Source of the DNA: an uncultured virus (IMG/VR IMGVR_UViG_3300044612_002649)
Lineage: Duplodnaviria > Heunggongvirae > Uroviricota > Caudoviricetes
Reading direction: 5' to 3' (one strand)
Length of the DNA: 64,000 bases
Virus record (IMG/VR): IMGVR_UViG_3300044612_002649
The notes beneath the pieces were generated by a model. That model ran no database searches. It was given only the letters and a program-made list of their open reading frames with translations, and had not been told where the DNA came from. Position numbers and translations under genes: made by a program. Below are positions 1-64,000 of this stretch, one piece after another; positions within the stretch are counted from its first letter, which is position 1; each line of letters begins with the position of its first letter.

Positions 1-927
1 CTGGTTAACGCTTCTGCAAATTTAGGATCCGCATTATCTACTGCTATTAGTTCTGGTGATGTAGTTGGTGCAATTCGTAGTATTAACATCCCTGCCGGTG
101 CTGAGGCAATAGGGGACATTGTAAGTGCGGTAGCATCATTTGGTGGTGATGCCAGTGATAATGATTGGAGAGTCAGATTGAGCCTAGCCAATTGGTCTAG
201 TTTCAAAACGAGCCCAGTCTTATCACCGTTGAAAAAAGCTGGTGGTTTGATATTTCCATACACTCCAAAAATTAATATTTCAAGTGGTGCGAAATACAAT
301 CAAGTGCCAACAACACATACGAATTACTCTTTTCAAGCCTATCAAAATAGTGATCCTGGTACTATTAATATTACTGCTGATATGTTTGTAGAAGATTCTA
401 CTCAGGCATTATATTGGATAGCAATGGTGCATTATTTACGATCTTTGACAAAGATGTTTACTGGTGCTGATGTAAAATCAGGTAATCCACCACCCATTAT
501 TTATCTAAATGGATACGGTAATTATGTGTTTAAAAATGTTCCAGTTGTGGTAACTAAACTGCAAGTTGATTTAGCTTCTGATGTTGATTATATAGGCTGT
601 CAGGTTTCCGGTAGCTTGGCTAGTGAAATAGCAGGAATTGCTGATCAAGTGGGTGATTTAACAGGTGCAATTAGTGGAGCAGTTTCTGGAGTATCTGGTA
701 TAGCTAACACAGTTGGAAATATTGCAGGTGGTGTAAGTCAAGCAGCTGGTATATTAGGTGCATTAGGTGTTCCAGGTATTAGTGGCGGTGGAATGGCCCA
801 TGTACCAACAAAAAGTTCATTCAATATCACATTACAACCAGTTTACAGCAGAGAAAGCGTTAAGAAATTTAGTCTTGATCGGTTTGTTACTGGTGGTTAC
901 ATGAATAACTCAGTGGGGTACATCTAA
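1..927 (+). CDS. Baseplate/tail-tube initiator-like structural protein (5'-partial)
   Basis: Frame 1 is open from base 1 (LVNASANLG...DWRVRL), so the TTG at 178 is internal. FPYTP and GNPPP..L.GYG...F.NVPVVV motifs; first gene of the baseplate cluster. Confidence 0.6.
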   Translation: MVNASANLGSALSTAISSGDVVGAIRSINIPAGAEAIGDIVSAVASFGGDASDNDWRVRLSLANWSSFKTSPVLSPLKKAGGLIFPYTPKINISSGAKYNQVPTTHTNYSFQAYQNSDPGTINITADMFVEDSTQALYWIAMVHYLRSLTKMFTGADVKSGNPPPIIYLNGYGNYVFKNVPVVVTKLQVDLASDVDYIGCQVSGSLASEIAGIADQVGDLTGAISGAVSGVSGIANTVGNIAGGVSQAAGILGALGVPGISGGGMAHVPTKSSFNITLQPVYSRESVKKFSLDRFVTGGYMNNSVGYI

Positions 928-1229
928 TGGCAGCGCGATATGCATCAACTAGTCCGTGGTTTAATACACCTGTCACACAAAATTATTTGGACAAATTGGT
1001 TATTCGACCGGTAAGTTCTCAAACTGATGATTTTTTATACACAATTGAACCGCAATACACACATAGGCCAGATCTATTAGCACATGACGTTTATGGTAGT
1101 GCTAGTTTATGGTGGGTCTTTACCCAAAGGAACTTGGATGTTATTCAAGATCCAATTTTTGATTTTGTGCCTGGTGTTAGTATCTATTTACCAAAAAGTA
1201 GCAGTTTAAAATCGGTATTGGGGATATAA
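927..1229 (+). CDS. Baseplate wedge protein, T4 gp53-like (LysM-like)
   Basis: RPDLLAHDVYG...LWWV motif, 100 aa, baseplate context. Confidence 0.75.
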   Translation: MAARYASTSPWFNTPVTQNYLDKLVIRPVSSQTDDFLYTIEPQYTHRPDLLAHDVYGSASLWWVFTQRNLDVIQDPIFDFVPGVSIYLPKSSSLKSVLGI

Positions 1230-3671
1230 ATGAATACACAAGAAATTCTTGGCGCAACAACTAATGCGGTGTCTACCGTAAAATCTTTGAGTAATATTTC
1301 TTCTGCAACTTCATTATCCGGCATTGCAGAATCCATCCCTAATGCAATTGGTGATACTATAGATGCGATATCAAAAAATATATCAAAAGGTATAGATTCT
1401 ATATCTTCTGGATTTGAAAATATTTTATCATCGGTGGATTCTGGTGAAGAAGAATCAGATTTGGAATTACCACTGCCAAATGTATTGCATAATTATGCGA
1501 CATACAACTATATATTTGGATTATATTGTCTTGATGATGATAGTTATAATTATCCAGGAAGTTCATACATGGCTGGCAAGTTTCCACCTTTAATTTGTAA
1601 ATCAGCTGGTGCAGATCCTGATAACAGAATACAATTAGCAGATGATAAAAAATATGATTTTTTTATTGATGACGTGTTTATTGAATCTATTGCATCATTT
1701 ACACGGCAAGGTGGTAACACTAACCAGAATAATATGGGATTTACTGTTACTGAACCATACAGCATGGGTATGTTTATGCAAGCATTGCAAATTGCATCAT
1801 ACAACCAAGGCCGTAAAAATTGGCAAACAGCTGCATTTTTATTAACCATTGAATTTAGAGGTAATACAGAAACTGGTCAGATAACCAATATTCCAAATAC
1901 TAAAAAATTTATTACGTTTAAATTCCAAAATTGCCATATGAAAGTTACTGAAGCCGGTAGTATATACACTATTACCGGTTATGCATGTGCAGGTGAAGCA
2001 CTGAATGACAGTAATGTGAATTTTAAATCAGATACCGTAATCACTGGCAAGACTGTTCAAGAAATATTACAAAGTGGACCAAAAAGTTTGCAACAAGCTG
2101 TAAATGCTAGATACAAACAGTTGAAGGAAACTGGTGCTGTTAAAGTACAGGATGAGATATTAATATTATTTCCAAATAAAATATCGACAGAGGGTGCTGG
2201 TGCCACACTTGTGAAACAAGGTGATACTGAAAGTAAATCATCTGCTACACAAGATCCCACACAATTAAATGATGAAAAATTATTTAAAACACTCGGTATT
2301 TCAAGAAGCAGTACGAGTGCAACATTGATACAAAATGATGGTACTTGCAACGCATTAGGAAAGGCTAAACTTGGGTATGATGTTAATAGAGCTGGTAAAT
2401 CACCATTTCCTGATGAAAATGCGGTATGGGATGACACTAAAAAAATATGGAATAGATCGGATGTTTGTTCAGCTCCCGGGGTTACTGATTTTATATTTGC
2501 TCAAGGATCTGATATTATCAATGCAATCAACCAAGTATTACTTAAAAGTGAAATCGCAGTTTCTGCGTTGGATCCAAAACAACTATCACCTGAGGGATTT
2601 CGGCCATGGTGGAAAATTGATACACAAGTTTATTATATTAAATCAGATGAAAATTTTAAAACAACTGGAACTATTCCAAAATTGATAGTATATCGAGTGA
2701 TTCCGTATAAAGTGCATGCAAGTAAAATGTTACCTCCAAATGCAACTGCCCCTGGGTTGGATAAATTAAAAGATCAAATTGTTAAGGAATATAATTACAT
2801 TTATACTGGTAAAAATATTGATTTGATTAAGTTTGAGTTTGAAATATCGGCTGCATTTAATAATTCATATATGGCTGACAATTTTACAAAATCGGGAGAT
2901 GTAGTCACTGCCCAACAAACTAGTAGTGCTGAAACAGTTACACCAAATGAAGCAAAACAAGCTCAATCAAAAATACCTACTGGAAGTAGTAATGTACAAC
3001 CCGGTGCAGCTGTGACCACAACCAAGCACGATGCGGTGATTACTTCGTCTGATAATAAAGGCGGATCAGTTGGTGATACGCCAGCAATACGTGCAGCAAA
3101 ATTATTTCATGATGCTGTAACCACGCCAAATGAAATGCATACAATACATATTGACATATTAGGAGATCCGTACTATATTTCGAATAGTGGCACTGGGAAT
3201 TATACTGATACACAACTGAAATTTGTCAATATTACTAAAGATGGTAGTATTAATTATATGAATGGTGAATCACATATTGTAATTAATTTCAGGACACCGA
3301 CTGATATAAATCAACAAACTGGTTTGTATGATTTAACAAACACCAAGGTAGCTCAACAATTTAGTGGATTTTTTAGATTAACCACAATTAGAAGCGAATT
3401 TAAAAAAGGTGTTTTTACACAAACAATTCAGGCAGCTAGAGTTCAAGGACAAGACAATCCAGAACCATCAAATCCGGATTCATTATATAGTTCTGATAAA
3501 ACCCCAGATACTAATAAAGGACTAGGGATTAGTAATTTTCTTGGTGGTGAGTTCACTAAAAAACTTGATTCTATCACAGAAGATTTTACGTCAAAAATTC
3601 AATCGACGATAGATGGTACCGCGTCGGTAATTAATGAAGTGGTGCCAACAATAACAGGGCTAATAAAATAA
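1230..3671 (+). CDS. Baseplate hub/tail protein (gp27-like position)
   Basis: 813 aa between gp53-like and gp5-like genes; C-terminal I.ILGDP...FSG.F....I.S.F..G.FTQ typical of hub proteins. Confidence 0.55.
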   Translation: MNTQEILGATTNAVSTVKSLSNISSATSLSGIAESIPNAIGDTIDAISKNISKGIDSISSGFENILSSVDSGEEESDLELPLPNVLHNYATYNYIFGLYCLDDDSYNYPGSSYMAGKFPPLICKSAGADPDNRIQLADDKKYDFFIDDVFIESIASFTRQGGNTNQNNMGFTVTEPYSMGMFMQALQIASYNQGRKNWQTAAFLLTIEFRGNTETGQITNIPNTKKFITFKFQNCHMKVTEAGSIYTITGYACAGEALNDSNVNFKSDTVITGKTVQEILQSGPKSLQQAVNARYKQLKETGAVKVQDEILILFPNKISTEGAGATLVKQGDTESKSSATQDPTQLNDEKLFKTLGISRSSTSATLIQNDGTCNALGKAKLGYDVNRAGKSPFPDENAVWDDTKKIWNRSDVCSAPGVTDFIFAQGSDIINAINQVLLKSEIAVSALDPKQLSPEGFRPWWKIDTQVYYIKSDENFKTTGTIPKLIVYRVIPYKVHASKMLPPNATAPGLDKLKDQIVKEYNYIYTGKNIDLIKFEFEISAAFNNSYMADNFTKSGDVVTAQQTSSAETVTPNEAKQAQSKIPTGSSNVQPGAAVTTTKHDAVITSSDNKGGSVGDTPAIRAAKLFHDAVTTPNEMHTIHIDILGDPYYISNSGTGNYTDTQLKFVNITKDGSINYMNGESHIVINFRTPTDINQQTGLYDLTNTKVAQQFSGFFRLTTIRSEFKKGVFTQTIQAARVQGQDNPEPSNPDSLYSSDKTPDTNKGLGISNFLGGEFTKKLDSITEDFTSKIQSTIDGTASVINEVVPTITGLIK

Positions 3672-5092
3672 TGGCAGAAGAAAAGAATTCCGGTGTACAA
3701 AGTGCAGTACCATCACAACCGTGTCTTGCAAAAGTTGTTAGTCATTTAGATACAACATACATGGGATCACTTGAAGTAATGTTGTTGAGACCAGGAGCAG
3801 GCAACGATTCTGTAAGTTCCCAAGTTCAACAGGTGAAATATATGAGTCCTTTTTGGGGAAATACTTCAATCGATTCCGTCTGTAGCCAGAATGATTATAA
3901 TAATACGCAAAAAAGTTATGGTATGTGGATGGTTCCCCCGGATGTGGGATCCACTGTTATAGTTATATTCATAAATGGCGATGCAGCAAGAGGCTATTGG
4001 ATTGGATGTGTTCCAGATGAGAACATGAATTTCATGGTTCCTGGAATTGCTGCTACTGAAAATTCGGTGACTAGTGGAACAGCGGACGCGGTTGGTAGAA
4101 CAAGCCGACTACCGGTTGCTGAATATAATAAGTTGGAAAACAACCAAAATGGTGATGCTACTAGATTTAAAAAACCAGTACATCCATTTGCAGCAGCTTT
4201 GGAAGCACAAGGATTGCTATTAGATGATACCAGAGGAATAACTACCAGCAGTGCACGACGTGAAACACCGAGTATGGTATTTGGTATAAGCACACCAGGT
4301 CCATTTGATAAACGCCAAGGAGCGCAAGTTGGTCATCTAGGAAAATCTGATTGTGGTGTTAATAATGGACCCGTAAGTCATTTAGGCGGCACAACATTTG
4401 TGTTAGATGATGGGGATGATAAATTTTTGAGAAAAACATCAGCGAGTATTGGTCCACCAGAATATGTATCTGTTGAAAAGGGTGATACTGGTGGTGATGT
4501 GACGATTCCTCATAATGAATTATTCAGAATTAGAACCAGAACTGGGCATCAAATATTATTGCATAATTCTGAAGATTTAATTTATATAGGGAATAGTAAA
4601 GGTACAACGTGGATCGAATTGACCAGTAATGGTAAAATTGATATATTTGCAGAAGATAGTATTAGTATTCATACAAAGCAAGATTTTAATTTAACTGCTG
4701 ATAGAGATATCAATTTCAATGCTAAAAATATAAATTTAACGGCATCTGAAAATTTCAAAGTTACTGCTAGTAAAAATTTTGAAGTAGTGGCTGGTGTTGA
4801 TGGATTGATTACATTGGGTGGTAGTCAACATATAAAATCTGGTGGAAATTGTTTGATAACAGGCGCGGAAATTCATTTAAATGGTCCAGCTGCAGCAGCT
4901 GCAACGGTAGCACCTGTGCCTACTAGAATCCCCGATCATGAGCCTTGGATCGGACATGAAAATCTCGATCCAGCTATGTTTACCCCAGATAAAACGGTAG
5001 CAGTTGAGCCATCTCAATTAACAGAACCAACTCCACCGACTATGTATAAACAGTATACTGCTACTATGGATACATTTAATAAAGGATCATAA
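3671..5092 (+). CDS. Baseplate central spike, gp5/VgrG-like
   Basis: OB-fold motif PPDVGSTVIVIF..GD...GYWIG, beta-helix repeats and IHLNG end. Confidence 0.8.
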   Translation: MAEEKNSGVQSAVPSQPCLAKVVSHLDTTYMGSLEVMLLRPGAGNDSVSSQVQQVKYMSPFWGNTSIDSVCSQNDYNNTQKSYGMWMVPPDVGSTVIVIFINGDAARGYWIGCVPDENMNFMVPGIAATENSVTSGTADAVGRTSRLPVAEYNKLENNQNGDATRFKKPVHPFAAALEAQGLLLDDTRGITTSSARRETPSMVFGISTPGPFDKRQGAQVGHLGKSDCGVNNGPVSHLGGTTFVLDDGDDKFLRKTSASIGPPEYVSVEKGDTGGDVTIPHNELFRIRTRTGHQILLHNSEDLIYIGNSKGTTWIELTSNGKIDIFAEDSISIHTKQDFNLTADRDINFNAKNINLTASENFKVTASKNFEVVAGVDGLITLGGSQHIKSGGNCLITGAEIHLNGPAAAAATVAPVPTRIPDHEPWIGHENLDPAMFTPDKTVAVEPSQLTEPTPPTMYKQYTATMDTFNKGS

Positions 5093-5093
5093 A

Positions 5094-5525
5094 ATGAGTA
5101 ATTCATTATATACTAAACTTACTATACCGTCAAATAATCAACAAATTACATCACAGATGTATAGAGGATTTAGTACGGTGAGTCCAGACACTGAAAATTT
5201 TAAATTGTTTGATTTAGCATTAGTTAAACAAGACTTGTTAAATCATTTTTACACTCGTCAAGGTGAACGATTGATGAATCCAAAATTTGGAACAGTAATA
5301 TGGGATTTAATTTTTGAGCCGTTGACTGATGATACCAAGAATCTCATAATCCAAAATGTTAATGAAATTATAAATTATGATCCACGAATAGTTGCAAATG
5401 ATGTAGTAATCACACAATATGAAAGTGGTATACAAATAGAATGTGTCTTGACATATTTGCCATATAATATATCGGAAAAACTTAAATTACAATTTGATCA
5501 GACTAACGGGCTTTTTGTTCAATAA
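5094..5525 (+). CDS. Baseplate wedge protein gp25-like
   Basis: TRQGERLMNPKFG..IWDLIFEP...YDPRI signature. Confidence 0.9.
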   Translation: MSNSLYTKLTIPSNNQQITSQMYRGFSTVSPDTENFKLFDLALVKQDLLNHFYTRQGERLMNPKFGTVIWDLIFEPLTDDTKNLIIQNVNEIINYDPRIVANDVVITQYESGIQIECVLTYLPYNISEKLKLQFDQTNGLFVQ

Positions 5526-5537
5526 AGTGCGTAGATT

Positions 5538-5567
5538 ATCCTAATGAATAAATACAGCTATTAGGAT
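5538..5567 (+). promoter_or_regulatory. Late promoter (AATAAATA) inside an 8-bp hairpin whose 3' arm covers the AGGA SD
   Basis: atcctaat-gaataaatacagct-attaggat directly upstream of ATG 5573. Confidence 0.55.
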
Positions 5568-5572
5568 TAATT

Positions 5573-8500
5573 ATGAGTGCAACCGATAGAGAAAATAGAC
5601 TTCTAGTAGCTGAAGATTGGACAAAAATATATCAGTCATTTCGTAGTGCTGACTTTCAAAGTTATGATTTTGAAAATATCAGACGAACAATGATTAACTA
5701 TTTACGTCAAAATTACCCGGAAGATTTTAATGATTATATTGAAAGTTCTGAGTATTTGGCATTGATAGATCTTATAGCATTTTTTGGGCAAAATATTGCA
5801 TTCCGAGTTGATTTGAATGCTCGTGAAAACTTTTTAGAATTGGCAGAACGTAGAGATAGCGTACTACGATTAGCTAGAATGATTAGCTATAATGCAAAAA
5901 GAAATATTGCCGCAAAGGGGTTATTAAAATTTTCAACAGTTCAAACTACTGAGCGTGTTATTGATAGTAACGGTAGAAATCTATCAAACCAAGTCATTAC
6001 ATGGAATGATACAAGTAATCCTAATTGGTATGACCAGTTCATAAAAATCATGAATGCAGCAATGCCAGATGCACAACAATTCGGTAATCCATCTGACAGC
6101 GCAACAATTTATGGTATTGCTACTGAACAATATAGATTCCAAGCGGCTAATACTGATGTTCCAGTTTATTCATTCTCCAAAGTTATCTCTGGTAGATCAA
6201 TGAATTTTGAGATTACCAGTACTACTTTTTCTGGACAAACCTATATCTATGAAGAATCCCCCAAAGTAGGTAATAGATTAGCATGTGTATATCGGGACGA
6301 TGGCCAAGGTGCAGGAAGTGCTAATTCTGGTTTTTTCTTGAATTTTACACAAGGTTCTTTGAATACAGGTACTTTTAATATTTCACAACCGAGTACAAAC
6401 GAAGTTATTAATATTGATACCCAAGGGATCAATAATTCAGATGTGTGGTTATATTCATTAGATTTGTCTGGCGTTGAAAAAAGTGCATGGGTACAAGTTC
6501 CAAGTTTAACCGGTAATAATATCATATACAATAGTTTGAGTAAAAATATTAAAAATATTTATGGTGTGACTACACGGGCAAGTGATGCAATTAGTTTAAA
6601 TTTTAGTGATGGCACATTTGGCAATCTTCCACAAGGCCCATTTAGAGTATATTATAGAATTAGTAATGGATTATCGTATGTAATTAATACGCAAGATATA
6701 AAAAATGTTACGATTTCAATACCATATATTTCGTCAACTAATCAGTTTGAAACATTAACTGTGTCATTAAATTTGACAACCTCGGTAATGAGTTCATCAC
6801 CCTCTGAGACTAATGAAAGCATTAAAACAAATGCTCCTCAAAATTATTATACTCAGAATAGAATGATTACTGGCGAAGATTACAATATTAATCCATTAAC
6901 AGCGAATCATCAGATATTAAAAGTTAAATCAATTAATCGTACTTCAAGTGGTATTAGTCGATATTTTGATGTTGTTGATCCAACTAGCAAGTATAGTTCT
7001 ACTAGATTATTTTCTGATGATGGTATCATTTATTCAGAGTACTATTCTAATTCGGTAAATTTCTCATATAAAACAAGAATCGATATTCAAAATGCAATTT
7101 ACAATGTAATATTACCGATATTGAAAGATGACGGATTAAAAAATTATTATTATTCTAATTTTGTTAGTGGGGTATTAAATTCTGGAAAAACAATTACTTG
7201 GACTCAAAATTCTTCTGATATACAATCAAGTGTTGGTGTTTTTTCCGAATCAGTTGCATCGTTGAATATAACAACAGGCGCTAAAATAAAATTTGTCGCT
7301 CCTGTTGGATCATATTTTGATACAAATCAATCAAACAAATTAGTATCAGGATTTGCGATAACTCCTGGTTCTTCTTATTATTTGTGGGCAGATGTATCTA
7401 GTATTTCTGGTAATAATTATTCATTAAATACTATATTACCATCTACTGCTATAATTGATTCGGTAGTTCCAGAATGGTCAACTATTATAACAAGCACTGA
7501 TGTATTGACAGAAATGGTTGAATTAATATTATTAAACCAACCATTTGGTTTGCGATATGATGTCACCACTCAATCGTGGAAAGTTGTATTAAAATCTAAT
7601 TTAGACGTTATTAATCCGTTTAGTTTATATTCACAGGGCGATATCACCAACACAAATTCTGATGCTAGTTGGTTAATATTATTAACAACTAACAATAATG
7701 TTTATACCGTTACTAGCCGTGAAATGCGATATGTATTCGAGAGTGATAAACAATTACGATTCTTTTATGATGGGTCATCAACAATTTATGATAGCCAAAC
7801 ATCTAATGTGATTAATGATCTTGTTACAGTTTTGAGTTATAATACTAATCCAGTCGTAGTATCAACCTACGCATATGCTGCGTCAAATAGCAATACGATA
7901 GTAGTTAATAATGCTACTGGTATCACAATTGGTATGATTGTATCTGGGATTGGGATTGCTGATAATACAATTGTAATTGATGTTTCTACGTTAAATGGTG
8001 TTAATACAGTAACATTAAATAAAGTAACAATTGCAATTGTGAGTGAAACCGTTAATTTTAATAATATAGGATCATCGACATATAACAATGATTTGACATT
8101 TAAAATTATTGGATCATATGTTGGTGAAGATGGATATGTAGATACAAAAAAAGTATTAGTATCATTCTCCGATAAAATGGGACCAGATTTATTTAAACAG
8201 GTTGTTAATCCAATTCAGACTGATGCTAGTAAGTATATAGTGCAGTCTCGATACTCGATATCGTCTGGACAAGAGGATTACAAATACATAAGTAATTCTA
8301 ATGAAATAGTTAAAATCCTACCAACACAGCCTGCGTCTTTTACTGGATATACGGATAAACAGTATTTTTACTTTATTGATACAGCAGTTGTAAAACAATA
8401 TGATAAAACCACTGCTAAACTTACACCTAGTTTGGATTATAAAGTATATGTTGGAAGATCAGATATTAAATATCAATATACACATGCAGCGAAATACGAA

Positions 8501-9145
8501 TCTAGGATTGATCCTGGTGTCAGTAATATCATGGATGTTTATATATTAACTACTGATTATGATATATCATTTAGACAATGGTTAAGCGGTGTAACTAGTA
8601 CGAAACCATTACCGCCTAGTTCAGATGAACTACATACCACATTAGCTCCTTCATTAGATTTGATAAAATCCGTGTCGGATGAAATCATTTACCATCCAGT
8701 GTCGTATACTATTCTTTTTGGGTCATCAGCCCCATCTGAATTGCAAGCAACATTTAAAGTTGTGAAAAATCCTGCACAGGTAATTTCTGATAACGATGTT
8801 AAAACACAGGTTATTTCTGCTATTAATAGATTTTTCGCAGTTCAAAATTGGGAGTTTGGTGATACATTTTATTTTACTGAGTTATCTGCTTATGTAATCA
8901 ATCAGCTGGCTCCAAACATAGTCAATTTTGTAATTGTGCCTAATCAAGCTAATATGAATTTTGGTAGTTTATTTGAAATCACATCCAATAGTGATCGCTT
9001 ATTCATAAGTTCGGCCACTGTTGATAATATAGAAATTATTTCAGGAATAACTACCAGTAATGTTAAAGCAATTAATAATTCTAGCACAATTAGCAGTAAT
9101 AGTGTACAACAAACAATAACAAGCGCACCATATGGGAGTTTATAA
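5573..9145 (+). CDS. Baseplate wedge protein gp6-like
   Basis: DF..I...M..YL...FNDY.ESS, FSDGTFGNLP, IKTNAP..Y.TQNRMITGEDY. Confidence 0.85.
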   Translation: MSATDRENRLLVAEDWTKIYQSFRSADFQSYDFENIRRTMINYLRQNYPEDFNDYIESSEYLALIDLIAFFGQNIAFRVDLNARENFLELAERRDSVLRLARMISYNAKRNIAAKGLLKFSTVQTTERVIDSNGRNLSNQVITWNDTSNPNWYDQFIKIMNAAMPDAQQFGNPSDSATIYGIATEQYRFQAANTDVPVYSFSKVISGRSMNFEITSTTFSGQTYIYEESPKVGNRLACVYRDDGQGAGSANSGFFLNFTQGSLNTGTFNISQPSTNEVINIDTQGINNSDVWLYSLDLSGVEKSAWVQVPSLTGNNIIYNSLSKNIKNIYGVTTRASDAISLNFSDGTFGNLPQGPFRVYYRISNGLSYVINTQDIKNVTISIPYISSTNQFETLTVSLNLTTSVMSSSPSETNESIKTNAPQNYYTQNRMITGEDYNINPLTANHQILKVKSINRTSSGISRYFDVVDPTSKYSSTRLFSDDGIIYSEYYSNSVNFSYKTRIDIQNAIYNVILPILKDDGLKNYYYSNFVSGVLNSGKTITWTQNSSDIQSSVGVFSESVASLNITTGAKIKFVAPVGSYFDTNQSNKLVSGFAITPGSSYYLWADVSSISGNNYSLNTILPSTAIIDSVVPEWSTIITSTDVLTEMVELILLNQPFGLRYDVTTQSWKVVLKSNLDVINPFSLYSQGDITNTNSDASWLILLTTNNNVYTVTSREMRYVFESDKQLRFFYDGSSTIYDSQTSNVINDLVTVLSYNTNPVVVSTYAYAASNSNTIVVNNATGITIGMIVSGIGIADNTIVIDVSTLNGVNTVTLNKVTIAIVSETVNFNNIGSSTYNNDLTFKIIGSYVGEDGYVDTKKVLVSFSDKMGPDLFKQVVNPIQTDASKYIVQSRYSISSGQEDYKYISNSNEIVKILPTQPASFTGYTDKQYFYFIDTAVVKQYDKTTAKLTPSLDYKVYVGRSDIKYQYTHAAKYESRIDPGVSNIMDVYILTTDYDISFRQWLSGVTSTKPLPPSSDELHTTLAPSLDLIKSVSDEIIYHPVSYTILFGSSAPSELQATFKVVKNPAQVISDNDVKTQVISAINRFFAVQNWEFGDTFYFTELSAYVINQLAPNIVNFVIVPNQANMNFGSLFEITSNSDRLFISSATVDNIEIISGITTSNVKAINNSSTISSNSVQQTITSAPYGSL

Positions 9146-12100
9146 TGGCCAATAGTGTCAACTCAAAATCAACTAATATTTCAGCATCATTGTTACCAGG
9201 AATTTACAGAACTGATACAAATAAAAAGTTTTTACAGGCAACTGTTGAGCAATTAACACAGCGTGGAACGGTATCTAAAATCAATGGATATATTGGACGC
9301 CAAAATGCTAAAGCAACAAATGGCAATGATGTTTTTATCGAGGCAGCTGATCCTACTAGACAGAATTATCAATTAGAACCGAGTATGGTTATCAATGATC
9401 AGCAAGGTAATAACATCTTTTTTAAAGATTACCAAGATTATATTAACCAATTATCCGTATTTGGGAGCAATGTTTCTAATCATTCAAGATTGAATAAATC
9501 TGAGATTTATAGTTGGGATCCACAAATTGATTGGGATAAATTTGTAAATTTCCAGCAATATCATTGGTTGCCAGAAGGACCATCGGTTATCACAATTGAT
9601 GATGCTGTTGAAAATATTATTGGACAGCAATCATACAACATTACATCTTCAGTTTTATTGAGTAATGGTATGCTTATTCGTTTATCTGATAATATTGAAT
9701 ATTATGTTGAAGGTGTTGGTACATCTATTAAATTGATAGAATTTTCTGTATTTTCTGAATATTCATCATCTGAACATGACTATGTGGTCATCAATCGTGC
9801 TAGTGTAGAACAGAGTCCATGGGTACTTGGCAATAATTGGGTTCATGCGGATGTTATAAAAACGAGCCTTCAATTAAACGGGTTAATACCAGATATTGAT
9901 AATTCTACTAGAGCTAAACGGCCTATTATAGAATTTAATGCAAATCTAGGCTTGTATAATTATGGATACAATAGAATAGATAACGTTGATTTTTATGATA
10001 CGTTAACAACTGATGCATTTTCGACAGTCGAAGGATCAACTGGTTATTATATTGATAAAGTCGGATTAAAACCAGGTGATCGAGTTATATTTTCAGTAGA
10101 TACTGATGCAACTGTGAGAAATAATGTGTATGAGATCAAATTAGTGAAATCAAAAATTCATTTGAGATTGGTTCATACTGCTACAATGCATGATGTGGTT
10201 AAAATTAAAAATGGAATAGAGAATAGTATATCGACAATTGTTAATAAACAATTATGGTTTGATGGCATGTCTTGGCAAATTGCACAAAAGAAAACATCAT
10301 TACATCAGTCACCATTATTTGATGTGTTTGATGAAAATGGTAATAGTTTTGGTGATAATAGTGTTTATCTAGGAACAACATTTGTTGGTAATAAAATATT
10401 TTCATATGCAGCGGGAACCAATGGATCAGTAGATCCAGTATTAGGATTCATACTTACCTATAAACCAATTAATAATATTGGTGATATAATATTTAATTTC
10501 AATTTTGCAACAGATACATTTAAATATTCTGAATCATCAGCTGTTAAAACTTACTCAGTATCATCTGGATTTTTGAAAAAAATAGCAAATGATGGTTCAG
10601 CCACATATAGCAGTGGTTGGAAAAAATGTGAGTTATCAAATACACAAGCTGCTGTAAGAATTTATAAAAATTTAAATATTGTTAATGATTTTAATTTAGA
10701 TATTTACGATGATATTAACCAATTAACTGATTTAGAAATTCGTATATATGTTAATGGTGTTAGGCTTAATAAAACAAATGGTACTATTAATAACTGGTCC
10801 ATCATTGATGGTCCTTTATATAAAAAAATAAGATTTAACACAGATTTATTATTAACCGATATTTTAACAGTTAGATCGTTTTCTAAACAACCGATAAACA
10901 CAAATGGATATTATGAGTTACCATTGAATTTACAAAATAATCCACAAAATCAATCAATTGGAAGTATGGCATTGAGTGAAGTTCTTGATCACGTTGATTC
11001 AATTGTTGATAATTTAGGCACACAATTTGTTGGAGAAATTCCTGGATATAATAACTTAAGAGATTTGCCTAATATATCATCATATGGTACAAAATTTGTA
11101 AAACATGGATGCCCCTTTGAATTATCATTATTTCATATTACCTCATCTTCTACCAATGTAATTCGGGCGTTAGAGAAAGCTAGAGAAGATTACAATAAAT
11201 TTAAAAGAACTTTTATTAGTGTTGCAGAAACATTAGGTATTGATACGGATGTAAAAACACATGTGGATATGATTTTGACCCATATCAACAAAAATACACC
11301 AGTCACTTCTCCATATTATTTTAGTGATATGGTGCCATATGGACCTTCGATTAAAACTGAGTTTGAAGTAATTGATTACAGAATAACTCAATATCCAATG
11401 ACCACTATATTTACATTGAATGAGTTATCGAATAAAGCAGTAGGAGTTTATGTTAATAATGCTCAATTGATTTATGGAAGTGACTACATTTTTAATTCAC
11501 AAGGATTTGTTGATATAAAATCATCGTTGAATACTGGGGATGTTGTAACTATCTATGAGTATGAAAATACGGATGGATGTTTTATACCGGAAACATTGAC
11601 AAAACTTGGTATTTGGCCAAAATATGTACCTTCAATATACGAAGATACAACATTGATCAATCCGGTTAATATGATTCAAGGGCATGATGGTAGTATGGTA
11701 TTAGCATACGATGATTATAGAGATGCATTATTACTAGAATTAGAAACTAGAATATACAATAATATCAAGATTGAATATGACCCAACCATATTTGATATTA
11801 ATGATATTATACCACGATATGGAGTTGAAAATGATTATAGCTTGGCTGAATTCAATAGTATATTAGAATCGAGTTTTTATAAATGGACATCTTTGATTGA
11901 TGTTGATTTTACAAAAGTTATTGGATATGATTCTACTAATCCATATACATTCAATTATTATGGGTATAGTACACCAGATAATAAAAGTGTACCTGGATAT
12001 TGGAGAGGAATTTATAAATGGTTATATGGAACAGATAGACCGAATATGTGTCCATGGGAAATGTTAGGATTAACTATAAAACCTGAATGGTGGGAAAATA

Positions 12101-15100
12101 CATATGGTGTAGCGCCTTACACCAGTGACAACCTTGTTATGTGGGATGATATCGGTAATGGATTATTAAAAACACCTGGGTCAGAAAAAGTTATATCAAA
12201 ATATATACGTACATATTTGACTAATCATTTGCCAGTAGACAATATAGGTGAATTGGTAAATCCATTGGCGACTGGGTTATTATCAGGTATTGTATCTAAT
12301 GACACTAAAAATAATTTCGTATTTGGTGATGTTAGTCCAGTTGAATCAGCATGGAGAAGAAGTTCTTACTTCCCATTTAGTGTATTAATAACCTCTATAT
12401 TGTTAACTCCTACTAACACTATTGGTGTAACATTAGATAGATCCAGAATTCTCAGAAATGTAGTTGGGGAGTTGATTTATAAAGATACTAAACATGCAAC
12501 ATCTTCTAAAGATATTATACTACCAAGTGTTTATAGTAGCGAAACAACCGTGAGAACATCCGGTATTATAAATTATATTGTTAACTATATTGTAAGCTCT
12601 GATTTAACCACATATGATCAGTATATATATGATTTGTCAAATATTGGATTTGTGTTGAGTTATCGTGTTGGTGCATTCACTAGCAAAGAGAAGTTTAAAT
12701 TATTATTGGATTCAAGCTCACCATTAATTACTGGTAGTGTATTTGTACCACAAGAAGATTACTCAATCATTTTAAATAGTTCATCCCCTACAAAAAAAAT
12801 AACATATAGTGGTGTAATAATTACAAATTCTATTAATGGGTATTCTGTAAAAGGTTATAGTAATACCCAACCATACTTTACTTATTATCCGTGGATTTCG
12901 TCCGGATCAGTTGTTAATGTTGGTGGTATTTCTGAAAGCTATGTAATATGGACAGAAAACCAACAATATACAATTGGACAGGTCATTAAAGTTGGTAATT
13001 CTTATTATAGAGTAGTCACTGGGTTTAGATCCACCTCCATATTTGATAATTCAAACTTACAATTATTATCAGGATTACCAATCGTTGGTGGTCGAGATGC
13101 ATTCTTTAGAAAAGCGTGGGATAGAGATAATCCAATAACTATTCCATATAATACATCTTTTGATACAGAACAACAAGTGGTTGATTTTATATTAGGGTAT
13201 GGAGAATGGTTGTCTGATCAAGGATTTGTATTTGATGAATTCAATAACGAATTAAATCAGGTGGTAAACTGGCGAACTAGTGCAAAAGAATTTTTATTTT
13301 GGACAACACAAAATTGGTCAACTGGAAAAGATTTATGGACTGAATGGGTCCCAAATACATCATATCCGATAAATTCTATAGTCCAATATTTTGGAAATTA
13401 TTATAGTGCTATTCAGAATATTCCATCATCTCCGACATTTGATTATGATTTATATGAACCGATGTATGGATTGAGCAGTGTTGGTAGTTCCGTTATATCA
13501 TTGAGTCCAGCTGCGGATAAAATTACATTTTCAACTAATATTAATGTTGTTGATGATATTGCCAACCAATTTAATGATTATGAAATATTCAGAGTTGACG
13601 GGCAGCCGATCTCACCAACTGAATTGAGTTCATCACGAGATAATAATTTAGTGAGTTACTCTCCACGTAATGATAATGGAATATATAGTGCTAGTTTTTA
13701 TCTAGTGCAAAAAGAACATGTAGTATTATTGAATAACACAACATTATTTAAAGATTTAATTTACGATCCAATTAGTGGTTATAAGCAAAACAGAATAAAA
13801 ATATCAGCACATGTAAGTACAAATTGGTATGGTGGATTAGATCTTCCAGGTTTCATTTTTGATGAAGCGACTATATTAACCTGGGAGCCATGGAAAAGCT
13901 ATGCATTAGGTGACATTGTTCAGTATCAATCGTTATACTATAGTGCAGATTCATTTATTACTGGATCTGAATTATTTAATACAGCTGAATGGAATATATT
14001 ATCAGCAAAACCTGCAACAAAAATTCTACCAAACTGGACAAATGTTGCGACACAATTTGTTGAATTTTACAGCATGGATATAGAGAGTTTTAATAATTCT
14101 CAACAAAATTTAGCACAACATTTAATTGGGTATCAAAAACGACAATATTTAGAAAATATTATTAAAGATGATATTAGTGAATTTAAATTTTATCAAGGGA
14201 TGATTATTGATAAAGGTACACAAAATGTGTTCAATAAATTATTTGATGCAACTGCTGGTAGTTTGAAATTTTACGAAGAATGGGCTATTAGAGAAGGGCA
14301 ATATGGCTCTAGTTCTGCATTTGATGAAATCGAATTTACATTGAATCAATCTGATATTATTAATAATCCACAATGGTACAATTTGACTAATAAAAAAGAT
14401 CCATTATTAAGTGACTATGTACATCAAATAACTCCAGATGAGGTCTACCTGAGACCAATTGGGTATGATTCAAATCCATGGGTAACAGTTACTGGAAATA
14501 ACAGAGTATTAAGAACACCTGGGTTTGTTCGAGAAACTGACGTCTTGGCAACTGTTTCTGATCTATCTGGATTATTATCCCACAATATTGAATTGTTTGA
14601 TGAGGGATCTTATGTATGGTGCACTTTTGAAAATACATCATGGAATGTGTATAGATTTACTAATACCAATCTATCAGTAATTGATGCTATGACTGACAAT
14701 GCTGCTGAATATTTAACCATTATATGTTCAACACCAATCACAGAATTTGTTATTGGCGATTATATTGGTATTAAAGGGATAGATAAATTTTCAAAATTTT
14801 TTAAAGTAATATCTGTTTCTGATGATACATTGGTTGTTGCGGCATCGGGGGTGAAAATAATTCAGCCATTTGAACAGCAGTCAACCGCTATTATTTATAA
14901 ATTCGTATCGCACAGAATTTCTTCAATAAACAATGCACCATCAATATTACCGGCAGTGCTTAAGCCAAATGAATTAATTTGGTCAGATGATGATGGGAAT
15001 GGCAAATGGGCATCATGGCAACATTCTGATATTTATTCAGGTACTATGATTCCAAATCCTTATAAAGATACTAAATCAAATTTTGGTAGAGCGATTGCGT

Positions 15101-18100
15101 ATAGTAAAAATAATTTAATCATGGCGGTTTCAACCACCAATGGTGAAATTTATGTCTATGATGTCATTAGACGGTTGTCTCAAGTAATTTCTAGACCATT
15201 CATATCACATAATGATATTAATAAACTTATCACATTTGGATCTACTATTGCTGTTTCTGATGATGGTCAATGGTTAGTTATTGGTTCACCGATGGTTGGT
15301 CAAGCTGCATCTATTGATAATCAACAAGAACCATCGGTTGACAATCATGTAGTTATGAAGTCATTTGTCAATTCTTCATATTCAAATCAAGGTGTTGTTT
15401 CAATATATGGTAAAGATGTACGTGGGAAATATTATATTAAAAATACATTCACAAGCCCAGAACCTTCTGACAATGAATATTTTGGTTCTGCGATAGAATT
15501 TAGCGGTAATACATTATATGTTGGTGCAGCTGGTAATTCTAATAAAGCTGGTAAAGTATATTCTTTGAATTATAATGCAACAGTACATGTGGAAACATCA
15601 TTTAATGTAATTGGAAATAACGAAACTAGTATTAAAGTTGCAAGTACTGACGGTATTGAATTTGGTATGTATATTGTTGGAACTGGATTTAATAGTAATC
15701 AATATGTGTCGTCTGTTGATATTGATGGATATTCATTGACTATTAGTGCACCACCTGATACACAACCGAGTGGCATTTTGCAATTTGTAACTTATGGATG
15801 GGAACATTCAAATGTTAATTATTCTGTACCAAATACATCTAATTTTGGGTCATCTATTATAGCTACAGAAGATACCACAACAATAGTAATTGCATCTAAC
15901 GGTAACGTGTATGTCTATAAAAATAATACGTTGTTTCAGACAATAACAAAACCTTCTCCATCGTTTGGACGAAGCATAGCTGTATCAGACACTGGTGAAT
16001 ATATTGCCATATCTGATATGTTAGCATTAGATGAATTTGTGCACGAGGGAAGTGTTTACATTTATAAATTACAAGGGAATTCATATGTAGAATATCAAAA
16101 AATTCTGAATAGATCTCCGGTGGTAAATGAACAATTCGGGACAAACATAGCTTTTATGAATGATTATGCAACATTGGTAATATATAGTGGTGATACTGAT
16201 AATCCATATGGCAGAGTTGAAATTTATGATCGATATGCATCAGAGTGGATTTATGCGGAACGTCTTTCACCTCTAACCTTCCAAGCTGGAAAATTTATTT
16301 CAGGTAATTCATATACTATCATATCAGTTGGTTCTACAGATTTTACTACAATTGGCGCATATAGTAATTTAGTTGGTGAATCATTTGTTGCAACTGGATC
16401 TGGCTCGGGTTCCGGCGTGGCATCATTGTATTTGGGAAATACATCCATTAAACAAGCTGGGTCATTTGATAAAGGAAATACTTATACTATTGTTTCAATT
16501 GGTAATACTGATTTTACGGCAATCGGGGCAGCAAGTAATACGGTGGGTACTGTTTTTATTGCATCTGATATTGGGTCTGGAACAGGTACTGCTTCTTTTA
16601 ATCTAGGATTTGCAGTTTCAACAAATAGAATTGCAATAGGAGAACCTGTTGATGCTGATAAAAAAACGAATACTCAGTTTATCGAATCTGGATTAGTATT
16701 TGAATATAAAAAACCAACCGACAGTTATAGTTGGATTAAAAAATATTCTGAATTAGACAAACCTGATATTTCAAAAATTAAAAAAGCATTTTTATACAAT
16801 AAAGTCACTAATAAATTTGTAAAATATGTGGATATTATTGACCCAATACAAGGGAAGATTCCTGGACCAGCAGCACAAGAATTAACATACAGAACATTCA
16901 CTGATCCAGCGGTGTATTCAGTGGTTGAATCATCGTTGTTGAGTTCAGTTGACTATGATGCAGAATCAGCATGGACTACTGCACAAACTGGTCAATTGTG
17001 GTGGGATTTGAGAACTACTAAATTTGTTGAATGCTATGACGATGAAATCATGTATAGAGCAAATAACTGGAATACGTTGGCACATGGTGCATCTATTGAC
17101 ATTTATGAATGGGTTGAATCAGATGTGTTGCCATCTGTGTGGGATATTCAGGCAGATACAGCAACTGGCTTGGCACTTGGTATTAGTGGCACATCTCTAT
17201 ATGGAAACACTGTATACAGTATTAGACAAACTTATGACAATATAAGCAAAACCACAAAAAATACCTATTATTTCTGGGTTAAAAATAAAACAACTGTTCC
17301 AAATAATTCTTCAAGAACTATTTCAAGTGCAAGTATTGCTGGATTGATTACTAATCCTAGTGCATATGGATATCAACACATTTCGATTACTGGTGGTAAT
17401 TCATTTATGATATCCAATATGGCAAGATTATTGAATAAGGATGATATAGTCTTGTCCATTCAGTATTGGTTAGTTGACAATAAGAATTTCAATACTCATT
17501 CTCAATGGCGACTGATAAGCAATGATATTACCACCATTATTCCAGACCGTATTCAAACAAAATGGATTGATAGTTTATGTGGTAGTGATTTGAAGGGTAG
17601 ATTAGTACCAGATACAAGTTTGCCACCTAAATTATTATATGGTGTTGAAAACAGACCACGACAAAGTATGTTCGTGAATCGATTTGAAGCATTAAAACAA
17701 ATCATTGAGCATGTTAATTTAGTATTGGAAAAAAATCAAATATCAACTACCAAAGATTTAACAATGCTACAATCATTTGATGCCGCAGCAAACGTTTCTG
17801 CAAATTTATACGATATTGAAGTTGATACAGAATTAGATTTGACATTTGTAAATTCTAGTATATTTAAAAAACCTGCATTATCCCCATATATCATAGATGG
17901 CAAAATTATTGGAGTCGAAATTATAAATTCTGGGGTTGGGTATCAAAATTCGCCAATGGTCGAAGTAATTGGATCAGGCGTTGGTGCAATTATATCCACC
18001 AATTTAAATAGCAAAGGTCAAATCATATCATGTAATATTGTTAATGGCGGATATGGATATACCGATGAAACCAGTTTAATTGTTAGAAATTATGCCGTAC

Positions 18101-21100
18101 TTGTTAATAGTGATGCCGAATCTAATGGATCATGGTGCTTATATTCCTATGATCCAGATAAAGATTTGTTAACTAGAAGCTTGGTTAAATCATACGATAC
18201 TACCAAATATTGGTATTATGTCGATTGGTACCTTTCTGGGTATAGCAAATTTACGGTGATTAATTACATTGTCAATTTAATTGATGATATTCAGCAAATA
18301 GGTGTGCAAGCAGGCGATATTGTAAAAATAAAAACAAATAGTTCTGGTGAATGGACAATAATTAGAATTGATTCAGTTGTTAACTACATACAGTATACCA
18401 CAGTTGGAATTCAAAATGGTACTATTCAATTAAGTTCAGGATTATATGAATCAGCACAATATGATTCATCATTCTATGCAAGTGCTGGGTATGACAACTA
18501 CCCAACTACTGAATTAAGAATAATTTTAGAATCATTAAAAAATGATATTTTTGTGGATGATTTATACAGCGAATATTTAAATTTATTTTTTTCAAGTGTT
18601 AGATATGCATTGAGTGAACAAAATTATTTAGATTGGATTTTTAAAACTAGTTTTATAAAAGCTAAACATACGGCAAGTCCGTTGCACCAACCAGTTACAT
18701 ACAGAAATGATAACTTATCAGATTTTGAAAAATATGTATCAGAAGTTAAGCCATATAGAACTCAAGTTCGTGAATATATAAGTACATACAATGGATTAGA
18801 CAACAGTAATACCATGGTTTCTGATTTCGATTTGCCATCCGTGATAACAGATGGCGTTAATACACCAATTAATATTACCATTGTTGATGGTGAAATTCGA
18901 TCAGATAATGCTGTTGTCAATCAATATCCATGGAAGTCGTGGCTAGATAATGTTGGTTTTCAAATTGTTGATATTCTAATTTCGATACCTGGTAATAATT
19001 ATGATGAAGCACCAACAGTACTCATTGAGAGTGATTCTGGATCTGGTGCTACTGCGATTGCAACAGTTGAAGGTGGAAGAGTTACAAATATAACTATTAC
19101 TAATCCTGGATCTGGCTATATTACTACTCCACGAGTAGTAATTCAGCAATCTCCTACTGGGGCATCTGCGGTTGCCACTGCTATTCTTGGTAACAGTGTA
19201 GTACGAACAAGCAAAATCAAGATGAAATTTGATAGAATTAATTATGATTATGTGCTTAATACATTAGAAGAATCTGAAACCTTTATAGGAAATGGGCTTC
19301 AAACAACGTTCCCACTAAAATGGTCACCAGATATTAGAAATGGATATACTGTAATCAAAATTGACGGAATAGTTATATTCAGTCATCAATTCACAATTTC
19401 TAAAGTCGAAACTCCAGTTGAGTATGAATATTATACTCAACATACCGGCGAGATTGTATTTAATGAAGCACCATTGCTTAATTCTATAATCGAAGTTATG
19501 TATACTAAAGATAGTGAAATATTAACAGAAACCGATAGAATTCAATTCTACTATAATACAAAAGTTGGTGAATTAGGTAAGGAATTGCCACAACTATTGA
19601 CTGGGATCGATTATGCTGGTGTAATAGTTGATGGTATTTCATTTGATATTAATAAAGGTTGGAATAGTCTTGCCTATAACTCTGGTAGATGGAATAGTTA
19701 TGATCCAAATTTTACAGATTATACTAAAACAATTTCAGTTGATGATATCACTAATAATACTGATCATGAAATACTGCTCCCATATATTCCAACAATTGGT
19801 GAATTGCTGACCATTTATAAAAACGAAATACGATTGGATGATTTATTATTTTCAACACCTGATCAAATCAATGTTGATGCAATCATGCAAACGCCACAGG
19901 TTATGGCAGAATCAACTGATTCTGTAGTTATTAATCAAGATGGCTCAGTGACTATTGTATTGCCATCATCATTATCTGTAGTAGTAAATGATGTATTTGT
20001 TGTACGGAAATTCGATAGTGATGGATCAGTATCGCCTGATTATGAAGATATTGATACCGTATTACTTGGTGGCAATCTGCCGTATACAACGGCGACTGGA
20101 TACGCACCATCTGATATAATTGTTGATGGAGATGGTTTTGTAACACCAACTACCAGTCCAGCACCAGAGGAATTAATTGCTGGACAATTAATTGATACAT
20201 TATCAATTAAAGTAACACAGCCTGGCATTGGTTATCGTCAATTCAAAGACATGTTGAATAAAACTCGTTATACAGTATTAAATGCTGATAAAAAAACCAC
20301 TTTAGCTGCACCATTGCGTTGGTATGATACCGAGATTTATGTAAATGATCCGTCTGTCTTGGACGAACCAAGTCCAGCAAATAATCAACCAGGAGTGATT
20401 GAAATTGGGAGTGAGCGTATTGAATATTTTGTTATTAATAATAATGCACTATCCCAGTTAAGACGAGCTACACTAGGAACTGGAGCAAGAACTGAATATG
20501 TGATTGGAACAGATGTTCAAAATATAGGATATAGTCAAGAAATTATATATTCTGATAATACAATTACAAAAACAATTATTGTTTCTGACGATTCAAATTT
20601 AATTGATTTAGATTTCATTCCACGAAAGTCGTTATTTGACCGTGATATATGGGCAAATGATCCATTCAGACCAAGCACATTTGAAACATCTATTCCACCG
20701 GAATATGGACAGACCAATGATATTGAATTATTTGTCGGTGGATATACTCATACGCAATGGGAAAGCGATACAATTTATTATACTGATCAAATCATTACTC
20801 ATAATGGATTTTTATATAGAATTAATGCAAAACATTTATCTGGTGAAGGATTTGAAGAACAGGTATCATTATTAGATTTGAATGATGATGTTATTGAGGA
20901 GAACGTGCCGTATAATACTGTTTATTCCATTTTTGATATATCTTCTAATACTGCATGGATGGTAAATACGATATATGATGTAAATCAAATAGTTTACCAT
21001 AATAGCCAGCTTTATAGAATAAAATCAAGACATCGTTCTGGGTCTACATTTGAAAGTGACGTTACTACATTGGCATTGGATGAAACCGTTATTAGTGAAG

Positions 21101-21345
21101 GTGTAAAAGCATCGGCAGTTCGTGAGATTTGTGGAAATCAATCTAGATTGAAAAAATCACCATATATTATGCATGATCAAAATGTGTCATTATATAGCCC
21201 AACCGGTGATGTGTACTTTGATGCAGATTTTTCAGTAGATGGGGTTAATAAACAAGTTAGATTAACCCATAAACTACCAGTTGGTACAATTATTACCATT
21301 GTGAAACAAACTGGGGTTGAATGGAATAATCAATATACGATTTAA
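9145..21345 (+). CDS. Giant 4066-aa baseplate/virion structural protein with FG-GAP-like and carbohydrate-binding-like repeats
   Basis: Uninterrupted ORF after gp6; starts with LLP.IYRT..NKKFL; internal repeats visible. Confidence 0.75.
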   Translation: MANSVNSKSTNISASLLPGIYRTDTNKKFLQATVEQLTQRGTVSKINGYIGRQNAKATNGNDVFIEAADPTRQNYQLEPSMVINDQQGNNIFFKDYQDYINQLSVFGSNVSNHSRLNKSEIYSWDPQIDWDKFVNFQQYHWLPEGPSVITIDDAVENIIGQQSYNITSSVLLSNGMLIRLSDNIEYYVEGVGTSIKLIEFSVFSEYSSSEHDYVVINRASVEQSPWVLGNNWVHADVIKTSLQLNGLIPDIDNSTRAKRPIIEFNANLGLYNYGYNRIDNVDFYDTLTTDAFSTVEGSTGYYIDKVGLKPGDRVIFSVDTDATVRNNVYEIKLVKSKIHLRLVHTATMHDVVKIKNGIENSISTIVNKQLWFDGMSWQIAQKKTSLHQSPLFDVFDENGNSFGDNSVYLGTTFVGNKIFSYAAGTNGSVDPVLGFILTYKPINNIGDIIFNFNFATDTFKYSESSAVKTYSVSSGFLKKIANDGSATYSSGWKKCELSNTQAAVRIYKNLNIVNDFNLDIYDDINQLTDLEIRIYVNGVRLNKTNGTINNWSIIDGPLYKKIRFNTDLLLTDILTVRSFSKQPINTNGYYELPLNLQNNPQNQSIGSMALSEVLDHVDSIVDNLGTQFVGEIPGYNNLRDLPNISSYGTKFVKHGCPFELSLFHITSSSTNVIRALEKAREDYNKFKRTFISVAETLGIDTDVKTHVDMILTHINKNTPVTSPYYFSDMVPYGPSIKTEFEVIDYRITQYPMTTIFTLNELSNKAVGVYVNNAQLIYGSDYIFNSQGFVDIKSSLNTGDVVTIYEYENTDGCFIPETLTKLGIWPKYVPSIYEDTTLINPVNMIQGHDGSMVLAYDDYRDALLLELETRIYNNIKIEYDPTIFDINDIIPRYGVENDYSLAEFNSILESSFYKWTSLIDVDFTKVIGYDSTNPYTFNYYGYSTPDNKSVPGYWRGIYKWLYGTDRPNMCPWEMLGLTIKPEWWENTYGVAPYTSDNLVMWDDIGNGLLKTPGSEKVISKYIRTYLTNHLPVDNIGELVNPLATGLLSGIVSNDTKNNFVFGDVSPVESAWRRSSYFPFSVLITSILLTPTNTIGVTLDRSRILRNVVGELIYKDTKHATSSKDIILPSVYSSETTVRTSGIINYIVNYIVSSDLTTYDQYIYDLSNIGFVLSYRVGAFTSKEKFKLLLDSSSPLITGSVFVPQEDYSIILNSSSPTKKITYSGVIITNSINGYSVKGYSNTQPYFTYYPWISSGSVVNVGGISESYVIWTENQQYTIGQVIKVGNSYYRVVTGFRSTSIFDNSNLQLLSGLPIVGGRDAFFRKAWDRDNPITIPYNTSFDTEQQVVDFILGYGEWLSDQGFVFDEFNNELNQVVNWRTSAKEFLFWTTQNWSTGKDLWTEWVPNTSYPINSIVQYFGNYYSAIQNIPSSPTFDYDLYEPMYGLSSVGSSVISLSPAADKITFSTNINVVDDIANQFNDYEIFRVDGQPISPTELSSSRDNNLVSYSPRNDNGIYSASFYLVQKEHVVLLNNTTLFKDLIYDPISGYKQNRIKISAHVSTNWYGGLDLPGFIFDEATILTWEPWKSYALGDIVQYQSLYYSADSFITGSELFNTAEWNILSAKPATKILPNWTNVATQFVEFYSMDIESFNNSQQNLAQHLIGYQKRQYLENIIKDDISEFKFYQGMIIDKGTQNVFNKLFDATAGSLKFYEEWAIREGQYGSSSAFDEIEFTLNQSDIINNPQWYNLTNKKDPLLSDYVHQITPDEVYLRPIGYDSNPWVTVTGNNRVLRTPGFVRETDVLATVSDLSGLLSHNIELFDEGSYVWCTFENTSWNVYRFTNTNLSVIDAMTDNAAEYLTIICSTPITEFVIGDYIGIKGIDKFSKFFKVISVSDDTLVVAASGVKIIQPFEQQSTAIIYKFVSHRISSINNAPSILPAVLKPNELIWSDDDGNGKWASWQHSDIYSGTMIPNPYKDTKSNFGRAIAYSKNNLIMAVSTTNGEIYVYDVIRRLSQVISRPFISHNDINKLITFGSTIAVSDDGQWLVIGSPMVGQAASIDNQQEPSVDNHVVMKSFVNSSYSNQGVVSIYGKDVRGKYYIKNTFTSPEPSDNEYFGSAIEFSGNTLYVGAAGNSNKAGKVYSLNYNATVHVETSFNVIGNNETSIKVASTDGIEFGMYIVGTGFNSNQYVSSVDIDGYSLTISAPPDTQPSGILQFVTYGWEHSNVNYSVPNTSNFGSSIIATEDTTTIVIASNGNVYVYKNNTLFQTITKPSPSFGRSIAVSDTGEYIAISDMLALDEFVHEGSVYIYKLQGNSYVEYQKILNRSPVVNEQFGTNIAFMNDYATLVIYSGDTDNPYGRVEIYDRYASEWIYAERLSPLTFQAGKFISGNSYTIISVGSTDFTTIGAYSNLVGESFVATGSGSGSGVASLYLGNTSIKQAGSFDKGNTYTIVSIGNTDFTAIGAASNTVGTVFIASDIGSGTGTASFNLGFAVSTNRIAIGEPVDADKKTNTQFIESGLVFEYKKPTDSYSWIKKYSELDKPDISKIKKAFLYNKVTNKFVKYVDIIDPIQGKIPGPAAQELTYRTFTDPAVYSVVESSLLSSVDYDAESAWTTAQTGQLWWDLRTTKFVECYDDEIMYRANNWNTLAHGASIDIYEWVESDVLPSVWDIQADTATGLALGISGTSLYGNTVYSIRQTYDNISKTTKNTYYFWVKNKTTVPNNSSRTISSASIAGLITNPSAYGYQHISITGGNSFMISNMARLLNKDDIVLSIQYWLVDNKNFNTHSQWRLISNDITTIIPDRIQTKWIDSLCGSDLKGRLVPDTSLPPKLLYGVENRPRQSMFVNRFEALKQIIEHVNLVLEKNQISTTKDLTMLQSFDAAANVSANLYDIEVDTELDLTFVNSSIFKKPALSPYIIDGKIIGVEIINSGVGYQNSPMVEVIGSGVGAIISTNLNSKGQIISCNIVNGGYGYTDETSLIVRNYAVLVNSDAESNGSWCLYSYDPDKDLLTRSLVKSYDTTKYWYYVDWYLSGYSKFTVINYIVNLIDDIQQIGVQAGDIVKIKTNSSGEWTIIRIDSVVNYIQYTTVGIQNGTIQLSSGLYESAQYDSSFYASAGYDNYPTTELRIILESLKNDIFVDDLYSEYLNLFFSSVRYALSEQNYLDWIFKTSFIKAKHTASPLHQPVTYRNDNLSDFEKYVSEVKPYRTQVREYISTYNGLDNSNTMVSDFDLPSVITDGVNTPINITIVDGEIRSDNAVVNQYPWKSWLDNVGFQIVDILISIPGNNYDEAPTVLIESDSGSGATAIATVEGGRVTNITITNPGSGYITTPRVVIQQSPTGASAVATAILGNSVVRTSKIKMKFDRINYDYVLNTLEESETFIGNGLQTTFPLKWSPDIRNGYTVIKIDGIVIFSHQFTISKVETPVEYEYYTQHTGEIVFNEAPLLNSIIEVMYTKDSEILTETDRIQFYYNTKVGELGKELPQLLTGIDYAGVIVDGISFDINKGWNSLAYNSGRWNSYDPNFTDYTKTISVDDITNNTDHEILLPYIPTIGELLTIYKNEIRLDDLLFSTPDQINVDAIMQTPQVMAESTDSVVINQDGSVTIVLPSSLSVVVNDVFVVRKFDSDGSVSPDYEDIDTVLLGGNLPYTTATGYAPSDIIVDGDGFVTPTTSPAPEELIAGQLIDTLSIKVTQPGIGYRQFKDMLNKTRYTVLNADKKTTLAAPLRWYDTEIYVNDPSVLDEPSPANNQPGVIEIGSERIEYFVINNNALSQLRRATLGTGARTEYVIGTDVQNIGYSQEIIYSDNTITKTIIVSDDSNLIDLDFIPRKSLFDRDIWANDPFRPSTFETSIPPEYGQTNDIELFVGGYTHTQWESDTIYYTDQIITHNGFLYRINAKHLSGEGFEEQVSLLDLNDDVIEENVPYNTVYSIFDISSNTAWMVNTIYDVNQIVYHNSQLYRIKSRHRSGSTFESDVTTLALDETVISEGVKASAVREICGNQSRLKKSPYIMHDQNVSLYSPTGDVYFDADFSVDGVNKQVRLTHKLPVGTIITIVKQTGVEWNNQYTI
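16282..16596 (+). repeat. Intragenic tandem duplication of a ~48-aa module
   Basis: QAGKFISGNSYTIISVGSTDFTTIGA...GSGSGSGVAS vs QAGSFDKGNTYTIVSIGNTDFTAIGA...GSGTGTAS. Confidence 0.85.
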
Positions 21346-21371
21346 TCAACTACAGTAATATTAATCATAAA

Positions 21372-21400
21372 AATACCCAATGATAATATCATTGGGTATT
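21372..21400. terminator. 13-bp inverted repeat, likely terminator or stabilising hairpin
   Basis: aatacccaatgat-aat-atcattgggtatt after the giant gene. Confidence 0.6.
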
Positions 21401-21422
21401 AAATTAGTAGTTAATGATTATT

Positions 21423-21430
21423 GATAAATA
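21423..21430 (+). promoter_or_regulatory. T4-type late promoter GATAAATA
   Basis: Matches the recurring NATAAATA motif, 20 nt before ATG 21451. Confidence 0.65.
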
Positions 21431-21450
21431 CATTAATATGAGAGATTACT

Positions 21451-22047
21451 ATGCAAAGTAAAGAAAGAACTGGAATTCAACTTGAAGGACATATAAAAAT
21501 TTGGGATCCTACTACAACTGAAGTGTTTGTAGATAAACGTAATGCAATTCATTATGAAAATTTTAGTATTGCACTAGCAAATTCAGTTGCGAATAAAAAT
21601 AAAGATTTTGTATATCAAATGGCATTTGGTAATGGTGGAACTTTTGTTGATCCAACCGGTATTATTACATATTTAACTCCAAACAGTTTTGGTTCAAATG
21701 CTAGTTTATATAATGAAACATATACCAAGGTAGTTGATGATACATCTGAAAACAATTTAGATAGATCTAGAAATTATATTGAAGTATTACATACAACTGG
21801 TAATAATTATTCTGATATACTTGTTACTTGTTTGCTGGATTATAGTGAACCGTATGGTCAAAGTGGTACGGACACACCAAATGGCGAACAAGCGTATATT
21901 TTTGATGAGTTGGGTCTTCAAAGTTATGATCCACACGGTAATCCATTGTTATTGACTCATGTTATATTTCATCCAGTTCAAAAATCATTAAATCGTTTAG
22001 TTCAAGTTGATTATACTGTAAGAATACAGAGCTTATCTGGAGTTTAA
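21451..22047 (+). CDS. Virion structural (baseplate/tail) protein
   Basis: N-terminal GHIKI...KRNAI, AFGNGG, FDELGL, HP.QKS...V.YTVRI; structural context. Confidence 0.6.
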   Translation: MQSKERTGIQLEGHIKIWDPTTTEVFVDKRNAIHYENFSIALANSVANKNKDFVYQMAFGNGGTFVDPTGIITYLTPNSFGSNASLYNETYTKVVDDTSENNLDRSRNYIEVLHTTGNNYSDILVTCLLDYSEPYGQSGTDTPNGEQAYIFDELGLQSYDPHGNPLLLTHVIFHPVQKSLNRLVQVDYTVRIQSLSGV

Positions 22048-22049
22048 TC

Positions 22050-24062
22050 ATGGGATATCAAATTAGATTTACGGAAAACAACAATTCGAATAAAAGAGCA
22101 ATTACTGTTGATGATAAAACAATCAATACTGAAACAAGTTTGAATTTAGTTGGTAATAATTATCCGAATTATGCATCGTATATCGGTAGTGATTTATTGC
22201 ATATTTTAGAAAATTTTGCAAATCCAACCTCCCCTCCTAATCCAGTACAGGGACAATTGTGGTATGACAATGTAAACAATCAATTGATGGTAAATAGTGA
22301 CGCAACAGAAACTAATTGGATTTCGGCTGGCTCAGTTATTAAGTCAGCATCACAACCATCCACCGCACGAAGTGGTGATTTATGGGTGGATAATATTAGA
22401 CAGCAATTGTTTTTGTATACTGGAACTGCTTGGTTATTAGTTGGTCCACAGTATAGTCAAGATACGTTGACTGGGCAAGTCATTGAAACCATTTATGATA
22501 ATACTGATAATTTGCGTGGTATTATTTCTGTTTACTCAGAAAATAATAGAGTTGCTATTATAAGTTCTGAAACATTTACTCCAAAATTGGCTATCCCGGG
22601 ATTTTCTACAGTACATGCTGGATTTACCTTGATTAATACGGACTCAGACAATACTGCATTAACTGGACAAACTTTATCGACACATAGATATTATGGAACA
22701 TCAACTAATAGTGAACGTTTGGGTGGTGATTTAGCTTCTAGTTATGTGTTGGCTACATCAAATTTAGTATCTTTTATTGGGGCAGTAAAAGCTTCACAAA
22801 TTTCGGTTGGTAGTGATAGAAATTTATCAATTAGTGATGATCCATCATCACCTGATACCACCTATTTGATATCTACTAATACTAGCACTTCTAAAAAAAT
22901 AGAAGTGAAAATGAATTCTAATACTATTTTATCTCTCTCCCCGAATGGCAGAGTTGGAATAGGAACAAAAACTCCATCTACCGAATTAGATGTGAATGGA
23001 ACAACAACATCTAATAAATTGATAGTAGATGGTACAAATGATGTTGTATATACTGGTGCACAAACGGCAAGTACACAATTAAGTGGGGGGTTGTATCTAG
23101 CTAAAAGTTTATTATTAGGTGGAAATATTACTGTAAATTCTGGCACTATTACATTGGCTAATAGTTCTACTAATGTGGTAATTACACCTAAATTAACAAA
23201 TGTATATGATATAGGATCATCAGATGCTCGCTTTAGGAATATTTATTCACAATTTTATTATGGAAATCTTGAAGGTAATGTAATAGGAAATTTAGCCGGT
23301 AACGTATCTGGTGATGTGTCTGGTAATGCAGGATCATTAAGAACATCTGCCACCTTCAATTTGATAGGTGATTTAACTAGTAATAGTATAGTATATAATG
23401 GTACTCAAACTTCAATGGTATTTACCTCTATATTGAGTGATACATCAATTGCATCGAAACCAGAATTGGCTGCTATTCCTAATTCTAATATAATACCAAC
23501 TGCAAATACAGATAAAATTCTAGTATATAGATCGCAGGGTGAAGAATCAGCAACATTCACAGGTTATATCTCTGGAACTACATTACATGTAGTATCAGTT
23601 ACGTCTGGTGAAATAACAGTTGGTGCAACAATAAGTGGAACTGGTGTATTAACAGCGACAAAAATACTCAGTGGTTCTGGATCAGTATGGATTGTCAATA
23701 ATTTACAATTAACTGGTTCACTTCAAAGTCCAATATCAATCACTGCTAGATCAAAAATATTTAAAACAACAAAAGATACCTTATTGTCAGATGTTCCAAC
23801 TGTGAAACCTGGATCAATTATATTGCATTCATTACATCCAGTCGGTGATGTAAAATATCCTAATGGAATACCAGAGGGGTATTTATTATGTGATGGAACT
23901 GAATATTATCAATCACATTATCCAGATTTATTTGAAGCATTGGGTGCGGCATCTGCTGCTGGTGTTACAATTGATAAATTTGTTGTACCAAATATTGAGG
24001 CACCGCAATCATTTGGCAATATGATTGTATTAGCATACATTATTTACACAGGAAAAATATAA
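22050..24062 (+). CDS. Tail fibre protein with C-terminal collar domain
   Basis: GRVGIGT.TP...LDVNG repeat; collar motif PEGYLLCDG..Y....YPDLF.ALG. Confidence 0.8.
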   Translation: MGYQIRFTENNNSNKRAITVDDKTINTETSLNLVGNNYPNYASYIGSDLLHILENFANPTSPPNPVQGQLWYDNVNNQLMVNSDATETNWISAGSVIKSASQPSTARSGDLWVDNIRQQLFLYTGTAWLLVGPQYSQDTLTGQVIETIYDNTDNLRGIISVYSENNRVAIISSETFTPKLAIPGFSTVHAGFTLINTDSDNTALTGQTLSTHRYYGTSTNSERLGGDLASSYVLATSNLVSFIGAVKASQISVGSDRNLSISDDPSSPDTTYLISTNTSTSKKIEVKMNSNTILSLSPNGRVGIGTKTPSTELDVNGTTTSNKLIVDGTNDVVYTGAQTASTQLSGGLYLAKSLLLGGNITVNSGTITLANSSTNVVITPKLTNVYDIGSSDARFRNIYSQFYYGNLEGNVIGNLAGNVSGDVSGNAGSLRTSATFNLIGDLTSNSIVYNGTQTSMVFTSILSDTSIASKPELAAIPNSNIIPTANTDKILVYRSQGEESATFTGYISGTTLHVVSVTSGEITVGATISGTGVLTATKILSGSGSVWIVNNLQLTGSLQSPISITARSKIFKTTKDTLLSDVPTVKPGSIILHSLHPVGDVKYPNGIPEGYLLCDGTEYYQSHYPDLFEALGAASAAGVTIDKFVVPNIEAPQSFGNMIVLAYIIYTGKI

Positions 24063-25340
24063 ATGTCATATATTATAAGAACATATAATGGGACACAATT
24101 AGCAATTGTTGCAGATGGAACGGTTGATATTACTACTGATTTGTCATTAGTTGGCAGAAATTATTCTGGGTATGGTATTCCACAAAATGAAAATTTTTTA
24201 TATTTGTTAGAAAATTTTGCGAATATAACACCGCCATCTAAACCACTTGCTGGTCAATTATGGTTTGACAAAGATTCAAATAAATTGAAATTTTATGATA
24301 TCAATTCTGAATGGCGAACTGCAAACGGTGCCGATATTTCTTCAACTAGACCAAACTATTTAACGCCTGGTGATTTTTGGTTTGATGGAACAGAAAATGT
24401 ATTATATGTATATTCATTAACAGGTAGTACTAATAAAACTCCAGGATACATTAGAATTGGACCACTTGAATCATCTACCTCTGGTGATACATCTAAATTT
24501 GGATTGGTGAGCGTAAAAGATACCGACGGTGGTGATCACAATATTTTTGAAGCAATTTTAGAAGGTACTACAATTTTTACAGTGAGTAAGGATGCTGAAT
24601 TTACCTTAAGCTCAACCACTCCAATTGCTGGGTTTGAAACAATTAATACTGGTATTACCATGATTAGTGATAACAAATCTAAAGTTTGGGGTACTTCACT
24701 AACATCAGAAAACATGGCAGTGTTGGTTGATGAAACTTATATTAATTATCCACCAGCATTGAGTAAGGTGGCGGATACCGTTGCATTGCGCGATAGTACA
24801 GGCACCATTTTTGCAAATATTAATGGAATTTCGACGAAGGCTGATACTGTAAAAGTTGGTTCGGATTATTTTAGTGCAACGACGAGCATGTTATCAAGTG
24901 GTAATAAAACATCGATTGTTGCCAGAGATACTAATGGTGATTTTACGGCTAACTTAATAACTGCTACTGCAACTCAAGCTAGATATGCTGACTTGGCGGA
25001 AAAATATTTGTCGGATTCCGAATATGATGTGGGTACTGTTATGATGGTTGGTGGTGACAAAGAAGTAACTGCTAGTAAATTGGGTAGTAGAGCAATTGGT
25101 GTTATTTCTGAAAATCCGGCATATATGATGAATTCAGAATTAGTAGATGGAGTGTATATTGCATTGAAAGGCCGAGTGCCAGTAAAGGTAATAGGCCCTG
25201 TTGCTAAAGGAAGTCGGTTAATTGCTGGAGACGATGGGACTGCACGGGTTCCTGGAATATCATTTGATAATGTATTTGCAATTGCATTAGAGACGAGTAC
25301 CGATGATGGTATTAAAATAATTGAAGCGATAATTTTATAA
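24063..25340 (+). CDS. Tail fibre protein with C-terminal ADLAE-type (Peptidase_G2-like) intramolecular chaperone
   Basis: N-terminus paralogous to the previous gene (L.LVG.NY...ENFAN...GQLW.D); RYADLAEKY...IGVISENPAY.MN...ALKGRVPVKV. Confidence 0.75.
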   Translation: MSYIIRTYNGTQLAIVADGTVDITTDLSLVGRNYSGYGIPQNENFLYLLENFANITPPSKPLAGQLWFDKDSNKLKFYDINSEWRTANGADISSTRPNYLTPGDFWFDGTENVLYVYSLTGSTNKTPGYIRIGPLESSTSGDTSKFGLVSVKDTDGGDHNIFEAILEGTTIFTVSKDAEFTLSSTTPIAGFETINTGITMISDNKSKVWGTSLTSENMAVLVDETYINYPPALSKVADTVALRDSTGTIFANINGISTKADTVKVGSDYFSATTSMLSSGNKTSIVARDTNGDFTANLITATATQARYADLAEKYLSDSEYDVGTVMMVGGDKEVTASKLGSRAIGVISENPAYMMNSELVDGVYIALKGRVPVKVIGPVAKGSRLIAGDDGTARVPGISFDNVFAIALETSTDDGIKIIEAIIL

Positions 25341-25353
25341 GGAATAATGACAT

Positions 25354-27249
25354 ATGTCAGCAGGTGTGGGAAATTTAATTGAAGCTAGTGATTATACTAG
25401 TATAAAAGCAAAGGTTGATGCAGTATTTGGATCTGGTGCTAGTGATAGCGGGTATGGACAGTCAATCACATCTCCTGTGAAAGTCCAAGGTGATTTGATT
25501 TCTCATTCTGAATGGGTTAATTTACGCAATGATATGGCAAAGGTTCGTCAACATCAGATAGGTGGACTAATTGGGTCATCTACTGCATTAGATGGTGGGA
25601 ATTTAGTTATAGTAACCACCGGGGCATCAATTACTGAAGCTATCAGAAATCAATATAATAATTTTTCAAATGTAATTACCACTGATAGATTTGTAATCGA
25701 CATCAATAATAAATCAACGTCTTCTGGGACATCAGCAACGTATACATCTGAATGGAATGGTGAACTAATCCATACACTTGCCATGATTGGTGCATCATCT
25801 GGTGATGGTTCTGCGAATAATATCAGATATTTTTTTAATAGCGGCGGGGTGCTGAATTTTAGTGCGACTAGAACTGGTGCCGGGATTGTGATTGGAACAG
25901 GTTCTAATAATGAAAAATATACAGCATGGTCTACCCTGTTAAATGGATTAGGTACTATTAGTTTTGGATATACCGAAACTTCTACGACTGGTAGTGGTAC
26001 CGGGTCTTCAATCGGGTGGTATGATTTAACTACTTCTGATCAATTAATATACCAAATACTTGGTAATAATATACCTAGTTTATCTGGGACAGAATATTCT
26101 AGCAACGCATATCAAATTTATGCAAAACGTGATGTAAATAGTACAACCGTTATATTTAGTATTAAATTCTGTGATTTTGATGTAGTAGGGACGGACATTA
26201 ACGTCGGTGGAACATTAACTAGCGGATTAGTACAAGTGCATGCCACTGGTGGAAATGTTACAGTATTGCCGTTAAATGTAAGTGGTATAGGTGGAAATAA
26301 CACGTTTAGTGGTGGATCACCAAATCCTCAATACTTTATTTCACCATCGATCACTACAGTGTCACAGGGTGAGTTAATTACAGTTACTGTTACTACGCAG
26401 TATGTGAATGATTCTACAACGCTTTATTGGGCCAAAACACCAGGAAGTGTTGCCGGTGATGCTAGATTAACGACAGCAAGTGGATCGGTTATTGTGGATA
26501 ATAATACTGGATCATTTACTGTTACAATAGCCACGGATGAATTATCACACTCGAATGAAACATTTCAATTACAATTATATACTGATGCTGGGCACACAAT
26601 TTTAGCTGGTGTACCTAGTTCTATTATTACGATCCTTGGTACAAATAGTATAGTAACCGTGAATACCTATACACTTGGTTCTTCATATTTTATTGGCAGT
26701 AGTTCTTACTCAATATTCTCAGCAGGTGCTAACAAAATGCTATCAAAAGTGACTGTCACAGAAACCTTGACTAGTATTGGTACTGCAGATGATGGAACGC
26801 AATGGCAAAATGGATATTCTACATTTACAGGAACTTCTTCATCTATAGATTCTTCACCCAACAGCGGTAATATATCTATTGGAACAAGTATTGCAACATC
26901 GGCTGTTAGTAATGGGGTTACAATGACAGTTCCTGCCAACTATGTTATTACCGGAATCGCAGCAGCAGGATATTTATATGGTACAGGTAATCAAGCTGTT
27001 ACGCTCACTTCTTATATACTAATAGCGCCATTATTAGATTCGACCGGAAATATTATACCAGAGGATAAAATAGTGCATAGTGGTGCAACAACTGATACCT
27101 TGGTGACATCATGGAATACTTCAGATACTACTGGACCAATTCCTGAAGGAACTGTTATTAGATCAGTAACATTATCTGCAGCAGCAGGAGCTCATTACAT
27201 GACATGCTACGCGACAGTTGTTTACGAAACAATTAAAATACGACAATAA
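25354..27249 (+). CDS. Tail fibre / receptor-binding structural protein
   Basis: G/S/T-rich; RYFFNSGG motif; Calx-beta/Ig-like segment (ETFQLQL). Confidence 0.6.
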   Translation: MSAGVGNLIEASDYTSIKAKVDAVFGSGASDSGYGQSITSPVKVQGDLISHSEWVNLRNDMAKVRQHQIGGLIGSSTALDGGNLVIVTTGASITEAIRNQYNNFSNVITTDRFVIDINNKSTSSGTSATYTSEWNGELIHTLAMIGASSGDGSANNIRYFFNSGGVLNFSATRTGAGIVIGTGSNNEKYTAWSTLLNGLGTISFGYTETSTTGSGTGSSIGWYDLTTSDQLIYQILGNNIPSLSGTEYSSNAYQIYAKRDVNSTTVIFSIKFCDFDVVGTDINVGGTLTSGLVQVHATGGNVTVLPLNVSGIGGNNTFSGGSPNPQYFISPSITTVSQGELITVTVTTQYVNDSTTLYWAKTPGSVAGDARLTTASGSVIVDNNTGSFTVTIATDELSHSNETFQLQLYTDAGHTILAGVPSSIITILGTNSIVTVNTYTLGSSYFIGSSSYSIFSAGANKMLSKVTVTETLTSIGTADDGTQWQNGYSTFTGTSSSIDSSPNSGNISIGTSIATSAVSNGVTMTVPANYVITGIAAAGYLYGTGNQAVTLTSYILIAPLLDSTGNIIPEDKIVHSGATTDTLVTSWNTSDTTGPIPEGTVIRSVTLSAAAGAHYMTCYATVVYETIKIRQ

Positions 27250-27260
27250 AAGGATATTTT

Positions 27261-27572
27261 ATGACATTAGACCAATTACAATATATAATAGAAAGAAAAT
27301 ATAATAACATCATATTTGGATCGGATGTTATTATAGCATGTACGTTATCCAGATCAGAAGATGGTCGAAGATTGATTAATAATCAAGATGCTTTTATAGT
27401 TGAGTGGAATATAAATTATATCGAAAAACCATCAGAAAAAGAGCTCGACGTATTGTGGTGCAAATTGTCAGAACAATATCACTCAGATCCAGCAAGAGTT
27501 GATTCTGATATGTTCAAACACATTAATAATATAGATAGTAAAGTTTTGGATGTCACAGTTAATGATATATGA
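27261..27572 (+). CDS. XkdW-like tail fibre accessory protein
   Basis: FIVEWN...KPSEKEL motif; follows tail fibre; AAGGA SD. Confidence 0.5.
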   Translation: MTLDQLQYIIERKYNNIIFGSDVIIACTLSRSEDGRRLINNQDAFIVEWNINYIEKPSEKELDVLWCKLSEQYHSDPARVDSDMFKHINNIDSKVLDVTVNDI

Positions 27573-28180
27573 TTACTAAAATTATATTACCAACTATAAT
27601 TGAGAATTCTCTAACCGAATACGCTAATAATGTACTATCAAATCCGTTATTATACATTGATAACATTCGTAGTAAAAAACATAATGGCCGAATGATAGAT
27701 CAATACTCATATAAAAACCCAGGGGTAGCGGACCAATTTATATTAAATAAAGATTTGAAATCAATTCAGTGGAATAATGAAACATTAGAAACCTGTTTTC
27801 ATTCAAAATTAGAATATATATCATTACCACCGATTAACGTGGCAATTCCATTGATGAAATTTTTAGAAGAAACAGTTGGGAAAAAAATAAAGGAACCATC
27901 TGGAAACTTTTTGTACCAAGTTGGTGGTTATATGGGATGGCATACGAACAGTAATTCTCCTGGGATACGGGCATATGTCGCATATTGTTCCCATGATTCT
28001 GGATCATATTTTAAATATGTAGACATGTCGTCTGGCTCACCTAAAATTATAACAGATTGGGATACTTTTGGATGGAATGTCAGAATTTTCGATATATCCG
28101 ATGACTGCGATAATTATTTATGGCATTGTGTGGATTCACCTAATGCCATAAGAATAAGTTTTGGTTATAAATTTAAATAG
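27569..28180 (+). CDS. 2OG-Fe(II) oxygenase-like / cupin protein
   Basis: GGYMGWHTN...WHCV....RISFG (HxN...H...RxS). Confidence 0.6.
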   Translation: MITKIILPTIIENSLTEYANNVLSNPLLYIDNIRSKKHNGRMIDQYSYKNPGVADQFILNKDLKSIQWNNETLETCFHSKLEYISLPPINVAIPLMKFLEETVGKKIKEPSGNFLYQVGGYMGWHTNSNSPGIRAYVAYCSHDSGSYFKYVDMSSGSPKIITDWDTFGWNVRIFDISDDCDNYLWHCVDSPNAIRISFGYKFK

Positions 28181-28206
28181 AAAATGCCGGGAATTCCCGG
28201 CATTTT
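28181..28206. terminator. Bidirectional terminator at the convergence of the two main transcription blocks
   Basis: Perfect 26-bp palindrome aaaatgccgggaattcccggcatttt. Confidence 0.85.
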
Positions 28207-28207
28207 A

Positions 28208-29002
28208 TTAAGTTCTCTTAAATAAGTTAATAAAAGATTTGAGTAATGATCCAGAAGTTTCTTTCGGTTCATTACTTTCTAGTCTTATTTCAGATTGTGG
28301 TGGGATCGGAGGCTCTGGTGCTTTATAAACATATGAATCGGCCATTGGGAATATTTTAGTAATGGCTTTAGCACATTCTAATGCCAATTCTCGATGTTCC
28401 TTTTGTGTAGATTCTTCTGTACGAACTTCAATAAAATGCACCCAACTACGAATGGTTCCATTGACATATAATCTACTTTCTGTTAATCCTTCTGGTAATA
28501 CTGCCCTTGCTTGTTCTTTAGCAATTCCGTTAGCGATTGCCCATTTGTAAGCGCATGTTGCCAAATCAATTACCTGTAATTGATAACTCTGCCAGGTATC
28601 ATCCATACTTTTATATTGAGCATCGGTAAGATCGACTTGTAATGAATTCTGACGATTTTTTAAATCTTGCAATCTTGTTTCACGAGTTACAAAATTTAAA
28701 TCTTTAGTTGGGTCCGCATATCTTTGACTGAATTCTTGGAAACTGAAACTTCTATGACGCAATAATTGACGAGCAATATCCCTTGTCGTTTCAACTTCAA
28801 TACAAGCACTTACCATTTCTAATGGACTAAAGTGCTTATGTTTGATTAGATACTTGATTAATTTATCACTCGTGTCTGTGTTATATTGATTTGAAGGATT
28901 TGATACCCTAGCGCAAAATGCAATCAATTCCTGTGCATCTTGGATACCATTATTAGCAAATTCCTCTGTTGGTTGAGAGTATGATACTAACTTAACTGTC
29001 AT
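28208..29002 (-). CDS. thyX: FAD-dependent thymidylate synthase
   Basis: H.SPLE and RQLLRHRSFSFQEFSQRY ThyX motif. Confidence 0.95.
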   Translation of the reverse strand: MTVKLVSYSQPTEEFANNGIQDAQELIAFCARVSNPSNQYNTDTSDKLIKYLIKHKHFSPLEMVSACIEVETTRDIARQLLRHRSFSFQEFSQRYADPTKDLNFVTRETRLQDLKNRQNSLQVDLTDAQYKSMDDTWQSYQLQVIDLATCAYKWAIANGIAKEQARAVLPEGLTESRLYVNGTIRSWVHFIEVRTEESTQKEHRELALECAKAITKIFPMADSYVYKAPEPPIPPQSEIRLESNEPKETSGSLLKSFINLFKRT

Positions 29003-29319
29003 AAATTTATTTTCCTTAACATTTTTTTAATTGATTTTTCGACATCTTTTCTAACGCGAGAAGTGTCAATTTTAACATCAATATGATCAATATGATCCTC
29101 GTATGCATCTAAAATTTCAAATAACCCATCTTTGAATTCATTCAGCTTTTTACGAGGGCTTTTTGGAGCAATACCAATTTCCCACGATTTTCCATCTTTG
29201 AAGTTTATTAAGACTTTTTGAACGTAATCAACTGGTAACACATTAAGTGTTACCTCGTTGAATACTTTGTCCCAGTCATCTATTTCCTCAAGTGGGGTAG
29301 ATTTCTGAAAATGCATCAT
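28999..29319 (-). CDS. Hypothetical protein
   Basis: ORF overlapping both neighbours by 4 nt. Confidence 0.7.
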   Translation of the reverse strand: MMHFQKSTPLEEIDDWDKVFNEVTLNVLPVDYVQKVLINFKDGKSWEIGIAPKSPRKKLNEFKDGLFEILDAYEDHIDHIDVKIDTSRVRKDVEKSIKKMLRKINL

Positions 29320-29942
29320 ACCGCAGTTTTTTGTTTTCTAGGTTTTTTAACAATAGGCACCAGTTCTTCGGCCATTCGTCTAAAATTTGCAGCTTCCTTC
29401 GCTAATCTATCGGCTTCTGAACGATATTTTTTAGCTTGTTGTTCTGGGGTCAACTGTTCAACTGGTGATTCCACCGCTGGCTCAACATTGACTGATGCTG
29501 AAGTTGTTTTAGATGGGTCATCTACTGGTTGAGTTGTTTCAGGTTTTTTATCACCGGATTTCAATGCCAACTCATCTAGTGAAATTCCACGTTGATCAGC
29601 GATGATTTGATTCAATTCAGATAATAAGATGGAATATGCTGGTCGTGGGAGCATTTCAATCTTATCAGTGCCAACTTTTATAAGTTTTCCTCGTGCATGC
29701 AATGCTGATAACATAATGCTACCATCTGAAAAATTAGTTCTAGCTAATGATTCTGCAAATTCATATGATGATTGTCCTGAAGGACTTTCAACTAAATTAA
29801 TTAATGCATCATGATATTCATCAGGTAGGCTTTCAGTTGGTATGATTAGGCAGCTATATGCATCACCAGGAATTGTTCTATATGCGACTATGCATTTCTT
29901 GCCGGTTGATTTGATTCTTCCGATGTGTTTTAAATTACTCAT
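29316..29942 (-). CDS. Hypothetical phage protein
   Basis: 208-aa ORF in operon, coiled-coil C-terminus. Confidence 0.75.
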   Translation of the reverse strand: MSNLKHIGRIKSTGKKCIVAYRTIPGDAYSCLIIPTESLPDEYHDALINLVESPSGQSSYEFAESLARTNFSDGSIMLSALHARGKLIKVGTDKIEMLPRPAYSILLSELNQIIADQRGISLDELALKSGDKKPETTQPVDDPSKTTSASVNVEPAVESPVEQLTPEQQAKKYRSEADRLAKEAANFRRMAEELVPIVKKPRKQKTAV

Positions 29943-30167
29943 TTACACACCTTCAGGATTGTTAGCTGTAGCTTGTTTTGACACTTGCTCTAAAAATGCA
30001 GCCAATTTGTTGTAAACGTTCCCAACAGCTGCCATTTCTTCTGCTTTGTACGCACCGCGAGTGGCAGCTAAATCGACTGCTGCTTTAAGAGTTGCTAGGT
30101 CGTTGATGTTCAACTCAGCAGTAGGCTGAGTTGAAGTTTCGGTTGTGTTTTCACTTTGTTCTGTCAT
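29943..30167 (-). CDS. Hypothetical protein
   Basis: AAGGA SD; GTAAATA late-like motif at 30188-30194. Confidence 0.75.
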   Translation of the reverse strand: MTEQSENTTETSTQPTAELNINDLATLKAAVDLAATRGAYKAEEMAAVGNVYNKLAAFLEQVSKQATANNPEGV

Positions 30168-30194
30168 GTTATTTCCTTATAACGTGTTATTTAC

Positions 30195-30479
30195 TTATGC
30201 ATGTACAAATGGACATGCAATCAAGAAAAAGCTCATCTCTTTCTCTTCTTCGAATCCAATTTGTGTATTATACACGAATGAATTCTTGTTGTCAAGCATT
30301 ATTCCTTGCCCGACGTAATATCTATTATTTAAATTCAATTCAATCCACTCACTAATATTTTTTACAGTTTTTGGATTATACGAAGATAGTGAGAAGTATT
30401 TGAAATGCGGGGGCGCATATTCAACCCTCCGCATTTTGAAATAATTCAAGGGATTTGGCTTGCCGTTTTTCAACGCCAT
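30195..30479 (-). CDS. Hypothetical protein
   Basis: ORF abutting the VWA gene stop. Confidence 0.7.
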   Translation of the reverse strand: MALKNGKPNPLNYFKMRRVEYAPPHFKYFSLSSYNPKTVKNISEWIELNLNNRYYVGQGIMLDNKNSFVYNTQIGFEEEKEMSFFLIACPFVHA

Positions 30480-31672
30480 TAGTCAGTGCCCTTTACATCA
30501 TCATAGTAAGCATATTCGCCGAACGGTGGAACAATTGAAGTAGTTCCGTGACCAATGAAGACGGTGTCACAATAATCTGCATCACCCCATGATCCACATG
30601 GATACATGTCTGTAAACATAATGAATTTTTTAGGAACAATATCTCTATCTTTCATATATTCCCAATTTACTTCGAAATCGGTGCCACCGCCACCCATTGG
30701 CTGATAATGGTCGAATTCATCCATTGTATATCCGTCAAAGTCGGCTTCATTATAGATGCTTGTATCAAAACACCATAATTTAATTTTGAAATCTTGATAT
30801 TCTTGCATAATACCTTTGATTTCGCTTAAAAAATCTTTGGCTTGATCATTACTAATTGAACCTGACATATCAATACTTACACAAATATCAATAGTATCTT
30901 TCAAATTTGAACCTGGTAAAATAGCAGACAAATGCCAGCTTTTTCTACTTGGACGCATCCAAGAATAATCTTCTTTGATTACACTTTGAATTTGTTGACG
31001 CAAAATTTGACGCCAGTTCATTTTCGGTTCAGTTAATTCTTGAATCAACCGTTGTACACTTGCTGGGATATTTCCAGCGCCGGATGCTTGTGCTGCCGCC
31101 ATTACTGCTTCACGAACTTCATCACGAATGCCACGCAGTTCATCTTTTGTGTAAACTGGTCTATCAGGATTATTTGGATCTTCTTGTTCCCAGTCGATGT
31201 GTTGGTCGAGTAATTCACCCAATTTATCCAACATTTCGTCATTATGATCTTTTAAGAGATCATAAATTTCTTCAGCTCCCATACCGTAGTATTTTTGGTC
31301 GTGTAGAATATTGATTCCTGGAATTTGCCAATCACCAATTTTATCACGAACAATTTGACCATTAACACAATAGTCAGCAGCCCAATTGAACAATTTTGGA
31401 TGGCGACCTTCACGACGACTCATATGGTCGAATACGTTGTGCATGATTTCATGCGCCAACACGAATTCAATTTGGGGAACTGTCAATGGTTCAAAAAAAT
31501 CTTTATTGAAAAAAATGTGTTTGCCTTCGGTTGATGCTGTTTTACACCATTCACCACCTTCTTTAATAATCAGGCGTGTTGCTAGATTTCCAAAAAATGG
31601 ATGACGTAATAACAAACCAACCCTAGCAATGATGATATTGTCTTTAATCTTATCTAATACTGGATCTGACAT
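30479..31672 (-). CDS. HExxH metallopeptidase-like + VWA domain protein (DUF2201-type)
   Basis: AHEIMH, MIDAS DMSGS, GGGGTDF, FTD; start revised to ATG 31672 (MSDPVL, AGGA SD). Confidence 0.85.
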   Translation of the reverse strand: MSDPVLDKIKDNIIIARVGLLLRHPFFGNLATRLIIKEGGEWCKTASTEGKHIFFNKDFFEPLTVPQIEFVLAHEIMHNVFDHMSRREGRHPKLFNWAADYCVNGQIVRDKIGDWQIPGINILHDQKYYGMGAEEIYDLLKDHNDEMLDKLGELLDQHIDWEQEDPNNPDRPVYTKDELRGIRDEVREAVMAAAQASGAGNIPASVQRLIQELTEPKMNWRQILRQQIQSVIKEDYSWMRPSRKSWHLSAILPGSNLKDTIDICVSIDMSGSISNDQAKDFLSEIKGIMQEYQDFKIKLWCFDTSIYNEADFDGYTMDEFDHYQPMGGGGTDFEVNWEYMKDRDIVPKKFIMFTDMYPCGSWGDADYCDTVFIGHGTTSIVPPFGEYAYYDDVKGTD

Positions 31673-31725
31673 TTGTATTCCTAGTAATTTGAAAAGGACT
31701 ATTAATCCCTGGATGTTAAACTTAA

Positions 31726-31752
31726 GGTTGGGGGCTGAAACAACCCCCAACC
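31726..31752 (-). terminator. GC-rich hairpin between the AAA and VWA genes
   Basis: ggttggggg...cccccaacc. Confidence 0.6.
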
Positions 31753-31759
31753 CTATATG

Positions 31760-32845
31760 TTACTGCTCAGTTGCGCTTGAAATGTATTTTCCATATTTTT
31801 TATGGAAATCCAAGAAGCATTTGATTTCATCGATGTCAAATGGCAATTTGTAAGACGACAGCGCGATTTTGGTACCCATGATAACCAACTCAGTTTCAAA
31901 GTTGTCCATCATAAACTCGAAGAAGCAGTTAGCTTGGTCGTTCCAATCTTTATCTTTGCGGTCAGCACCATCTTTCAATTCGTAGCACAACCCAACGGTA
32001 AGAGCGTACATCGCTGAAATTTCTTTATAGTCAAGTTTTTTGACTTTACCTTTCAGTACATCAGTTGGGTTTGGCATTTTACCAGCCAATTTTTGGTATG
32101 CACCGAACTTAATCGCGGTACCTTCGCCAACTGAACCAGCCATCAAGTTCATCAAGGTTTCGTCATCGCAGTCGTTTTCTGTCAACAATTCGCTAACGAA
32201 TGACCAAGAACGAGGTGTCGCAAATGCACGTGAGCTTGATTTAGGATCAAAGTTGTTCAAATCACCTTTTGACCAGTTCAAGAAACCCACGATATCTTTG
32301 TCGATTTTATTTTCGGTTGCCCAATCAAACCAATCATCAAATGAGTGGGTCATTTCCAAATGGATAAAACGATTTGCTAATGGTGCTGGCATGCGATAGG
32401 TAACACCTTTATCACCTTCGCGGTTACCTGCCGCAACGATTACTACATTGTCAGGTAATGAATAGGTACCAACTTTACGGTTCAATACCAACTGATATGC
32501 CGCAGATTGCACTGATGGAGCAGCTGAGTTCATTTCATCCAAAAATAAGATGATACGGTCGTACTGTTCAGCCATTTTCATGCCAGGTAATTCAGATGGT
32601 GGAGCCCATTTCATAGTACCTTCTTTATCGTCGAAATATGGTACACCTTTAATGTCAGTTGGATCCCATAATGATAAACGCACGTCAATGACTAAATCAT
32701 TAGCACCGTCATCACCGATTTGTTTGATCAAATCAGATTTACCAATACCTGGTTGCCCCCAAATAAAAATTGGTCTTTTAACTTTTAAGGCTTTGATGAT
32801 TGCTTTTTTTGCTGATTTTGGGCCTACTGCGCGAGATTCACTCAT
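31760..32845 (-). CDS. MoxR-like AAA+ ATPase
   Basis: Walker A GQPGIGKS, Walker B LFLDE, AAGN, LANRF, TPRSW. Confidence 0.9.
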   Translation of the reverse strand: MSESRAVGPKSAKKAIIKALKVKRPIFIWGQPGIGKSDLIKQIGDDGANDLVIDVRLSLWDPTDIKGVPYFDDKEGTMKWAPPSELPGMKMAEQYDRIILFLDEMNSAAPSVQSAAYQLVLNRKVGTYSLPDNVVIVAAGNREGDKGVTYRMPAPLANRFIHLEMTHSFDDWFDWATENKIDKDIVGFLNWSKGDLNNFDPKSSSRAFATPRSWSFVSELLTENDCDDETLMNLMAGSVGEGTAIKFGAYQKLAGKMPNPTDVLKGKVKKLDYKEISAMYALTVGLCYELKDGADRKDKDWNDQANCFFEFMMDNFETELVIMGTKIALSSYKLPFDIDEIKCFLDFHKKYGKYISSATEQ

Positions 32846-32880
32846 GTTTGTTTCCTATTGTGTGTTTAAAGAAAGAATAA

Positions 32881-32909
32881 ATTGTAACGTATTAAATATA
32901 CATTGTCAA
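32881..32909 (-). promoter_or_regulatory. Sigma70 early promoter
   Basis: TTGACA-N17-TACAAT. Confidence 0.8.
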
Positions 32910-32951
32910 TTGTTTTTCAAATCCATCTGTTAGTGCGTCCATTTCCTGTGT

Positions 32952-32980
32952 AGTATACTACTAGGATTTTCGTTTGTCAA
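32952..32980 (-). promoter_or_regulatory. Sigma70 early promoter (tandem with 32881-32909)
   Basis: TTGACA-N17-TATACT. Confidence 0.8.
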
Positions 32981-32989
32981 CTAAATTTT

Positions 32990-33382
32990 TTACTTTTGTA
33001 AAGATCGTTGACGCTCGTTTAATGATTTTATTATACCATATTTTCTAATATCATCTGAAAATAAATGTAGTTCAAAACTCTTTATTTCAGAAAACACCGT
33101 AATACTTTGATTGGTGAGAAAATATGGACAATCAATAAATCGAGATAAGTATATCACTGTTTGAGGGCTCTTGTCAATAGGTTCCGTAAACGGAATTTTA
33201 TATGCTTTAAGACCCAACGTGTTAACCAAGAAATCCAATCCTTCACCAGACAATCTGTATGAATTATTTGAAGATCTATTACTATGCCACCATTGCCTTG
33301 AGTAAAACTTCAAGTTGGCGTCATCCGTACTTTTACCCCATTGAGATAGGAATATCTTGGTTAATGAAGTTCTATCTATCAT
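32990..33382 (-). CDS. Hypothetical protein
   Basis: 130-aa ORF with ATGA overlap to the upstream gene. Confidence 0.7.
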   Translation of the reverse strand: MIDRTSLTKIFLSQWGKSTDDANLKFYSRQWWHSNRSSNNSYRLSGEGLDFLVNTLGLKAYKIPFTEPIDKSPQTVIYLSRFIDCPYFLTNQSITVFSEIKSFELHLFSDDIRKYGIIKSLNERQRSLQK

Positions 33383-33669
33383 TTTTTCGATGCCTTCATT
33401 GTTAATTTTACAACATTAAACGCCTCTGTGTCAAACTGTAAATTTAACTTTTTTGCTAAATTGTGAGCATGCCCTGGATTAGAAAAACTGGTTTTTTTAT
33501 ATTTTGGGCCAGGGTGACTCACTAAACTATTAAACGATTTCAAATTGAAGGCGGCTGATTCATAGAACACTGCCCATATTGCATTGTCCTCGGCTGCCAA
33601 TATTTGATCCGTCTTATATGATGTTTTATCGGTGTATTCTAATAATACATGCGGTTTTGGTCTACTCAT
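33379..33669 (-). CDS. Hypothetical phage protein
   Basis: Start revised to MSRPKP (ATG 33669, AAGGA SD); late motif GATAAATA at 33696-33703. Confidence 0.7.
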   Translation of the reverse strand: MSRPKPHVLLEYTDKTSYKTDQILAAEDNAIWAVFYESAAFNLKSFNSLVSHPGPKYKKTSFSNPGHAHNLAKKLNLQFDTEAFNVVKLTMKASKK

Positions 33670-33713
33670 TGAGGTTCCTTTATTAACTACGCATATATTT
33701 ATCAAAAAATGCA

Positions 33714-34508
33714 CTACTGATTTTTGCTGTAGAATTTTTTATAGTTATGAATTATTTCAACATGTTCTGGAATACCTTTGGAAATGGCAAACGTAGTTGG
33801 GTAGTCGTAATGACTATAATAATCATACTCGTTTGTGCCCTCTGGGTCGAATACATTGACAATATTAGGATTCTTTACAAAAGCCTTGCCGGAAAGCAAG
33901 AAAAAATATGTATTAAATGAATCTTGCCAACCAGTTTTTTCATATATATTATTACGAACATAATTAAAATTTTGTTCAACCCATCGTTTAACATGAAAAT
34001 AATTATCTAAAAAAGTTTTTACTTTGATGATAGTACCACCCTGTGCACCATAACCATTGATATTTGGACGGACGCCAGAATATTCTTCTATCATATTCAT
34101 AAATTCATCAGTAAACCCATTTGGAAATCGTTCACCATTCGCAAAGGAGGTATCAAACCCATATACATCAACATCTGGACATGTAATTGGTTTTAATATT
34201 TTAATATCATCTTCTAAATATACTAAATGAGTGGTATTCGCTCGAAAACATGCAATATACATTCTTTCCCAAAATTCTAACACAATTTCCATATCATAAC
34301 CATATGGTTCTTGTGGATAACCAAGTTTCCGTTGGGACTGGTAATATTCTACATTATATTTTTTACAAGCATCAAGACGATCATCACCTGCATCACCTAA
34401 TGCAATGTAATAACTATCTGGATAGAATTCTCGTACATTTTTCATAAGTTCTTCACCGGCAATATGTTGTCCTGGTGAGCAAAACTGTGCAAACCCTATT
34501 GATGTCAT
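33714..34508 (-). CDS. Glycosyltransferase, GT-A fold
   Basis: LVYLEDD (DxD-like), N-terminal Rossmann-like segment, GGTII. Confidence 0.6.
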   Translation of the reverse strand: MTSIGFAQFCSPGQHIAGEELMKNVREFYPDSYYIALGDAGDDRLDACKKYNVEYYQSQRKLGYPQEPYGYDMEIVLEFWERMYIACFRANTTHLVYLEDDIKILKPITCPDVDVYGFDTSFANGERFPNGFTDEFMNMIEEYSGVRPNINGYGAQGGTIIKVKTFLDNYFHVKRWVEQNFNYVRNNIYEKTGWQDSFNTYFFLLSGKAFVKNPNIVNVFDPEGTNEYDYYSHYDYPTTFAISKGIPEHVEIIHNYKKFYSKNQ

Positions 34509-34516
34509 AAATTTCC

Positions 34517-34759
34517 TTATTGTTTATCGAATCCACCACCGTCCATACTAACAGTGATCGAATCCGTATTTTTGTTCTTTAACTCATCGTACAATCGTGA
34601 ATAATCCGTATTGATTTTATCAAGCATTTCATTCAACGCCATAGAAATTAGTCTTGCTTGTTGAATTGGAATTTTAATTTCTTTTTGTTGAGATAATTCA
34701 GCTGCACGTAATAATTGCGTATACAATGTAATTGGTGTTAAATTTATTTGATGTTGCAT
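34517..34759 (-). CDS. Hypothetical protein
   Basis: ORF in operon ending MDGGGF. Confidence 0.7.
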   Translation of the reverse strand: MQHQINLTPITLYTQLLRAAELSQQKEIKIPIQQARLISMALNEMLDKINTDYSRLYDELKNKNTDSITVSMDGGGFDKQ

Positions 34760-35214
34760 TTTACTTCTGCCGCTTTTGCTTTGGTCTTAAATGGACCAAG
34801 TGTTTCATACCGATCAACTGTAATTAATTTTGGACAAAATGCTATAACCCATGTTTTGAATTTTATTGCATACCAACCTGCACAATGGAAACATTTGCTT
34901 TTTGGTTGTTTCGTAAACATTGGTAATTTTCTACGAACATCATACATTGAATTATATGGTTTTGTTTTAGTTGGATAACCGTGACATTCCGTATCTTCTG
35001 ATAAATTAACTGGTAGTGAATTTTCTGGTAGGAAAAATTTACTACCAAATGTATTGATGATTTCTTCCTTTTCATCAAAACGAATTTCACCATCTATATT
35101 GGATAAAATGAATTTGTTATTTTCTTGTTTATGCAATGTTGCAATTTTATCACCATCTTGTTCAACAATCCAGAATTTTCCATCGACAATTGGTATTGCA
35201 TGAATTTCGGTCAT
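34744..35214 (-). CDS. Hypothetical protein
   Basis: 156-aa ORF in operon. Confidence 0.7.
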   Translation of the reverse strand: MTEIHAIPIVDGKFWIVEQDGDKIATLHKQENNKFILSNIDGEIRFDEKEEIINTFGSKFFLPENSLPVNLSEDTECHGYPTKTKPYNSMYDVRRKLPMFTKQPKSKCFHCAGWYAIKFKTWVIAFCPKLITVDRYETLGPFKTKAKAAEVKCNIK

Positions 35215-35429
35215 GATTCCTCCTGATAAACCATGTTTAAAACTTCATCAATCGATAGAGGTGTTGCATCTGCATAAAATTTATCGTTATTTCTAAATTT
35301 GAAATCAGATAATGGGTGATCATTATATCTAGTAATGATATCTATTCTATATTGATCACCGGTTTTTGTGTACTTGCATTTGCATAGAATACCATCCTTT
35401 GGTATGTTATTGAACCATTCCTTTGTCAT
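35211..35429 (-). CDS. Hypothetical protein
   Basis: GGAG SD, ATGA overlap. Confidence 0.65.
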   Translation of the reverse strand: MTKEWFNNIPKDGILCKCKYTKTGDQYRIDIITRYNDHPLSDFKFRNNDKFYADATPLSIDEVLNMVYQEES

Positions 35430-35440
35430 ACAAACTCCGT

Positions 35441-35938
35441 TTATTTTTCTAAAAGTACTTCGATTGTTGCTAAAAAGATAGCCATACCTGATCGGCCATC
35501 CATGAAAGATTTTTCTACAATTTTGTTTGCTGTTTGGATAGCATATTTGTGTTTTGGATCAAATAAGCTAATAGCAATATTGTATTTTTTGTTGTACATC
35601 ACCCTTGAAAATCCTTGGAATAATTCTTCATCGGGATAACCAGTTAGTTCAATAAAACCAATTCTAGTAAGTTTCGCTGACAACTCTTTGGTGTCTTCAA
35701 GGAAAAGTTCTTGTTGAAAAATGATATAATCAAGTTCCAATGAATTTGCAAACACTTCTGCATGATCGTGATTTCTGTAAGCCCAAACTCTAGCAAGTTT
35801 ATGATTGTCAACTCGTTGTTTGAGATTCAATTTGTCTAACCATGAAACTTGTTTACGAGTATTTTTAACTCGTTGAACATTGTTTTTAGAACGAATGTTT
35901 TCGATAATTTCTGATTTTGTATCAATGATTTCAGTCAT
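35441..35938 (-). CDS. Hypothetical protein
   Basis: 165-aa ORF downstream of a promoter. Confidence 0.7.
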   Translation of the reverse strand: MTEIIDTKSEIIENIRSKNNVQRVKNTRKQVSWLDKLNLKQRVDNHKLARVWAYRNHDHAEVFANSLELDYIIFQQELFLEDTKELSAKLTRIGFIELTGYPDEELFQGFSRVMYNKKYNIAISLFDPKHKYAIQTANKIVEKSFMDGRSGMAIFLATIEVLLEK

Positions 35939-35952
35939 AATAATCTCTATGT

Positions 35953-36002
35953 GTTAGTGTTTTAAGTTTGATAACTATAAAACACTAACTGTTAAAAGTC
36001 AA
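35953..36002 (-). promoter_or_regulatory. Sigma70 promoter overlapped by a long inverted repeat
   Basis: TTGACT(36002-35997)-N17-TATAGT(35979-35974); arms gttagtgtttta/taaaacactaac. Confidence 0.6.
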
Positions 36003-36005
36003 GTT

Positions 36006-36665
36006 TTATTTTTCAACCAAAATTAAATCAAATTCGATACCCTTCCCAGTAGTGTCGTATTCAACCGTGTCAATGTATTCGCCATCGTATTGGATACTCG
36101 ATAACAAACTCCATCCTTCGATATCACTATACTCAATTTTAATTTTTGTTGGATCAAATTCATCTTTGATTGTGAATTCTCCACCAAAAAATAAACCTTT
36201 TTCGACAGATTGTCCAATAAATGCCACCTCGCCATCTTCCAGCTTATCAGTGATATAACATTCCTCAATTTCTTCAATCCCAATTTCATCATCTTCGAGA
36301 GAAGTGATGTCTAAAGAATGTCTCCATACTTCCTTACCCTTTTCATCGTAGACAAATATTTCACTGAGATCATCAATTGTTGCACCATTTTCATGAGCAA
36401 TATCATCCAAATCATACCAGTTGCCTTCTTCAATGAAACGATATTCTTCTGGTACTTCTAACTCATTATCTTCATCATCGATGAAATCATTGATATCTAT
36501 ATCATTATCTTCAAGATAATCATATGCATCACGGTCAACTTTGCCGATTACAATTTCACCACCTCTGCCGGATACTTCTACTTTGTATTTTCGTGGTGGG
36601 AATTTAATGGTTTGTAATAATGTACGTTGTTCATCCGGTGTTGGATCTTTAATTTCTTCACTCAT
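36006..36665 (-). CDS. Highly acidic hypothetical protein
   Basis: 219 aa, D/E-rich, GGAG SD. Confidence 0.75.
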   Translation of the reverse strand: MSEEIKDPTPDEQRTLLQTIKFPPRKYKVEVSGRGGEIVIGKVDRDAYDYLEDNDIDINDFIDDEDNELEVPEEYRFIEEGNWYDLDDIAHENGATIDDLSEIFVYDEKGKEVWRHSLDITSLEDDEIGIEEIEECYITDKLEDGEVAFIGQSVEKGLFFGGEFTIKDEFDPTKIKIEYSDIEGWSLLSSIQYDGEYIDTVEYDTTGKGIEFDLILVEK

Positions 36666-36666
36666 C

Positions 36667-37653
36667 TTATTCTCCTATGTATTTTGCTTGAAACGGTTCA
36701 GCAAATTGCTGAATATTTTCCATCATTCGTTTCATATCATATGATTGACAGAATTTTAACATTCTGATCCCAACCTGTGTTATTTCTTTTGGTTTAGAAT
36801 TGGTACTTATTGTTTCGTTTATCACTTCTCGGATATGAGTTGGCTGTGCAGTTAAATCGATTAATTGACGATTTCTTTCATAATCATCTAATACTCTATG
36901 CTCAACTCCATCATGATCAACCCAGCGTTGTAGCATTAGATTGTTCCAATTATAGCCTTTACAATTTCTGTCATTAAATGCTTCAGTTAGCCCAACTTTA
37001 TTTTTGGTACCTTTTGTTCTAACCCCTGGATATGCGGAGAAAACATTATCGCTAGTATCACCGCGCATACATTTCTCAAAAAGCATCCATTCAGGATCAA
37101 TTGGTAATTTTACTTCACCTGTTTTTTTGTCTTTAATTGGTTTACCTTTTGCATCAAAATAACCAGTATGGGTAATGTGGTGATCAGCAATGCCATTGTA
37201 TTGGCTTACATTAGGCGCAATTAATTGTAAAAAGTCACTATCAGATGAAATAATGACATGATTAGAGTTAGGATGTGATTGAATGAATCCAGCAATTAAG
37301 TCATCCGCTTCTAATTGCGGGTGTTGTAAAATGGTGCAATTAGTTTTATCTGTTAAAAATGTTTTGAATTCATCGAACGCTTCCCAAAACAATTTTTCTT
37401 CTTCTTGTTCTTTTACATTCATGGCAGACCGCATGTCTGCCCGATTTCGTTTATATGGTACATAATATTCTTTGCGCCATGATTTCCCTTCCAAACATAC
37501 AACAACATGTTTACCACCAAAGTCTTGCCATGCTTTTTTGATGCTATTAAATGTTATATGAAATGCCATACCCAGTTTTAATTCAGCATTACCTTGTATG
37601 GCATGTCTAGCACGATAGAATGTGTTAGACAGATCGACTAAAATATAAGTCAT
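36667..37653 (-). CDS. rnh: T4 RNase H-like 5'-3' exonuclease
   Basis: LVD.SN, YKRNR, EADD, SSDSDFLQL, GDTSDNV. Confidence 0.9.
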   Translation of the reverse strand: MTYILVDLSNTFYRARHAIQGNAELKLGMAFHITFNSIKKAWQDFGGKHVVVCLEGKSWRKEYYVPYKRNRADMRSAMNVKEQEEEKLFWEAFDEFKTFLTDKTNCTILQHPQLEADDLIAGFIQSHPNSNHVIISSDSDFLQLIAPNVSQYNGIADHHITHTGYFDAKGKPIKDKKTGEVKLPIDPEWMLFEKCMRGDTSDNVFSAYPGVRTKGTKNKVGLTEAFNDRNCKGYNWNNLMLQRWVDHDGVEHRVLDDYERNRQLIDLTAQPTHIREVINETISTNSKPKEITQVGIRMLKFCQSYDMKRMMENIQQFAEPFQAKYIGE

Positions 37654-37683
37654 TATTCATCCTTGAATAATGGTGAACTGAGG

Positions 37684-38130
37684 TTATTTTACCTCAGCTT
37701 TTCCACCGGTTAATTTCGTAACATTGATATAACCAGTTTCCCGATTATCCATATCAACCCCTTCTGCGGCAGCTGCATTAATGCAGATATCTCTGAACCA
37801 ACGAGCTACTATTTCTTCATCTGGGTCACCATCAAACCCATAGCCTTCTTGCTTTAATTCAGTAATGAAATATTCATTCCAATCCAATTCATAAAAACCA
37901 TTTCTGATATTATCTTTATTGACTTTAAATCCGATAACATCAACCCATGCTTCTTTGCGCTTGTTTGCTATTTCTTTTGGTGAGAGTTTTGCCTCTGCTT
38001 CTTTTTCTTTTTTAGCTTTGCGTTTAGCAGCTGCACGAGCAGCTTTTTCTTCTTTTTCAAGAATAGCAATTCGTGCAGCTTCTTCCCTAGCAGTTACGCC
38101 AGTTATATCTTTAAAAAATTTTTTAATCAT
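37684..38130 (-). CDS. Hypothetical protein
   Basis: 148-aa ORF. Confidence 0.7.
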   Translation of the reverse strand: MIKKFFKDITGVTAREEAARIAILEKEEKAARAAAKRKAKKEKEAEAKLSPKEIANKRKEAWVDVIGFKVNKDNIRNGFYELDWNEYFITELKQEGYGFDGDPDEEIVARWFRDICINAAAAEGVDMDNRETGYINVTKLTGGKAEVK

Positions 38131-38148
38131 TGGATCCTTCCAGTTATT

Positions 38149-38616
38149 TTAGCAGCCTTCTGAAATATCTTTTGCTTGCATGCGTTCTTTACGGAACGTT
38201 TTAACATCTTCAATTGCATTAATTAAAGTATGTGCGTAGTTAAGTGCTTGTTGTTCACTCATTATGGTAGTTTGTGAGTACTTCAGATAGCCAGATGTCC
38301 ACAATGCGTATGAAATTTTAATCCGATGAGCAAATCCATTTATAAAACTGCGAATAGATTCGTCAACGCTATACAGCCAAGAACTTTCAAATCTGGGAGT
38401 ATGATTTTCTTCAACTACGCGATTCCACCAGTCGGTCTTTGGATGAGTCCAAGTATTAACATTAATATTAATTCCAAATTCATCTGCTTCCACTTCAAAA
38501 TGAATATCATCATCTTCATTTCCGCATTTACATCCTATTTTATAAAACTTGCTGTCTCCATAGTCGCCGGTTTTCATAATGCCTTCTGCTGGTTTTTCTG
38601 GTACTAATACTGACAT
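38149..38616 (-). CDS. Hypothetical protein (CxC...H motif)
   Basis: 155-aa ORF, AGGA SD. Confidence 0.7.
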   Translation of the reverse strand: MSVLVPEKPAEGIMKTGDYGDSKFYKIGCKCGNEDDDIHFEVEADEFGININVNTWTHPKTDWWNRVVEENHTPRFESSWLYSVDESIRSFINGFAHRIKISYALWTSGYLKYSQTTIMSEQQALNYAHTLINAIEDVKTFRKERMQAKDISEGC

Positions 38617-38623
38617 AAATTTC

Positions 38624-38803
38624 CTACAGTTTAATTTCGATTACTTGGTCGAATTCACCACCGAATGTGATGGATGTTGTATTGGCTAATAAAGTTCCGT
38701 CATTCACCATCGTCGCTAAAGTTGTGACGATACTTTCCAGTTCTTGATATGTCCCATCAAATGTATTAATGAATTCTTCTGAAAATTTAATTGTTTTACT
38801 CAT
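38624..38803 (-). CDS. 59-aa hypothetical protein absent from the ORF track
   Basis: MSKTIKFSEEFINTFDGTYQELESIV...VIEIKL*, AAGGAG SD, ATGA overlap, fills the gap exactly. Confidence 0.75.
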   Translation of the reverse strand: MSKTIKFSEEFINTFDGTYQELESIVTTLATMVNDGTLLANTTSITFGGEFDQVIEIKL

Positions 38804-39138
38804 GTTGACTCCTTAATAGTGTCCCAAGATTTAAGTGCTTCCAAAGTTTCTGTGTATTCTTTCCACAATAACTTCAGTTTTTCGTATTTCTGTTCCATTA
38901 TAACATCCCGTCGTGGAATATGCAACAAACTTTCAATGCGACTTAATCTTTCTTCGAGGTTGTCCCCATTAAGATTAACCTTGCCAGTGATATTCAATGT
39001 TGCATCTTCTGTCGAAGGGATTTCCATTACCATGTTTCCTGTACCACTTATGAAGCGTGTGCTAGGACTAGAAAACGTTATTTTATCGTAGTTTATTGAG
39101 TTTGTAAAAATTCTGTTAGTTAATTGTGTATTAGCCAT
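38800..39138 (-). CDS. Hypothetical protein
   Basis: Start revised to MANTQL (ATG 39138, AAGGA SD), which avoids overlap with the upstream gene. Confidence 0.65.
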   Translation of the reverse strand: MANTQLTNRIFTNSINYDKITFSSPSTRFISGTGNMVMEIPSTEDATLNITGKVNLNGDNLEERLSRIESLLHIPRRDVIMEQKYEKLKLLWKEYTETLEALKSWDTIKEST

Positions 39139-39154
39139 TATATTCCTTGATAAA

Positions 39155-39174
39155 GGTGGGGATAAATCCCCACC
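39155..39174 (-). terminator. Hairpin terminator
   Basis: ggtggggat-tt-atccccacc followed by a short T run on the minus strand. Confidence 0.6.
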
Positions 39175-39181
39175 ATCTACA

Positions 39182-39427
39182 CTACTTTTTAACAAATTTT
39201 TGTTTGTTAGTATTATTCCAAGGTTTATTACCTTGATATGGTTTACGTGGACGTTTGCTCGCCAAATATGCACCATATGATTTCGAATCCTTCCGGTAGA
39301 GTTCTGCTGGATCAAATTTTCTCATCTCCATTCGGCAAAAGTCATGAAATGCTTCTAAATCTTCGAAGATTTTTACAACATCTGGGCGGTTTTCAAAATA
39401 TGAATATGTTTTGTAGTTTTTAGCCAT
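39182..39427 (-). CDS. Small basic hypothetical protein
   Basis: AAGGA SD. Confidence 0.7.
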   Translation of the reverse strand: MAKNYKTYSYFENRPDVVKIFEDLEAFHDFCRMEMRKFDPAELYRKDSKSYGAYLASKRPRKPYQGNKPWNNTNKQKFVKK

Positions 39428-39481
39428 GATAGCTTCCTTTCTTTATGGTTTGAAAAATGCTACTTCCTGTAGCGGTTAAAA

Positions 39482-39844
39482 TTAATTTAATTTAAATGTA
39501 CTTGTTGCACCAGAGAATGGTGGAACATAACCACTACCATAATTAGTACCAGTAGTGGTCCATATTGGTGGTGTATTGTAATCGATGCCCATATCATTGT
39601 ACACGTATGAATTTGTGTGCACCATTGCTTTTTCAATAGTAGCCATCCTGCTATTTAACTCGGTTACATCATTTACTAATTTTCGTAATGGACCGAGCTG
39701 TTTTTCTTTATCTTCGGCATGTGCTAAAGCCACTACCATTAATAAATTATTAAAACATCGTTTAACTGCTGGGTTATCTGAATTCATCGCAGTATCAAAC
39801 ATATCAACGAATTTTTCTAAATCAATTTCTTCTGGTTTACTCAT
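39482..39844 (-). CDS. Hypothetical protein
   Basis: AAGGA SD. Confidence 0.7.
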   Translation of the reverse strand: MSKPEEIDLEKFVDMFDTAMNSDNPAVKRCFNNLLMVVALAHAEDKEKQLGPLRKLVNDVTELNSRMATIEKAMVHTNSYVYNDMGIDYNTPPIWTTTGTNYGSGYVPPFSGATSTFKLN

Positions 39845-39853
39845 AATTTTTCC

Positions 39854-40588
39854 TTAAATTATTAGTCCTTTAAATGTATAATTATATACGGCCAATCCAC
39901 TATCAATTGTTATTTGTAATGCACCTTGATCGTTGATTCTAATAGTTTTATCACCCGCTAGATTTAACACACTGATAACATATGACTTTGGCCAATTCCA
40001 TGCTTTCCGTAAACTCCCAGATACTCCTGCTTGAAATACAAAACTGCCAGCATGTCTATTCATTTCGCCAAAATTGATCAACAAGTTTTTGTTTGCATCA
40101 GTAGTTGTACTAAAGAATGTCTCCTCTGTGTGAGCAGCCGCCTGAAATTTCAACCGTTGAATGCTAGTTTGTGCTGGTTCAAACTCGATGTCCCAAGTGG
40201 TTCCTAAAAAATCCGCATCTTTAAATTTTAAATCTACAATGTGTTTGTGTAAGAATCTAAAATCATTTTGATAATCACCTGCTTGATTTTGGAAATGGAT
40301 ACCAGATGGTATCACTTCATCATTTCTTGTATCAGTGATGATAGAAATACCTGCATTTTTATCGTATTCCGGGCACTTCAAATGTAGGTCCAATTTATGG
40401 AGATTGTTCATGCCAAAACTACCATTTATATTTGGTACAGGTGTTTTAGTGATCCCTGAGAATAACATTTTTCTATCTTCAGTCACAGCGTCGATATATG
40501 TCCGTGTATCAGACGCATTTATTCTTAAAAGTGGGATAAATCCCAACGAATGAGTATGTGATACCAAGTCCTGTAAAAAGTCTTTCAT
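39854..40588 (-). CDS. Putative sliding clamp (gp45-like processivity factor)
   Basis: ~244 aa, alternating beta/alpha pattern, C-terminal GALQITIDSG..Y.Y; adjacent to polB; start revised to MKDFLQD. Confidence 0.6.
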   Translation of the reverse strand: MKDFLQDLVSHTHSLGFIPLLRINASDTRTYIDAVTEDRKMLFSGITKTPVPNINGSFGMNNLHKLDLHLKCPEYDKNAGISIITDTRNDEVIPSGIHFQNQAGDYQNDFRFLHKHIVDLKFKDADFLGTTWDIEFEPAQTSIQRLKFQAAAHTEETFFSTTTDANKNLLINFGEMNRHAGSFVFQAGVSGSLRKAWNWPKSYVISVLNLAGDKTIRINDQGALQITIDSGLAVYNYTFKGLII

Positions 40589-40610
40589 TGTAATTCCTTT
40601 ATTTTTAAAT

Positions 40611-40639
40611 ATTATACTACTATTAATAGATCTTGTCAA
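40611..40639 (-). promoter_or_regulatory. Consensus sigma70 promoter
   Basis: TTGACA-N17-TATAAT. Confidence 0.85.
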
Positions 40640-40644
40640 GTTTT

Positions 40645-43101
40645 TTAGAATCTAAAAAGAGCATTTGATGATGTCTGTTCATTGGTACTCATTAGATCCC
40701 ATTCTAATACACCGATCAAATTTGACACTTTTTTATCAATAATAACAGCTTCCATTGCTGAATGTTCAAATGGTAGTTCTTTAAACCACTGTGGTAATCT
40801 CAGTTCATCAACAGGGTAAGCAACACTGGTAAATCCTAATGGATTATCTTTCAGTTTACATACAATTACTTTAGCACCATCAGTAATATTCATTGAATAT
40901 TTGTCAGAAAATACCGATTTTAAAGTATTCCAATTCAGACTAGCTCGAACATGACCAGGCATATTTGCTTTACCAGTGTTATCTTCTAATGCTCGATATT
41001 TGGTGATATTATTAGCTCGTTTCGGGCTACCTTTTTCCCAGCCTGGTCTTGCTTTGAATAAAGATCTAAATTCTGATATTCGATTCAAAACTTCTTTTTC
41101 AGGAGAACCAGTTAATACCATTTCTAATATTTCACTCAAGAAATTTTGCATGAATTCAGGGGTATCTGATCGTTTCAAATCTAATCCCATTGCTTTTATC
41201 TCACCAGGTTTGCCATCTTTATCTTTGCGTTTCCCTTCTTTATCGTACACTAATACCGCATATCGTTTTTTTGTAATGAACAATGCTTTACTACCAACAA
41301 TTTCTCGTCCAGCTTTAATAACTTCACCTCTAATTGGTGGGCAATGAAATGCTGATAACATGAATGGAGAGAATGTTTTGTTTACGTCTTCACCTATCTG
41401 ATCGTATAATGCAGATACATCTTCTTTCTCCCATGGGATATTTCCAGCTTCTATTTCTTTTTTGAAGATTGGATATGCAGAAAAATAAACCGAGTCTGTA
41501 TCACCATAAATAACAGCCTTGCCAATATGATTGTATTCACCTGTTACAATTTGATTAACAGTTCCAGCCATATGTTTAGCAATTTGTCTACCAGTCAATG
41601 TTACCGATTGACCAATACGTTTATCGTAAAATCTACAACCGGCATTTAAAATAGCACCGTATAAACTGTTCAAATTAATTTTTTTAACTAATTGTCTTTT
41701 ATCCCAGTATTCTTCCTGTTCTTTATCACCTGCTGCAATAGCTTCCTTGAGTTTCTTTTGCATATCTTTACGTTCAGCATACCATCGTTTTAATAATCCT
41801 GGAATGATTGCTTCATTTTCATATGTAAAAATAGTACCATTTGCACTTAACATCCATGGCTGTTTTGATTCAAAGATCATTTGATAAATGCGATCAGCGC
41901 TCGCAACATCAGACCCACCATCTTCCCAGTCAATAGTAATCTGCTTATCGTATTCTTTATTCATAACAGCAGTGTATTCTAATGTGCCAAATACACCTTC
42001 CCAAGATGCGGTAATTGATCGACCGTTTGCCATCTCAGATTTAAGAAATGCATCGGTCATATCAGGACGAAGCTGACCAACAATAGTTTCTGGGCCCATA
42101 TTGAGAGCACGAATTACTGATGGATATAGTGAATTGATGTCTAATGAGCCAACCCAATCATGCAATCCTTCTTTTGGGTTTGCTACATAAGCACCAGCTG
42201 CCATGTTTTCTGATGTGCTATCAGATTTGAGTCTAGTTGGTACTTGAAACCCGCGTTGATGCGCTTCATTAATAATAGCTTGCTCGGTTACTGCTACTGC
42301 ACCCATAGTGGTTTGTAGTAATACCGTATTTTCATGTGCTAATGTATTAGCTAGATCTAAAAACTTTAATTTTTTATCTAGCTTTTCCAACAGCATAGTA
42401 TCTTGTCTGTTATATTCAATAAATGTTCTAAAATCATTATTATATAACTGATCAAGTGTTCCCTCATATGCTGTTTTATGCTCACCTAACTCATATTCAG
42501 CAATTGCATCTAGGCGATAGCTATGACGCTCTTCGTAAGTATATTTGCGATAAAGTTCCAAACTATCCATATGAACTCTACCCACAAAATCATAGGTTGA
42601 TGCTGTCTTACCATATCTTTCATATTCACGTTTTTTCGGGAATTGATTGAATAGACAGAAACGTCTAGTATCATCTTTGCTTAATACTTTGGTAACCCGA
42701 TTAACGGTGTATGGAATATCAAAACCTTCTGAATTCCAGCCACTTAATACATCGGCATCTTTTATTAAATCCAAAAATGTATCTAATAGTTCTGCTTCAG
42801 TATTGAATAATATAGTGTTTGGAAATTCTTTGACAATTTCGGTTGCTTCCTCCATTGACAAGGTTTTTGGAGGGATTGCAAGACATACCAGAGTGTTTAA
42901 CCATTGTAAGTGAACTGCAATCGCAGTAATTGGCATAAATGCATCATCTGGTGATGCATATCCTGGTCCAGGTTTTAAATAGCTACAATCTGCAATATTA
43001 ACCCATTTTTTTAATGTTTCATCGTAAACTTCATACTCATCTTTATTTTGTATGTTACTTAATTCAAATACTGATATTTCTTTTTCTTCCAATATTCCCA
43101 T
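40645..43101 (-). CDS. Family B DNA polymerase, large C-terminal subunit of a split gene
   Basis: ExoII WNSEGFD, ExoIII YNRQD, DINSLYPS, KINLNSLYG, YGDTDS, KKRY; no ExoI DIE; own GAGG SD. Confidence 0.92.
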   Translation of the reverse strand: MGILEEKEISVFELSNIQNKDEYEVYDETLKKWVNIADCSYLKPGPGYASPDDAFMPITAIAVHLQWLNTLVCLAIPPKTLSMEEATEIVKEFPNTILFNTEAELLDTFLDLIKDADVLSGWNSEGFDIPYTVNRVTKVLSKDDTRRFCLFNQFPKKREYERYGKTASTYDFVGRVHMDSLELYRKYTYEERHSYRLDAIAEYELGEHKTAYEGTLDQLYNNDFRTFIEYNRQDTMLLEKLDKKLKFLDLANTLAHENTVLLQTTMGAVAVTEQAIINEAHQRGFQVPTRLKSDSTSENMAAGAYVANPKEGLHDWVGSLDINSLYPSVIRALNMGPETIVGQLRPDMTDAFLKSEMANGRSITASWEGVFGTLEYTAVMNKEYDKQITIDWEDGGSDVASADRIYQMIFESKQPWMLSANGTIFTYENEAIIPGLLKRWYAERKDMQKKLKEAIAAGDKEQEEYWDKRQLVKKINLNSLYGAILNAGCRFYDKRIGQSVTLTGRQIAKHMAGTVNQIVTGEYNHIGKAVIYGDTDSVYFSAYPIFKKEIEAGNIPWEKEDVSALYDQIGEDVNKTFSPFMLSAFHCPPIRGEVIKAGREIVGSKALFITKKRYAVLVYDKEGKRKDKDGKPGEIKAMGLDLKRSDTPEFMQNFLSEILEMVLTGSPEKEVLNRISEFRSLFKARPGWEKGSPKRANNITKYRALEDNTGKANMPGHVRASLNWNTLKSVFSDKYSMNITDGAKVIVCKLKDNPLGFTSVAYPVDELRLPQWFKELPFEHSAMEAVIIDKKVSNLIGVLEWDLMSTNEQTSSNALFRF

Positions 43102-43804
43102 CGTTCCCTCGATATTTTGAAATATATGTTACACAAGCACCATTTTCTAATAATCCATTATAATGTTGTAATCTATACTTTATTTGTCTATAAGTATATC
43201 CAGTTATAGACAATACATCATCATATGATGAAAATTCAATTGTTTCATTGTTGACTGTAGTCATCAAAAATGTAGAACTTTTCCCCTTTTTGATAGAATC
43301 ACCACGTTTTTTATGATCACATTTTTGAACTGAATTTTTCATTCGTAAATCCATGTCTTCTTTAGACATTAATGATAATGTAGATTTTAATGTATTCCTT
43401 ACCTTATCATAATCGTAGTTATAAACTCCGGATTTATGATTTTGCAAAAACTTTTTTTTACGGTCTATGCATTTATTAGGATTATTTTCAGAAAATTTGA
43501 TTCTAGCCGCTGAATATGAATGACTAGTAACCCGATATTCATTGTATCCTTTTCTAGTTTTTGACATCCACCATAATGCATATATCATTTTTTTATAAAA
43601 TATAGGTGTATCTTTATATATTTTAACCAATAATAAATGGCATATAAAATGTTCACGGGTGGTTAACAATACTAAATTTTCTTTACTATTATCACCACCA
43701 CAACTACGTGGTATTATATGATGCTTTTCTAACAATATATTTTTAGTTCTATTTTTTAATTGTGCGGATTTAATTATATCGTTGTATATTTTTAAATAAT
43801 TCAT
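43064..43804 (-). mobile_element. Free-standing HNH homing endonuclease (Mob-like) inserted in polB
   Basis: EKHHIIPRSCGGDNSKENLVLLTTREHFICH; AAGGAG SD; late promoter GATAAATA at 43823-43830. Confidence 0.9.
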
Positions 43805-43853
43805 AGTATTCTCCTTTAGAATTATTTATCATTATTACTTCGATATCAAACAA

Positions 43854-44243
43854 TCATTGTTTTTTTCTGATTTTAACCATGTGCTGGGATGATACTGCAA
43901 ATGCTTGCATATCAACCTCAATATCAAACCATGCTACATTAAGCTTTGGTGCATCTTGGTTTATGTAATGTTCACTGAGACAAACAAATATTGGGTTTAG
44001 ATCGGCTTCAAAAAGTTTTTTGTTACCATTGACAGCTACTTCTTTACGAAAATCTCGTGTATTTTTACATACAACTTTCGTTAATGGTTTGCCATATATT
44101 GATCGGTATTTTCCTTTAGTATCACCATAATAAAATGTAGGTTTTACTGGGAAATCTCGGTATTCTCTACCACCTGCTTTATTGCGTTCAACGACTTTTA
44201 CAATATCAGCAGTTTTATCAAAAAATGCATCTACATAGCTCAT
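43854..44243 (-). CDS. Family B DNA polymerase, small N-terminal subunit (N-terminal domain + ExoI)
   Basis: MSYVDA...FEADLNP...LNVAWFDIEVD followed by an 18-aa tail. Confidence 0.88.
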   Translation of the reverse strand: MSYVDAFFDKTADIVKVVERNKAGGREYRDFPVKPTFYYGDTKGKYRSIYGKPLTKVVCKNTRDFRKEVAVNGNKKLFEADLNPIFVCLSEHYINQDAPKLNVAWFDIEVDMQAFAVSSQHMVKIRKKQ

Positions 44244-44401
44244 TCTGAATCCCCCATTAAAGAGGTTTCGTCTTCACCACGTTGTTTTGCTACATCTTCT
44301 GATAGCATTTCTTCAATTTTGCATGAACATCTAGCTTCACAATCGTGAAGTGACGGACATGTTTCACATACTTCAAATTCGAAGTCTTTGTTAATTTCCA
44401 T
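44240..44401 (-). CDS. Small Cys-rich protein
   Basis: Start revised to MEINKD (GGAG SD); CxxC..CxxxCxC; ATGA overlap with the polB N-terminal gene. Confidence 0.6.
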   Translation of the reverse strand: MEINKDFEFEVCETCPSLHDCEARCSCKIEEMLSEDVAKQRGEDETSLMGDSE

Positions 44402-44415
44402 ATTATATTCTCCAT

Positions 44416-44464
44416 TTATGATTTCCGGCTCATAAGCACCCATCTATGCGGTTTATGGCCCAGC
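44416..44464 (-). promoter_or_regulatory. Twin hairpins with GCCNNAAA loops, possible translational operator
   Basis: gc(t)gg-GCCATAAA-ccgc and ttatga-GCCGGAAA-tcataa just upstream of the SD. Confidence 0.4.
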
Positions 44465-44487
44465 CTACCTTTCCAATAACTATTAAA

Positions 44488-44742
44488 TTAAATATTTTTA
44501 GTAATATCTAAAATAGCTTCAACTTCTTGCCAATCTTCATTATGATTGTTCCAATCACCTTTATATGCAATTTTAATTGCTTTATTAATGATTGCAGGTT
44601 TGATGTCTAATTCATCAGCAATACTTTTTACAGTTTCTTTCAAGCTTTCACGTAGATCATCAATTTCCCGCATGACTGTGCCGCCTTCGGTAATGATTTT
44701 TTCTAGTTTAGCTTTTTCTTCTGGTCCATACGAACGACTCAT
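44488..44742 (-). CDS. DsbA/GapR-like dsDNA-binding protein
   Basis: 84 aa, EIDDLRESLKE....IADELDIKPAII.KAI pattern. Confidence 0.6.
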   Translation of the reverse strand: MSRSYGPEEKAKLEKIITEGGTVMREIDDLRESLKETVKSIADELDIKPAIINKAIKIAYKGDWNNHNEDWQEVEAILDITKNI

Positions 44743-44775
44743 GATATCTCCTTATATGAGTGATTAAAAAAATTT

Positions 44776-44804
44776 ATTATACAATAATGCAGGATAGTTG
44801 TCAA
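44776..44804 (-). promoter_or_regulatory. Consensus sigma70 promoter of the dsbA-polB operon
   Basis: TTGACA-N17-TATAAT. Confidence 0.85.
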
Positions 44805-44814
44805 GTGATTTAGA

Positions 44815-44840
44815 GGAAAATGGCGGGAAATCCCGCCATT
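44815..44840 (-). terminator. Intrinsic terminator closing the late cargo cluster
   Basis: aatggcggga-tt-tcccgccatt followed by TT. Confidence 0.8.
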
Positions 44841-44841
44841 A

Positions 44842-46485
44842 TTATTTCTTTAATTGATCCCATTGACTTTTTAAGCTGGATAGCTCTTGAGCCAATGCTG
44901 GTGATGTGTCAGTACTTGCATACTTAATCAACCAGTCAATTTGTGACGAAAGTTGTGATAATTCTGGTGTATTACCACCAATTCCTGGCGCATTAGTAGG
45001 TTCAGATGGTTTCTCTGAGTTACTGGGAATATTAGATGGAGCAGATATATCTGGTTTACCATGCTGATTAGGGGTGGTATCTGGTTTAATATCTGGTTTA
45101 ATATCTGGTGCGGTATCATTTGAAACAACAATATTACCCTCTGGATTAAATGTATATCCATACAATGCTAACCCCGCTAATATTGTTGCAATTTTGTGAT
45201 TGCCAGCAAATTTAGCGAGTTTCCCACCAATTTTGGCCGCGAGTCCAGCACCAAATACGGCAGCTTTGCCACTCAGTACCGCAGCTTTAGCAGCCGCTTT
45301 GCCACCAAAAATTGCAGCTCCTCTAGTGCCTTTTCCAAGTTTATTTGCAAATTTGTCAGCATTTGATGGTTGATGGTATGGGTTTACAAATTCCACATCA
45401 CCTTTTTCTAATGATTTTGCATACCCTGCGTCTTTTTCTGCTTGTGTAAGCTTGCGCCCAACTGTGGATTTATTACCAATACCTCTGCCGAAATTCTTTG
45501 CAGCATTCACCGCACCGGTAATAGCAGCAGTTTTCCAGCCTTCATCTAGCGCATCTAGTGTTTTTCGCAATGCTGCAATTTTCTCCGCTTCGGTTACAGC
45601 TGCTTTAACTTCATCATTTGCCGCATCTCCTACTAATTTCACATATGCTTCTAAATCAGATGGTAGTTTTTTAGAGGCTGTATATTGTTTTAATGCAGCT
45701 ACGGTCTTATCACCAAATTTCCCATCTGAGCCAGTTGGCCCAACATCAAATCCAGCATTAATCAGCTTTGTTTGAAGTTCTGAAACTATATCATGTGGAC
45801 TAGCTTGATTCTCAATATGATTACCATCATTAGTAGCAGCCGGTTTTGCTGAATTATCAACCGGGGTTGAGGTTTGCTTGGTATCAGGTGTTGTAGTAGG
45901 CGCTTTATCATCAGCAAATGGGTTTGCCAATTCATCCTTCCCATATGCCAAATCAGCAGCTGCTAATCCCCACCCAAGTGGTCCACCGACCGCCATTGAT
46001 GGTGCAAATGAGCCAGCATCATACAACCACGGACTACGTTTTTTTGCAGCATTATTTTTTTCTATTTCTTGTTTAAGGGCATCTTCGTAACTAATATCAC
46101 CAGTCGCTGATCTAATTTTCGCTGCTATTTCTGGTGCATATCCCAATGTAGCACCTGATGCTACACCTCTGCCAAAATCAGCTGCATCACTTTTAAATTG
46201 CTCTTTACTATATTCTTGTAATAAGTCATCATATTCATACCCGAAACTTTCAATTAATTCTCGTGAGATAGATTCCTTAACAGTGTAATTAATACCTTTT
46301 AATTTAGCATACTGATTTATCAATGCTTTAATTTGATTAATCTCGGCTTCTTGTGATGCTTTTCGATCAGTCTGCCATTTTTCCAAATCAGCTTGGGCTT
46401 GTTTATTCTTATCAGCTACTTCTTGATTATCAAACACACCCTCAGATATATTATCTATTGTATTTAAAATATTTCTAATATCCAT
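44842..46485 (-). CDS. Putative head-internal modular protein with peptidoglycan-binding domain
   Basis: VSELQTKL..AGF..G...DGKFGDKTVAALKQY (PG_binding_1-like); several L/I-x-E motifs; G/A-rich hydrophobic segments. Confidence 0.6.
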   Translation of the reverse strand: MDIRNILNTIDNISEGVFDNQEVADKNKQAQADLEKWQTDRKASQEAEINQIKALINQYAKLKGINYTVKESISRELIESFGYEYDDLLQEYSKEQFKSDAADFGRGVASGATLGYAPEIAAKIRSATGDISYEDALKQEIEKNNAAKKRSPWLYDAGSFAPSMAVGGPLGWGLAAADLAYGKDELANPFADDKAPTTTPDTKQTSTPVDNSAKPAATNDGNHIENQASPHDIVSELQTKLINAGFDVGPTGSDGKFGDKTVAALKQYTASKKLPSDLEAYVKLVGDAANDEVKAAVTEAEKIAALRKTLDALDEGWKTAAITGAVNAAKNFGRGIGNKSTVGRKLTQAEKDAGYAKSLEKGDVEFVNPYHQPSNADKFANKLGKGTRGAAIFGGKAAAKAAVLSGKAAVFGAGLAAKIGGKLAKFAGNHKIATILAGLALYGYTFNPEGNIVVSNDTAPDIKPDIKPDTTPNQHGKPDISAPSNIPSNSEKPSEPTNAPGIGGNTPELSQLSSQIDWLIKYASTDTSPALAQELSSLKSQWDQLKK

Positions 46486-47162
46486 TATTTTCCTTTTGGG
46501 ACACAGTTAGGTACATTTTTTGCACCTTTCTTTTTCATCCCGACCTGTTTGTATCCGTTCCAACAACTTTCATTGGTTGGATTTGGGAGAAGTTTTTGTT
46601 CACCGACAATCGCATCATACTGATCCATGGTCAATACATCACCCTGTTTGCTAAAATCAATTAATTTTTCAGTAACATTATGCAAATCCATATCAGTTTT
46701 AGCATCTTCACGTGCATATTCTAATAAACGAATTAGTAATGGTATATCCATCTTAACAATATCTTTCGGATTATCTATATCTTCCATTGGCAAATTACTT
46801 TGCGCTCCTGGACCAACACCACCAGTAAATCCAGCAGAATGCCCGGGAATTGCTGATTCTTTCATTTGAACACGTTCAGCAATGGTTCTTGCAAATTGGT
46901 TGAGTTTTTTCTTTTCAACTGCTTTTGCTTGTTGCAAAGTTTCTTCTGCTTCTGCAAAATATTGTTTTAGTAATGATGGTTTAGGTTGCTCTTTTATTAC
47001 CGGGGTAGAATAATGTTGCATAGCCATTTGAACAGGAAGGCTAACCTTGTGTGGATTAGCCCCCTCGTTAATTATGCTCATGAATTGTTTCATATCATTT
47101 GCACCTTCTACTGGTTTAACGGCAGTACCATCTAGTGCCTGTAGAATTTTTTTCATATCCAT
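46485..47162 (-). CDS. Putative head-internal modular protein
   Basis: MDMKKIL start; IINE, VIKE, QMKE, PTNE; C-terminal CW.GY..VG.K.KG...VPNCVP. Confidence 0.6.
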   Translation of the reverse strand: MDMKKILQALDGTAVKPVEGANDMKQFMSIINEGANPHKVSLPVQMAMQHYSTPVIKEQPKPSLLKQYFAEAEETLQQAKAVEKKKLNQFARTIAERVQMKESAIPGHSAGFTGGVGPGAQSNLPMEDIDNPKDIVKMDIPLLIRLLEYAREDAKTDMDLHNVTEKLIDFSKQGDVLTMDQYDAIVGEQKLLPNPTNESCWNGYKQVGMKKKGAKNVPNCVPKGK

Positions 47163-48760
47163 TACTGTAATCCGCTCAATATTTTAATTGCCGATACTTC
47201 AGCTGATTCATTAATTGATTCTTTTTTAGCTAGTGAAGCTTTTCTTTCAGCTTTTTCTTTTCTTGCTTTGGCTTGTCTCCACTCTTGACCAGCTTTTTTA
47301 ATTCCAGCGTTATCACCTTTTTCATCAGCTTCCTCGGTAGCATCCGCAGCATTTTGCATTTTAGTTCTTTGACGATCTGCAGCAAGTTTATAATTCTTTT
47401 CAGTAAATGGACTTTGCTTTTTCCAAGGATTTAAATTTAATTCATCAAGTTGTTGATCTTCTTTGAAAACTGGTTGAAATTCTGGTTTAGTTAACAAGTC
47501 TATTGCATAACTAGAATTACTTAAAAATTTTTGCATAGAACCCGGGGTTTTAATCATATATGCATATAATTTTGGATGGGTTTTTTGCAATTTAGCAATT
47601 GCTGGATGAATATCTGTTTTTGATGGCGATGGTTTAATATTTTTAACAGATTTTGTTGGATCACTCACTCCTGCAGAATATTCATCTGGATCAGGATCCC
47701 AGGTATTACCAGCTGGTCTAGCACCTTTGATATTTTTTGGTACTACTGGTAAGAATTTTTCTGGTTTATTTAATTTTGCAACATCACCTGACAGGTCTTC
47801 GGTTTGTTGAGCATCTGCTGCATATACACCTTCGCCAAAAGAAATTTCGACACCTTCTTTAATGTTATTCCACATTGCAGCAGCCGCTACTTTATCACCT
47901 GCTTTTTTTGAACCATATTTTTTAGCAGCTTTAGAAGCTACTTTTTCGAAGTTTTTTCCTGGTTTACCAATATCACCACGTTTTTTATCTTTTTCAACGG
48001 TTGCAGATTTTTTAGCTTTTGATAATCCAGCACTTGGTTTTGCAGATTCATCAATATCTTTTTTATTTTTATTTTTTCTAGCTTGTTCTCTTTTTTTAAT
48101 ACCGTCTTTATATGCTTTTTCTGCATCTTCTTCTGCATCTGCTGGATCATAAAATGGACTATCAGCATATTTACCAGATTTCGGCATATATGGACGTTTT
48201 ACATAATCATCATCGTCTGAATAATTATCTTCTGCCAACCCTTCTTTTGCAACTTTTGATGTTGCTGCTTTCGCTTTTTTGTTGGCACCCGCAATTTTAT
48301 ACACTGGTGCTGCCAATGCTGCGAAATCTTTATCTTTTTTAGCAGATGTACCTTCCAATAATTTACTAGCTTGTGTAACTTTCAATGCTTTTACGGCAGC
48401 ACGAGCTTCATTTAATTTTTGTTGGATGATTTGTTTTTCACTTTCAGTGTACATATCACTATTTTCTAGTTTTTTTCCGTACTCACTGAATTTCATTTCA
48501 TATTCTAAATAATGATATACTGATGCAATATAATCAGCAGCTTTGGTAATTTTAGCTTGGATCCATGCTTCTAATTGATCTTCATCATTAATTTTTTTAA
48601 ATAATTTATAACTATAATTTGATAGTTTGAATAAGTCGGCTTTTGCCATTGCGCCTTCTCGATCAACCGTGCCATCTGGCAAAAGACCTGCTGAAGGTTC
48701 AACGGTAGCTGAATTTGCAGGTGGCGCAAATTCGTCTAATTGTTGGTTTTTGTTTGTCAT
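47162..48760 (-). CDS. Putative head-internal Lys/Ala-rich modular protein
   Basis: QQLDE twice, KLNE, KLLE, DIDE, NIKE, SINE; start likely ATG 48760 (GGAG SD). Confidence 0.6.
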   Translation of the reverse strand: MTNKNQQLDEFAPPANSATVEPSAGLLPDGTVDREGAMAKADLFKLSNYSYKLFKKINDEDQLEAWIQAKITKAADYIASVYHYLEYEMKFSEYGKKLENSDMYTESEKQIIQQKLNEARAAVKALKVTQASKLLEGTSAKKDKDFAALAAPVYKIAGANKKAKAATSKVAKEGLAEDNYSDDDDYVKRPYMPKSGKYADSPFYDPADAEEDAEKAYKDGIKKREQARKNKNKKDIDESAKPSAGLSKAKKSATVEKDKKRGDIGKPGKNFEKVASKAAKKYGSKKAGDKVAAAAMWNNIKEGVEISFGEGVYAADAQQTEDLSGDVAKLNKPEKFLPVVPKNIKGARPAGNTWDPDPDEYSAGVSDPTKSVKNIKPSPSKTDIHPAIAKLQKTHPKLYAYMIKTPGSMQKFLSNSSYAIDLLTKPEFQPVFKEDQQLDELNLNPWKKQSPFTEKNYKLAADRQRTKMQNAADATEEADEKGDNAGIKKAGQEWRQAKARKEKAERKASLAKKESINESAEVSAIKILSGLQ

Positions 48761-48780
48761 GATAAACTCCATTTATCCTG

Positions 48781-48788
48781 TATTTATA
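48781..48788 (-). promoter_or_regulatory. T4-consensus late promoter TATAAATA
   Basis: Exact T4 late consensus upstream of the 47162-48760 gene. Confidence 0.7.
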
Positions 48789-48984
48789 CTCTTTTTGCGA
48801 TACTTCCACCAGTTAGTAGATTATCATTTACATCCAATGCGTTTTTTACAGTACCGTCTTTGTTTTTTCGTTGTTTAGGTGGTGCATCTTGATAAACTGC
48901 ACCAACATTGACATTAGCTGCCATAGTGCTGCCAGATGTTGCAGTTTCCTGCAACGGATGCCCTAATAATTCCGATATTTTCAT
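48784..48984 (-). CDS. Small putative head-internal protein
   Basis: MKISELL...PLQE-TATSG. Confidence 0.6.
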   Translation of the reverse strand: MKISELLGHPLQETATSGSTMAANVNVGAVYQDAPPKQRKNKDGTVKNALDVNDNLLTGGSIAKRV

Positions 48985-49244
48985 TGATTATTCCTTCCAA
49001 ACCAGTGCTTGAACCATTCGCTAGTGCCTGATTGTATGTTTTGTTCCCGTGCTATTTGACCTTTATCACTGCCTGTGATTATAGGAAGTGATGAATGGTT
49101 ATATCTTGCTAATGCTGCTTCACTACCAATTCCACCGAGTTGGCTTGTTTTCATTAATTCATGAATTGGGTCATCCGGTGATAGATAACAATCGTCATCA
49201 CTTTTTGGAACAAAATCAGCAGATGTTATCCTATATTGCTTCAT
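48981..49244 (-). CDS. Hypothetical protein
   Basis: ATGA overlaps on both sides. Confidence 0.7.
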   Translation of the reverse strand: MKQYRITSADFVPKSDDDCYLSPDDPIHELMKTSQLGGIGSEAALARYNHSSLPIITGSDKGQIAREQNIQSGTSEWFKHWFGRNNQ

Positions 49245-50152
49245 ATACCATACCTGTTTCTTTTTGGTGTGGCTATAACACTTTTTTTGTTAACATCCGG
49301 TAGTTCGACTGATGTATCAGTCCCTTGTTTTTTGGGAGAAACTCCCATATTACGAGCAGCTGCATCAATAATATTACGATCTTCGTCTGAATATCCAATC
49401 GTGACAAAATTACCACCAACAGGACCACCTTTATCAATAGAATCGTGTGGCGCACCAGCTAATGCAATGCCATACCGATAAGCGGCATATGGGCTGTTAT
49501 TATTATCTAACTGATCCCATGTTTCAATGCCAGGAACTGCCAATTCAGTACCTTTTCTCAATCTACCTTCTTTCATCATAATATTAACCATGTCTTGCAT
49601 AGCTTCTTCTAAATTGAATGCTGACAGATTTTTTTGAAGAGTACCGGGTCCTACATCCTGGGTTGAGTTTTGTTTATTTACTATTCCAACACCTGCACAT
49701 TCTTCCATACCATCTTCTTCACGTACACGTTTTCTTGTACGTGAAGAATATCCACGTCCACGTTTGTGTAATTGATTCCATGGATTATCTACTTGATTTC
49801 TACCAGCACGTTTCCCAACATTTTTCCTGGAAAACATTTTTAATTCTTCATCAGCTACCAAATCTGGCTCACCCGATTCTTTTTTTACTTTTTTACTTTT
49901 TTTTACTTTATTTGGTAGACCTTTGTGTTTTGTTTTTGCAAAATCTTTGACATCTTTCTTTTTCATTGATTTAGCAATTTTCGCAACTGTTGGACTAGCA
50001 GCTTTTTCGCCTTGTTGAGCCGCATGTACCATGCCCATTAATCTTTGTTGGGCTTTACTTTCTGCTTTTTCATCTAATCGTTCGCCATTATTTTTAAGAA
50101 TGTCATACAATCCTTCCAATAATGCTTTTGGATTTAAACTATTATCACTCAT
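49241..50152 (-). CDS. Putative head-internal modular protein containing a DUF3008-like module
   Basis: RLDE-KAESKAQQRLMG...SMKKKDVKDFAKTKHKGLP. Confidence 0.6.
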   Translation of the reverse strand: MSDNSLNPKALLEGLYDILKNNGERLDEKAESKAQQRLMGMVHAAQQGEKAASPTVAKIAKSMKKKDVKDFAKTKHKGLPNKVKKSKKVKKESGEPDLVADEELKMFSRKNVGKRAGRNQVDNPWNQLHKRGRGYSSRTRKRVREEDGMEECAGVGIVNKQNSTQDVGPGTLQKNLSAFNLEEAMQDMVNIMMKEGRLRKGTELAVPGIETWDQLDNNNSPYAAYRYGIALAGAPHDSIDKGGPVGGNFVTIGYSDEDRNIIDAAARNMGVSPKKQGTDTSVELPDVNKKSVIATPKRNRYGI

Positions 50153-50166
50153 TTTGTTATCCTTAA

Positions 50167-50697
50167 CTATTCGATAAATTCTCCTACAATATCGAAGAAT
50201 TTAAATACTCTATTATTTATTTCAATTTCAGTATCAGCTGATATTCCAGCTGCATCACTGAATAATTCTTTATCACCATTTTTCACTGCTTCTCTTAATG
50301 TTGAAGCAGAACTCAATCTAGGTGTAATATGTTGGGTAATATTAGCAAATTTAAAAAACCCATGCGAACTACTGATGCCATTGTACCTTGATAAAGAATT
50401 AATTATCCAATCTTCATCAGTGCATATTTTTAATTCTATATGTTCCCCAAATTCTTGATATATTTTAACTACTAAAGAAAATATATTATGGGATGGCACG
50501 ACATGCTGCACTACATCTGGGTATAAAGCGGACATTGCTTTTAATTTGATATCAAATGGGAGTGGATCTTTTGGACCGCGAGTACTAGCATTTGTACCAA
50601 CATAATAAGCATCACATTTAGCAGCAGTTTCCCAAACTTCTCGGTGCCCTTTATGAGGGGGATTAAACCTACCAAAACATACACCTACGGTAACCAT
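50167..50697 (-). CDS. HIGH-superfamily nucleotidyltransferase (cytidylyltransferase-like)
   Basis: FGRFNPPHKGH, DPLPF..K, SASTLR. Confidence 0.85.
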   Translation of the reverse strand: MVTVGVCFGRFNPPHKGHREVWETAAKCDAYYVGTNASTRGPKDPLPFDIKLKAMSALYPDVVQHVVPSHNIFSLVVKIYQEFGEHIELKICTDEDWIINSLSRYNGISSSHGFFKFANITQHITPRLSSASTLREAVKNGDKELFSDAAGISADTEIEINNRVFKFFDIVGEFIE

Positions 50698-51758
50698 CGG
50701 TGCCTCGGAACAAATTTTACATTCCCAAATTTTTTATCATCCGCATATCTAACCCATCCTTCGGAATTAGAAGTTTTTATATCACCTGAATTTTTTTCCA
50801 ATTGATCAATAATTGAATTTTTCAAATGCATTATGTATTTAACTGTTTTAAACATATTTTCTATTGCATCGGGGAATTCTTCAATACGTTTTATAATTTT
50901 TTGTTGTTGATTTTTACTTATATTGCTATTTTTCAGCCATATAGTAAAATCATCACCTAATGTATCTAGTTCTTTTTGTTTAGCTTTAAAATTAGTATAT
51001 CGATAGAAATAATCTTTATATGAACTGACTTTATCAATCGGTGATAATAACTCATCTAAATCATTTTTAGTAATGATTATATGATGTTCTAATTCAGATA
51101 CATCGATTTTAATAGAAGTAGACGCATAATATGGATTTATCACTATCAATTGATCATTGCCCAGAAATGAAAAATCTGTCATTGGTATCTGACTATCATC
51201 GGTTAACCCAAACTGTGGGAAATACGCATGTAGAACAACCATACATTCGGAATTTTGTATTTTAATCCCTAGATCTGAATTCTCATCAATATGATAACCA
51301 GTTTTGCCATTAGGATATAAATTAAAGAACCCGTTAGATGGAATAGGGCGTGTTTTATATAATGCATCGCCATACACAAACCCAACAAAATCTCTTGGGG
51401 TAGCTTTATCAAATATTTCATATAGACTTGCAAATTCCGATGCAAAGAAAATACGGTTCACCGATTCATCAACTGTTAAATTATTTTTACCAGAATGTTT
51501 TGTGATGAATTCAAATAATTCACTACCAGAAGTTGATTTAATACCACGTGACCATCCATTGTGCCCAGTAAAAATCAATGGGCCGTCTTCTGTTTCTCGA
51601 CCCCAGTAGATTTGAAGTCCACCATCCCATTTCATACGCATAGACGATGCATCATCATTAATTTCTTTTAAATGTTGAAGTGCTTCAAGCGCACCATCAG
51701 AACCATAAAAGAAAGTTAAATCTTCTAAATGGTTAAATGCCCTACCGTATTTTTTCAT
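50685..51758 (-). CDS. Ligase/covalent nucleotidyltransferase-like protein (DUF6267-like)
   Basis: HLED, motif I KWDG, YGD, EGWV and KFV. Confidence 0.6.
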   Translation of the reverse strand: MKKYGRAFNHLEDLTFFYGSDGALEALQHLKEINDDASSMRMKWDGGLQIYWGRETEDGPLIFTGHNGWSRGIKSTSGSELFEFITKHSGKNNLTVDESVNRIFFASEFASLYEIFDKATPRDFVGFVYGDALYKTRPIPSNGFFNLYPNGKTGYHIDENSDLGIKIQNSECMVVLHAYFPQFGLTDDSQIPMTDFSFLGNDQLIVINPYYASTSIKIDVSELEHHIIITKNDLDELLSPIDKVSSYKDYFYRYTNFKAKQKELDTLGDDFTIWLKNSNISKNQQQKIIKRIEEFPDAIENMFKTVKYIMHLKNSIIDQLEKNSGDIKTSNSEGWVRYADDKKFGNVKFVPRHRWLP

Positions 51759-52408
51759 TGAAAATAGTTATTTTTTATGTGTTGATATTTAATTGGGTCA
51801 TGTATGACTGCTACTAGCAGTCTTGAAGGTGATCGCATATCATGCACTGTGGCATGAGGGCCTATGATGATTTTGGCAATTTTATCTGGATCAATTTCAA
51901 TAATTTGATTTGTTTCACGATTGACTAATCCTTTATATGGACTAATCTTCAATGAAGTTGAAGTAAGGTTAGCTAAATCACACCAGATACTAACAACGTC
52001 TTTTCCTTTCATAGTTTCATTTTCATACACGTGATCATGTAGGTACATCATATTGTATGCATCATCAACTGTTGTTAAATCGACTTGGACTATTTCATCA
52101 TAAATTGGTATTCCGACAAATACTGATACCCCAGAACGGATTGATTCAAGTCCTTGGTTAATGAAATGTTCTTGTAATAATTTTCTGCTTTCAGAAATGT
52201 TTGGAACTGGGTATTGTGCTGGTAAAATTGATAGCAATTCTGCTGAATCAATGAAGAAATCAGCATCGCCGCTGATTTCTTTTTTTCCAATACTACCATA
52301 TGGATAAATGTTGAGCCCATATGGTAGTACGTTTTTTAGATTGGTGATTAAAGTTGAATAGTCTTCTTTTTTAATTGGTTTGGAATTTTTAATTGCGTTT
52401 CCGCTCAT
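51755..52408 (-). CDS. DNA polymerase beta-superfamily nucleotidyltransferase
   Basis: YGS.GKK..SGDAD..ID and VQVD third Asp. Confidence 0.7.
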   Translation of the reverse strand: MSGNAIKNSKPIKKEDYSTLITNLKNVLPYGLNIYPYGSIGKKEISGDADFFIDSAELLSILPAQYPVPNISESRKLLQEHFINQGLESIRSGVSVFVGIPIYDEIVQVDLTTVDDAYNMMYLHDHVYENETMKGKDVVSIWCDLANLTSTSLKISPYKGLVNRETNQIIEIDPDKIAKIIIGPHATVHDMRSPSRLLVAVIHDPIKYQHIKNNYFQ

Positions 52409-52779
52409 TTGTATTTGCCATCTTCAATATGTTTATGAACCTCCTCGTGGAATTTTTCACAAATTTCTTTCAATGTTTTATTATCTAAAGAATCTGGTAA
52501 TTCACGAATTGGGTATTCTTCTAAATACGAATTATAGCATTCCTTCACTGCATTTGCAAATGCAGACGGATTAATTTCCATGTTGTCTTTTTTTCCGTTA
52601 ACGCATTTTGCAATGACTGGATGTACATGTTTTCGATAGACATCATCGTCATTATTCATGTAAAAAATTAAATCATCGGCCAGATCAAAATCTAGTTCTT
52701 TCTCACCAGAATCATTTTTTGTTTTTACAAAATCTAAATCGTTAAAGTTTTTTCCTTCTAATAATTCTTTGATACGCAT
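52405..52779 (-). CDS. Hypothetical, putative head-targeted protein
   Basis: MRIKELLEG N-terminus; first gene after a late promoter. Confidence 0.65.
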   Translation of the reverse strand: MRIKELLEGKNFNDLDFVKTKNDSGEKELDFDLADDLIFYMNNDDDVYRKHVHPVIAKCVNGKKDNMEINPSAFANAVKECYNSYLEEYPIRELPDSLDNKTLKEICEKFHEEVHKHIEDGKYK

Positions 52780-52782
52780 AAT

Positions 52783-52825
52783 AAAGCCCAGTTAATAATA
52801 TGTATTTATCGATTAACTGGGCTTT
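52783..52825 (-). promoter_or_regulatory. 14-bp inverted repeat enclosing late promoter GATAAATA
   Basis: aaagcccagttaat-cgataaatacatatt-attaactgggcttt, 3 nt before ATG. Confidence 0.7.
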
Positions 52826-52831
52826 TAATTG

Positions 52832-55108
52832 TTAAACTACTATTTCTTCCACTGATAATAATTTAACATCTTCTTCAACAAACTCTACCTGTTTTTGTTT
52901 TTTAGGTAAAGCAGCCAGGTTGATTTTGTTATCTTTTAGTTTGATATCTAAAACACCACCATCTTTCAAGTCGCCAAACAACATCATTTTTGCAAGGTCG
53001 CGTTTGATTTCTTTATCAATCACTCGTTGCAATGGTCTAGCGCCCATTTTAGGATCAAACCCTTTATCAATAAGCCAATTAATTGCATCTTTACTGATTT
53101 TAATACGAACTGCTTTGTCTTTCACTTGTGCACGTAATTCGTCAATAAATTTATTGACAACTTTGGTCATTGTAGGTTTACCAAGTTTGTTGAAGGTAAT
53201 AATACCGTCTAATCTGTTACGGAACTCAGGAGTAAAGAATTTCTTCAAATCACCATCATTATATACTTTTTCTTGTGTTCCAAACCCGATAGCATTTTTT
53301 TCAGCAGCTTGTGCACCGGCATTAGTTGTCAAGATCAACACAACATTTCTGCAATCGGCTTTCTTACCATTAGACCCAGTAATAAATCCGTTATCCATAA
53401 TTTGCAACAATACAGTAGACACATCTGGATGTGATTTTTCAACTTCATCAAACAGTAATACTGCATTTGGGTTTTCTTGAATTTGAGTGATTAATAACCC
53501 AGCATTTTCTTCAAAACCAACATATCCTGGAGGAGAGCCAATCAATTTACTGATACTATGTTTCTCTTGATATTCCGACATATCAAACCGCAACAGTTTA
53601 GAGCCAAGATGTTTAGCCAATGCTTTCGCAGTTTCTGTTTTACCGCAACCAGTTGGACCCATGAATACAAACGAACCGATTGGTTTATTTTCAGGTTTTA
53701 ACCCTGCTTGAGCTACCATGATTTTGTCAACAACTTCGGTCAATGCTGCATCTTGTCCATACACTTCACTCTCTAATTTTTCTTGCAGTGACACAAGTGA
53801 TGAGCTTTCAGTTTCCATGATTTGCTCAACAGGCATATTAATCATTTTTGCCAGCTCAAATTGAATTTCTGGTAATGACACAACACGTTGATTAACATCA
53901 ACCAAATTAAAACGTGAACAAGCACAATCAATAAGATCAATTGCTTTGTCTGGGAGTTTTTTATCAGCTTGATATTTTACTGATAATTTAACTGCCGCTT
54001 GTAATGCATCGTCTTTGATTTTTACGCTATGATGTTTTTCATAGTATTTTTTGATACCTTTAAGAATTTTCAACGCCATTTCTTGTGATGGTTCATCCAC
54101 GGTAATGCGTTGGAACCGTCTCATTAGCGCACGATCTTTCTCAAAATGTTTGCGGTATTCATCCCAAGTAGTTGATGCAATAACTTTGATGTTACCTTTG
54201 CTCAATGCCGGTTTCATCATGTTTGCCAAATCGTTCGCGGAATTATTACCAGCACCAGCGCCACTGATCATGTGTGCTTCATCAATAAATAGAACAGTAT
54301 CACCCTTATGTTCAAGCGCTGCCAAAACTTGTTTAAACCGGTCTTCGAAATCACCACGATATTTTGATCCAGCTAACATGGCTGAAATATCGAGATTGTA
54401 TACTGTATACCCAGCTAAAAATTCTGGTGCATTACCGTTAACGATATTGTGTGCAAGACCTTCTGCAATAGCAGTTTTACCAACACCTGGGTCACCAACT
54501 AAAATTACATTATTTTTGCTACGTCTGCCGAGTGCTAGTGCAATGTTTTCAAGTTCGTCAGTACGACCAATAACTGGATCAATTTTGTTTTTTGTTACTT
54601 GATCGTTTAAATTTGTAGTGAATGCTTTTAATGCTTTGGTCGCTTTTGGATTTTCTTCTTGACTATCTTCAGTTGCACTACCGGTAACTGACACAAATTC
54701 AGCAAATTTTTCTTTTGAAATACCAACATTAGAAGCGTAATAAAACGCCCATCCTCTGGATTCATTTAAAATTATTAAAAATGCATCGATTAATTCAACA
54801 TCTTGGCGGTTATTAAATAAAACCTGTGTGAATGTTTTATTTAACACACGTTCAAATGCTGCAGTTTTTCTAGGAGAAACCTTGCCAGACACGGTAATAT
54901 CACTGCATTTGTTTGACAAATGATTGTATAAATCTGCTTTCAAAATATCAGCATTCGCACCGAATTCGTTAATGATATTAACGAATTCTTTATTCAGCAT
55001 CATGCTATACATTAAATGTTCTACTGTCACATATTCGTGATTAAGCTTAACTGCTGTATCAGCGGCCACTGTGATAGCTTCTTCTAATTCTCTGCTTGGG
55101 GTTACCAT
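52832..55108 (-). CDS. clpA: ATP-dependent Clp protease ATP-binding subunit ClpA
   Basis: Two AAA modules (GDPGVGKT, GPTGCGKT), IGF loop, no ClpB M-domain. Confidence 0.92.
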   Translation of the reverse strand: MVTPSRELEEAITVAADTAVKLNHEYVTVEHLMYSMMLNKEFVNIINEFGANADILKADLYNHLSNKCSDITVSGKVSPRKTAAFERVLNKTFTQVLFNNRQDVELIDAFLIILNESRGWAFYYASNVGISKEKFAEFVSVTGSATEDSQEENPKATKALKAFTTNLNDQVTKNKIDPVIGRTDELENIALALGRRSKNNVILVGDPGVGKTAIAEGLAHNIVNGNAPEFLAGYTVYNLDISAMLAGSKYRGDFEDRFKQVLAALEHKGDTVLFIDEAHMISGAGAGNNSANDLANMMKPALSKGNIKVIASTTWDEYRKHFEKDRALMRRFQRITVDEPSQEMALKILKGIKKYYEKHHSVKIKDDALQAAVKLSVKYQADKKLPDKAIDLIDCACSRFNLVDVNQRVVSLPEIQFELAKMINMPVEQIMETESSSLVSLQEKLESEVYGQDAALTEVVDKIMVAQAGLKPENKPIGSFVFMGPTGCGKTETAKALAKHLGSKLLRFDMSEYQEKHSISKLIGSPPGYVGFEENAGLLITQIQENPNAVLLFDEVEKSHPDVSTVLLQIMDNGFITGSNGKKADCRNVVLILTTNAGAQAAEKNAIGFGTQEKVYNDGDLKKFFTPEFRNRLDGIITFNKLGKPTMTKVVNKFIDELRAQVKDKAVRIKISKDAINWLIDKGFDPKMGARPLQRVIDKEIKRDLAKMMLFGDLKDGGVLDIKLKDNKINLAALPKKQKQVEFVEEDVKLLSVEEIVV

Positions 55109-55120
55109 ATATTAGGTTCC

Positions 55121-55975
55121 TTAAAGATTGTTGATTTCAATGTTAAGTTGAGTCAGTTTATTAATCAACTCAATGTTTTTTATACTTGGTGTTTTTATTT
55201 TAATAACCGAAACAAATCGGCCAGTACGTCCCGTATGAATATTCTTAAATCCTGCACCTTGTTTTGCATATTCAACCCCGGTTTCAACTCCTGCTCTTAT
55301 ATCTAGCATCATTGAATCACCAGTGATTGAATTTACAGTTTTTTTACATCCTATCATAGCTTCAATAGGATTAATTTCCACCGTTGTGAATATATCATCT
55401 CCACGTCTTTCAAAATTTTCAGCAGAGGATACATAAATGGTAACATGCAAATCACCACGTGTCAAGCCTTGGATAGTATCATCACCTAATCCTGGGTACT
55501 TGATAGTAACTCCATTTTCTACACCGGCTGGAATATCGATAACTACATTTTGTGGCTTCCCACTAGGTAATGTAAATTTTGCTTCTAGTTTCTTACCTAC
55601 AAACGAGTCAAGTAATGAAATATTACAATTAAGATTTAAATCCCTATTTCTACGTTGTTGACGTCGGCCAAACATGCCACTAAACGGGTCAAAACCAAAT
55701 TGAGAACCAAAAATATCTTCAAATGAGGTTTCATACGAATTTTCATAAAATGGCCGTGATGAGCTTGATGATCCACCAAATTTACGTTGCATGTCATAAT
55801 CATGTTTTTTTGTCTCGTCGCCTAACGTGTCGTAGGCAACTGATATTTCTTTAAATTTTGATTCATCACCACCTTTATCTGGATGATGTTTATTTGCAAG
55901 CTTCTTATATGCTTTTTTGATTTCTTCTGAGGAGGCGTCATCTGAAACGCCCAATATTTGATAGTAGTCAGTCAT
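55121..55975 (-). CDS. dnaJ: DnaJ-class (type II, CbpA-like) co-chaperone
   Basis: DYYQILGV...HPD, G/F region, C-terminal domain, no Zn finger. Confidence 0.9.
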   Translation of the reverse strand: MTDYYQILGVSDDASSEEIKKAYKKLANKHHPDKGGDESKFKEISVAYDTLGDETKKHDYDMQRKFGGSSSSSRPFYENSYETSFEDIFGSQFGFDPFSGMFGRRQQRRNRDLNLNCNISLLDSFVGKKLEAKFTLPSGKPQNVVIDIPAGVENGVTIKYPGLGDDTIQGLTRGDLHVTIYVSSAENFERRGDDIFTTVEINPIEAMIGCKKTVNSITGDSMMLDIRAGVETGVEYAKQGAGFKNIHTGRTGRFVSVIKIKTPSIKNIELINKLTQLNIEINNL

Positions 55976-55983
55976 AGTAAAAT

Positions 55984-56037
55984 CAGGTTAAGTGAAAAAT
56001 ATGTTGTTATTATACTATTTACCACTTAACCTGTCAA
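55984..56037 (-). promoter_or_regulatory. Consensus sigma70 promoter with overlapping 11-bp inverted repeat
   Basis: TTGACA(56037-56032)-N17-TATAAT(56014-56009); caggttaagtg/cacttaacctg. Confidence 0.8.
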
Positions 56038-56044
56038 GTTTTAC

Positions 56045-56236
56045 TTATTTTTTAGCATCTGGGACTTTAGTGCCTTCGTATTTTTTATGTTTTTTCTTTT
56101 CCGGTTTTTCAGTAGTTGATTCTGCAATTTTCTTTTCTTCAACTTTCTTTTCAACGGGTATGCACCAAATAGCGTCAGCTGCTAATGATGGAGTTACTAT
56201 TGAAAACGATAATAATAATGATAATGCTAATTTCAT
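56045..56236 (-). CDS. Small exported protein (signal peptide)
   Basis: MKLALSLLLSFSIVTPSLAA signal then charged tail. Confidence 0.65.
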   Translation of the reverse strand: MKLALSLLLSFSIVTPSLAADAIWCIPVEKKVEEKKIAESTTEKPEKKKHKKYEGTKVPDAKK

Positions 56237-56245
56237 ATTTCTTCC

Positions 56246-56725
56246 TTATAATATTGGATCTTCTGCAGGTGGCACCATTTTACCAAATTTACCATCTATA
56301 ACTGGTGCTGAAAAACTCGGCGTTGGGAATGACGAACTTGCTGGTTGGCTGAATTGTTGGATTGGTTGTTGCACTTGTTCTGTCGAACCTATCATTCCGC
56401 CTAGATTTGGCAATGATGGTATTGGCAGTGAGTCCACACCATTAATTTTTTCTTGTGTTCTTCCATGTGCAGTAATACCTAACACAACACCCATTGCGAT
56501 ATGATATAGACCACCGCCTTGTAAAGTCAATGGTTGCCACATATCCAAATGTTGTCCTGGATTGTAAAATTGCAACAGATTATATAAAATTGGACCAATA
56601 ACGAAATCAAACAAGCACGTTAGCATGTACGTCATTGCCATCATTGGTCGCCAATTTTTACTCATAAAATCTTCACCTGATTGTTCAGCAGCAGTCATAT
56701 TGTTATATTGTTTTTTTGACATCAT
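56246..56725 (-). CDS. Putative holin (3TM GTA-holin-like)
   Basis: WRPMM.. TM segments, LG...GRT.EK; lysis context. Confidence 0.6.
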   Translation of the reverse strand: MMSKKQYNNMTAAEQSGEDFMSKNWRPMMAMTYMLTCLFDFVIGPILYNLLQFYNPGQHLDMWQPLTLQGGGLYHIAMGVVLGITAHGRTQEKINGVDSLPIPSLPNLGGMIGSTEQVQQPIQQFSQPASSSFPTPSFSAPVIDGKFGKMVPPAEDPIL

Positions 56726-56731
56726 TACTCC

Positions 56732-57004
56732 TTAAATTTTGTCATATATTGTTTTTTGTGTTTTGTACCATTCCTGCCAATTATTCAACTTTTCACGAAT
56801 TTCATAATAAGTTCCATAATTTTCATTAACATTTTCCAATAAATCACTTAAATCATGTTTATCAACGGCCAATGGTGTTAATAATGGAGCAGGTTCTAAT
56901 AAAATATTTGGCACTTCTGGAAATTTAACCGTGACAGGGACAGCTGTGGAACATCCAGTTATTCCTAACAGTAAGATAATCGAATATCTATTCATTAGAC
57001 CCAC
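56732..57004 (-). CDS. o-spanin (Rz1-like lipoprotein)
   Basis: Lipobox LLGITG-C, Pro-rich, overlaps i-spanin. Confidence 0.75.
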   Translation of the reverse strand: MGLMNRYSIILLLGITGCSTAVPVTVKFPEVPNILLEPAPLLTPLAVDKHDLSDLLENVNENYGTYYEIREKLNNWQEWYKTQKTIYDKI

Positions 57005-57434
57005 CTTTTACAGCATTGTTATAAACATCAATTGCAACAGATGGTATCTTGCAGTCAGCGTTTATAATTTCTTTTTCTTTTTGAATTTTTATTTGATTAA
57101 CAAACACTTTTTCTTTTACTATTTTAACTTTTTCAACTATTTTTTCTTGAATTACGATGTTTGCTTCACGTGATTTTATTTCAGCTATTGCAACTTTATC
57201 TTCAACTTCTTTTACACGAGTTCTCCATACTAGTTCAGTCGAATAACTACCTTCCAAGTAGATTCCAGAAAATAATAGCATAGTAGATATTACTTTAATT
57301 GGTATACGGTATTGAACTATACCAGGAATATAATTTAAGAAAAATCCTAACACTGTACCAGCAATTCCAAATATTAAAATGAGATGAACTATCATTTCTA
57401 AAAAACTATCTGGTAGAAAGTGTAGGATAATCAT
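56988..57434 (-). CDS. i-spanin (Rz-like)
   Basis: N-terminal TM helices, coiled coil, C-terminal Cys. Confidence 0.7.
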   Translation of the reverse strand: MIILHFLPDSFLEMIVHLILIFGIAGTVLGFFLNYIPGIVQYRIPIKVISTMLLFSGIYLEGSYSTELVWRTRVKEVEDKVAIAEIKSREANIVIQEKIVEKVKIVKEKVFVNQIKIQKEKEIINADCKIPSVAIDVYNNAVKGGSNE

Positions 57435-58061
57435 TTAACCCTTCAGTACTGACAATGCATGATTGTAATGTTTAACTCTATCGTTAAGTCCAATTGTACC
57501 ACCATTTATGCGTTTGGTCAGTGTTAACATATCACTTTTATCAGCCCATATATTCAAATTATTTGTTTCCCAGTACCAACATGCTGATTGAATCGCCCCT
57601 TCAAATGTGGACAAATATTCTGGAATTTCTTCAACTGGAGTTTCTATCGATTCAGCAAACTTAACATAGTTGTTTTTTCCAGTTAATTGAATTAATCCTC
57701 TTCCACAATATCTGAACCCATCGCCACTTGATTCTGGTCCATTGCCCATTCGACCGCCATACACTTTATTTGCAATGGCTTCCTGGTTATGTGCATATCG
57801 TGCAGCAATCGCATCGGTTGGGAAATATTTAGGAAATACTTTTCTGAGAGTAACCGCTCGATAGTTTAAATTCTCTTTAAGGAATTTGTAATTACCACTT
57901 TCATGTGCAGTTTGCGCCATAAATGCAGCTACTCTTGGTAAAGTATTGATATCATAATCTGGTAATATCATATTAAGTGCATCAAACCAATAATCAATGT
58001 ATGGATTACCAGGTAATATTTTAGCTAATTTTTCCTTTGTAAACTCAAATTCAAATGACAT
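57435..58061 (-). CDS. GH19 endolysin
   Basis: FMAQTAHES, ENLNY, GRGLIQLTGKNNY, INGG..GL.DR. Confidence 0.92.
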   Translation of the reverse strand: MSFEFEFTKEKLAKILPGNPYIDYWFDALNMILPDYDINTLPRVAAFMAQTAHESGNYKFLKENLNYRAVTLRKVFPKYFPTDAIAARYAHNQEAIANKVYGGRMGNGPESSGDGFRYCGRGLIQLTGKNNYVKFAESIETPVEEIPEYLSTFEGAIQSACWYWETNNLNIWADKSDMLTLTKRINGGTIGLNDRVKHYNHALSVLKG

Positions 58062-58779
58062 TCCGTTCCTCCAACGCTACCGCCCATCCGTTATTTTCAA
58101 AAATAAATGTCTTACCAATTTTATTAATATTGTAATTGCCAATATACTTCGTATAAAACATAATTTCTGAAATATCCCTACTTTCAATCATTATAGGCCC
58201 ATTGATTGAACCATACACCTCATTTATTGTTCCACTTGCAGCAATATCAAATGTGACAGGTTGTACCCAGTCTTTAGAAAACGTTATACTTTCATTAATA
58301 ACTTTAATATTATTTACAGGACTAGTAGAGAAGAAATTTTCATAATTATCTTCTTGGTATCGTTTAGTTGCTGCTATATATGATTTTTTGTCAGTTGGCA
58401 CGACTGTTGCTAAATTGGCGTGTGTAGCGTCCAAACTTTTAAAACTTTTGAAGTATCTGAACCGCATATCTGGCATCCCAGTAAGTCGTTCTATACCATC
58501 CAATAATTCAAGAATTTGAGCAGGGGCGTGGCGTGATCGTTCTATTTCAACAAAAACTTTATATGTTCCATCATCAGTTTCACCTGGACTTACATCAGCA
58601 TCTAAAACAAAATCAAAACCCATCTCAATGAAATTTTCCATATCTTTGGCTGGATCTTCTCTATCCACAGTGAATGTCAATACGATAACGTTTTCATCAT
58701 CCCCAATTTTGCTTTGGTATGAGTCAATTTCAAATACTTTTTTAACCAGGTCTTGAAGATCGTTTGCTCTTAAACTCAT
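58051..58779 (-). CDS. Hypothetical phage protein
   Basis: Start revised to MSLRAND (GGAG SD). Confidence 0.7.
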   Translation of the reverse strand: MSLRANDLQDLVKKVFEIDSYQSKIGDDENVIVLTFTVDREDPAKDMENFIEMGFDFVLDADVSPGETDDGTYKVFVEIERSRHAPAQILELLDGIERLTGMPDMRFRYFKSFKSLDATHANLATVVPTDKKSYIAATKRYQEDNYENFFSTSPVNNIKVINESITFSKDWVQPVTFDIAASGTINEVYGSINGPIMIESRDISEIMFYTKYIGNYNINKIGKTFIFENNGWAVALEERNVI

Positions 58780-58780
58780 A

Positions 58781-59368
58781 TTAAACTCCTGGAACTGGTG
58801 CTGGCATGCCTGTACCGGCAGGCGATCCACCTACAGGTGCCCCTGTGCCAGCTGGACTCATTGGGGGAACTCCAGTTGGAGCGGCTGCTGGTGGGGGGAT
58901 TTGTGATTCTTGTTTAGATGTATTTGATGATTTATTCTCACTTTTCATTTTGTTCATGTACCCACGATACATATCAAATGCAACTTCTTTCGGCATTCTA
59001 ATTTCAACAATCCATATGGGGTGTTCATCTAGTTTGCCCTTTTTAGTACCTGGTCTAACATCATCTGGGTTTTTTATTGGTCTCGGTAATATTAATTGAG
59101 ATTTTTGATATTTCAATTTACAACCATTTTCTACTAACCGCTTTCCTCCAGTTGGATCTGGCATTTTATTTTCTGGCCACATAAACCCCGCAGTAATCCA
59201 ATGGCGGTCCACTTTGGGACCATACGCAATTTCACCATCTATCCAATTTTCGTATACATATAAATCTAATTCATCTAATACTCTTTCAAAATCTTTTAAT
59301 ACAGCCAAGCTAGAATTATTTTCATATAAACTTTGTATATTTTTAATGACATCTAAAATATCATGCAT
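58781..59368 (-). CDS. Hypothetical phage protein with Pro-rich tail
   Basis: AGGA SD; late motif GATAAATAAATA upstream (about 59395-59405). Confidence 0.7.
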   Translation of the reverse strand: MHDILDVIKNIQSLYENNSSLAVLKDFERVLDELDLYVYENWIDGEIAYGPKVDRHWITAGFMWPENKMPDPTGGKRLVENGCKLKYQKSQLILPRPIKNPDDVRPGTKKGKLDEHPIWIVEIRMPKEVAFDMYRGYMNKMKSENKSSNTSKQESQIPPPAAAPTGVPPMSPAGTGAPVGGSPAGTGMPAPVPGV

Positions 59369-59514
59369 GTTTATTCCTACTAATTATGTTCTATATTTAT
59401 TTATCTATAATAAAGTTTATTTTTTTATAAAAGGTAAATACTATTACAGGACCAATATGGTTATCGAGCTGGTTACCACACGTCCTGATTTCTCACACAA
59501 GTAGGAGATACTGA

Positions 59515-60231
59515 ATGAGTAGAAAAGTAAAAAAACGTTTTACCTCAGAAGTTAACATAATAGATTTTCAACCTTACATGCCACAAAAACGCAGACAAGT
59601 TACCCTGACACCACGCAATAAAAGTCAAAAAGAATACTTGAATAAATTGCAAGATGAATCAAATAGCATTGTTTTTGCTATTGGTCCAGCTGGTACTGGT
59701 AAAACCATGTTGGCTGTTCAAAACGGCATTAAATTGTTCCAAGAAGGGAAGATTGAAAAAATCGTTGTGACTAGACCAGCTGTAAGCGTTGACGAAGATT
59801 TGGGATTTTTACCAGGCACACTGGAGGAGAAAATGGCACCTTGGACTCGTCCAATTTTTGATGTATTTTCAGAATATTATCAAAAACGTGATATTACAAA
59901 ATATTTAGAAGAAGGTGTTATTGAAATTAGTCCGCTTGCCTATATGCGCGGCAGAACATTCAAAAATGCTTATATTGTGGCAGACGAAATGCAAAATGCA
60001 ACGATAAGTCAGATGAAGATGTTGTTAACCAGAATTGGTGAAGGTTCACAGATGGTTGTAACCGGTGATTTAGCACAGGCGGATCGTTTAAATGATAATG
60101 GGTTAATTGACTTTTGCAGATTGCTTGCAGACCGTCCAGAATTGACACATATTGATGTTGCTGAATTTACAGCAGCAGATATTGAACGACACGATGCGGT
60201 AAAAGAAGTATTATCTATATACGGTGAATGA
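59515..60231 (+). CDS. phoH: PhoH family ATPase
   Basis: GPAGTGKT, RPAV, LGFLPG, YMRGRTF, DEMQN, GD..Q.D. Confidence 0.95.
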   Translation: MSRKVKKRFTSEVNIIDFQPYMPQKRRQVTLTPRNKSQKEYLNKLQDESNSIVFAIGPAGTGKTMLAVQNGIKLFQEGKIEKIVVTRPAVSVDEDLGFLPGTLEEKMAPWTRPIFDVFSEYYQKRDITKYLEEGVIEISPLAYMRGRTFKNAYIVADEMQNATISQMKMLLTRIGEGSQMVVTGDLAQADRLNDNGLIDFCRLLADRPELTHIDVAEFTAADIERHDAVKEVLSIYGE

Positions 60232-60259
60232 AAAAAGGGGGCTAAATGCCCCCTTTTTT
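60231..60259. terminator. Bidirectional intrinsic terminator
   Basis: aaaaaagggggc-taaat-gccccctttttt between convergent genes. Confidence 0.88.
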
Positions 60260-60464
60260 ATTCAAATTTACCCCATTGTATTTTATTCCATATACGTTCA
60301 TGAATAACATATAAGAATGTATGCATTATTATCTGTGTTCCAGCAATTCCACTTGCAATAGAAACATCTTTTGAAACAATGTATGATACAAAAAAGGTAG
60401 CAAATGTGGCAATAATACGCCAACTAAACGTTTTCGCTACGGTTCGCTTGGGAGTGTCTGTCAT
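60258..60464 (-). CDS. DUF2061-like small membrane protein
   Basis: RT.AKT.SWR.IA...Y.IHER.W. Confidence 0.75.
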   Translation of the reverse strand: MTDTPKRTVAKTFSWRIIATFATFFVSYIVSKDVSIASGIAGTQIIMHTFLYVIHERIWNKIQWGKFE

Positions 60465-61381
60465 AACCTAGCCAACCTAATCATACATGCAGCCAAATTT
60501 ATTTCTGGATCTATACATAACGTGTGATCAACAATTGCTTGTTTTATGATTAAAATTGCGTCATCCTGTTTAGACTCATCGCCAAATATAGCTATATTAT
60601 TATATAGCCATCTGTAAATTTCATCCATTTCTTCAGGTCTGGCTTGTTTACATATCAATTTCCTTGCTTCTGAAATTTTACCAGATTTAAACAGTTCGAC
60701 CATTTCTATTTTATAATCAGCCTCACCACTATCACCGTTGTGTGGTGTTACTAACATATTACCCAGACTGTTCATTTGTACTAGATTAATACATTTTCGT
60801 AGATCAGGATAGGTAGCTTTAACAAATGTATCTAATGTGTCTAAATCAAACTCGATATTTTCTTCAATCAATATAGTGGCAACCCTTGCAGTAAATTCGG
60901 TTTGATCAACTTTATCAATATGAAACCCCTGACATCTACTATGAATAGCTGTCATTATCTTGTTTGGGTAATTACAGGTAAGAATAAATCTAGAAAATTC
61001 ATGGTATTCTTCCATAACCCCACGTAATGCAGCTTGTGCATTTGGGGATAAATAATCAGCTTCATCTAATAATACCACTTTAAATGTACCAAATGGAATA
61101 AATTCTAAATGGCTTACAATCTTATCTCTCACATCATCAACCGAATTAGTTCTAGATGCATTGATTTCTAAAATATCATATTGGTGGATGTTGAGTAAAT
61201 TCAATAATAATTTAGCTAATGTAGTTTTACCAACTCCTGCACTGCCGCTTAATAATAAATGAGGGATCGAACCATCTTTAATCCATGATTCGATTTGATT
61301 TTTTTGATGTGAATCCCTAAAAACATATCCATCTAATGTTTTAGGTCTATATTTTTCGACCCAAAGTTCCTTCGTTGCCAT
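60461..61381 (-). CDS. Clamp loader AAA+ subunit (RFC-small/gp44-like)
   Basis: LWVEKYRP, GVGKT, INAS, DEAD, SRC; start revised to ATG 61381. Confidence 0.92.
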   Translation of the reverse strand: MATKELWVEKYRPKTLDGYVFRDSHQKNQIESWIKDGSIPHLLLSGSAGVGKTTLAKLLLNLLNIHQYDILEINASRTNSVDDVRDKIVSHLEFIPFGTFKVVLLDEADYLSPNAQAALRGVMEEYHEFSRFILTCNYPNKIMTAIHSRCQGFHIDKVDQTEFTARVATILIEENIEFDLDTLDTFVKATYPDLRKCINLVQMNSLGNMLVTPHNGDSGEADYKIEMVELFKSGKISEARKLICKQARPEEMDEIYRWLYNNIAIFGDESKQDDAILIIKQAIVDHTLCIDPEINLAACMIRLARL

Positions 61382-61412
61382 TAACCATTCCTTGGTTGTG
61401 TGTAAAATGAGT

Positions 61413-61449
61413 ATTGTATAAGAAAAAGCAGGGCCTGTCAAGACCCTGC
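61413..61449 (-). promoter_or_regulatory. Terminator of the groES operon fused with a sigma70 promoter
   Basis: gcagggtc-TTGACA-ggccctgc-ttttt; TTGACA-N17-TACAAT. Confidence 0.75.
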
Positions 61450-61455
61450 ATAAGA

Positions 61456-61845
61456 TTAAAACATTGGTTTACTAAAATCAAAAGTTTGTGTTGTAGATTT
61501 ATTTGATTTACCCAAATAAACATCAGATGGTTTTGTATCGCCTTTCATTATGATAGATTTTGGTTCAACACGTCTAATTTCGTATTCATTACCCGTTTCA
61601 TCTTCGATTTTGACGTTACGGGTCCATCTACCATGCTCAACTAATATCCAATCCCCAATTTTAACGGAGGTTTGATCTTTGCCTATTGCAAAAACTTTAG
61701 CCCATCTAGGCTTTATTCCCTCACTTTTACCATCATCGCTGCCGACAATGATTCCAGTATCAGTTACTTGATTGTCAAAACTCATGTCAGTTACAATTAT
61801 TCCATCATGAATTGGAATAACTTTATTACATTTTATAAGACTCAT
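61456..61845 (-). CDS. groES: GroES-like co-chaperonin
   Basis: P.HD.IIV, T.TGII, V.AIG, VKIGD. Confidence 0.8.
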   Translation of the reverse strand: MSLIKCNKVIPIHDGIIVTDMSFDNQVTDTGIIVGSDDGKSEGIKPRWAKVFAIGKDQTSVKIGDWILVEHGRWTRNVKIEDETGNEYEIRRVEPKSIIMKGDTKPSDVYLGKSNKSTTQTFDFSKPMF

Positions 61846-62138
61846 TGTTGTGTAGTTTCCTCAGAAGACTGACCTTTTCGTGATGGTTTGGCTGATTCTT
61901 CCACTTTTTGCTCTTCCAGTGAGGGAACTGGTTGATCTACACTTTTACTGATTTGATCGGGGATGGTGACACCATTTGTTGTATCTTTGACTATTTGTCC
62001 ACCAGCGCCGATCTTATCACCTCTGGCGTTTACTTTCATATTACCAACTGCCAGTGTTAACTCATTACGGTTAATAAGTTTATTTAAATCGATTTCTTTC
62101 CCTTGTGCTGTTCTATAAACAGTTCTAATATTTGCCAT
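61842..62138 (-). CDS. Hypothetical protein
   Basis: AVGNMKVNARGD; AAGGA SD. Confidence 0.7.
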   Translation of the reverse strand: MANIRTVYRTAQGKEIDLNKLINRNELTLAVGNMKVNARGDKIGAGGQIVKDTTNGVTIPDQISKSVDQPVPSLEEQKVEESAKPSRKGQSSEETTQQ

Positions 62139-62149
62139 AATTATTCCTT

Positions 62150-62653
62150 TTATCTTAAGAATTCTTTCCAGTCTAACTTATATTTAATACTATTGATCCG
62201 GTGAACACCAATTAAATATAACACAAAACTAGATACACTAGACCCTCTTCCAACCCCCCAGAATACATTATTATTATTGCATGTATCAACAAAATATTTC
62301 AGCCATTGAAGTAAAAGAAGCATGCCATGTTTCTCAAACGCATGTAGTTCTTCCTCAACTCTGTTTTTTTCATCATCGGTTGTACATTTAGTCAAACAAT
62401 ATTGTTTGATATCAAAATGATAATATTCTTCAGGCATGAACCAAATCGATTGCTGCTCTTTATCATAATCAGAAAGTTGGCGATTACTATTGATTGGTGG
62501 AACGAATGCAAATTCTGATATTTCTTGTAATCGTTCAATATCATCACTCGGATCAACCATTAATGATGAAAGTTTTTCCATATGACCATGATAAATTGCA
62601 TCAAAAATGTCACACTCGTTAAAAATTGGGTTACTAAATTTATCTAATCTCAT
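62150..62653 (-). CDS. DNA polymerase III alpha (DnaE) NTPase-domain fragment
   Basis: RVEEEL, GVGRGSSVSSFVLYLIGV..I..I.Y.L...F. Confidence 0.8.
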   Translation of the reverse strand: MRLDKFSNPIFNECDIFDAIYHGHMEKLSSLMVDPSDDIERLQEISEFAFVPPINSNRQLSDYDKEQQSIWFMPEEYYHFDIKQYCLTKCTTDDEKNRVEEELHAFEKHGMLLLLQWLKYFVDTCNNNNVFWGVGRGSSVSSFVLYLIGVHRINSIKYKLDWKEFLR

Positions 62654-62662
62654 TAAGAGATT

Positions 62663-62905
62663 TTACCCTACATTTATCAGTTTGTCAAGTCCTTTATTTT
62701 TATTTTCCATGGTAGTTTGCCACAATTCTTTCTGGCGTTTTGCTTGTTCAGAGGTGTACGATTCGAGTACCATTGAAATTTGTGATCTCATGTTAACATT
62801 TGTTGTCATGAAATACTTTTTTGTTAAATCATAGATTCTAGATTCCAATTCGGAATCTTTTAATGTTGTCATGTCATTAATTAACGGATGCATAATATAC
62901 CTCAA
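62663..62905 (-). CDS. Hypothetical protein
   Basis: ORF in operon; start may be MHPL at 62893. Confidence 0.65.
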   Translation of the reverse strand: MRYIMHPLINDMTTLKDSELESRIYDLTKKYFMTTNVNMRSQISMVLESYTSEQAKRQKELWQTTMENKNKGLDKLINVG

Positions 62906-63999
62906 TGATTGAATACGACATATTGTGGATTAATAAAATCATTAACAATATACCGGTCAACAGTATAATCGAATGATGATAAATTAATACCTGACAATTC
63001 AATGTTTCGTAAAATCTGTGAAGAAGTACCAACTTTACAATAGCATAATGGAACTGCTAGTGTAAACCCAATTCTCGATCTATCTGATGGTTGAATACTT
63101 CTCATCCATAACGGAACAAATTCAATATTAGTTGATAATACAGTTCCACTATCTACATCAGTTACAGTGACTAATCGTTCTCTCCATAATGTCACACTAC
63201 TTGGATAATATGTGCCAATATATTCATTATTAATACTCAATGGCAAATGTTCTCCATTTGGCTCTAATGGATCAAGCATGTTTATATAAACTACTTCATA
63301 TAATTCAGCAAATGTAGTTTGGTCAATAGCCTTCGCTGATGTAATACTACCAAATTGGAATCTTTTTTTGGCATTGTTAAGATTAGCAGCATTAACAAAC
63401 GTTTCTATCGACGATGTATCGATACCAGGAAATATTAACATTTCTAATTGTTTCTGTATTCCAAAATTAGTGTCATATGGTCTATACATCATTGAAAGTG
63501 GAAATATTTCTTGGTTTGTAATGAACGAACCCCATCTTTCTCGTTGTTCTATTTCCAAATAAGGTTTTACAATGATATTGCTATACATTTTTTCAGATTG
63601 GATAACAGTTATCGTAAATATTTTTTCAAAAACCCCATAATGAGTAATAGAATCAGAAAAAATTCCACTATATTGATTAGAAACTCTAACCGTAAACGTG
63701 TAATAATCAATAAAGTCATCAGAAGCTGAACTAAAATGTACACCTGTAATAATACCATCTGTTCCCATTGTAACGCCATTAGGTAATATCCCATCTATAA
63801 TTTCATATATAAGATTTGAATTTGATAACGAACTAACCGCAATAATGGAAAGATTAACCGGAATTCCTTCAGTAATAGTGCCAGCATTAGTCGGCGTTAA
63901 CCATTCCAAAGTATCATCAAACTTTCCAATTATATCTATTGAAAATGTTCTTTTATTAGTAATAGATTCACCTGAAACATTGTTAGTTCTAATAGCAGC
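62902..63999 (-). CDS. Virion structural protein with Ig-like repeat (5'-partial)
   Basis: Frame open to the window end; Y.IIDG.LP.G..M..DG.I.G Ig-like motif. Confidence 0.6.
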   Translation of the reverse strand, partial: AAIRTNNVSGESITNKRTFSIDIIGKFDDTLEWLTPTNAGTITEGIPVNLSIIAVSSLSNSNLIYEIIDGILPNGVTMGTDGIITGVHFSSASDDFIDYYTFTVRVSNQYSGIFSDSITHYGVFEKIFTITVIQSEKMYSNIIVKPYLEIEQRERWGSFITNQEIFPLSMMYRPYDTNFGIQKQLEMLIFPGIDTSSIETFVNAANLNNAKKRFQFGSITSAKAIDQTTFAELYEVVYINMLDPLEPNGEHLPLSINNEYIGTYYPSSVTLWRERLVTVTDVDSGTVLSTNIEFVPLWMRSIQPSDRSRIGFTLAVPLCYCKVGTSSQILRNIELSGINLSSFDYTVDRYIVNDFINPQYVVFNH

Positions 64000-64000
64000 A

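Follow-up and report, generated by a model that had tools for sequence, protein, structure and literature searches.

Organization of the split polB locus

The 64-kb stretch of DNA analyzed here (the window) comes from a freshwater giant phage whose DNA polymerase gene (polB), judged from the translations, is present in two pieces, with the break located beside a proofreading motif and an HNH gene residing in between (Table 1). The preliminary description had listed a 129-aa open reading frame (ORF) ending at ExoI plus a tail, an 818-aa ORF with a leader of ~46 aa, ExoII, ExoIII, and all polymerase motifs, and a 246-aa HNH gene between them, with a Shine-Dalgarno sequence or a coupled start on each ORF; coordinates and translations bear it out in these respects. 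The upstream piece (N-fragment) ends with LNVAWFDIEVD, followed by the tail MQAFAVSSQHMVKIRKKQ. It matches no Pfam family and is recognized by PHROG DNA polymerase families (phrog_262, E 5e-11), and none of the 35 N-fragments deviates from its ExoI residues D107, I108, and E109. The downstream piece (C-fragment) matches the Pfam families PF00136 (E 1.9e-40) and PF03104 (E 4.7e-15). With the patterns DxE (Exo I), Nx2-3F/YD (Exo II), and Yx3D (Exo III) for the exonuclease and DxxSLYPS (A), KxxxNSxYG (B), and YGDTDS (C) for the polymerase, ExoI is found on the N-fragment and all remaining motifs on the C-fragment, and together they place the enzyme among the family B DNA polymerases (T4/RB69 gp43-like). 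In a Foldseek search with the structural model of a relative whose PolB is contiguous, RB69 gp43 is matched at E 1e-18.

Table 1. Features of the split polB locus (positions in the window).
Feature	Position	Strand	Remarks
polB N-fragment gene	43854..44243	minus	129 aa + stop; beginning of the N-terminal domain plus first exonuclease strand
ExoI, D-I-E	43917..43925	minus	residues 107-109 of the N-fragment; translation
Whole cassette	42964..43910	minus	947 nt; tail, spacer, HNH gene, and leader, just after the ExoI codons
Basic C-terminal tail MQAFAVSSQHMVKIRKKQ	43857..43910	minus	18 aa, net charge +4, pI 11.3; strand 1 of the predicted mini-domain
Spacer, N-fragment stop to HNH start	43805..43853	minus	49 nt; carries the HNH Shine-Dalgarno sequence
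Near-copy of ExoI-coding DNA, TTGTTTGATATCGAAGTA	43853..43836	minus	in the spacer; sequence comparison
Free-standing HNH homing endonuclease gene	43064..43804	minus	246 aa; T4 Mob-like
C-fragment gene	40645..43101	minus	818 aa; 46-aa leader and core
Acidic N-terminal leader of the C-fragment	42964..43101	minus	46 aa, net charge -5, pI 4.4
C-fragment core	40645..42963	minus	residues 47-818 + stop; rest of the exonuclease domain, palm, fingers, thumb
ExoII, GWNSEGFDIPY	42741..42709	minus	C-fragment; translation
ExoIII, YNRQD	42414..42400	minus	C-fragment; translation
Motif A, DINSLYPS	42141..42118	minus	C-fragment; translation
Motif B	41685..41656	minus	C-fragment; translation
Motif C, YGDTDS	41508..41491	minus	C-fragment; translation

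The N-fragment, the HNH ORF, and the C-fragment all lie in different reading frames. The ATG of the N-fragment overlaps the stop codon of the upstream ORF (ATGA) and is preceded by GGGGGA, that of the HNH ORF is preceded by AAAGGAGAA and has its own AGGAG, and the C-fragment starts 38 nt inside the HNH ORF at an ATG preceded by GAGGGAA. The HNH product matches PF01844 (22.8 bits, cut-off 21.4), phrog_655 ('homing endonuclease', E 2.5e-37), and annotated homing endonucleases of T4-like phages. With an HNH motif, its own start signal, and a frame unlike that of either polB piece, the gene is considered free-standing; its GC content (0.23-0.29) differs from that of the flanks (0.33-0.37). The near-copy of the ExoI-coding DNA in the spacer is present in six out of seven cassette variants, without its reading frame being kept. 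It overlaps promoter-like hexamers (TTGATA-17-AATAAT).

Alleles in related phages and exchange of the cassette

Aligning both halves to an unsplit PolB had been proposed as a check, and both indeed align to such a protein (L012, 888 aa) on either side of the insertion: residues 1-111 match 44243..43911 with 74% identity and residues 114-888 match 42972..40648 with 81% identity. The split is not due to chance. Among 113 related IMG/VR loci, 107 are devoid of the insertion, one harbors it contiguously, and five are split. The empty alleles mostly read DIEVD-FDPER-GY, with complete ORFs of 886-898 aa, and the 947-nt cassette stands in for the 15 nt (five codons, FDPER) of these cassette-free relatives. 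The sole contiguous case among the 113 loci (L055) carries the insertion in frame and encodes 948 aa. Further insertion alleles were sought with a degenerate DNA pattern consisting of the ExoI codons and the start of the tail, which yielded 19 loci; the 16 examined comprise five in-frame insertions (946-950 aa) and 11 split genes, in which the HNH ORF sits in the linker between strands 1 and 2 of the predicted mini-domain (see below). The 35 N-fragments measure 128-142 aa, are 46-79% identical to that of the window, and reside on contigs of up to 367 kb, and the split layout recurs in many diverged giant-phage contigs.

The cassette and its surroundings show different relationships. Compared with L136, the window is 91% identical in the HNH gene and 93% in the leader, and 70 and 82% in the N and C cores, respectively; the corresponding values for L138 are 79, 67, 77, and 85%. 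In 100-nt bins, the window is closer to L136 than to L138 across ~43943..42944 and, apart from two isolated bins, not elsewhere, and the mosaic boundaries match the cassette ends. Insertion-bearing alleles are found in two separately supported polB clades. As read from these sequence comparisons, tail, HNH gene, and leader are exchanged together as a 1-kb unit. Presence/absence polymorphism at one site of a conserved gene, combined with lateral movement, characterizes the cassette, as it does free-standing HNH homing endonucleases (T4 Mob-like).

Selection and a predicted mini-domain

Selection was estimated against L011, which is 79% identical to the window. The dN/dS values amount to 0.127 for the N core, 0.08 for the C core, 0.17 for the HNH gene, 0.028 for the tail (five synonymous changes and one non-synonymous change), and 0.27-0.37 for the leader, whose part outside the HNH overlap still shows 0.27. 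Purifying selection acts on all parts, including tail and leader. The leader shares its first 38 nt with the HNH 3' end, and a stretch of 27 nt around the C-fragment start is the same in the window and L011, so part of the conservation resides at the DNA or RNA level. The tail follows the consensus MQPFAVSSQxMVKIRKK in 30 of the 35 N-fragments and is conserved at least as well as the N core in this set, to which recent spread of the cassette could have contributed. Across the cassette variants, the tail charge ranges from +4 to +6 (pI about 11.3); the leader charge ranges from -4 to -6 in six of seven variants and is -1 in the remaining one (L131).

The leader is homologous to the in-frame insertions of L128, L130, and L143. 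For the contiguous form of L128, AlphaFold2 reaches a pLDDT of 78-86 over residues 121-170 and predicts strands at residues 122-127, which correspond to the tail, 134-138, 151-155, and 160-163; the leader represents strands 2-4 and a short helix. Folded by itself, this region attains a mean pLDDT of 75. According to these models, tail and leader are two parts of a conserved ~60-aa, four-stranded mini-domain, and the HNH gene occupies its first loop, between strands 1 and 2. The split had been assigned to polB after ExoI, which is correct, but it falls into the first loop of an inserted ~60-aa mini-domain and not into the bare exonuclease fold. Likewise, tail and leader exist as described, yet they are no mere filler but conserved parts of the predicted mini-domain and components of the cassette.

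Comparison with known systems

Friedrich et al. reportedly described the nrdA genes in pieces of phage Aeh1 in 2007, fractured genes were reportedly described by Dassa et al. in 2009, and in some T4-like phages gp43 is, according to the preliminary description, split in the fingers region.

The closest precedent is nrdA-a/mobE/nrdA-b of Aeh1, a case in which genes in pieces carry tails that stem from the element (Crona et al., 2011; PMC3045599). According to the portions of that article used here, the tails of NrdA-a and of NrdA-b are indispensable, being needed for a later dimerization step and not for the mutual binding of the halves, and its authors predicted that the tail-based solution would be general (PMC3045599). 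As far as this account goes, both systems have in common that an essential enzyme related to replication is split next to active-site residues by a free-standing HNH gene of the Mob type, that neither RNA nor protein splicing is involved, that the active site is composite (predicted for the window), and that the upstream piece harbors a basic C-terminal and the downstream piece an acidic N-terminal tail, both inherited along with the endonuclease. As in the Aeh1 type, the gene is contiguous in relatives, HNH-split here, and equipped with unique, oppositely charged tails at the break. The preliminary description had called the split site unusual; in view of the NrdA tails, the finding is less unusual than claimed. 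The window differs from Aeh1 in that the enzyme is PolB and not a ribonucleotide reductase, that its tails are halves of a conserved predicted mini-domain that is unsplit in other phages, and that its arrangement occurs widely and moves as a unit between phages, Aeh1 being presented in that account as a single case.

In the Aeromonas phages 25 and 44RR, gp43 is split into 43A and 43B (Petrov et al., 2010, as reviewed in PMC2988022), whose products co-purify and have polymerase activity (PMC2988022). As in the window, PolB of phage 25 is encoded by two cistrons with a free-standing homing endonuclease gene in between. The break appears to lie at another site in the gene, however, and in the passages of the review on phages 25 and 44RR the endonuclease is seg-like instead of HNH, an intercistronic spacer that is not translated plays a part, and no shared mini-domain figures in the description (PMC2988022). 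The Pseudomonas phages MIJ3 and PA5oct, the latter with a PolB related to that of the window, harbor a 'fractured' polB with a split intein and an HNH gene (PMC6892783). As in the window, a free-standing endonuclease gene interrupts the PolB of a giant phage, with element-derived peptides on both flanks; in contrast to the window, which is devoid of intein motifs and whose pieces would have to stay apart, their excerpted description gives recognizable split-intein blocks, trans-splicing, and a cut further downstream. One related locus, L131, combines both types in one gene, with a cassette split and intein-like blocks after YGDTDS.

A contiguous counterpart is found in the Stenotrophomonas Moby/Mendera group (Menderavirus), whose PolB carries an in-frame insertion of ~60 aa directly after ExoI that is collinear with the window leader and ends at the same G(Y/F) junction, but has no endonuclease gene inside. 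This polymerase is a T4-type gp43, ~34% identical over 130 aligned residues (tblastn with the first 134 residues of the C-fragment). The leader aligns to the Moby insertion with a score of 62, which was reached by none of 20,000 shuffles; used alone as a tblastn query, it yields no match at E ≤ 1, so the evidence for its homology to Moby consists of the site-anchored alignment and the shuffle test. The part of the Moby insertion that corresponds to the window tail shows no significant similarity. No description of the Menderavirus insertion was found in the literature searched.

Alternative explanations

In a truly split PolB, the native interfaces might suffice, with tail and leader being neutral passengers or serving the expression signals of the HNH gene. 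Assuming an RB69-like fold, the exonuclease sheet and the N-terminal domain would interlock the N-fragment with the C-fragment anyway, and in the excerpts on Aeh1 the halves bind without tails (PMC3045599). The first 13 leader codons lie within the HNH 3' end, and the C-fragment start shares its 27 nt with L011, but dN/dS is still 0.27 beyond the overlap, and the amino acids of the tail are kept in 30 of 35 diverged N-fragments though synonymous sites change. Moreover, one domain with the tail as strand 1 is confidently predicted, most variants retain the opposite charges, and contiguous alleles retain the domain without the HNH gene, either after its loss or before its gain. Hence, we consider this reading quite unlikely.

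It is still less probable that the split gene is damaged, with an intact polB elsewhere or a host polymerase at work, or with a C-fragment that polymerizes alone without proofreading and a dispensable N-fragment. Every polymerase motif is indeed on the C-fragment, and with 64 kb and partial records searched, an intact copy could lie elsewhere in the ~367-kb genome. However, neither the window nor three partial records (28-58 kb) yielded a second polB, purifying selection acts on the N core (0.127) and more strongly on the C core (0.08), every one of the 35 N-fragments has the ExoI residues D107 and E109, and the split persists across N-fragments down to 46% identity, on many long contigs.

Tail and leader could also represent the halves of a naturally split intein that ligates the PolB pieces by trans-splicing ('fractured gene'), the solution used together with an HNH gene in polB of the relatives PA5oct and MIJ3. 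The intein-like blocks of L131 point in the same direction, and atypically split inteins have short N-pieces that the 18-aa tail resembles. The smallest inteins, however, comprise ~130 aa, about twice the 64 aa of tail and leader. Inteins are among the best structural neighbors of the mini-domain, accounting for 8 of the 50 listed entries in a VIA structure search (Z 2.3-3.8) and for the top three rows in Foldseek (E 1.6-1.8), but all these scores lie below the noise levels stated for the tools. Hint/intein families of Pfam give no match even at E ≤ 10, and no intein occurs among the matches of a PDB sequence search at E ≤ 10. The tail begins with Met or Trp and the insertion closes with ...PGP followed by Gly, junctions that provide neither a Cys/Ser/Thr nucleophile nor a terminal Asn and that are equally non-catalytic in the contiguous forms, which retain the insertion. 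Taken together, trans-splicing is highly improbable. Assignment to the split inteins by sequence was tried and rejected (64 aa in total, M/W...PGP-G junctions, no intein family match).

Hardly credible is a group I (or II) intron of 947 nt with an HNH ORF, whose splicing would restore a continuous polB message: HNH-bearing group I introns are well known in phage DNA polymerase genes and insertion exactly at a conserved motif is typical of them, but the non-coding portion of the insertion amounts to just 49 nt, most changes in tail and leader are synonymous in the polB frames, which is not required of an intron, and the same ~60 codons are translated in frame in contiguous alleles and Moby. Intron-associated gene 43 elements are mentioned in the excerpted review (PMC2988022). 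Rfam gives no match at E ≤ 1 for 42500-44400, and for six related, diverged loci no intron family and only two sub-threshold matches to unrelated families. In a metatranscriptome contig (one sample, low depth, possible DNA carry-over), N-fragment, tail, spacer, and HNH gene are unbroken, i.e. unspliced across the 5' junction, and no splice-type skipping joints were seen in four metatranscriptome runs, from whose low-depth contigs a rare spliced form could escape. The class of group I introns was rejected for the locus (no catalytic RNA core, 49 nt non-coding, codon-level selection).

Proposed assembly and significance

We regard the locus, with a probability of roughly 75%, as encoding a true two-subunit family B polymerase that is non-covalently assembled and was made by a mobile HNH cassette bringing its own putative clasp. 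The original proposal, in which a free-standing HNH gene cuts PolB into genes in pieces and the exonuclease site has to form from two polypeptides, is supported by the lack of intron and intein signals, the three frames, selection, recurrence, and the failure to find a second polB in the window and the partial records. The three ORFs are probably located on one shared transcript, each being translated from its own start. The N-fragment includes the ExoI strand, a portion of the N-terminal domain, and, in its tail, strand 1 of the mini-domain, and would dock onto the C-fragment via native PolB interfaces and via completion of the mini-domain by strand complementation and opposite charges. The proofreading site would then be built from ExoI of one chain and ExoII/ExoIII of the other. 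Since the Aeh1 tails are needed for later dimerization and not for half-to-half binding, the role of tail and leader as a clasp may be overstated here. The HNH enzyme would cut the cassette-free polB of co-infecting relatives, after which repair may copy the whole cassette, clasp included; such joint copying would explain why an insertion in an essential gene is tolerated.

As to its origin, the cassette might tentatively be viewed as what is left of an atypically split intein after decay, with ~60 residues of one Hint-like lobe whose parts no longer splice but still snap together, now acting as a non-covalent clasp, which we deem unlikely on balance. If true, the clasp would let an HNH gene colonize the ExoI codons of an essential polymerase, and later loss of the HNH gene would leave a permanent PolB domain, which would account for the T4-like polymerases of Menderavirus as well as for the giant-phage alleles that are contiguous. 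Endonuclease traffic would thereby fragment proteins and also seed the insertion of domains in different phage families.

In essential genes, homing endonucleases favor the codons that are most conserved, where insertions are expected to be lethal. With the two-subunit polymerase as the preferred reading, the polB locus represents an escape from this problem without splicing of either RNA or protein: a small domain comes with the mobile element in two halves, and these probably reunite and keep the pieces of the enzyme together. A solution proposed for one phage ribonucleotide reductase is encountered here in a replicative polymerase, at its catalytic proofreading motif. Related phages harbor three natural states, i.e. 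an empty site, a one-piece insertion, and an HNH-split insertion, which constitute a directly testable series, and tail and leader are a candidate for a small natural module of non-covalent protein complementation.

Organization of the Split Polymerase Locus

The DNA polymerase B (PolB) gene in the window is split between the first and third of three ORFs that lie head to tail, each in a different frame. ExoI is located on the N-fragment, the C-terminus of which reads ...AWFDIEVD followed by MQAFAVSSQHMVKIRKKQ, and ExoII, ExoIII, and motifs A, B, and C reside on the C-fragment. The 18-aa basic end of the N-fragment is denoted here as the tail and the 46-aa acidic N-terminus of the C-fragment as the leader, the remainder of each fragment being its core. 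The HNH ORF between them is similar to annotated free-standing homing endonucleases of T4-like phages and shows a GC content of 0.23-0.29, versus 0.33-0.37 in both flanks. The N-fragment start is coupled to the ORF before it through a shared ATGA, AAAGGAGAA precedes the HNH ORF and GAGGGAA the C-fragment, and the last 38 nt of the HNH ORF coincide with the beginning of the C-fragment ORF. Domain matches, motif placement, and separate frames and start signals therefore confirm the preliminary description, which had placed an HNH gene behind a fragment carrying ExoI and had assigned a Shine-Dalgarno sequence or a coupled start to each of the three ORFs.

Coordinates and database matches of the three ORFs at the split polB locus
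Feature	Coordinates	Strand	Matches
N-fragment, 129-aa ORF	44243..43854	minus	PHROG DNA-polymerase families
HNH endonuclease, 246-aa ORF	43804..43064	minus	PF01844 above cut-off; phrog_655 'homing endonuclease', E 2.5e-37
C-fragment, 818-aa ORF	43101..40645	minus	PF00136 and PF03104

A Cys-rich 67-aa ORF (44240-44443, minus; ..CETCPSLHDCEARCSC..) is coupled to the start of the N-fragment. Around the start of the C-fragment, 27 nt (TATTTCAAAATATCGAGGGAACGATGG, within 43064-43130) are identical in the window and in the split relative L011, the surrounding DNA being ~82% identical; translational coupling or an RNA/DNA element with a regulatory function could account for this stretch. Promoter and terminator scans gave counts equal to, and no higher than, those of shuffled sequences.

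Relatives and the Empty Site

The window originates from an uncultured freshwater giant phage. Between 93 and 100% of the sampled words of the stretch occur in 14 lake/freshwater DNA runs, nine of which are flagged as possible sources of the window DNA, and contigs in the protein cluster of the N-fragment reach up to 367 kb. Cultured relatives (PA5oct, Phosso, Atu_ph07, and RaK2-like phages) are distant.

Most related IMG/VR loci (107/113) are read through at the site and do not contain the insertion, usually with the sequence FDIEVD-FDPER-GYASPDD; complete PolB ORFs of such empty alleles comprise 886-898 aa. An in-frame insertion within one ORF (contiguous allele) was found in a single locus (L055, 948 aa), and five loci are split, four being identical to the window and the fifth, L011, having a 79% identical N-fragment. 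The alignment of both halves to an unsplit PolB, proposed in the preliminary description as a check, was run with the unsplit L012 protein (888 aa): its residues 1-111 and 114-888 match the two pieces, so 947 nt (43910..42964) replace 15 nt. In the 64-kb window and three partial records a single polB locus was found, with no second, intact copy in these sequences; an intact polB elsewhere in the genome had been named as contradicting a working split gene.

Two further arrangements were observed among relatives. In L039:5001-6617, a 47%-identical relative on a 302-kb contig, the ExoI site is insertion-free, yet the PolB ORF stops after 538 aa; this PolB may be split at some other site. In the Salmonella phage STML-198 (L040, 1-448), an annotated homing endonuclease gene adjoins polB immediately upstream.

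Among the 100 proteins listed for the N-fragment as query against a large protein collection, 35 represent full-length N-fragments (128-142 aa) that share 46-79% identity with that of the window and, apart from the window's own, are encoded on contigs of up to 338 kb. The others are mostly pieces of unsplit genes at contig ends. The main tail type, MQ(P/A)(F/Y)AVSSQxMV(K/R)(I/V)RKK, is present in 30 of these 35 and a variant, W(K/R)P(A/S)EVDExxKV(K/R)IR(K/N)K, in five, tail conservation being at least that of the core. Main-type tails carry a net charge of +4 to +6 with a pI of ~11.3 (30 sequences); the leader has a net charge of -4 to -6 in six of seven variants and of -1 in the split relative L131.

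Introns, Inteins, and Recoding

Selection was assessed as dN/dS (Nei-Gojobori) between the window and L011, with values of 0.127 (N core), 0.08 (C core), 0.17 (HNH gene), 0.028 (tail; five synonymous changes, one non-synonymous), and 0.27-0.37 (leader). These low ratios argue that tail and leader are translated in the polB frames and that the HNH gene is alive. A group I or II intron was rejected on the basis of this coding-type selection on tail and leader together with the results of Rfam searches, which with permissive filters gave zero matches at E<=1 in 42500-44400 and, across six divergent versions of this locus, just two sub-threshold matches to unrelated families. The non-coding share of the insertion is 49 nt only.

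In one metatranscriptome sample, an unbroken contig connects the N-fragment with the HNH gene across the tail, its stop codon, and the spacer, at low depth and with DNA carry-over possible. Cassette-free, spliced, or skipping joints were not found in two RNA and two DNA runs, with partial cover of the locus by the RNA libraries. The spliced mRNA that the preliminary description had regarded as evidence against separate polypeptides was likewise not seen in the low-depth RNA contigs, the contig on the 5' side continuing unspliced into the HNH gene. An RNA-library contig (run X16, depth ~4) deviates within the ExoI Asp codon by C>G (43925) and by the loss of 1 nt (43926), probably a low-depth assembly error.

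Protein splicing was evaluated at family and residue level. No Hint/intein family was matched at E<=10 by either fragment or the insert, and the junctions, with Met or Trp as first residue and ...PGP as last, followed by Gly, lack the nucleophiles and the Asn required for this reaction. Ribosomal bypass between the two FDIEV-coding copies was rejected, as the landing frame closes after 27 codons, relatives do not preserve the frame of the second copy, and the tail is under selection. Stop-codon read-through or an alternative genetic code fails because the N-fragment frame behind the TGA reaches a TAA after 27 codons and the three ORFs occupy three different frames. Judged from its sequence, the insertion is neither an intron nor an intein, and the gene is not broken.

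Tail and Leader as Parts of a Predicted Mini-Domain

A tblastn match in Stenotrophomonas phage Moby spans the leader. The T4-type PolB of this phage contains a ~60-aa insertion straight after DIEV, which is collinear with the leader and ends with the same G(Y/F) junction. The local score of leader versus Moby insertion is 62, compared with a mean of 21 (sd 4.2) in shuffles, of which 0/20,000 reached 62. The tail has no significant similarity to the Moby insertion, and the leader alone gave no tblastn match against phages at E<=1. Matches over the leader in T4-like phages (STML-198, KMB17, Merlin, and pf16) were dismissed as alignment over-extension, there being no post-DIE insertion in these.

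With a degenerate DNA pattern of ExoI codons plus tail start, 19 IMG/VR loci were retrieved; three are the window's own sequence and the remaining 16 were read. Five of the 16 are contiguous, with PolB lengths of 946-950 aa and a 4-7-aa linker that connects the tail-like part in frame to the leader-like one. In the 11 split loci, the HNH ORF sits exactly in the linker position. An AlphaFold2 model of the contiguous L128 protein (residues 1-480, 23-row alignment, mean pLDDT 69) resolves its insert with good confidence (pLDDT 78-86, residues 121-170). Strand 1 is predicted at 122-127 (LVKIRK), corresponding to MVKIRK of the tail, strand 2 at 134-138 with a short helix behind it, strand 3 at 151-155, and strand 4 at 160-163; folded alone, the insert yields the same elements (mean pLDDT 75). 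With the tail as strand 1 and the leader as strands 2-4, the HNH gene thus breaks the predicted loop between strands 1 and 2. According to these models, a single mini-domain of ~60 aa is made up of tail and leader, the assignment of paired strands within it being putative.

A profile of the mini-domain matched 23 of 1.84 billion proteins at E<=0.001. A Pfam scan of 17 of them, with six of 29-89 aa omitted, assigned PolB domains to seven, unrelated families to eight, and no family to two; the eight, each based on just 5-10 short stretches, were treated as compositional noise, and no second host protein was found among the 17. Searched against PDB sequences, the profile gave chance-level matches only (e.g. 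CLASP2 and EVH1). At the structural level, a VIA wide search with the mini-domain model reached a best Z of 3.8, with nothing significant, and Foldseek a best E of 1.6, below its noise threshold. Among these sub-significant matches, inteins account for 8 of the 50 VIA entries listed and for the top three Foldseek rows, and several align starting at the first residues of the intein; a decayed-intein stub is therefore conceivable. Sequence profiles give no backing for such a relationship, and the modeled mini-domain, which could be the stub of a decayed intein, could equally represent a common small beta arrangement.

Mobility of the Cassette

Tail, spacer, HNH gene, and leader are collectively denoted as the cassette. 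Between the window and the split locus L136, identity amounts to 91% in the HNH gene, 93% in the leader, and 94% in the tail, versus 70% in the N core and 82% in the C core. The corresponding values for the split locus L138, on a contig shared with L011, are 79% (HNH), 67% (leader), 77% (N core), and 85% (C core). In 100-nt bins, gene positions ~301-1300, from the ExoI codons through the end of the leader, are closer to L136 than to L138; beyond these the window is no closer to L136, bar two isolated downstream bins. A C-core tree (52 rows, quick IQ-TREE, LG+G4) distributes the insertion-bearing alleles over two groups, each supported on its own (SH-aLRT 98 and 97); numerous empty lineages lie between these groups, and each of them contains split and contiguous forms plus one empty allele. 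The tree requires six state changes versus 9.6 in shuffles, although gene conversion near the site can distort it. These sequence comparisons provide evidence that the cassette moves as a unit, with the proposed clasp (tail plus leader) and the endonuclease gene together.

Directly after the stop of the N-fragment, the spacer contains a near-copy of ExoI-coding DNA (43836-43853, minus; TTGTTTGATATCGAAGTA), which would read LFDIEV. This DNA is kept in six of seven cassette variants, with stops breaking its frame in several, and overlaps promoter-like hexamers (TTGATA-17-AATAAT). The near-copy may be left over from the target site, or it may serve as an operator mimicking the homing site; such an operator is known for I-TevI.

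Comparison With Known Split Genes

The combination of a split PolB and an endonuclease gene is already known, and the reported 'fractured genes' belong with these records; the window is distinguished by the ExoI site and the shared domain halves. In phage Aeh1, the upstream piece NrdA-a has a basic tail and the downstream piece NrdA-b an acidic one, both inherited with mobE; these tails are essential for activity and needed for dimerization, not for binding of the halves (PMC3045599). Tail and leader of the window closely parallel this arrangement. Crona et al. predicted similar tails in other fragmented genes and speculated on a decayed-intein origin of the Aeh1 tails (PMC3045599). For phages 25 and 44RR, PolB is reported to be split as 43A/43B (PMC2988022), and for MIJ3 and PA5oct a polB with a split intein plus an HNH gene is reported (PMC6892783).

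In the PA5oct record (L003, MK797984.1, 3159-7264), the annotation of polB shows one DNA polymerase CDS on either side of a 'Hef-like homing endonuclease', the layout published as a split intein for MIJ3 (PMC6892783). In L131:1-3717 (minus), and also in L139 and L140, the C-fragment is cut again directly after YGDTDS and continues as intein-like sequence (..TVTQDHSVMIE.., LLEVKPADIQETDILI) similar to the intein blocks given for MIJ3 in PMC6892783; the second cut is followed by a large ORF (>574 aa in L131). By sequence, polB of this type would so consist of three pieces, using both clasp and split intein.

The window locus differs from known split PolB genes in the site directly after ExoI and in being devoid of any splicing element. 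Moreover, its added peptides are halves of a predicted folded domain whose unsplit form occurs both within its clade and in a distantly related polymerase of T4 type, and the sequence comparisons point to joint movement of proposed clasp and endonuclease gene. Full-text searches yielded no account of a polymerase split at ExoI or of the mini-domain, subscription-only papers being outside their scope.

Proposed Mode of Action

Considering the enzyme family and the mosaic pattern, the HNH endonuclease would cleave polB in co-infecting relatives whose allele lacks the cassette, and repair would copy the cassette, tail and leader included. The two polB pieces would be translated separately. Given an RB69-like fold, the N-fragment would contribute a portion of the N-terminal domain along with the first strand of the exonuclease, which bears D107 and E109, and would interlock with the C-fragment, the source of ExoII and ExoIII. 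The basic tail strand would complete the sheet of the acidic leader and so restore the mini-domain, which would then act as a clasp; the model is least certain about this function of tail and leader. Selection, the three different frames, the recurrence of the layout, and the lack of intron and intein signals support the interpretation of the preliminary description, a PolB split by a free-standing HNH gene with its exonuclease site assembled from two polypeptides, as refined here for tail and leader. With a probability of roughly three in four, the phage possesses a true, non-covalently assembled split polymerase produced by a mobile HNH cassette.

Follow-up and report, generated by a model that had tools for sequence, protein, structure and literature searches.

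The window (the whole 64,000-nt stretch of DNA that was analysed) carries a family-B DNA polymerase gene in two pieces, with an HNH endonuclease gene between them; all features described here lie on the minus strand. The N-fragment (129 aa, 43854..44243) matches the PHROG DNA polymerase family phrog_262 (E 5e-11). It contains the ExoI motif WFDIEV followed by an 18-residue, cassette-encoded tail (MQAFAVSSQHMVKIRKKQ) and a stop codon, TGA, at 43856-43854; over residues 1-111 it can be aligned with the beginning of uninterrupted polymerases from 79 of 80 related loci. The gene between the fragments (246 aa, 43064..43804) encodes a free-standing HNH homing endonuclease (Pfam HNH, 22.8 bits against a cutoff of 21.4; phrog_655, E 2.5e-37): the HNH domain lies in an open reading frame with its own start (ATG at 43804), ribosome-binding site and stop. 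The ribosome-binding site, AAAGGAG (43811-43817), was read from the sequence, and GGAG-like sites occupy the equivalent position in the alignment of relatives. The C-fragment (818 aa, 40645..43101; Pfam DNA_pol_B, E 1.9e-40, and DNA_pol_B_exo1, E 4.7e-15) begins 38 nt before the HNH gene ends. Its residues 1-46 form a cassette-encoded head, with relatives aligning from residue 44 on.

Neither an intron nor an intein accounts for this arrangement. A search of 42500-44500 on either strand returned no match to any Rfam family, and hence none to a group I intron, at E values up to 1; the polymerase parts end and begin with a stop and a start codon of their own, and each is conserved as a separate open reading frame in relatives. 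A split intein begins, in its N-terminal half, with Cys or Ser, ends, in its C-terminal half, with His-Asn followed by Cys, Ser or Thr, and comprises at least ∼130 residues in total. Here the tail is 18 residues long and starts from Met, while the head is 46 residues long and ends in KPGP followed by Gly; a split intein (fractured gene) was therefore rejected. The data support a free-standing HNH gene as the element that splits this family-B polymerase.

Comparison with 79 uninterrupted alleles, and with a pair of empty and filled alleles (L001 and L088), defines a mobile cassette of ∼947 nt (42964..43910). It contains the tail codons with their stop, a copy of the FDIEV codons, a promoter, the ribosome-binding site, the HNH gene and the head codons of the C-fragment, and it replaces 15 nt – the five codons for FDPER – found directly after FDIEVD in empty alleles. 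The mobile unit thus brings, beyond the HNH gene alone, ∼64 extra polymerase codons (an 18-codon tail plus a 46-codon head), which the earlier note on this DNA had missed. One relative (L074) keeps the same extra residues within a single uninterrupted polymerase; in a model of that protein residues 113-177 have pLDDT below 50, a value at which the fold of the extra residues cannot be judged.

Among the best 80 of more than 607 related loci selected by the polymerase, 79 have an uninterrupted polymerase and none contains the HNH gene. Divergence between the window and two relatives (L086 and L088) is ∼25% to the left of 43915, falls to ∼4–8% from 43914 to 43016 and returns to ∼22% to the right of 42976: the step on the left falls at 43915/43914, and the boundaries of the cassette lie at FDIE(V/T)D. 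For more than 600 nt upstream the empty allele L001, one of the 79 uninterrupted loci, and the filled allele L088 are 100% identical, up to TGGTTCGATAT, and they differ only in a patch consisting of ATC GAG ACT (∼10–26 nt to the left), the cassette and ∼68–80 nt of right flank. The change from ATT GAG GTG to ATC GAG ACT arrived with the cassette, the right-flank patch (∼68 nt) resembles L086, and the left crossover lies inside the conserved ExoI patch, at −27 to −11 from the cassette. In a neighbour-joining tree of the polymerase C-part, built without support values, filled alleles are polyphyletic and scattered. Sporadic presence among close alleles is thus combined with co-conversion of the flanks, as in free-standing homing, and together with the cassette boundaries and the uninterrupted relatives this identifies the FDIEV codons as the left flank of the homing site. 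The proposal that the HNH protein targets the FDIEV codons stands to the extent that these codons flank the invaded site; that the protein itself recognises them we infer. An exact search with the 33-nt flank for an isogenic empty allele of the window's phage returned filled copies only (one metagenome and four viral contigs), and among GenBank phages there was no near relative by DNA, the best protein match being 51%.

The feature of particular interest lies just inside the cassette. The resident ExoI codons, TGGTTTGATATTGAGGTT (W F D I E V; 43931-43914), form the left flank of the insertion site. The 18 nt directly 3′ of the N-fragment stop (the fragment ends ...WFDIEVDMQAFAVSSQHMVKIRKKQ-TGA) read TTGTTTGATATCGAAGTA (43853-43836) and constitute a second version of these codons, a candidate operator. 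Identity between the two is 14/18, and GATAAATA begins 5 nt past the end of the copy. Position, sequence, degree of match and gap are all as given in the earlier note, as is the nature of the four differences: TGG>TTG affects a second codon position, and ATT>ATC, GAG>GAA and GTT>GTA are synonymous changes at third positions. On both strands of the window (128 kb) the 18-mer is matched at 14 or more of 18 positions in just one other place, a frequency at which ∼0.0012 such matches would be expected over 150 nt of the one strand. A conserved core of 14 nt, TTGATATYGARGTA (43849-43836), occurs in the window at up to one mismatch solely in the copy and the resident site; at up to two mismatches there are nine matches against 3.85 expected. 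The rarity of such matches rules out chance as the source of the copy.

The octamer GATAAATA (43830-43823) resembles a T4-type late promoter, a TATAAATA-like octamer ∼20–30 nt before the start codon that is common to virion genes. RATAAATA is also found upstream of a baseplate wedge gene (5547), a virion protein gene (59398) and the genes at 21451 and 52779. Both motifs are depleted in the window: RATAAATA occurs 14 times against 26.9 expected and TATAAATA three times against 14.4. The end of the core is separated from TAAATA by the 7-nt spacer ATAATGA (43829-43835), so that the copy sits upstream of, and abuts, the −10-like element with no overlap. Low-depth contigs from RNA libraries extend over the N-fragment, the copy and portions of the HNH gene and do not show strand, transcript starts or transcript levels; one such contig of 800 nt spans 43723-44500, with DNA carry-over possible.

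This position invites the view that the core is simply part of the HNH gene promoter – a −35-like TTGATA for host sigma-70, or a phage activator site at about −30 – with no HNH binding involved and with the likeness to FDIEV being a leftover or a coincidence. The spacing of core and TAAATA is fixed, the core lies about where −35 or activator boxes lie, and TTGATA with a 17-nt spacer and AATAAT scores 10/12 in a sigma-70 scan. That scan, however, returned 14 sites in the window against 13.7 in shuffles, and the window's clear early promoters have the form TTGACA-N17-TATAAT and are devoid of the core. Moreover, conservation extends over 14 bases rather than six. When the hexamers are set 17 nt apart, the second one differs among alleles in its last two bases (AT, AA, AG, GT, CT), whereas the T and A that immediately precede this hexamer are invariant. 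The three other on-strand GATAAATA promoter candidates in the window likewise have no core; since it is absent both from these and, at up to one mismatch, from the rest of the window, it is not a general part of promoters, and a general promoter motif was rejected as the identity of the copy. A promoter role specific to the HNH gene we regard as rather unlikely.

How the copy fares in other alleles bears directly on its significance. Twelve distinct HNH-split alleles were found by way of the HNH protein, whose identity to that of the window ranges from 91% down to 42–44%. In 11 of the 12 the core, seven variable bases and TAAATA are kept, and conservation of the copy in other split alleles, which the earlier note had proposed as a check, is thereby borne out. 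In the 12-allele alignment the core, TTGATATnGArGTA, has nine invariant and four near-invariant columns and TAAATA is invariant in all 12; the spacer has no invariant column, yet its length is seven in every aligned allele. The remaining intergenic bases, like those of the spacer, differ freely. Changes to the copy are almost all confined to two positions, the wobble positions of the Ile and Glu codons. The exception is one lineage (L094/L100) in which the HNH gene is intact and the copy, TTGGTATGGAGGAG, is degenerate, keeping 9 of 14 core positions. With respect to the N-fragment the copy is in frame in some lineages, among them the window, where it follows TGA in frame, and out of frame in 4 of 12 alleles (L091, L092, L093 and L096); its preservation therefore does not reflect a coding role. 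This pattern of conservation indicates that the copy is under selection as DNA.

The same data speak to the suggestion, offered as an alternative in the earlier note, that the copy is a relic: a functionless remnant left by the first insertion event, or by an earlier junction with the HNH promoter directly after FDIEV. Such a relic might well lie, as the copy does, inside the cassette near its left end and in frame after the stop in several lineages, and the L094/L100 lineage has let it decay. But the copy is kept across HNH proteins that are 42–44% identical, while the adjacent spacer and leader bases have been randomised, and its changes are far from scattered, falling almost entirely at the two wobble positions. 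Conservation at a fixed spacing across a free spacer argues against the suggestion, to which we now give very little weight; the alignment supports instead a conserved element adjacent to the promoter. The composite of core, spacer and TAAATA is not by itself diagnostic. An exact search of viral contigs recovered 43 loci, 22 in the polymerase–HNH context and 21 elsewhere, the latter mostly matches within coding sequence that include the ExoI motif of another polymerase. A crude test looked for flank copies in front of nine more distant HNH relatives from other contexts (L101–L109 without L107) and gave nothing clear; L102 gave 14/16 twice, and 2 of 30 shuffles were equally good.

Could the copy act as RNA? 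It might work in read-through mRNA, for example within a structure hiding the HNH start, or be translated by stop-codon read-through. The window sequence 43875-43775 folds at −14.4 kcal/mol (z −3.3), in a structure where the copy's GAUAUCG is paired with CGAUAUA inside the HNH gene, and the region of the promoter with that around the start codon; the in-frame position after TGA would suit read-through. Across the 12-allele alignment, however, no consensus pairs are predicted, and the pairing requires Asn-Tyr-Leu codons confined to the window's sub-lineage. The stop codon itself may be TGA, TAA or TAG, and the frame differs among lineages. A conserved RNA structure and a translated read-through element were both rejected on these grounds, and a role for the copy in mRNA appears scarcely credible.

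Copies, resident sites and empty alleles were also compared. The copies stay within the synonymous variation of empty alleles, which those of relatives match at up to 20/21 positions (L092). The Val codon is GTA or GTG in 67 of 79 empty alleles (GTA in 40) and GTA in 14 of 16 copies, whereas in resident alleles its place is taken by Thr (ACN) or GTT, with GTA or GTG in none of 16. It had been predicted that the FDIEV codons of unsplit relatives would match the copy more closely than the resident codons do. Copies in relatives reach the 20/21 just given, but the window's own copy matches the empty-allele consensus at 14/21, no better than the 14/21 with its own resident site. The wobble bases of the copy do not track those of the resident site, which argues against gene conversion between the two, and conversion from the resident site was rejected as the origin of the copy.

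The earlier note had further proposed that the resident allele is recoded so as to be immune. The Thr and GTT codons in relatives, and the codon change that L088 acquired along with its cassette, lend this partial support. In the window, however, the resident ExoI site still carries 13 of the 14 core bases, and the same holds for L097 and L131. Any protein with affinity for the copy would be expected to bind this site as well, a point that we count against an operator role for the copy. Immunity is more simply obtained from the insertion itself, which separates the two halves of the site.

A further possibility is that the copy serves mobility, either as a site at which the HNH protein nicks to start repair synthesis or as a homology patch for strand invasion at ∼25% divergence. 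The flanks of filled alleles are indeed ∼25% diverged, so that short conserved patches matter, and the left crossover of L088 falls inside just such a patch, in the ExoI codons. Invasion at the copy, however, would remove the 18-codon tail and join FDIEV to sequence that is not polymerase, and no tail-deleted fusion allele was seen among 20 HNH-selected and 22 pattern-selected loci in the polymerase context. Nor does mobility need a fixed 7-nt distance to the promoter core. We consider this use of the copy improbable.

The HNH protein has properties expected of a modular enzyme. Its gene is under purifying selection (dN/dS 0.15–0.17), and the whole protein, the C-terminal part included, is conserved in relatives. 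The HNH domain is N-terminal, with a putative DNA-binding domain at the C-terminus. I-HmuI also sits in a DNA polymerase gene, although there, unlike the HNH protein of the window, it is intron-encoded. A structure model of the window protein (pLDDT 77.5) gave no Foldseek match with an E value of 0.001 or lower; I-HmuI of Bacillus phage SPO1 (PDB 1u3e) ranks with the best structural matches for both parts. The HNH part aligns with it over 81 columns (Foldseek probability 0.95) and the C-terminal part over 65 residues (VIA Z 6.3, rmsd 4.1; model residues 163-231 on chain residues 108-174), with a sequence identity of only 11–12%. The Z score, being below 8, is middling, and the match is thus a lead rather than proof of a shared mode of binding. 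The model nonetheless predicts a modular protein whose C-terminal part can be superimposed on the DNA-binding region of I-HmuI.

We favor the view that the copy is a functional cis-element of the mobile HNH cassette. The cassette would home into uninterrupted family-B polymerase genes directly after the ExoI codons FDIEVD, and these codons would accordingly supply the left half of the homing site; a look-alike of this half-site would stand a fixed 7 nt upstream of TAAATA in the late-type HNH promoter. The endonuclease would bind the look-alike through its C-terminal DNA-binding part and would not cut, as the rest of the target is missing there, and the bound protein would block the late transcription machinery and so limit its own synthesis. 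By analogy with I-TevI, then, the HNH protein may recognise the FDIEV codons, bind the copy and repress transcription. That the copy is an autorepression operator of the I-TevI type, mimicking the target and limiting expression of the HNH protein, has in our estimation about an even chance of being correct.

I-TevIII is an HNH enzyme, and the precedent for such regulation comes from the T4 endonucleases. The operator of I-TevI, encoded in the td intron, is identical to the homing site at 15 of 20 positions and overlaps the late promoter, with binding and repression both shown (Edgell et al. 2004, as described in PMC2988022); the available part of that source thus agrees with what the earlier note said of I-TevI, namely that an operator resembling its homing site represses its own late promoter. 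The window's system is like that of I-TevI in having a homing-site look-alike beside the endonuclease's own late promoter (14/18 to the resident site, and up to 20/21 to empty alleles in relatives), a modular enzyme and a similar T4-type late promoter. It differs in that the enzyme is HNH rather than GIY-YIG and its gene free-standing, with no intron; in that the site copies the left flank only and lies 7 nt upstream of the promoter core instead of overlapping it; and in that the operator is here a candidate seen in the sequence. For I-TevIII and I-TevII, which are intron-encoded, unlike the HNH protein of the window, putative operators with homing-site matches over middle or late promoters have been proposed (available part of PMC2988022).

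Similar in genetic organization are MobE, a free-standing endonuclease that splits the essential replication gene nrdA of Aeromonas phage Aeh1, whose products must reassemble, and the case of Aeromonas phage 25, where a seg insertion in gene 43 provides an earlier example of a family-B polymerase in two pieces. Expression of these endonucleases is described as being under layered control that includes a late promoter, and, in contrast to the present case, no target-mimic operator candidate is described for either in the available part of the source (PMC2988022). The split considered here further differs from both in falling right after the ExoI catalytic motif, in bringing ∼64 extra codons and in being represented by an empty/filled pair. 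According to the same part of PMC2988022, cleavage by free-standing endonucleases typically falls hundreds of bases or farther from the point of insertion; the sequence at the junction therefore need not be the recognition site.

Extended to the whole cassette, these considerations raise a broader and more tentative possibility, which we would put forward as conjecture: that the mobile unit is a self-contained kit, free of intron and intein, for entering a block of catalytic-site codons, which combines the HNH gene with ∼64 codons that let the polymerase halves reassemble, a self-limiting look-alike of the target and, as a second means of self-protection, the co-converted change from Val to Thr or GTT. 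A nuclease gene that brings linker codons of its own can evidently sit beside the codons of a catalytic motif in an essential polymerase. Three natural substrates are now at hand – the empty site, the resident site and the promoter-side copy – in addition to the near-isogenic empty and filled pair, and a natural recognition candidate of 14 nt with known tolerated positions may interest nuclease engineers. Autorepression through a homing-site look-alike has, going by the available part of PMC2988022, been shown only for I-TevI and proposed for two other intron endonucleases of T4. A look-alike kept by a free-standing HNH endonuclease through deep divergence would suggest that self-limitation is a general need of homing endonucleases.

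The polymerase gene is split by an endonuclease gene, with all three reading frames on the minus strand. A 129-aa N-fragment (44243-43854, ending ...NVAWFDIEVDMQAFAVSSQHMVKIRKKQ-TGA) corresponds to the N-terminal end of family-B DNA polymerase (phrog_262, E 5e-11), and an 818-aa C-fragment (43101-40645) is family-B DNA polymerase by family search (DNA_pol_B, E 1.9e-40; exonuclease domain, E 4.7e-15). Between them lies a 246-aa HNH homing endonuclease (43804-43064; Pfam HNH, 22.8 bits with a cutoff of 21.4; phrog_655, E 2.5e-37), with AAAGGAG before its ATG and its last 38 nt overlapping the start of the C-fragment. Against Rfam, with E allowed up to 1, 42500-44500 gave no match, and a group I intron is therefore not indicated. 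By polymerase protein, Sinorhizobium phage Phosso (51%) and Agrobacterium phage Atu_ph07 (47%) are the nearest cultured phages; both are jumbo phages. The Atu_ph07 polymerase (L159:2162-5131, MF403008.1) is annotated as two adjacent genes with an 18-nt gap and no intervening endonuclease; its split point differs from that of the window and lies much deeper in the polymerase gene.

Directly after the N-fragment stop is TTGTTTGATATCGAAGTA (43853-43836, minus), a look-alike of the resident ExoI codons, TGGTTTGATATTGAGGTT (43931-43914, minus). They agree at 14 of 18 positions; of the four mismatches, three fall on third codon positions and are synonymous. At 14/18 or better the 18-mer has one other match on the two strands of the window (~0.0012 expected within 150 nt); allowing up to one mismatch, the 14-nt core of the copy (43849-43836) recurs in the window at the resident site only. 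The presence of a copy of the FDIEV codons at the HNH promoter, proposed in the earlier note, is confirmed by this match and its chance expectation.

With the C-fragment as query, viral contigs yielded more than 607 related stretches, of which the best 80 were examined. None of these 80 has the HNH gene, and in 79 the polymerase is uninterrupted: ...FDIEVD-FDPER-GYASPDDAFMPIT.... Where these alleles have FDPER, the window has MQAFAVSSQHMVKIRKKQ-stop, followed by the HNH gene and MGILEEKEISVFELSNIQNKDEYEVYDETLKKWVNIADCSYLKPGP. A search with the HNH protein gave 29 loci, 20 of them (L081-L100) with the order N-fragment, HNH, C-fragment; these filled alleles comprise 12 distinct sequences, whose HNH proteins range from 100% identity with that of the window to as little as 42-44%. 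At one locus, L074, homologous extra residues (~63) form part of an unbroken polymerase frame and the HNH gene is absent; this allele is either ancestral or has lost HNH cleanly. Its join, KIRK-IKTVVDEKEIT (L074:3923-4192), resembles a split-allele tail fused to a head like that of L094; in the predicted fold of its N-terminal 420 residues, the extra residues (113-177), which may act as an adaptor, have pLDDT below 50.

Mismatch density between the window and the filled alleles L086 and L088 is ~25% across the N-fragment as far as 43915, 4-8% over 43914-43016 and ~22% from 42976. This step delimits a block of separate history (tail, copy, promoter, HNH, head) that starts immediately behind the FDIE(V/T) codons. 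A neighbour-joining tree built from 85 polymerase C-part sequences, without support values, places filled alleles at several separate positions among empty ones. The empty L001 (3962-4030) and the filled L088 (2862-3862) are a near-isogenic pair: upstream they are 100% identical over more than 600 nt, up to TGGTTCGATAT; at the FDIEV codons L088 has ATC GAG ACT versus ATT GAG GTG in L001; and the cassette stands where L001 has TTCGATCCAGAACGT. The right flank of L088 is L086-like for ~68 nt and then L001-like again, with near-identity from ~80 nt downstream. The pattern is that expected for homing with co-conversion of the flanks, and the pair is a ready-made natural homing product. Taken together, the divergence step, the scattered filled alleles and this pair show by comparison that uninterrupted alleles are the targets and that the FDIEVD codons flank the insertion site on its left. 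The left crossover of L088 falls within the conserved ExoI patch, and the copy could itself be a site used in cassette transfer, although we consider this improbable. Upstream of the polymerase, 44310-44430 (minus; small Cys-rich ORF 44443-44240) is 92-98% identical to L086 and the N-fragment beside it only 65-75%; this stretch is a small gene under strong constraint, or else a further patch that was exchanged.

The stretch from the N-fragment stop to the HNH start was aligned across the 12 distinct alleles. It varies freely except in three blocks: TTGATATnGArGTA, with nine invariant and four near-invariant columns; TAAATA, invariant and exactly 7 nt beyond the core; and a GGAG-like ribosome-binding site. 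The core is kept with at most one change in 11 of the 12, so the copy is conserved in other HNH-containing alleles, a check that the earlier note asked for. The exception, L094 with its identical twin L100, has TTGGTATGGAGGAG in place of the core and an intact HNH, and counts against an operator. Whether the copy is in frame after the stop differs by lineage, four being out of frame (L091, L092, L093, L096), the stop codon itself is TGA, TAA or TAG, and RNAalifold found no shared pairs in the aligned alleles. The constraint is therefore on the DNA sequence of the copy itself and on its spacing from the promoter core. Of the alternatives, an RNA-level or translated element is the remotest; that the copy is a relic is a little less probable than a transfer site.

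An exact pattern search gave 43 loci, 22 in polymerase-HNH context and 21 unrelated, mostly coding. It added two lineages with the N-fragment/HNH/C-fragment order (L128/L149 and L131/L144). In L128 (1243-2214) and L149 (860-1831) the HNH match comes in two pieces (residues 1-111 and 108-235) ~290 nt apart, an indication that the endonuclease gene contains an additional segment; both retain an intact promoter-side copy. A crude search at nine distant HNH relatives did not find similar flank copies, which counts against an operator.

Five nucleotides past the copy stands GATAAATA (43830-43823, minus), followed by AAAGGAG and the HNH ATG. RATAAATA is rarer in the window than expected (14 versus 26.9), as is TATAAATA (3 versus 14.4), and on-strand copies of the octamer lie 24-35 nt before the starts of five genes: a baseplate wedge gene (5573), a gene at 21451, the HNH gene, a gene at 52779 and a virion structural protein gene (59368). 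The promoters of early genes are instead clear TTGACA-N17-TATAAT sites, for example before 44742 and 55975. Given this depletion and placement, and the different early promoters, GATAAATA can fairly be read as a T4-type late promoter. A sigma-70 reading, TTGATA-N17-AATAAT, scores 10/12 and counts against an operator; that the conserved core is a promoter or activator element is unlikely, yet it carries the most weight among the rivals, ahead of a transfer site, a relic and an RNA-level or translated element, in that order. A possible RNA hairpin at 43775-43875 (minus; -14.4 kcal/mol, z -3.3), seen in the window's sub-lineage and not in other alleles, pairs AUAAAUAAUUC of the promoter region with GAAUUAUUUA at the HNH start codon. 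Such pairing could mask the HNH start when the transcript is a read-through one, a mechanism known from I-TevI and mobE.

Codon counts, which are not phylogenetically independent, give for 79 empty alleles the ExoI consensus TTTTTCGATATTGAGGTAGAC, with Val in all 79 (GTA 40, GTG 27, GTT 7, GTC 5), T (67) or C (12) at the Ile wobble position and G (61) or A (18) at that of Glu; in 16 filled alleles variation among copies is almost confined to the Ile and Glu wobble positions, GTA is present in 14 copies, and the resident Val-position codon is ACN (Thr) in nine and GTT in seven, never GTA or GTG. In L091-L093 the copy reaches on to GAT, the Asp codon. The L092 copy shares 20/21 positions with an empty allele. 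The window's copy scores 14/21 both to the empty-allele consensus and to its own resident site, and is thus no closer to the former. Agreement between the wobble bases of a copy and those of its own resident site does not exceed what descent would give by chance (all three differ in the window), which argues against renewal of the copy by gene conversion from the resident site. Recoding of the resident allele for immunity, also proposed earlier, stands in part: the change to Thr or GTT may add to immunity in many lineages, but recoding is not evident in the window, whose resident site retains 13/14 core bases. The parting of the two site halves by the cassette explains immunity more simply.

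Purifying selection acts on the HNH gene (dN/dS 0.15-0.17). In the model of its product (pLDDT 77.5), an HNH domain at the N terminus is followed by a helical region and, at the C terminus, by a beta-beta-alpha-alpha-beta unit (178-229) that is well predicted. Foldseek gave no match to this model at E 0.001 or better; its listing includes I-HmuI (1u3e; probability 0.95, 81 columns), which is second in a wide VIA search with middling scores (Z 6.3, rmsd 4.1, 65 residues), model 163-231 lying on chain 108-174, which we take to be the DNA-binding end of the 1u3e structure. The C-terminal part is conserved in all 12 homologues, which fits a conserved DNA target.

The stretch is present in lake and freshwater metagenome runs from many studies. 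In two metatranscriptome runs on a single sample, low-depth contigs span the N-fragment and the copy as well as parts of the HNH gene; they fall short of proving transcription. One low-depth RNA-library contig has a base change and a 1-nt deletion in the resident ExoI codons (43925-43926), most likely an assembly error at a depth under 5. Elsewhere, an unrelated second HNH endonuclease gene (30479-31750, minus; 423 aa; phrog_1314, E 1.3e-108) lies beside an ATPase gene, and a single ORF of 4066 codons (9145-21345, plus) lies in the baseplate and tail-fibre region.

The best supported reading, to which we give an even chance, is autorepression of HNH through a half-site look-alike by its own late promoter, a sharpened version of the main idea of the earlier note. 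HNH would recognise the ExoI-coding sequence left of its insertion site; a half-site look-alike would be retained 7 nt upstream of the late promoter core; and HNH bound there, the remainder of the target being absent, would repress without cleaving. This mode of action was demonstrated for I-TevI: according to PMC2988022, its operator shares 15/20 positions with the homing site and overlaps the late promoter, and the enzyme binds it with equal affinity but cleaves it ~100-fold less well. The window copy instead adjoins the -10-like element without overlap, which counts against an operator, as does the statement in the same review that free-standing endonucleases often cut distant from their own genes.

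Essential phage genes split by HNH or seg genes are described there too (Aeh1 nrdA/mobE, T4 gene 60/mobA, phage 25 gene 43). Among the titles listed for I-TevI and related literature, none reports such an operator for a free-standing endonuclease, and the window's arrangement is not among the papers listed on split DNA polymerases with HNH. A phage methylase with an in-frame insertion and hidden HNH (PMC11855218) and the phage MIJ3 split polymerase with split intein and HNH (PMC6892783) are both arranged differently. The regulation would be a variation on the I-TevI kind, attached to a cassette whose make-up, an endonuclease together with split linker codons, appears unusual.
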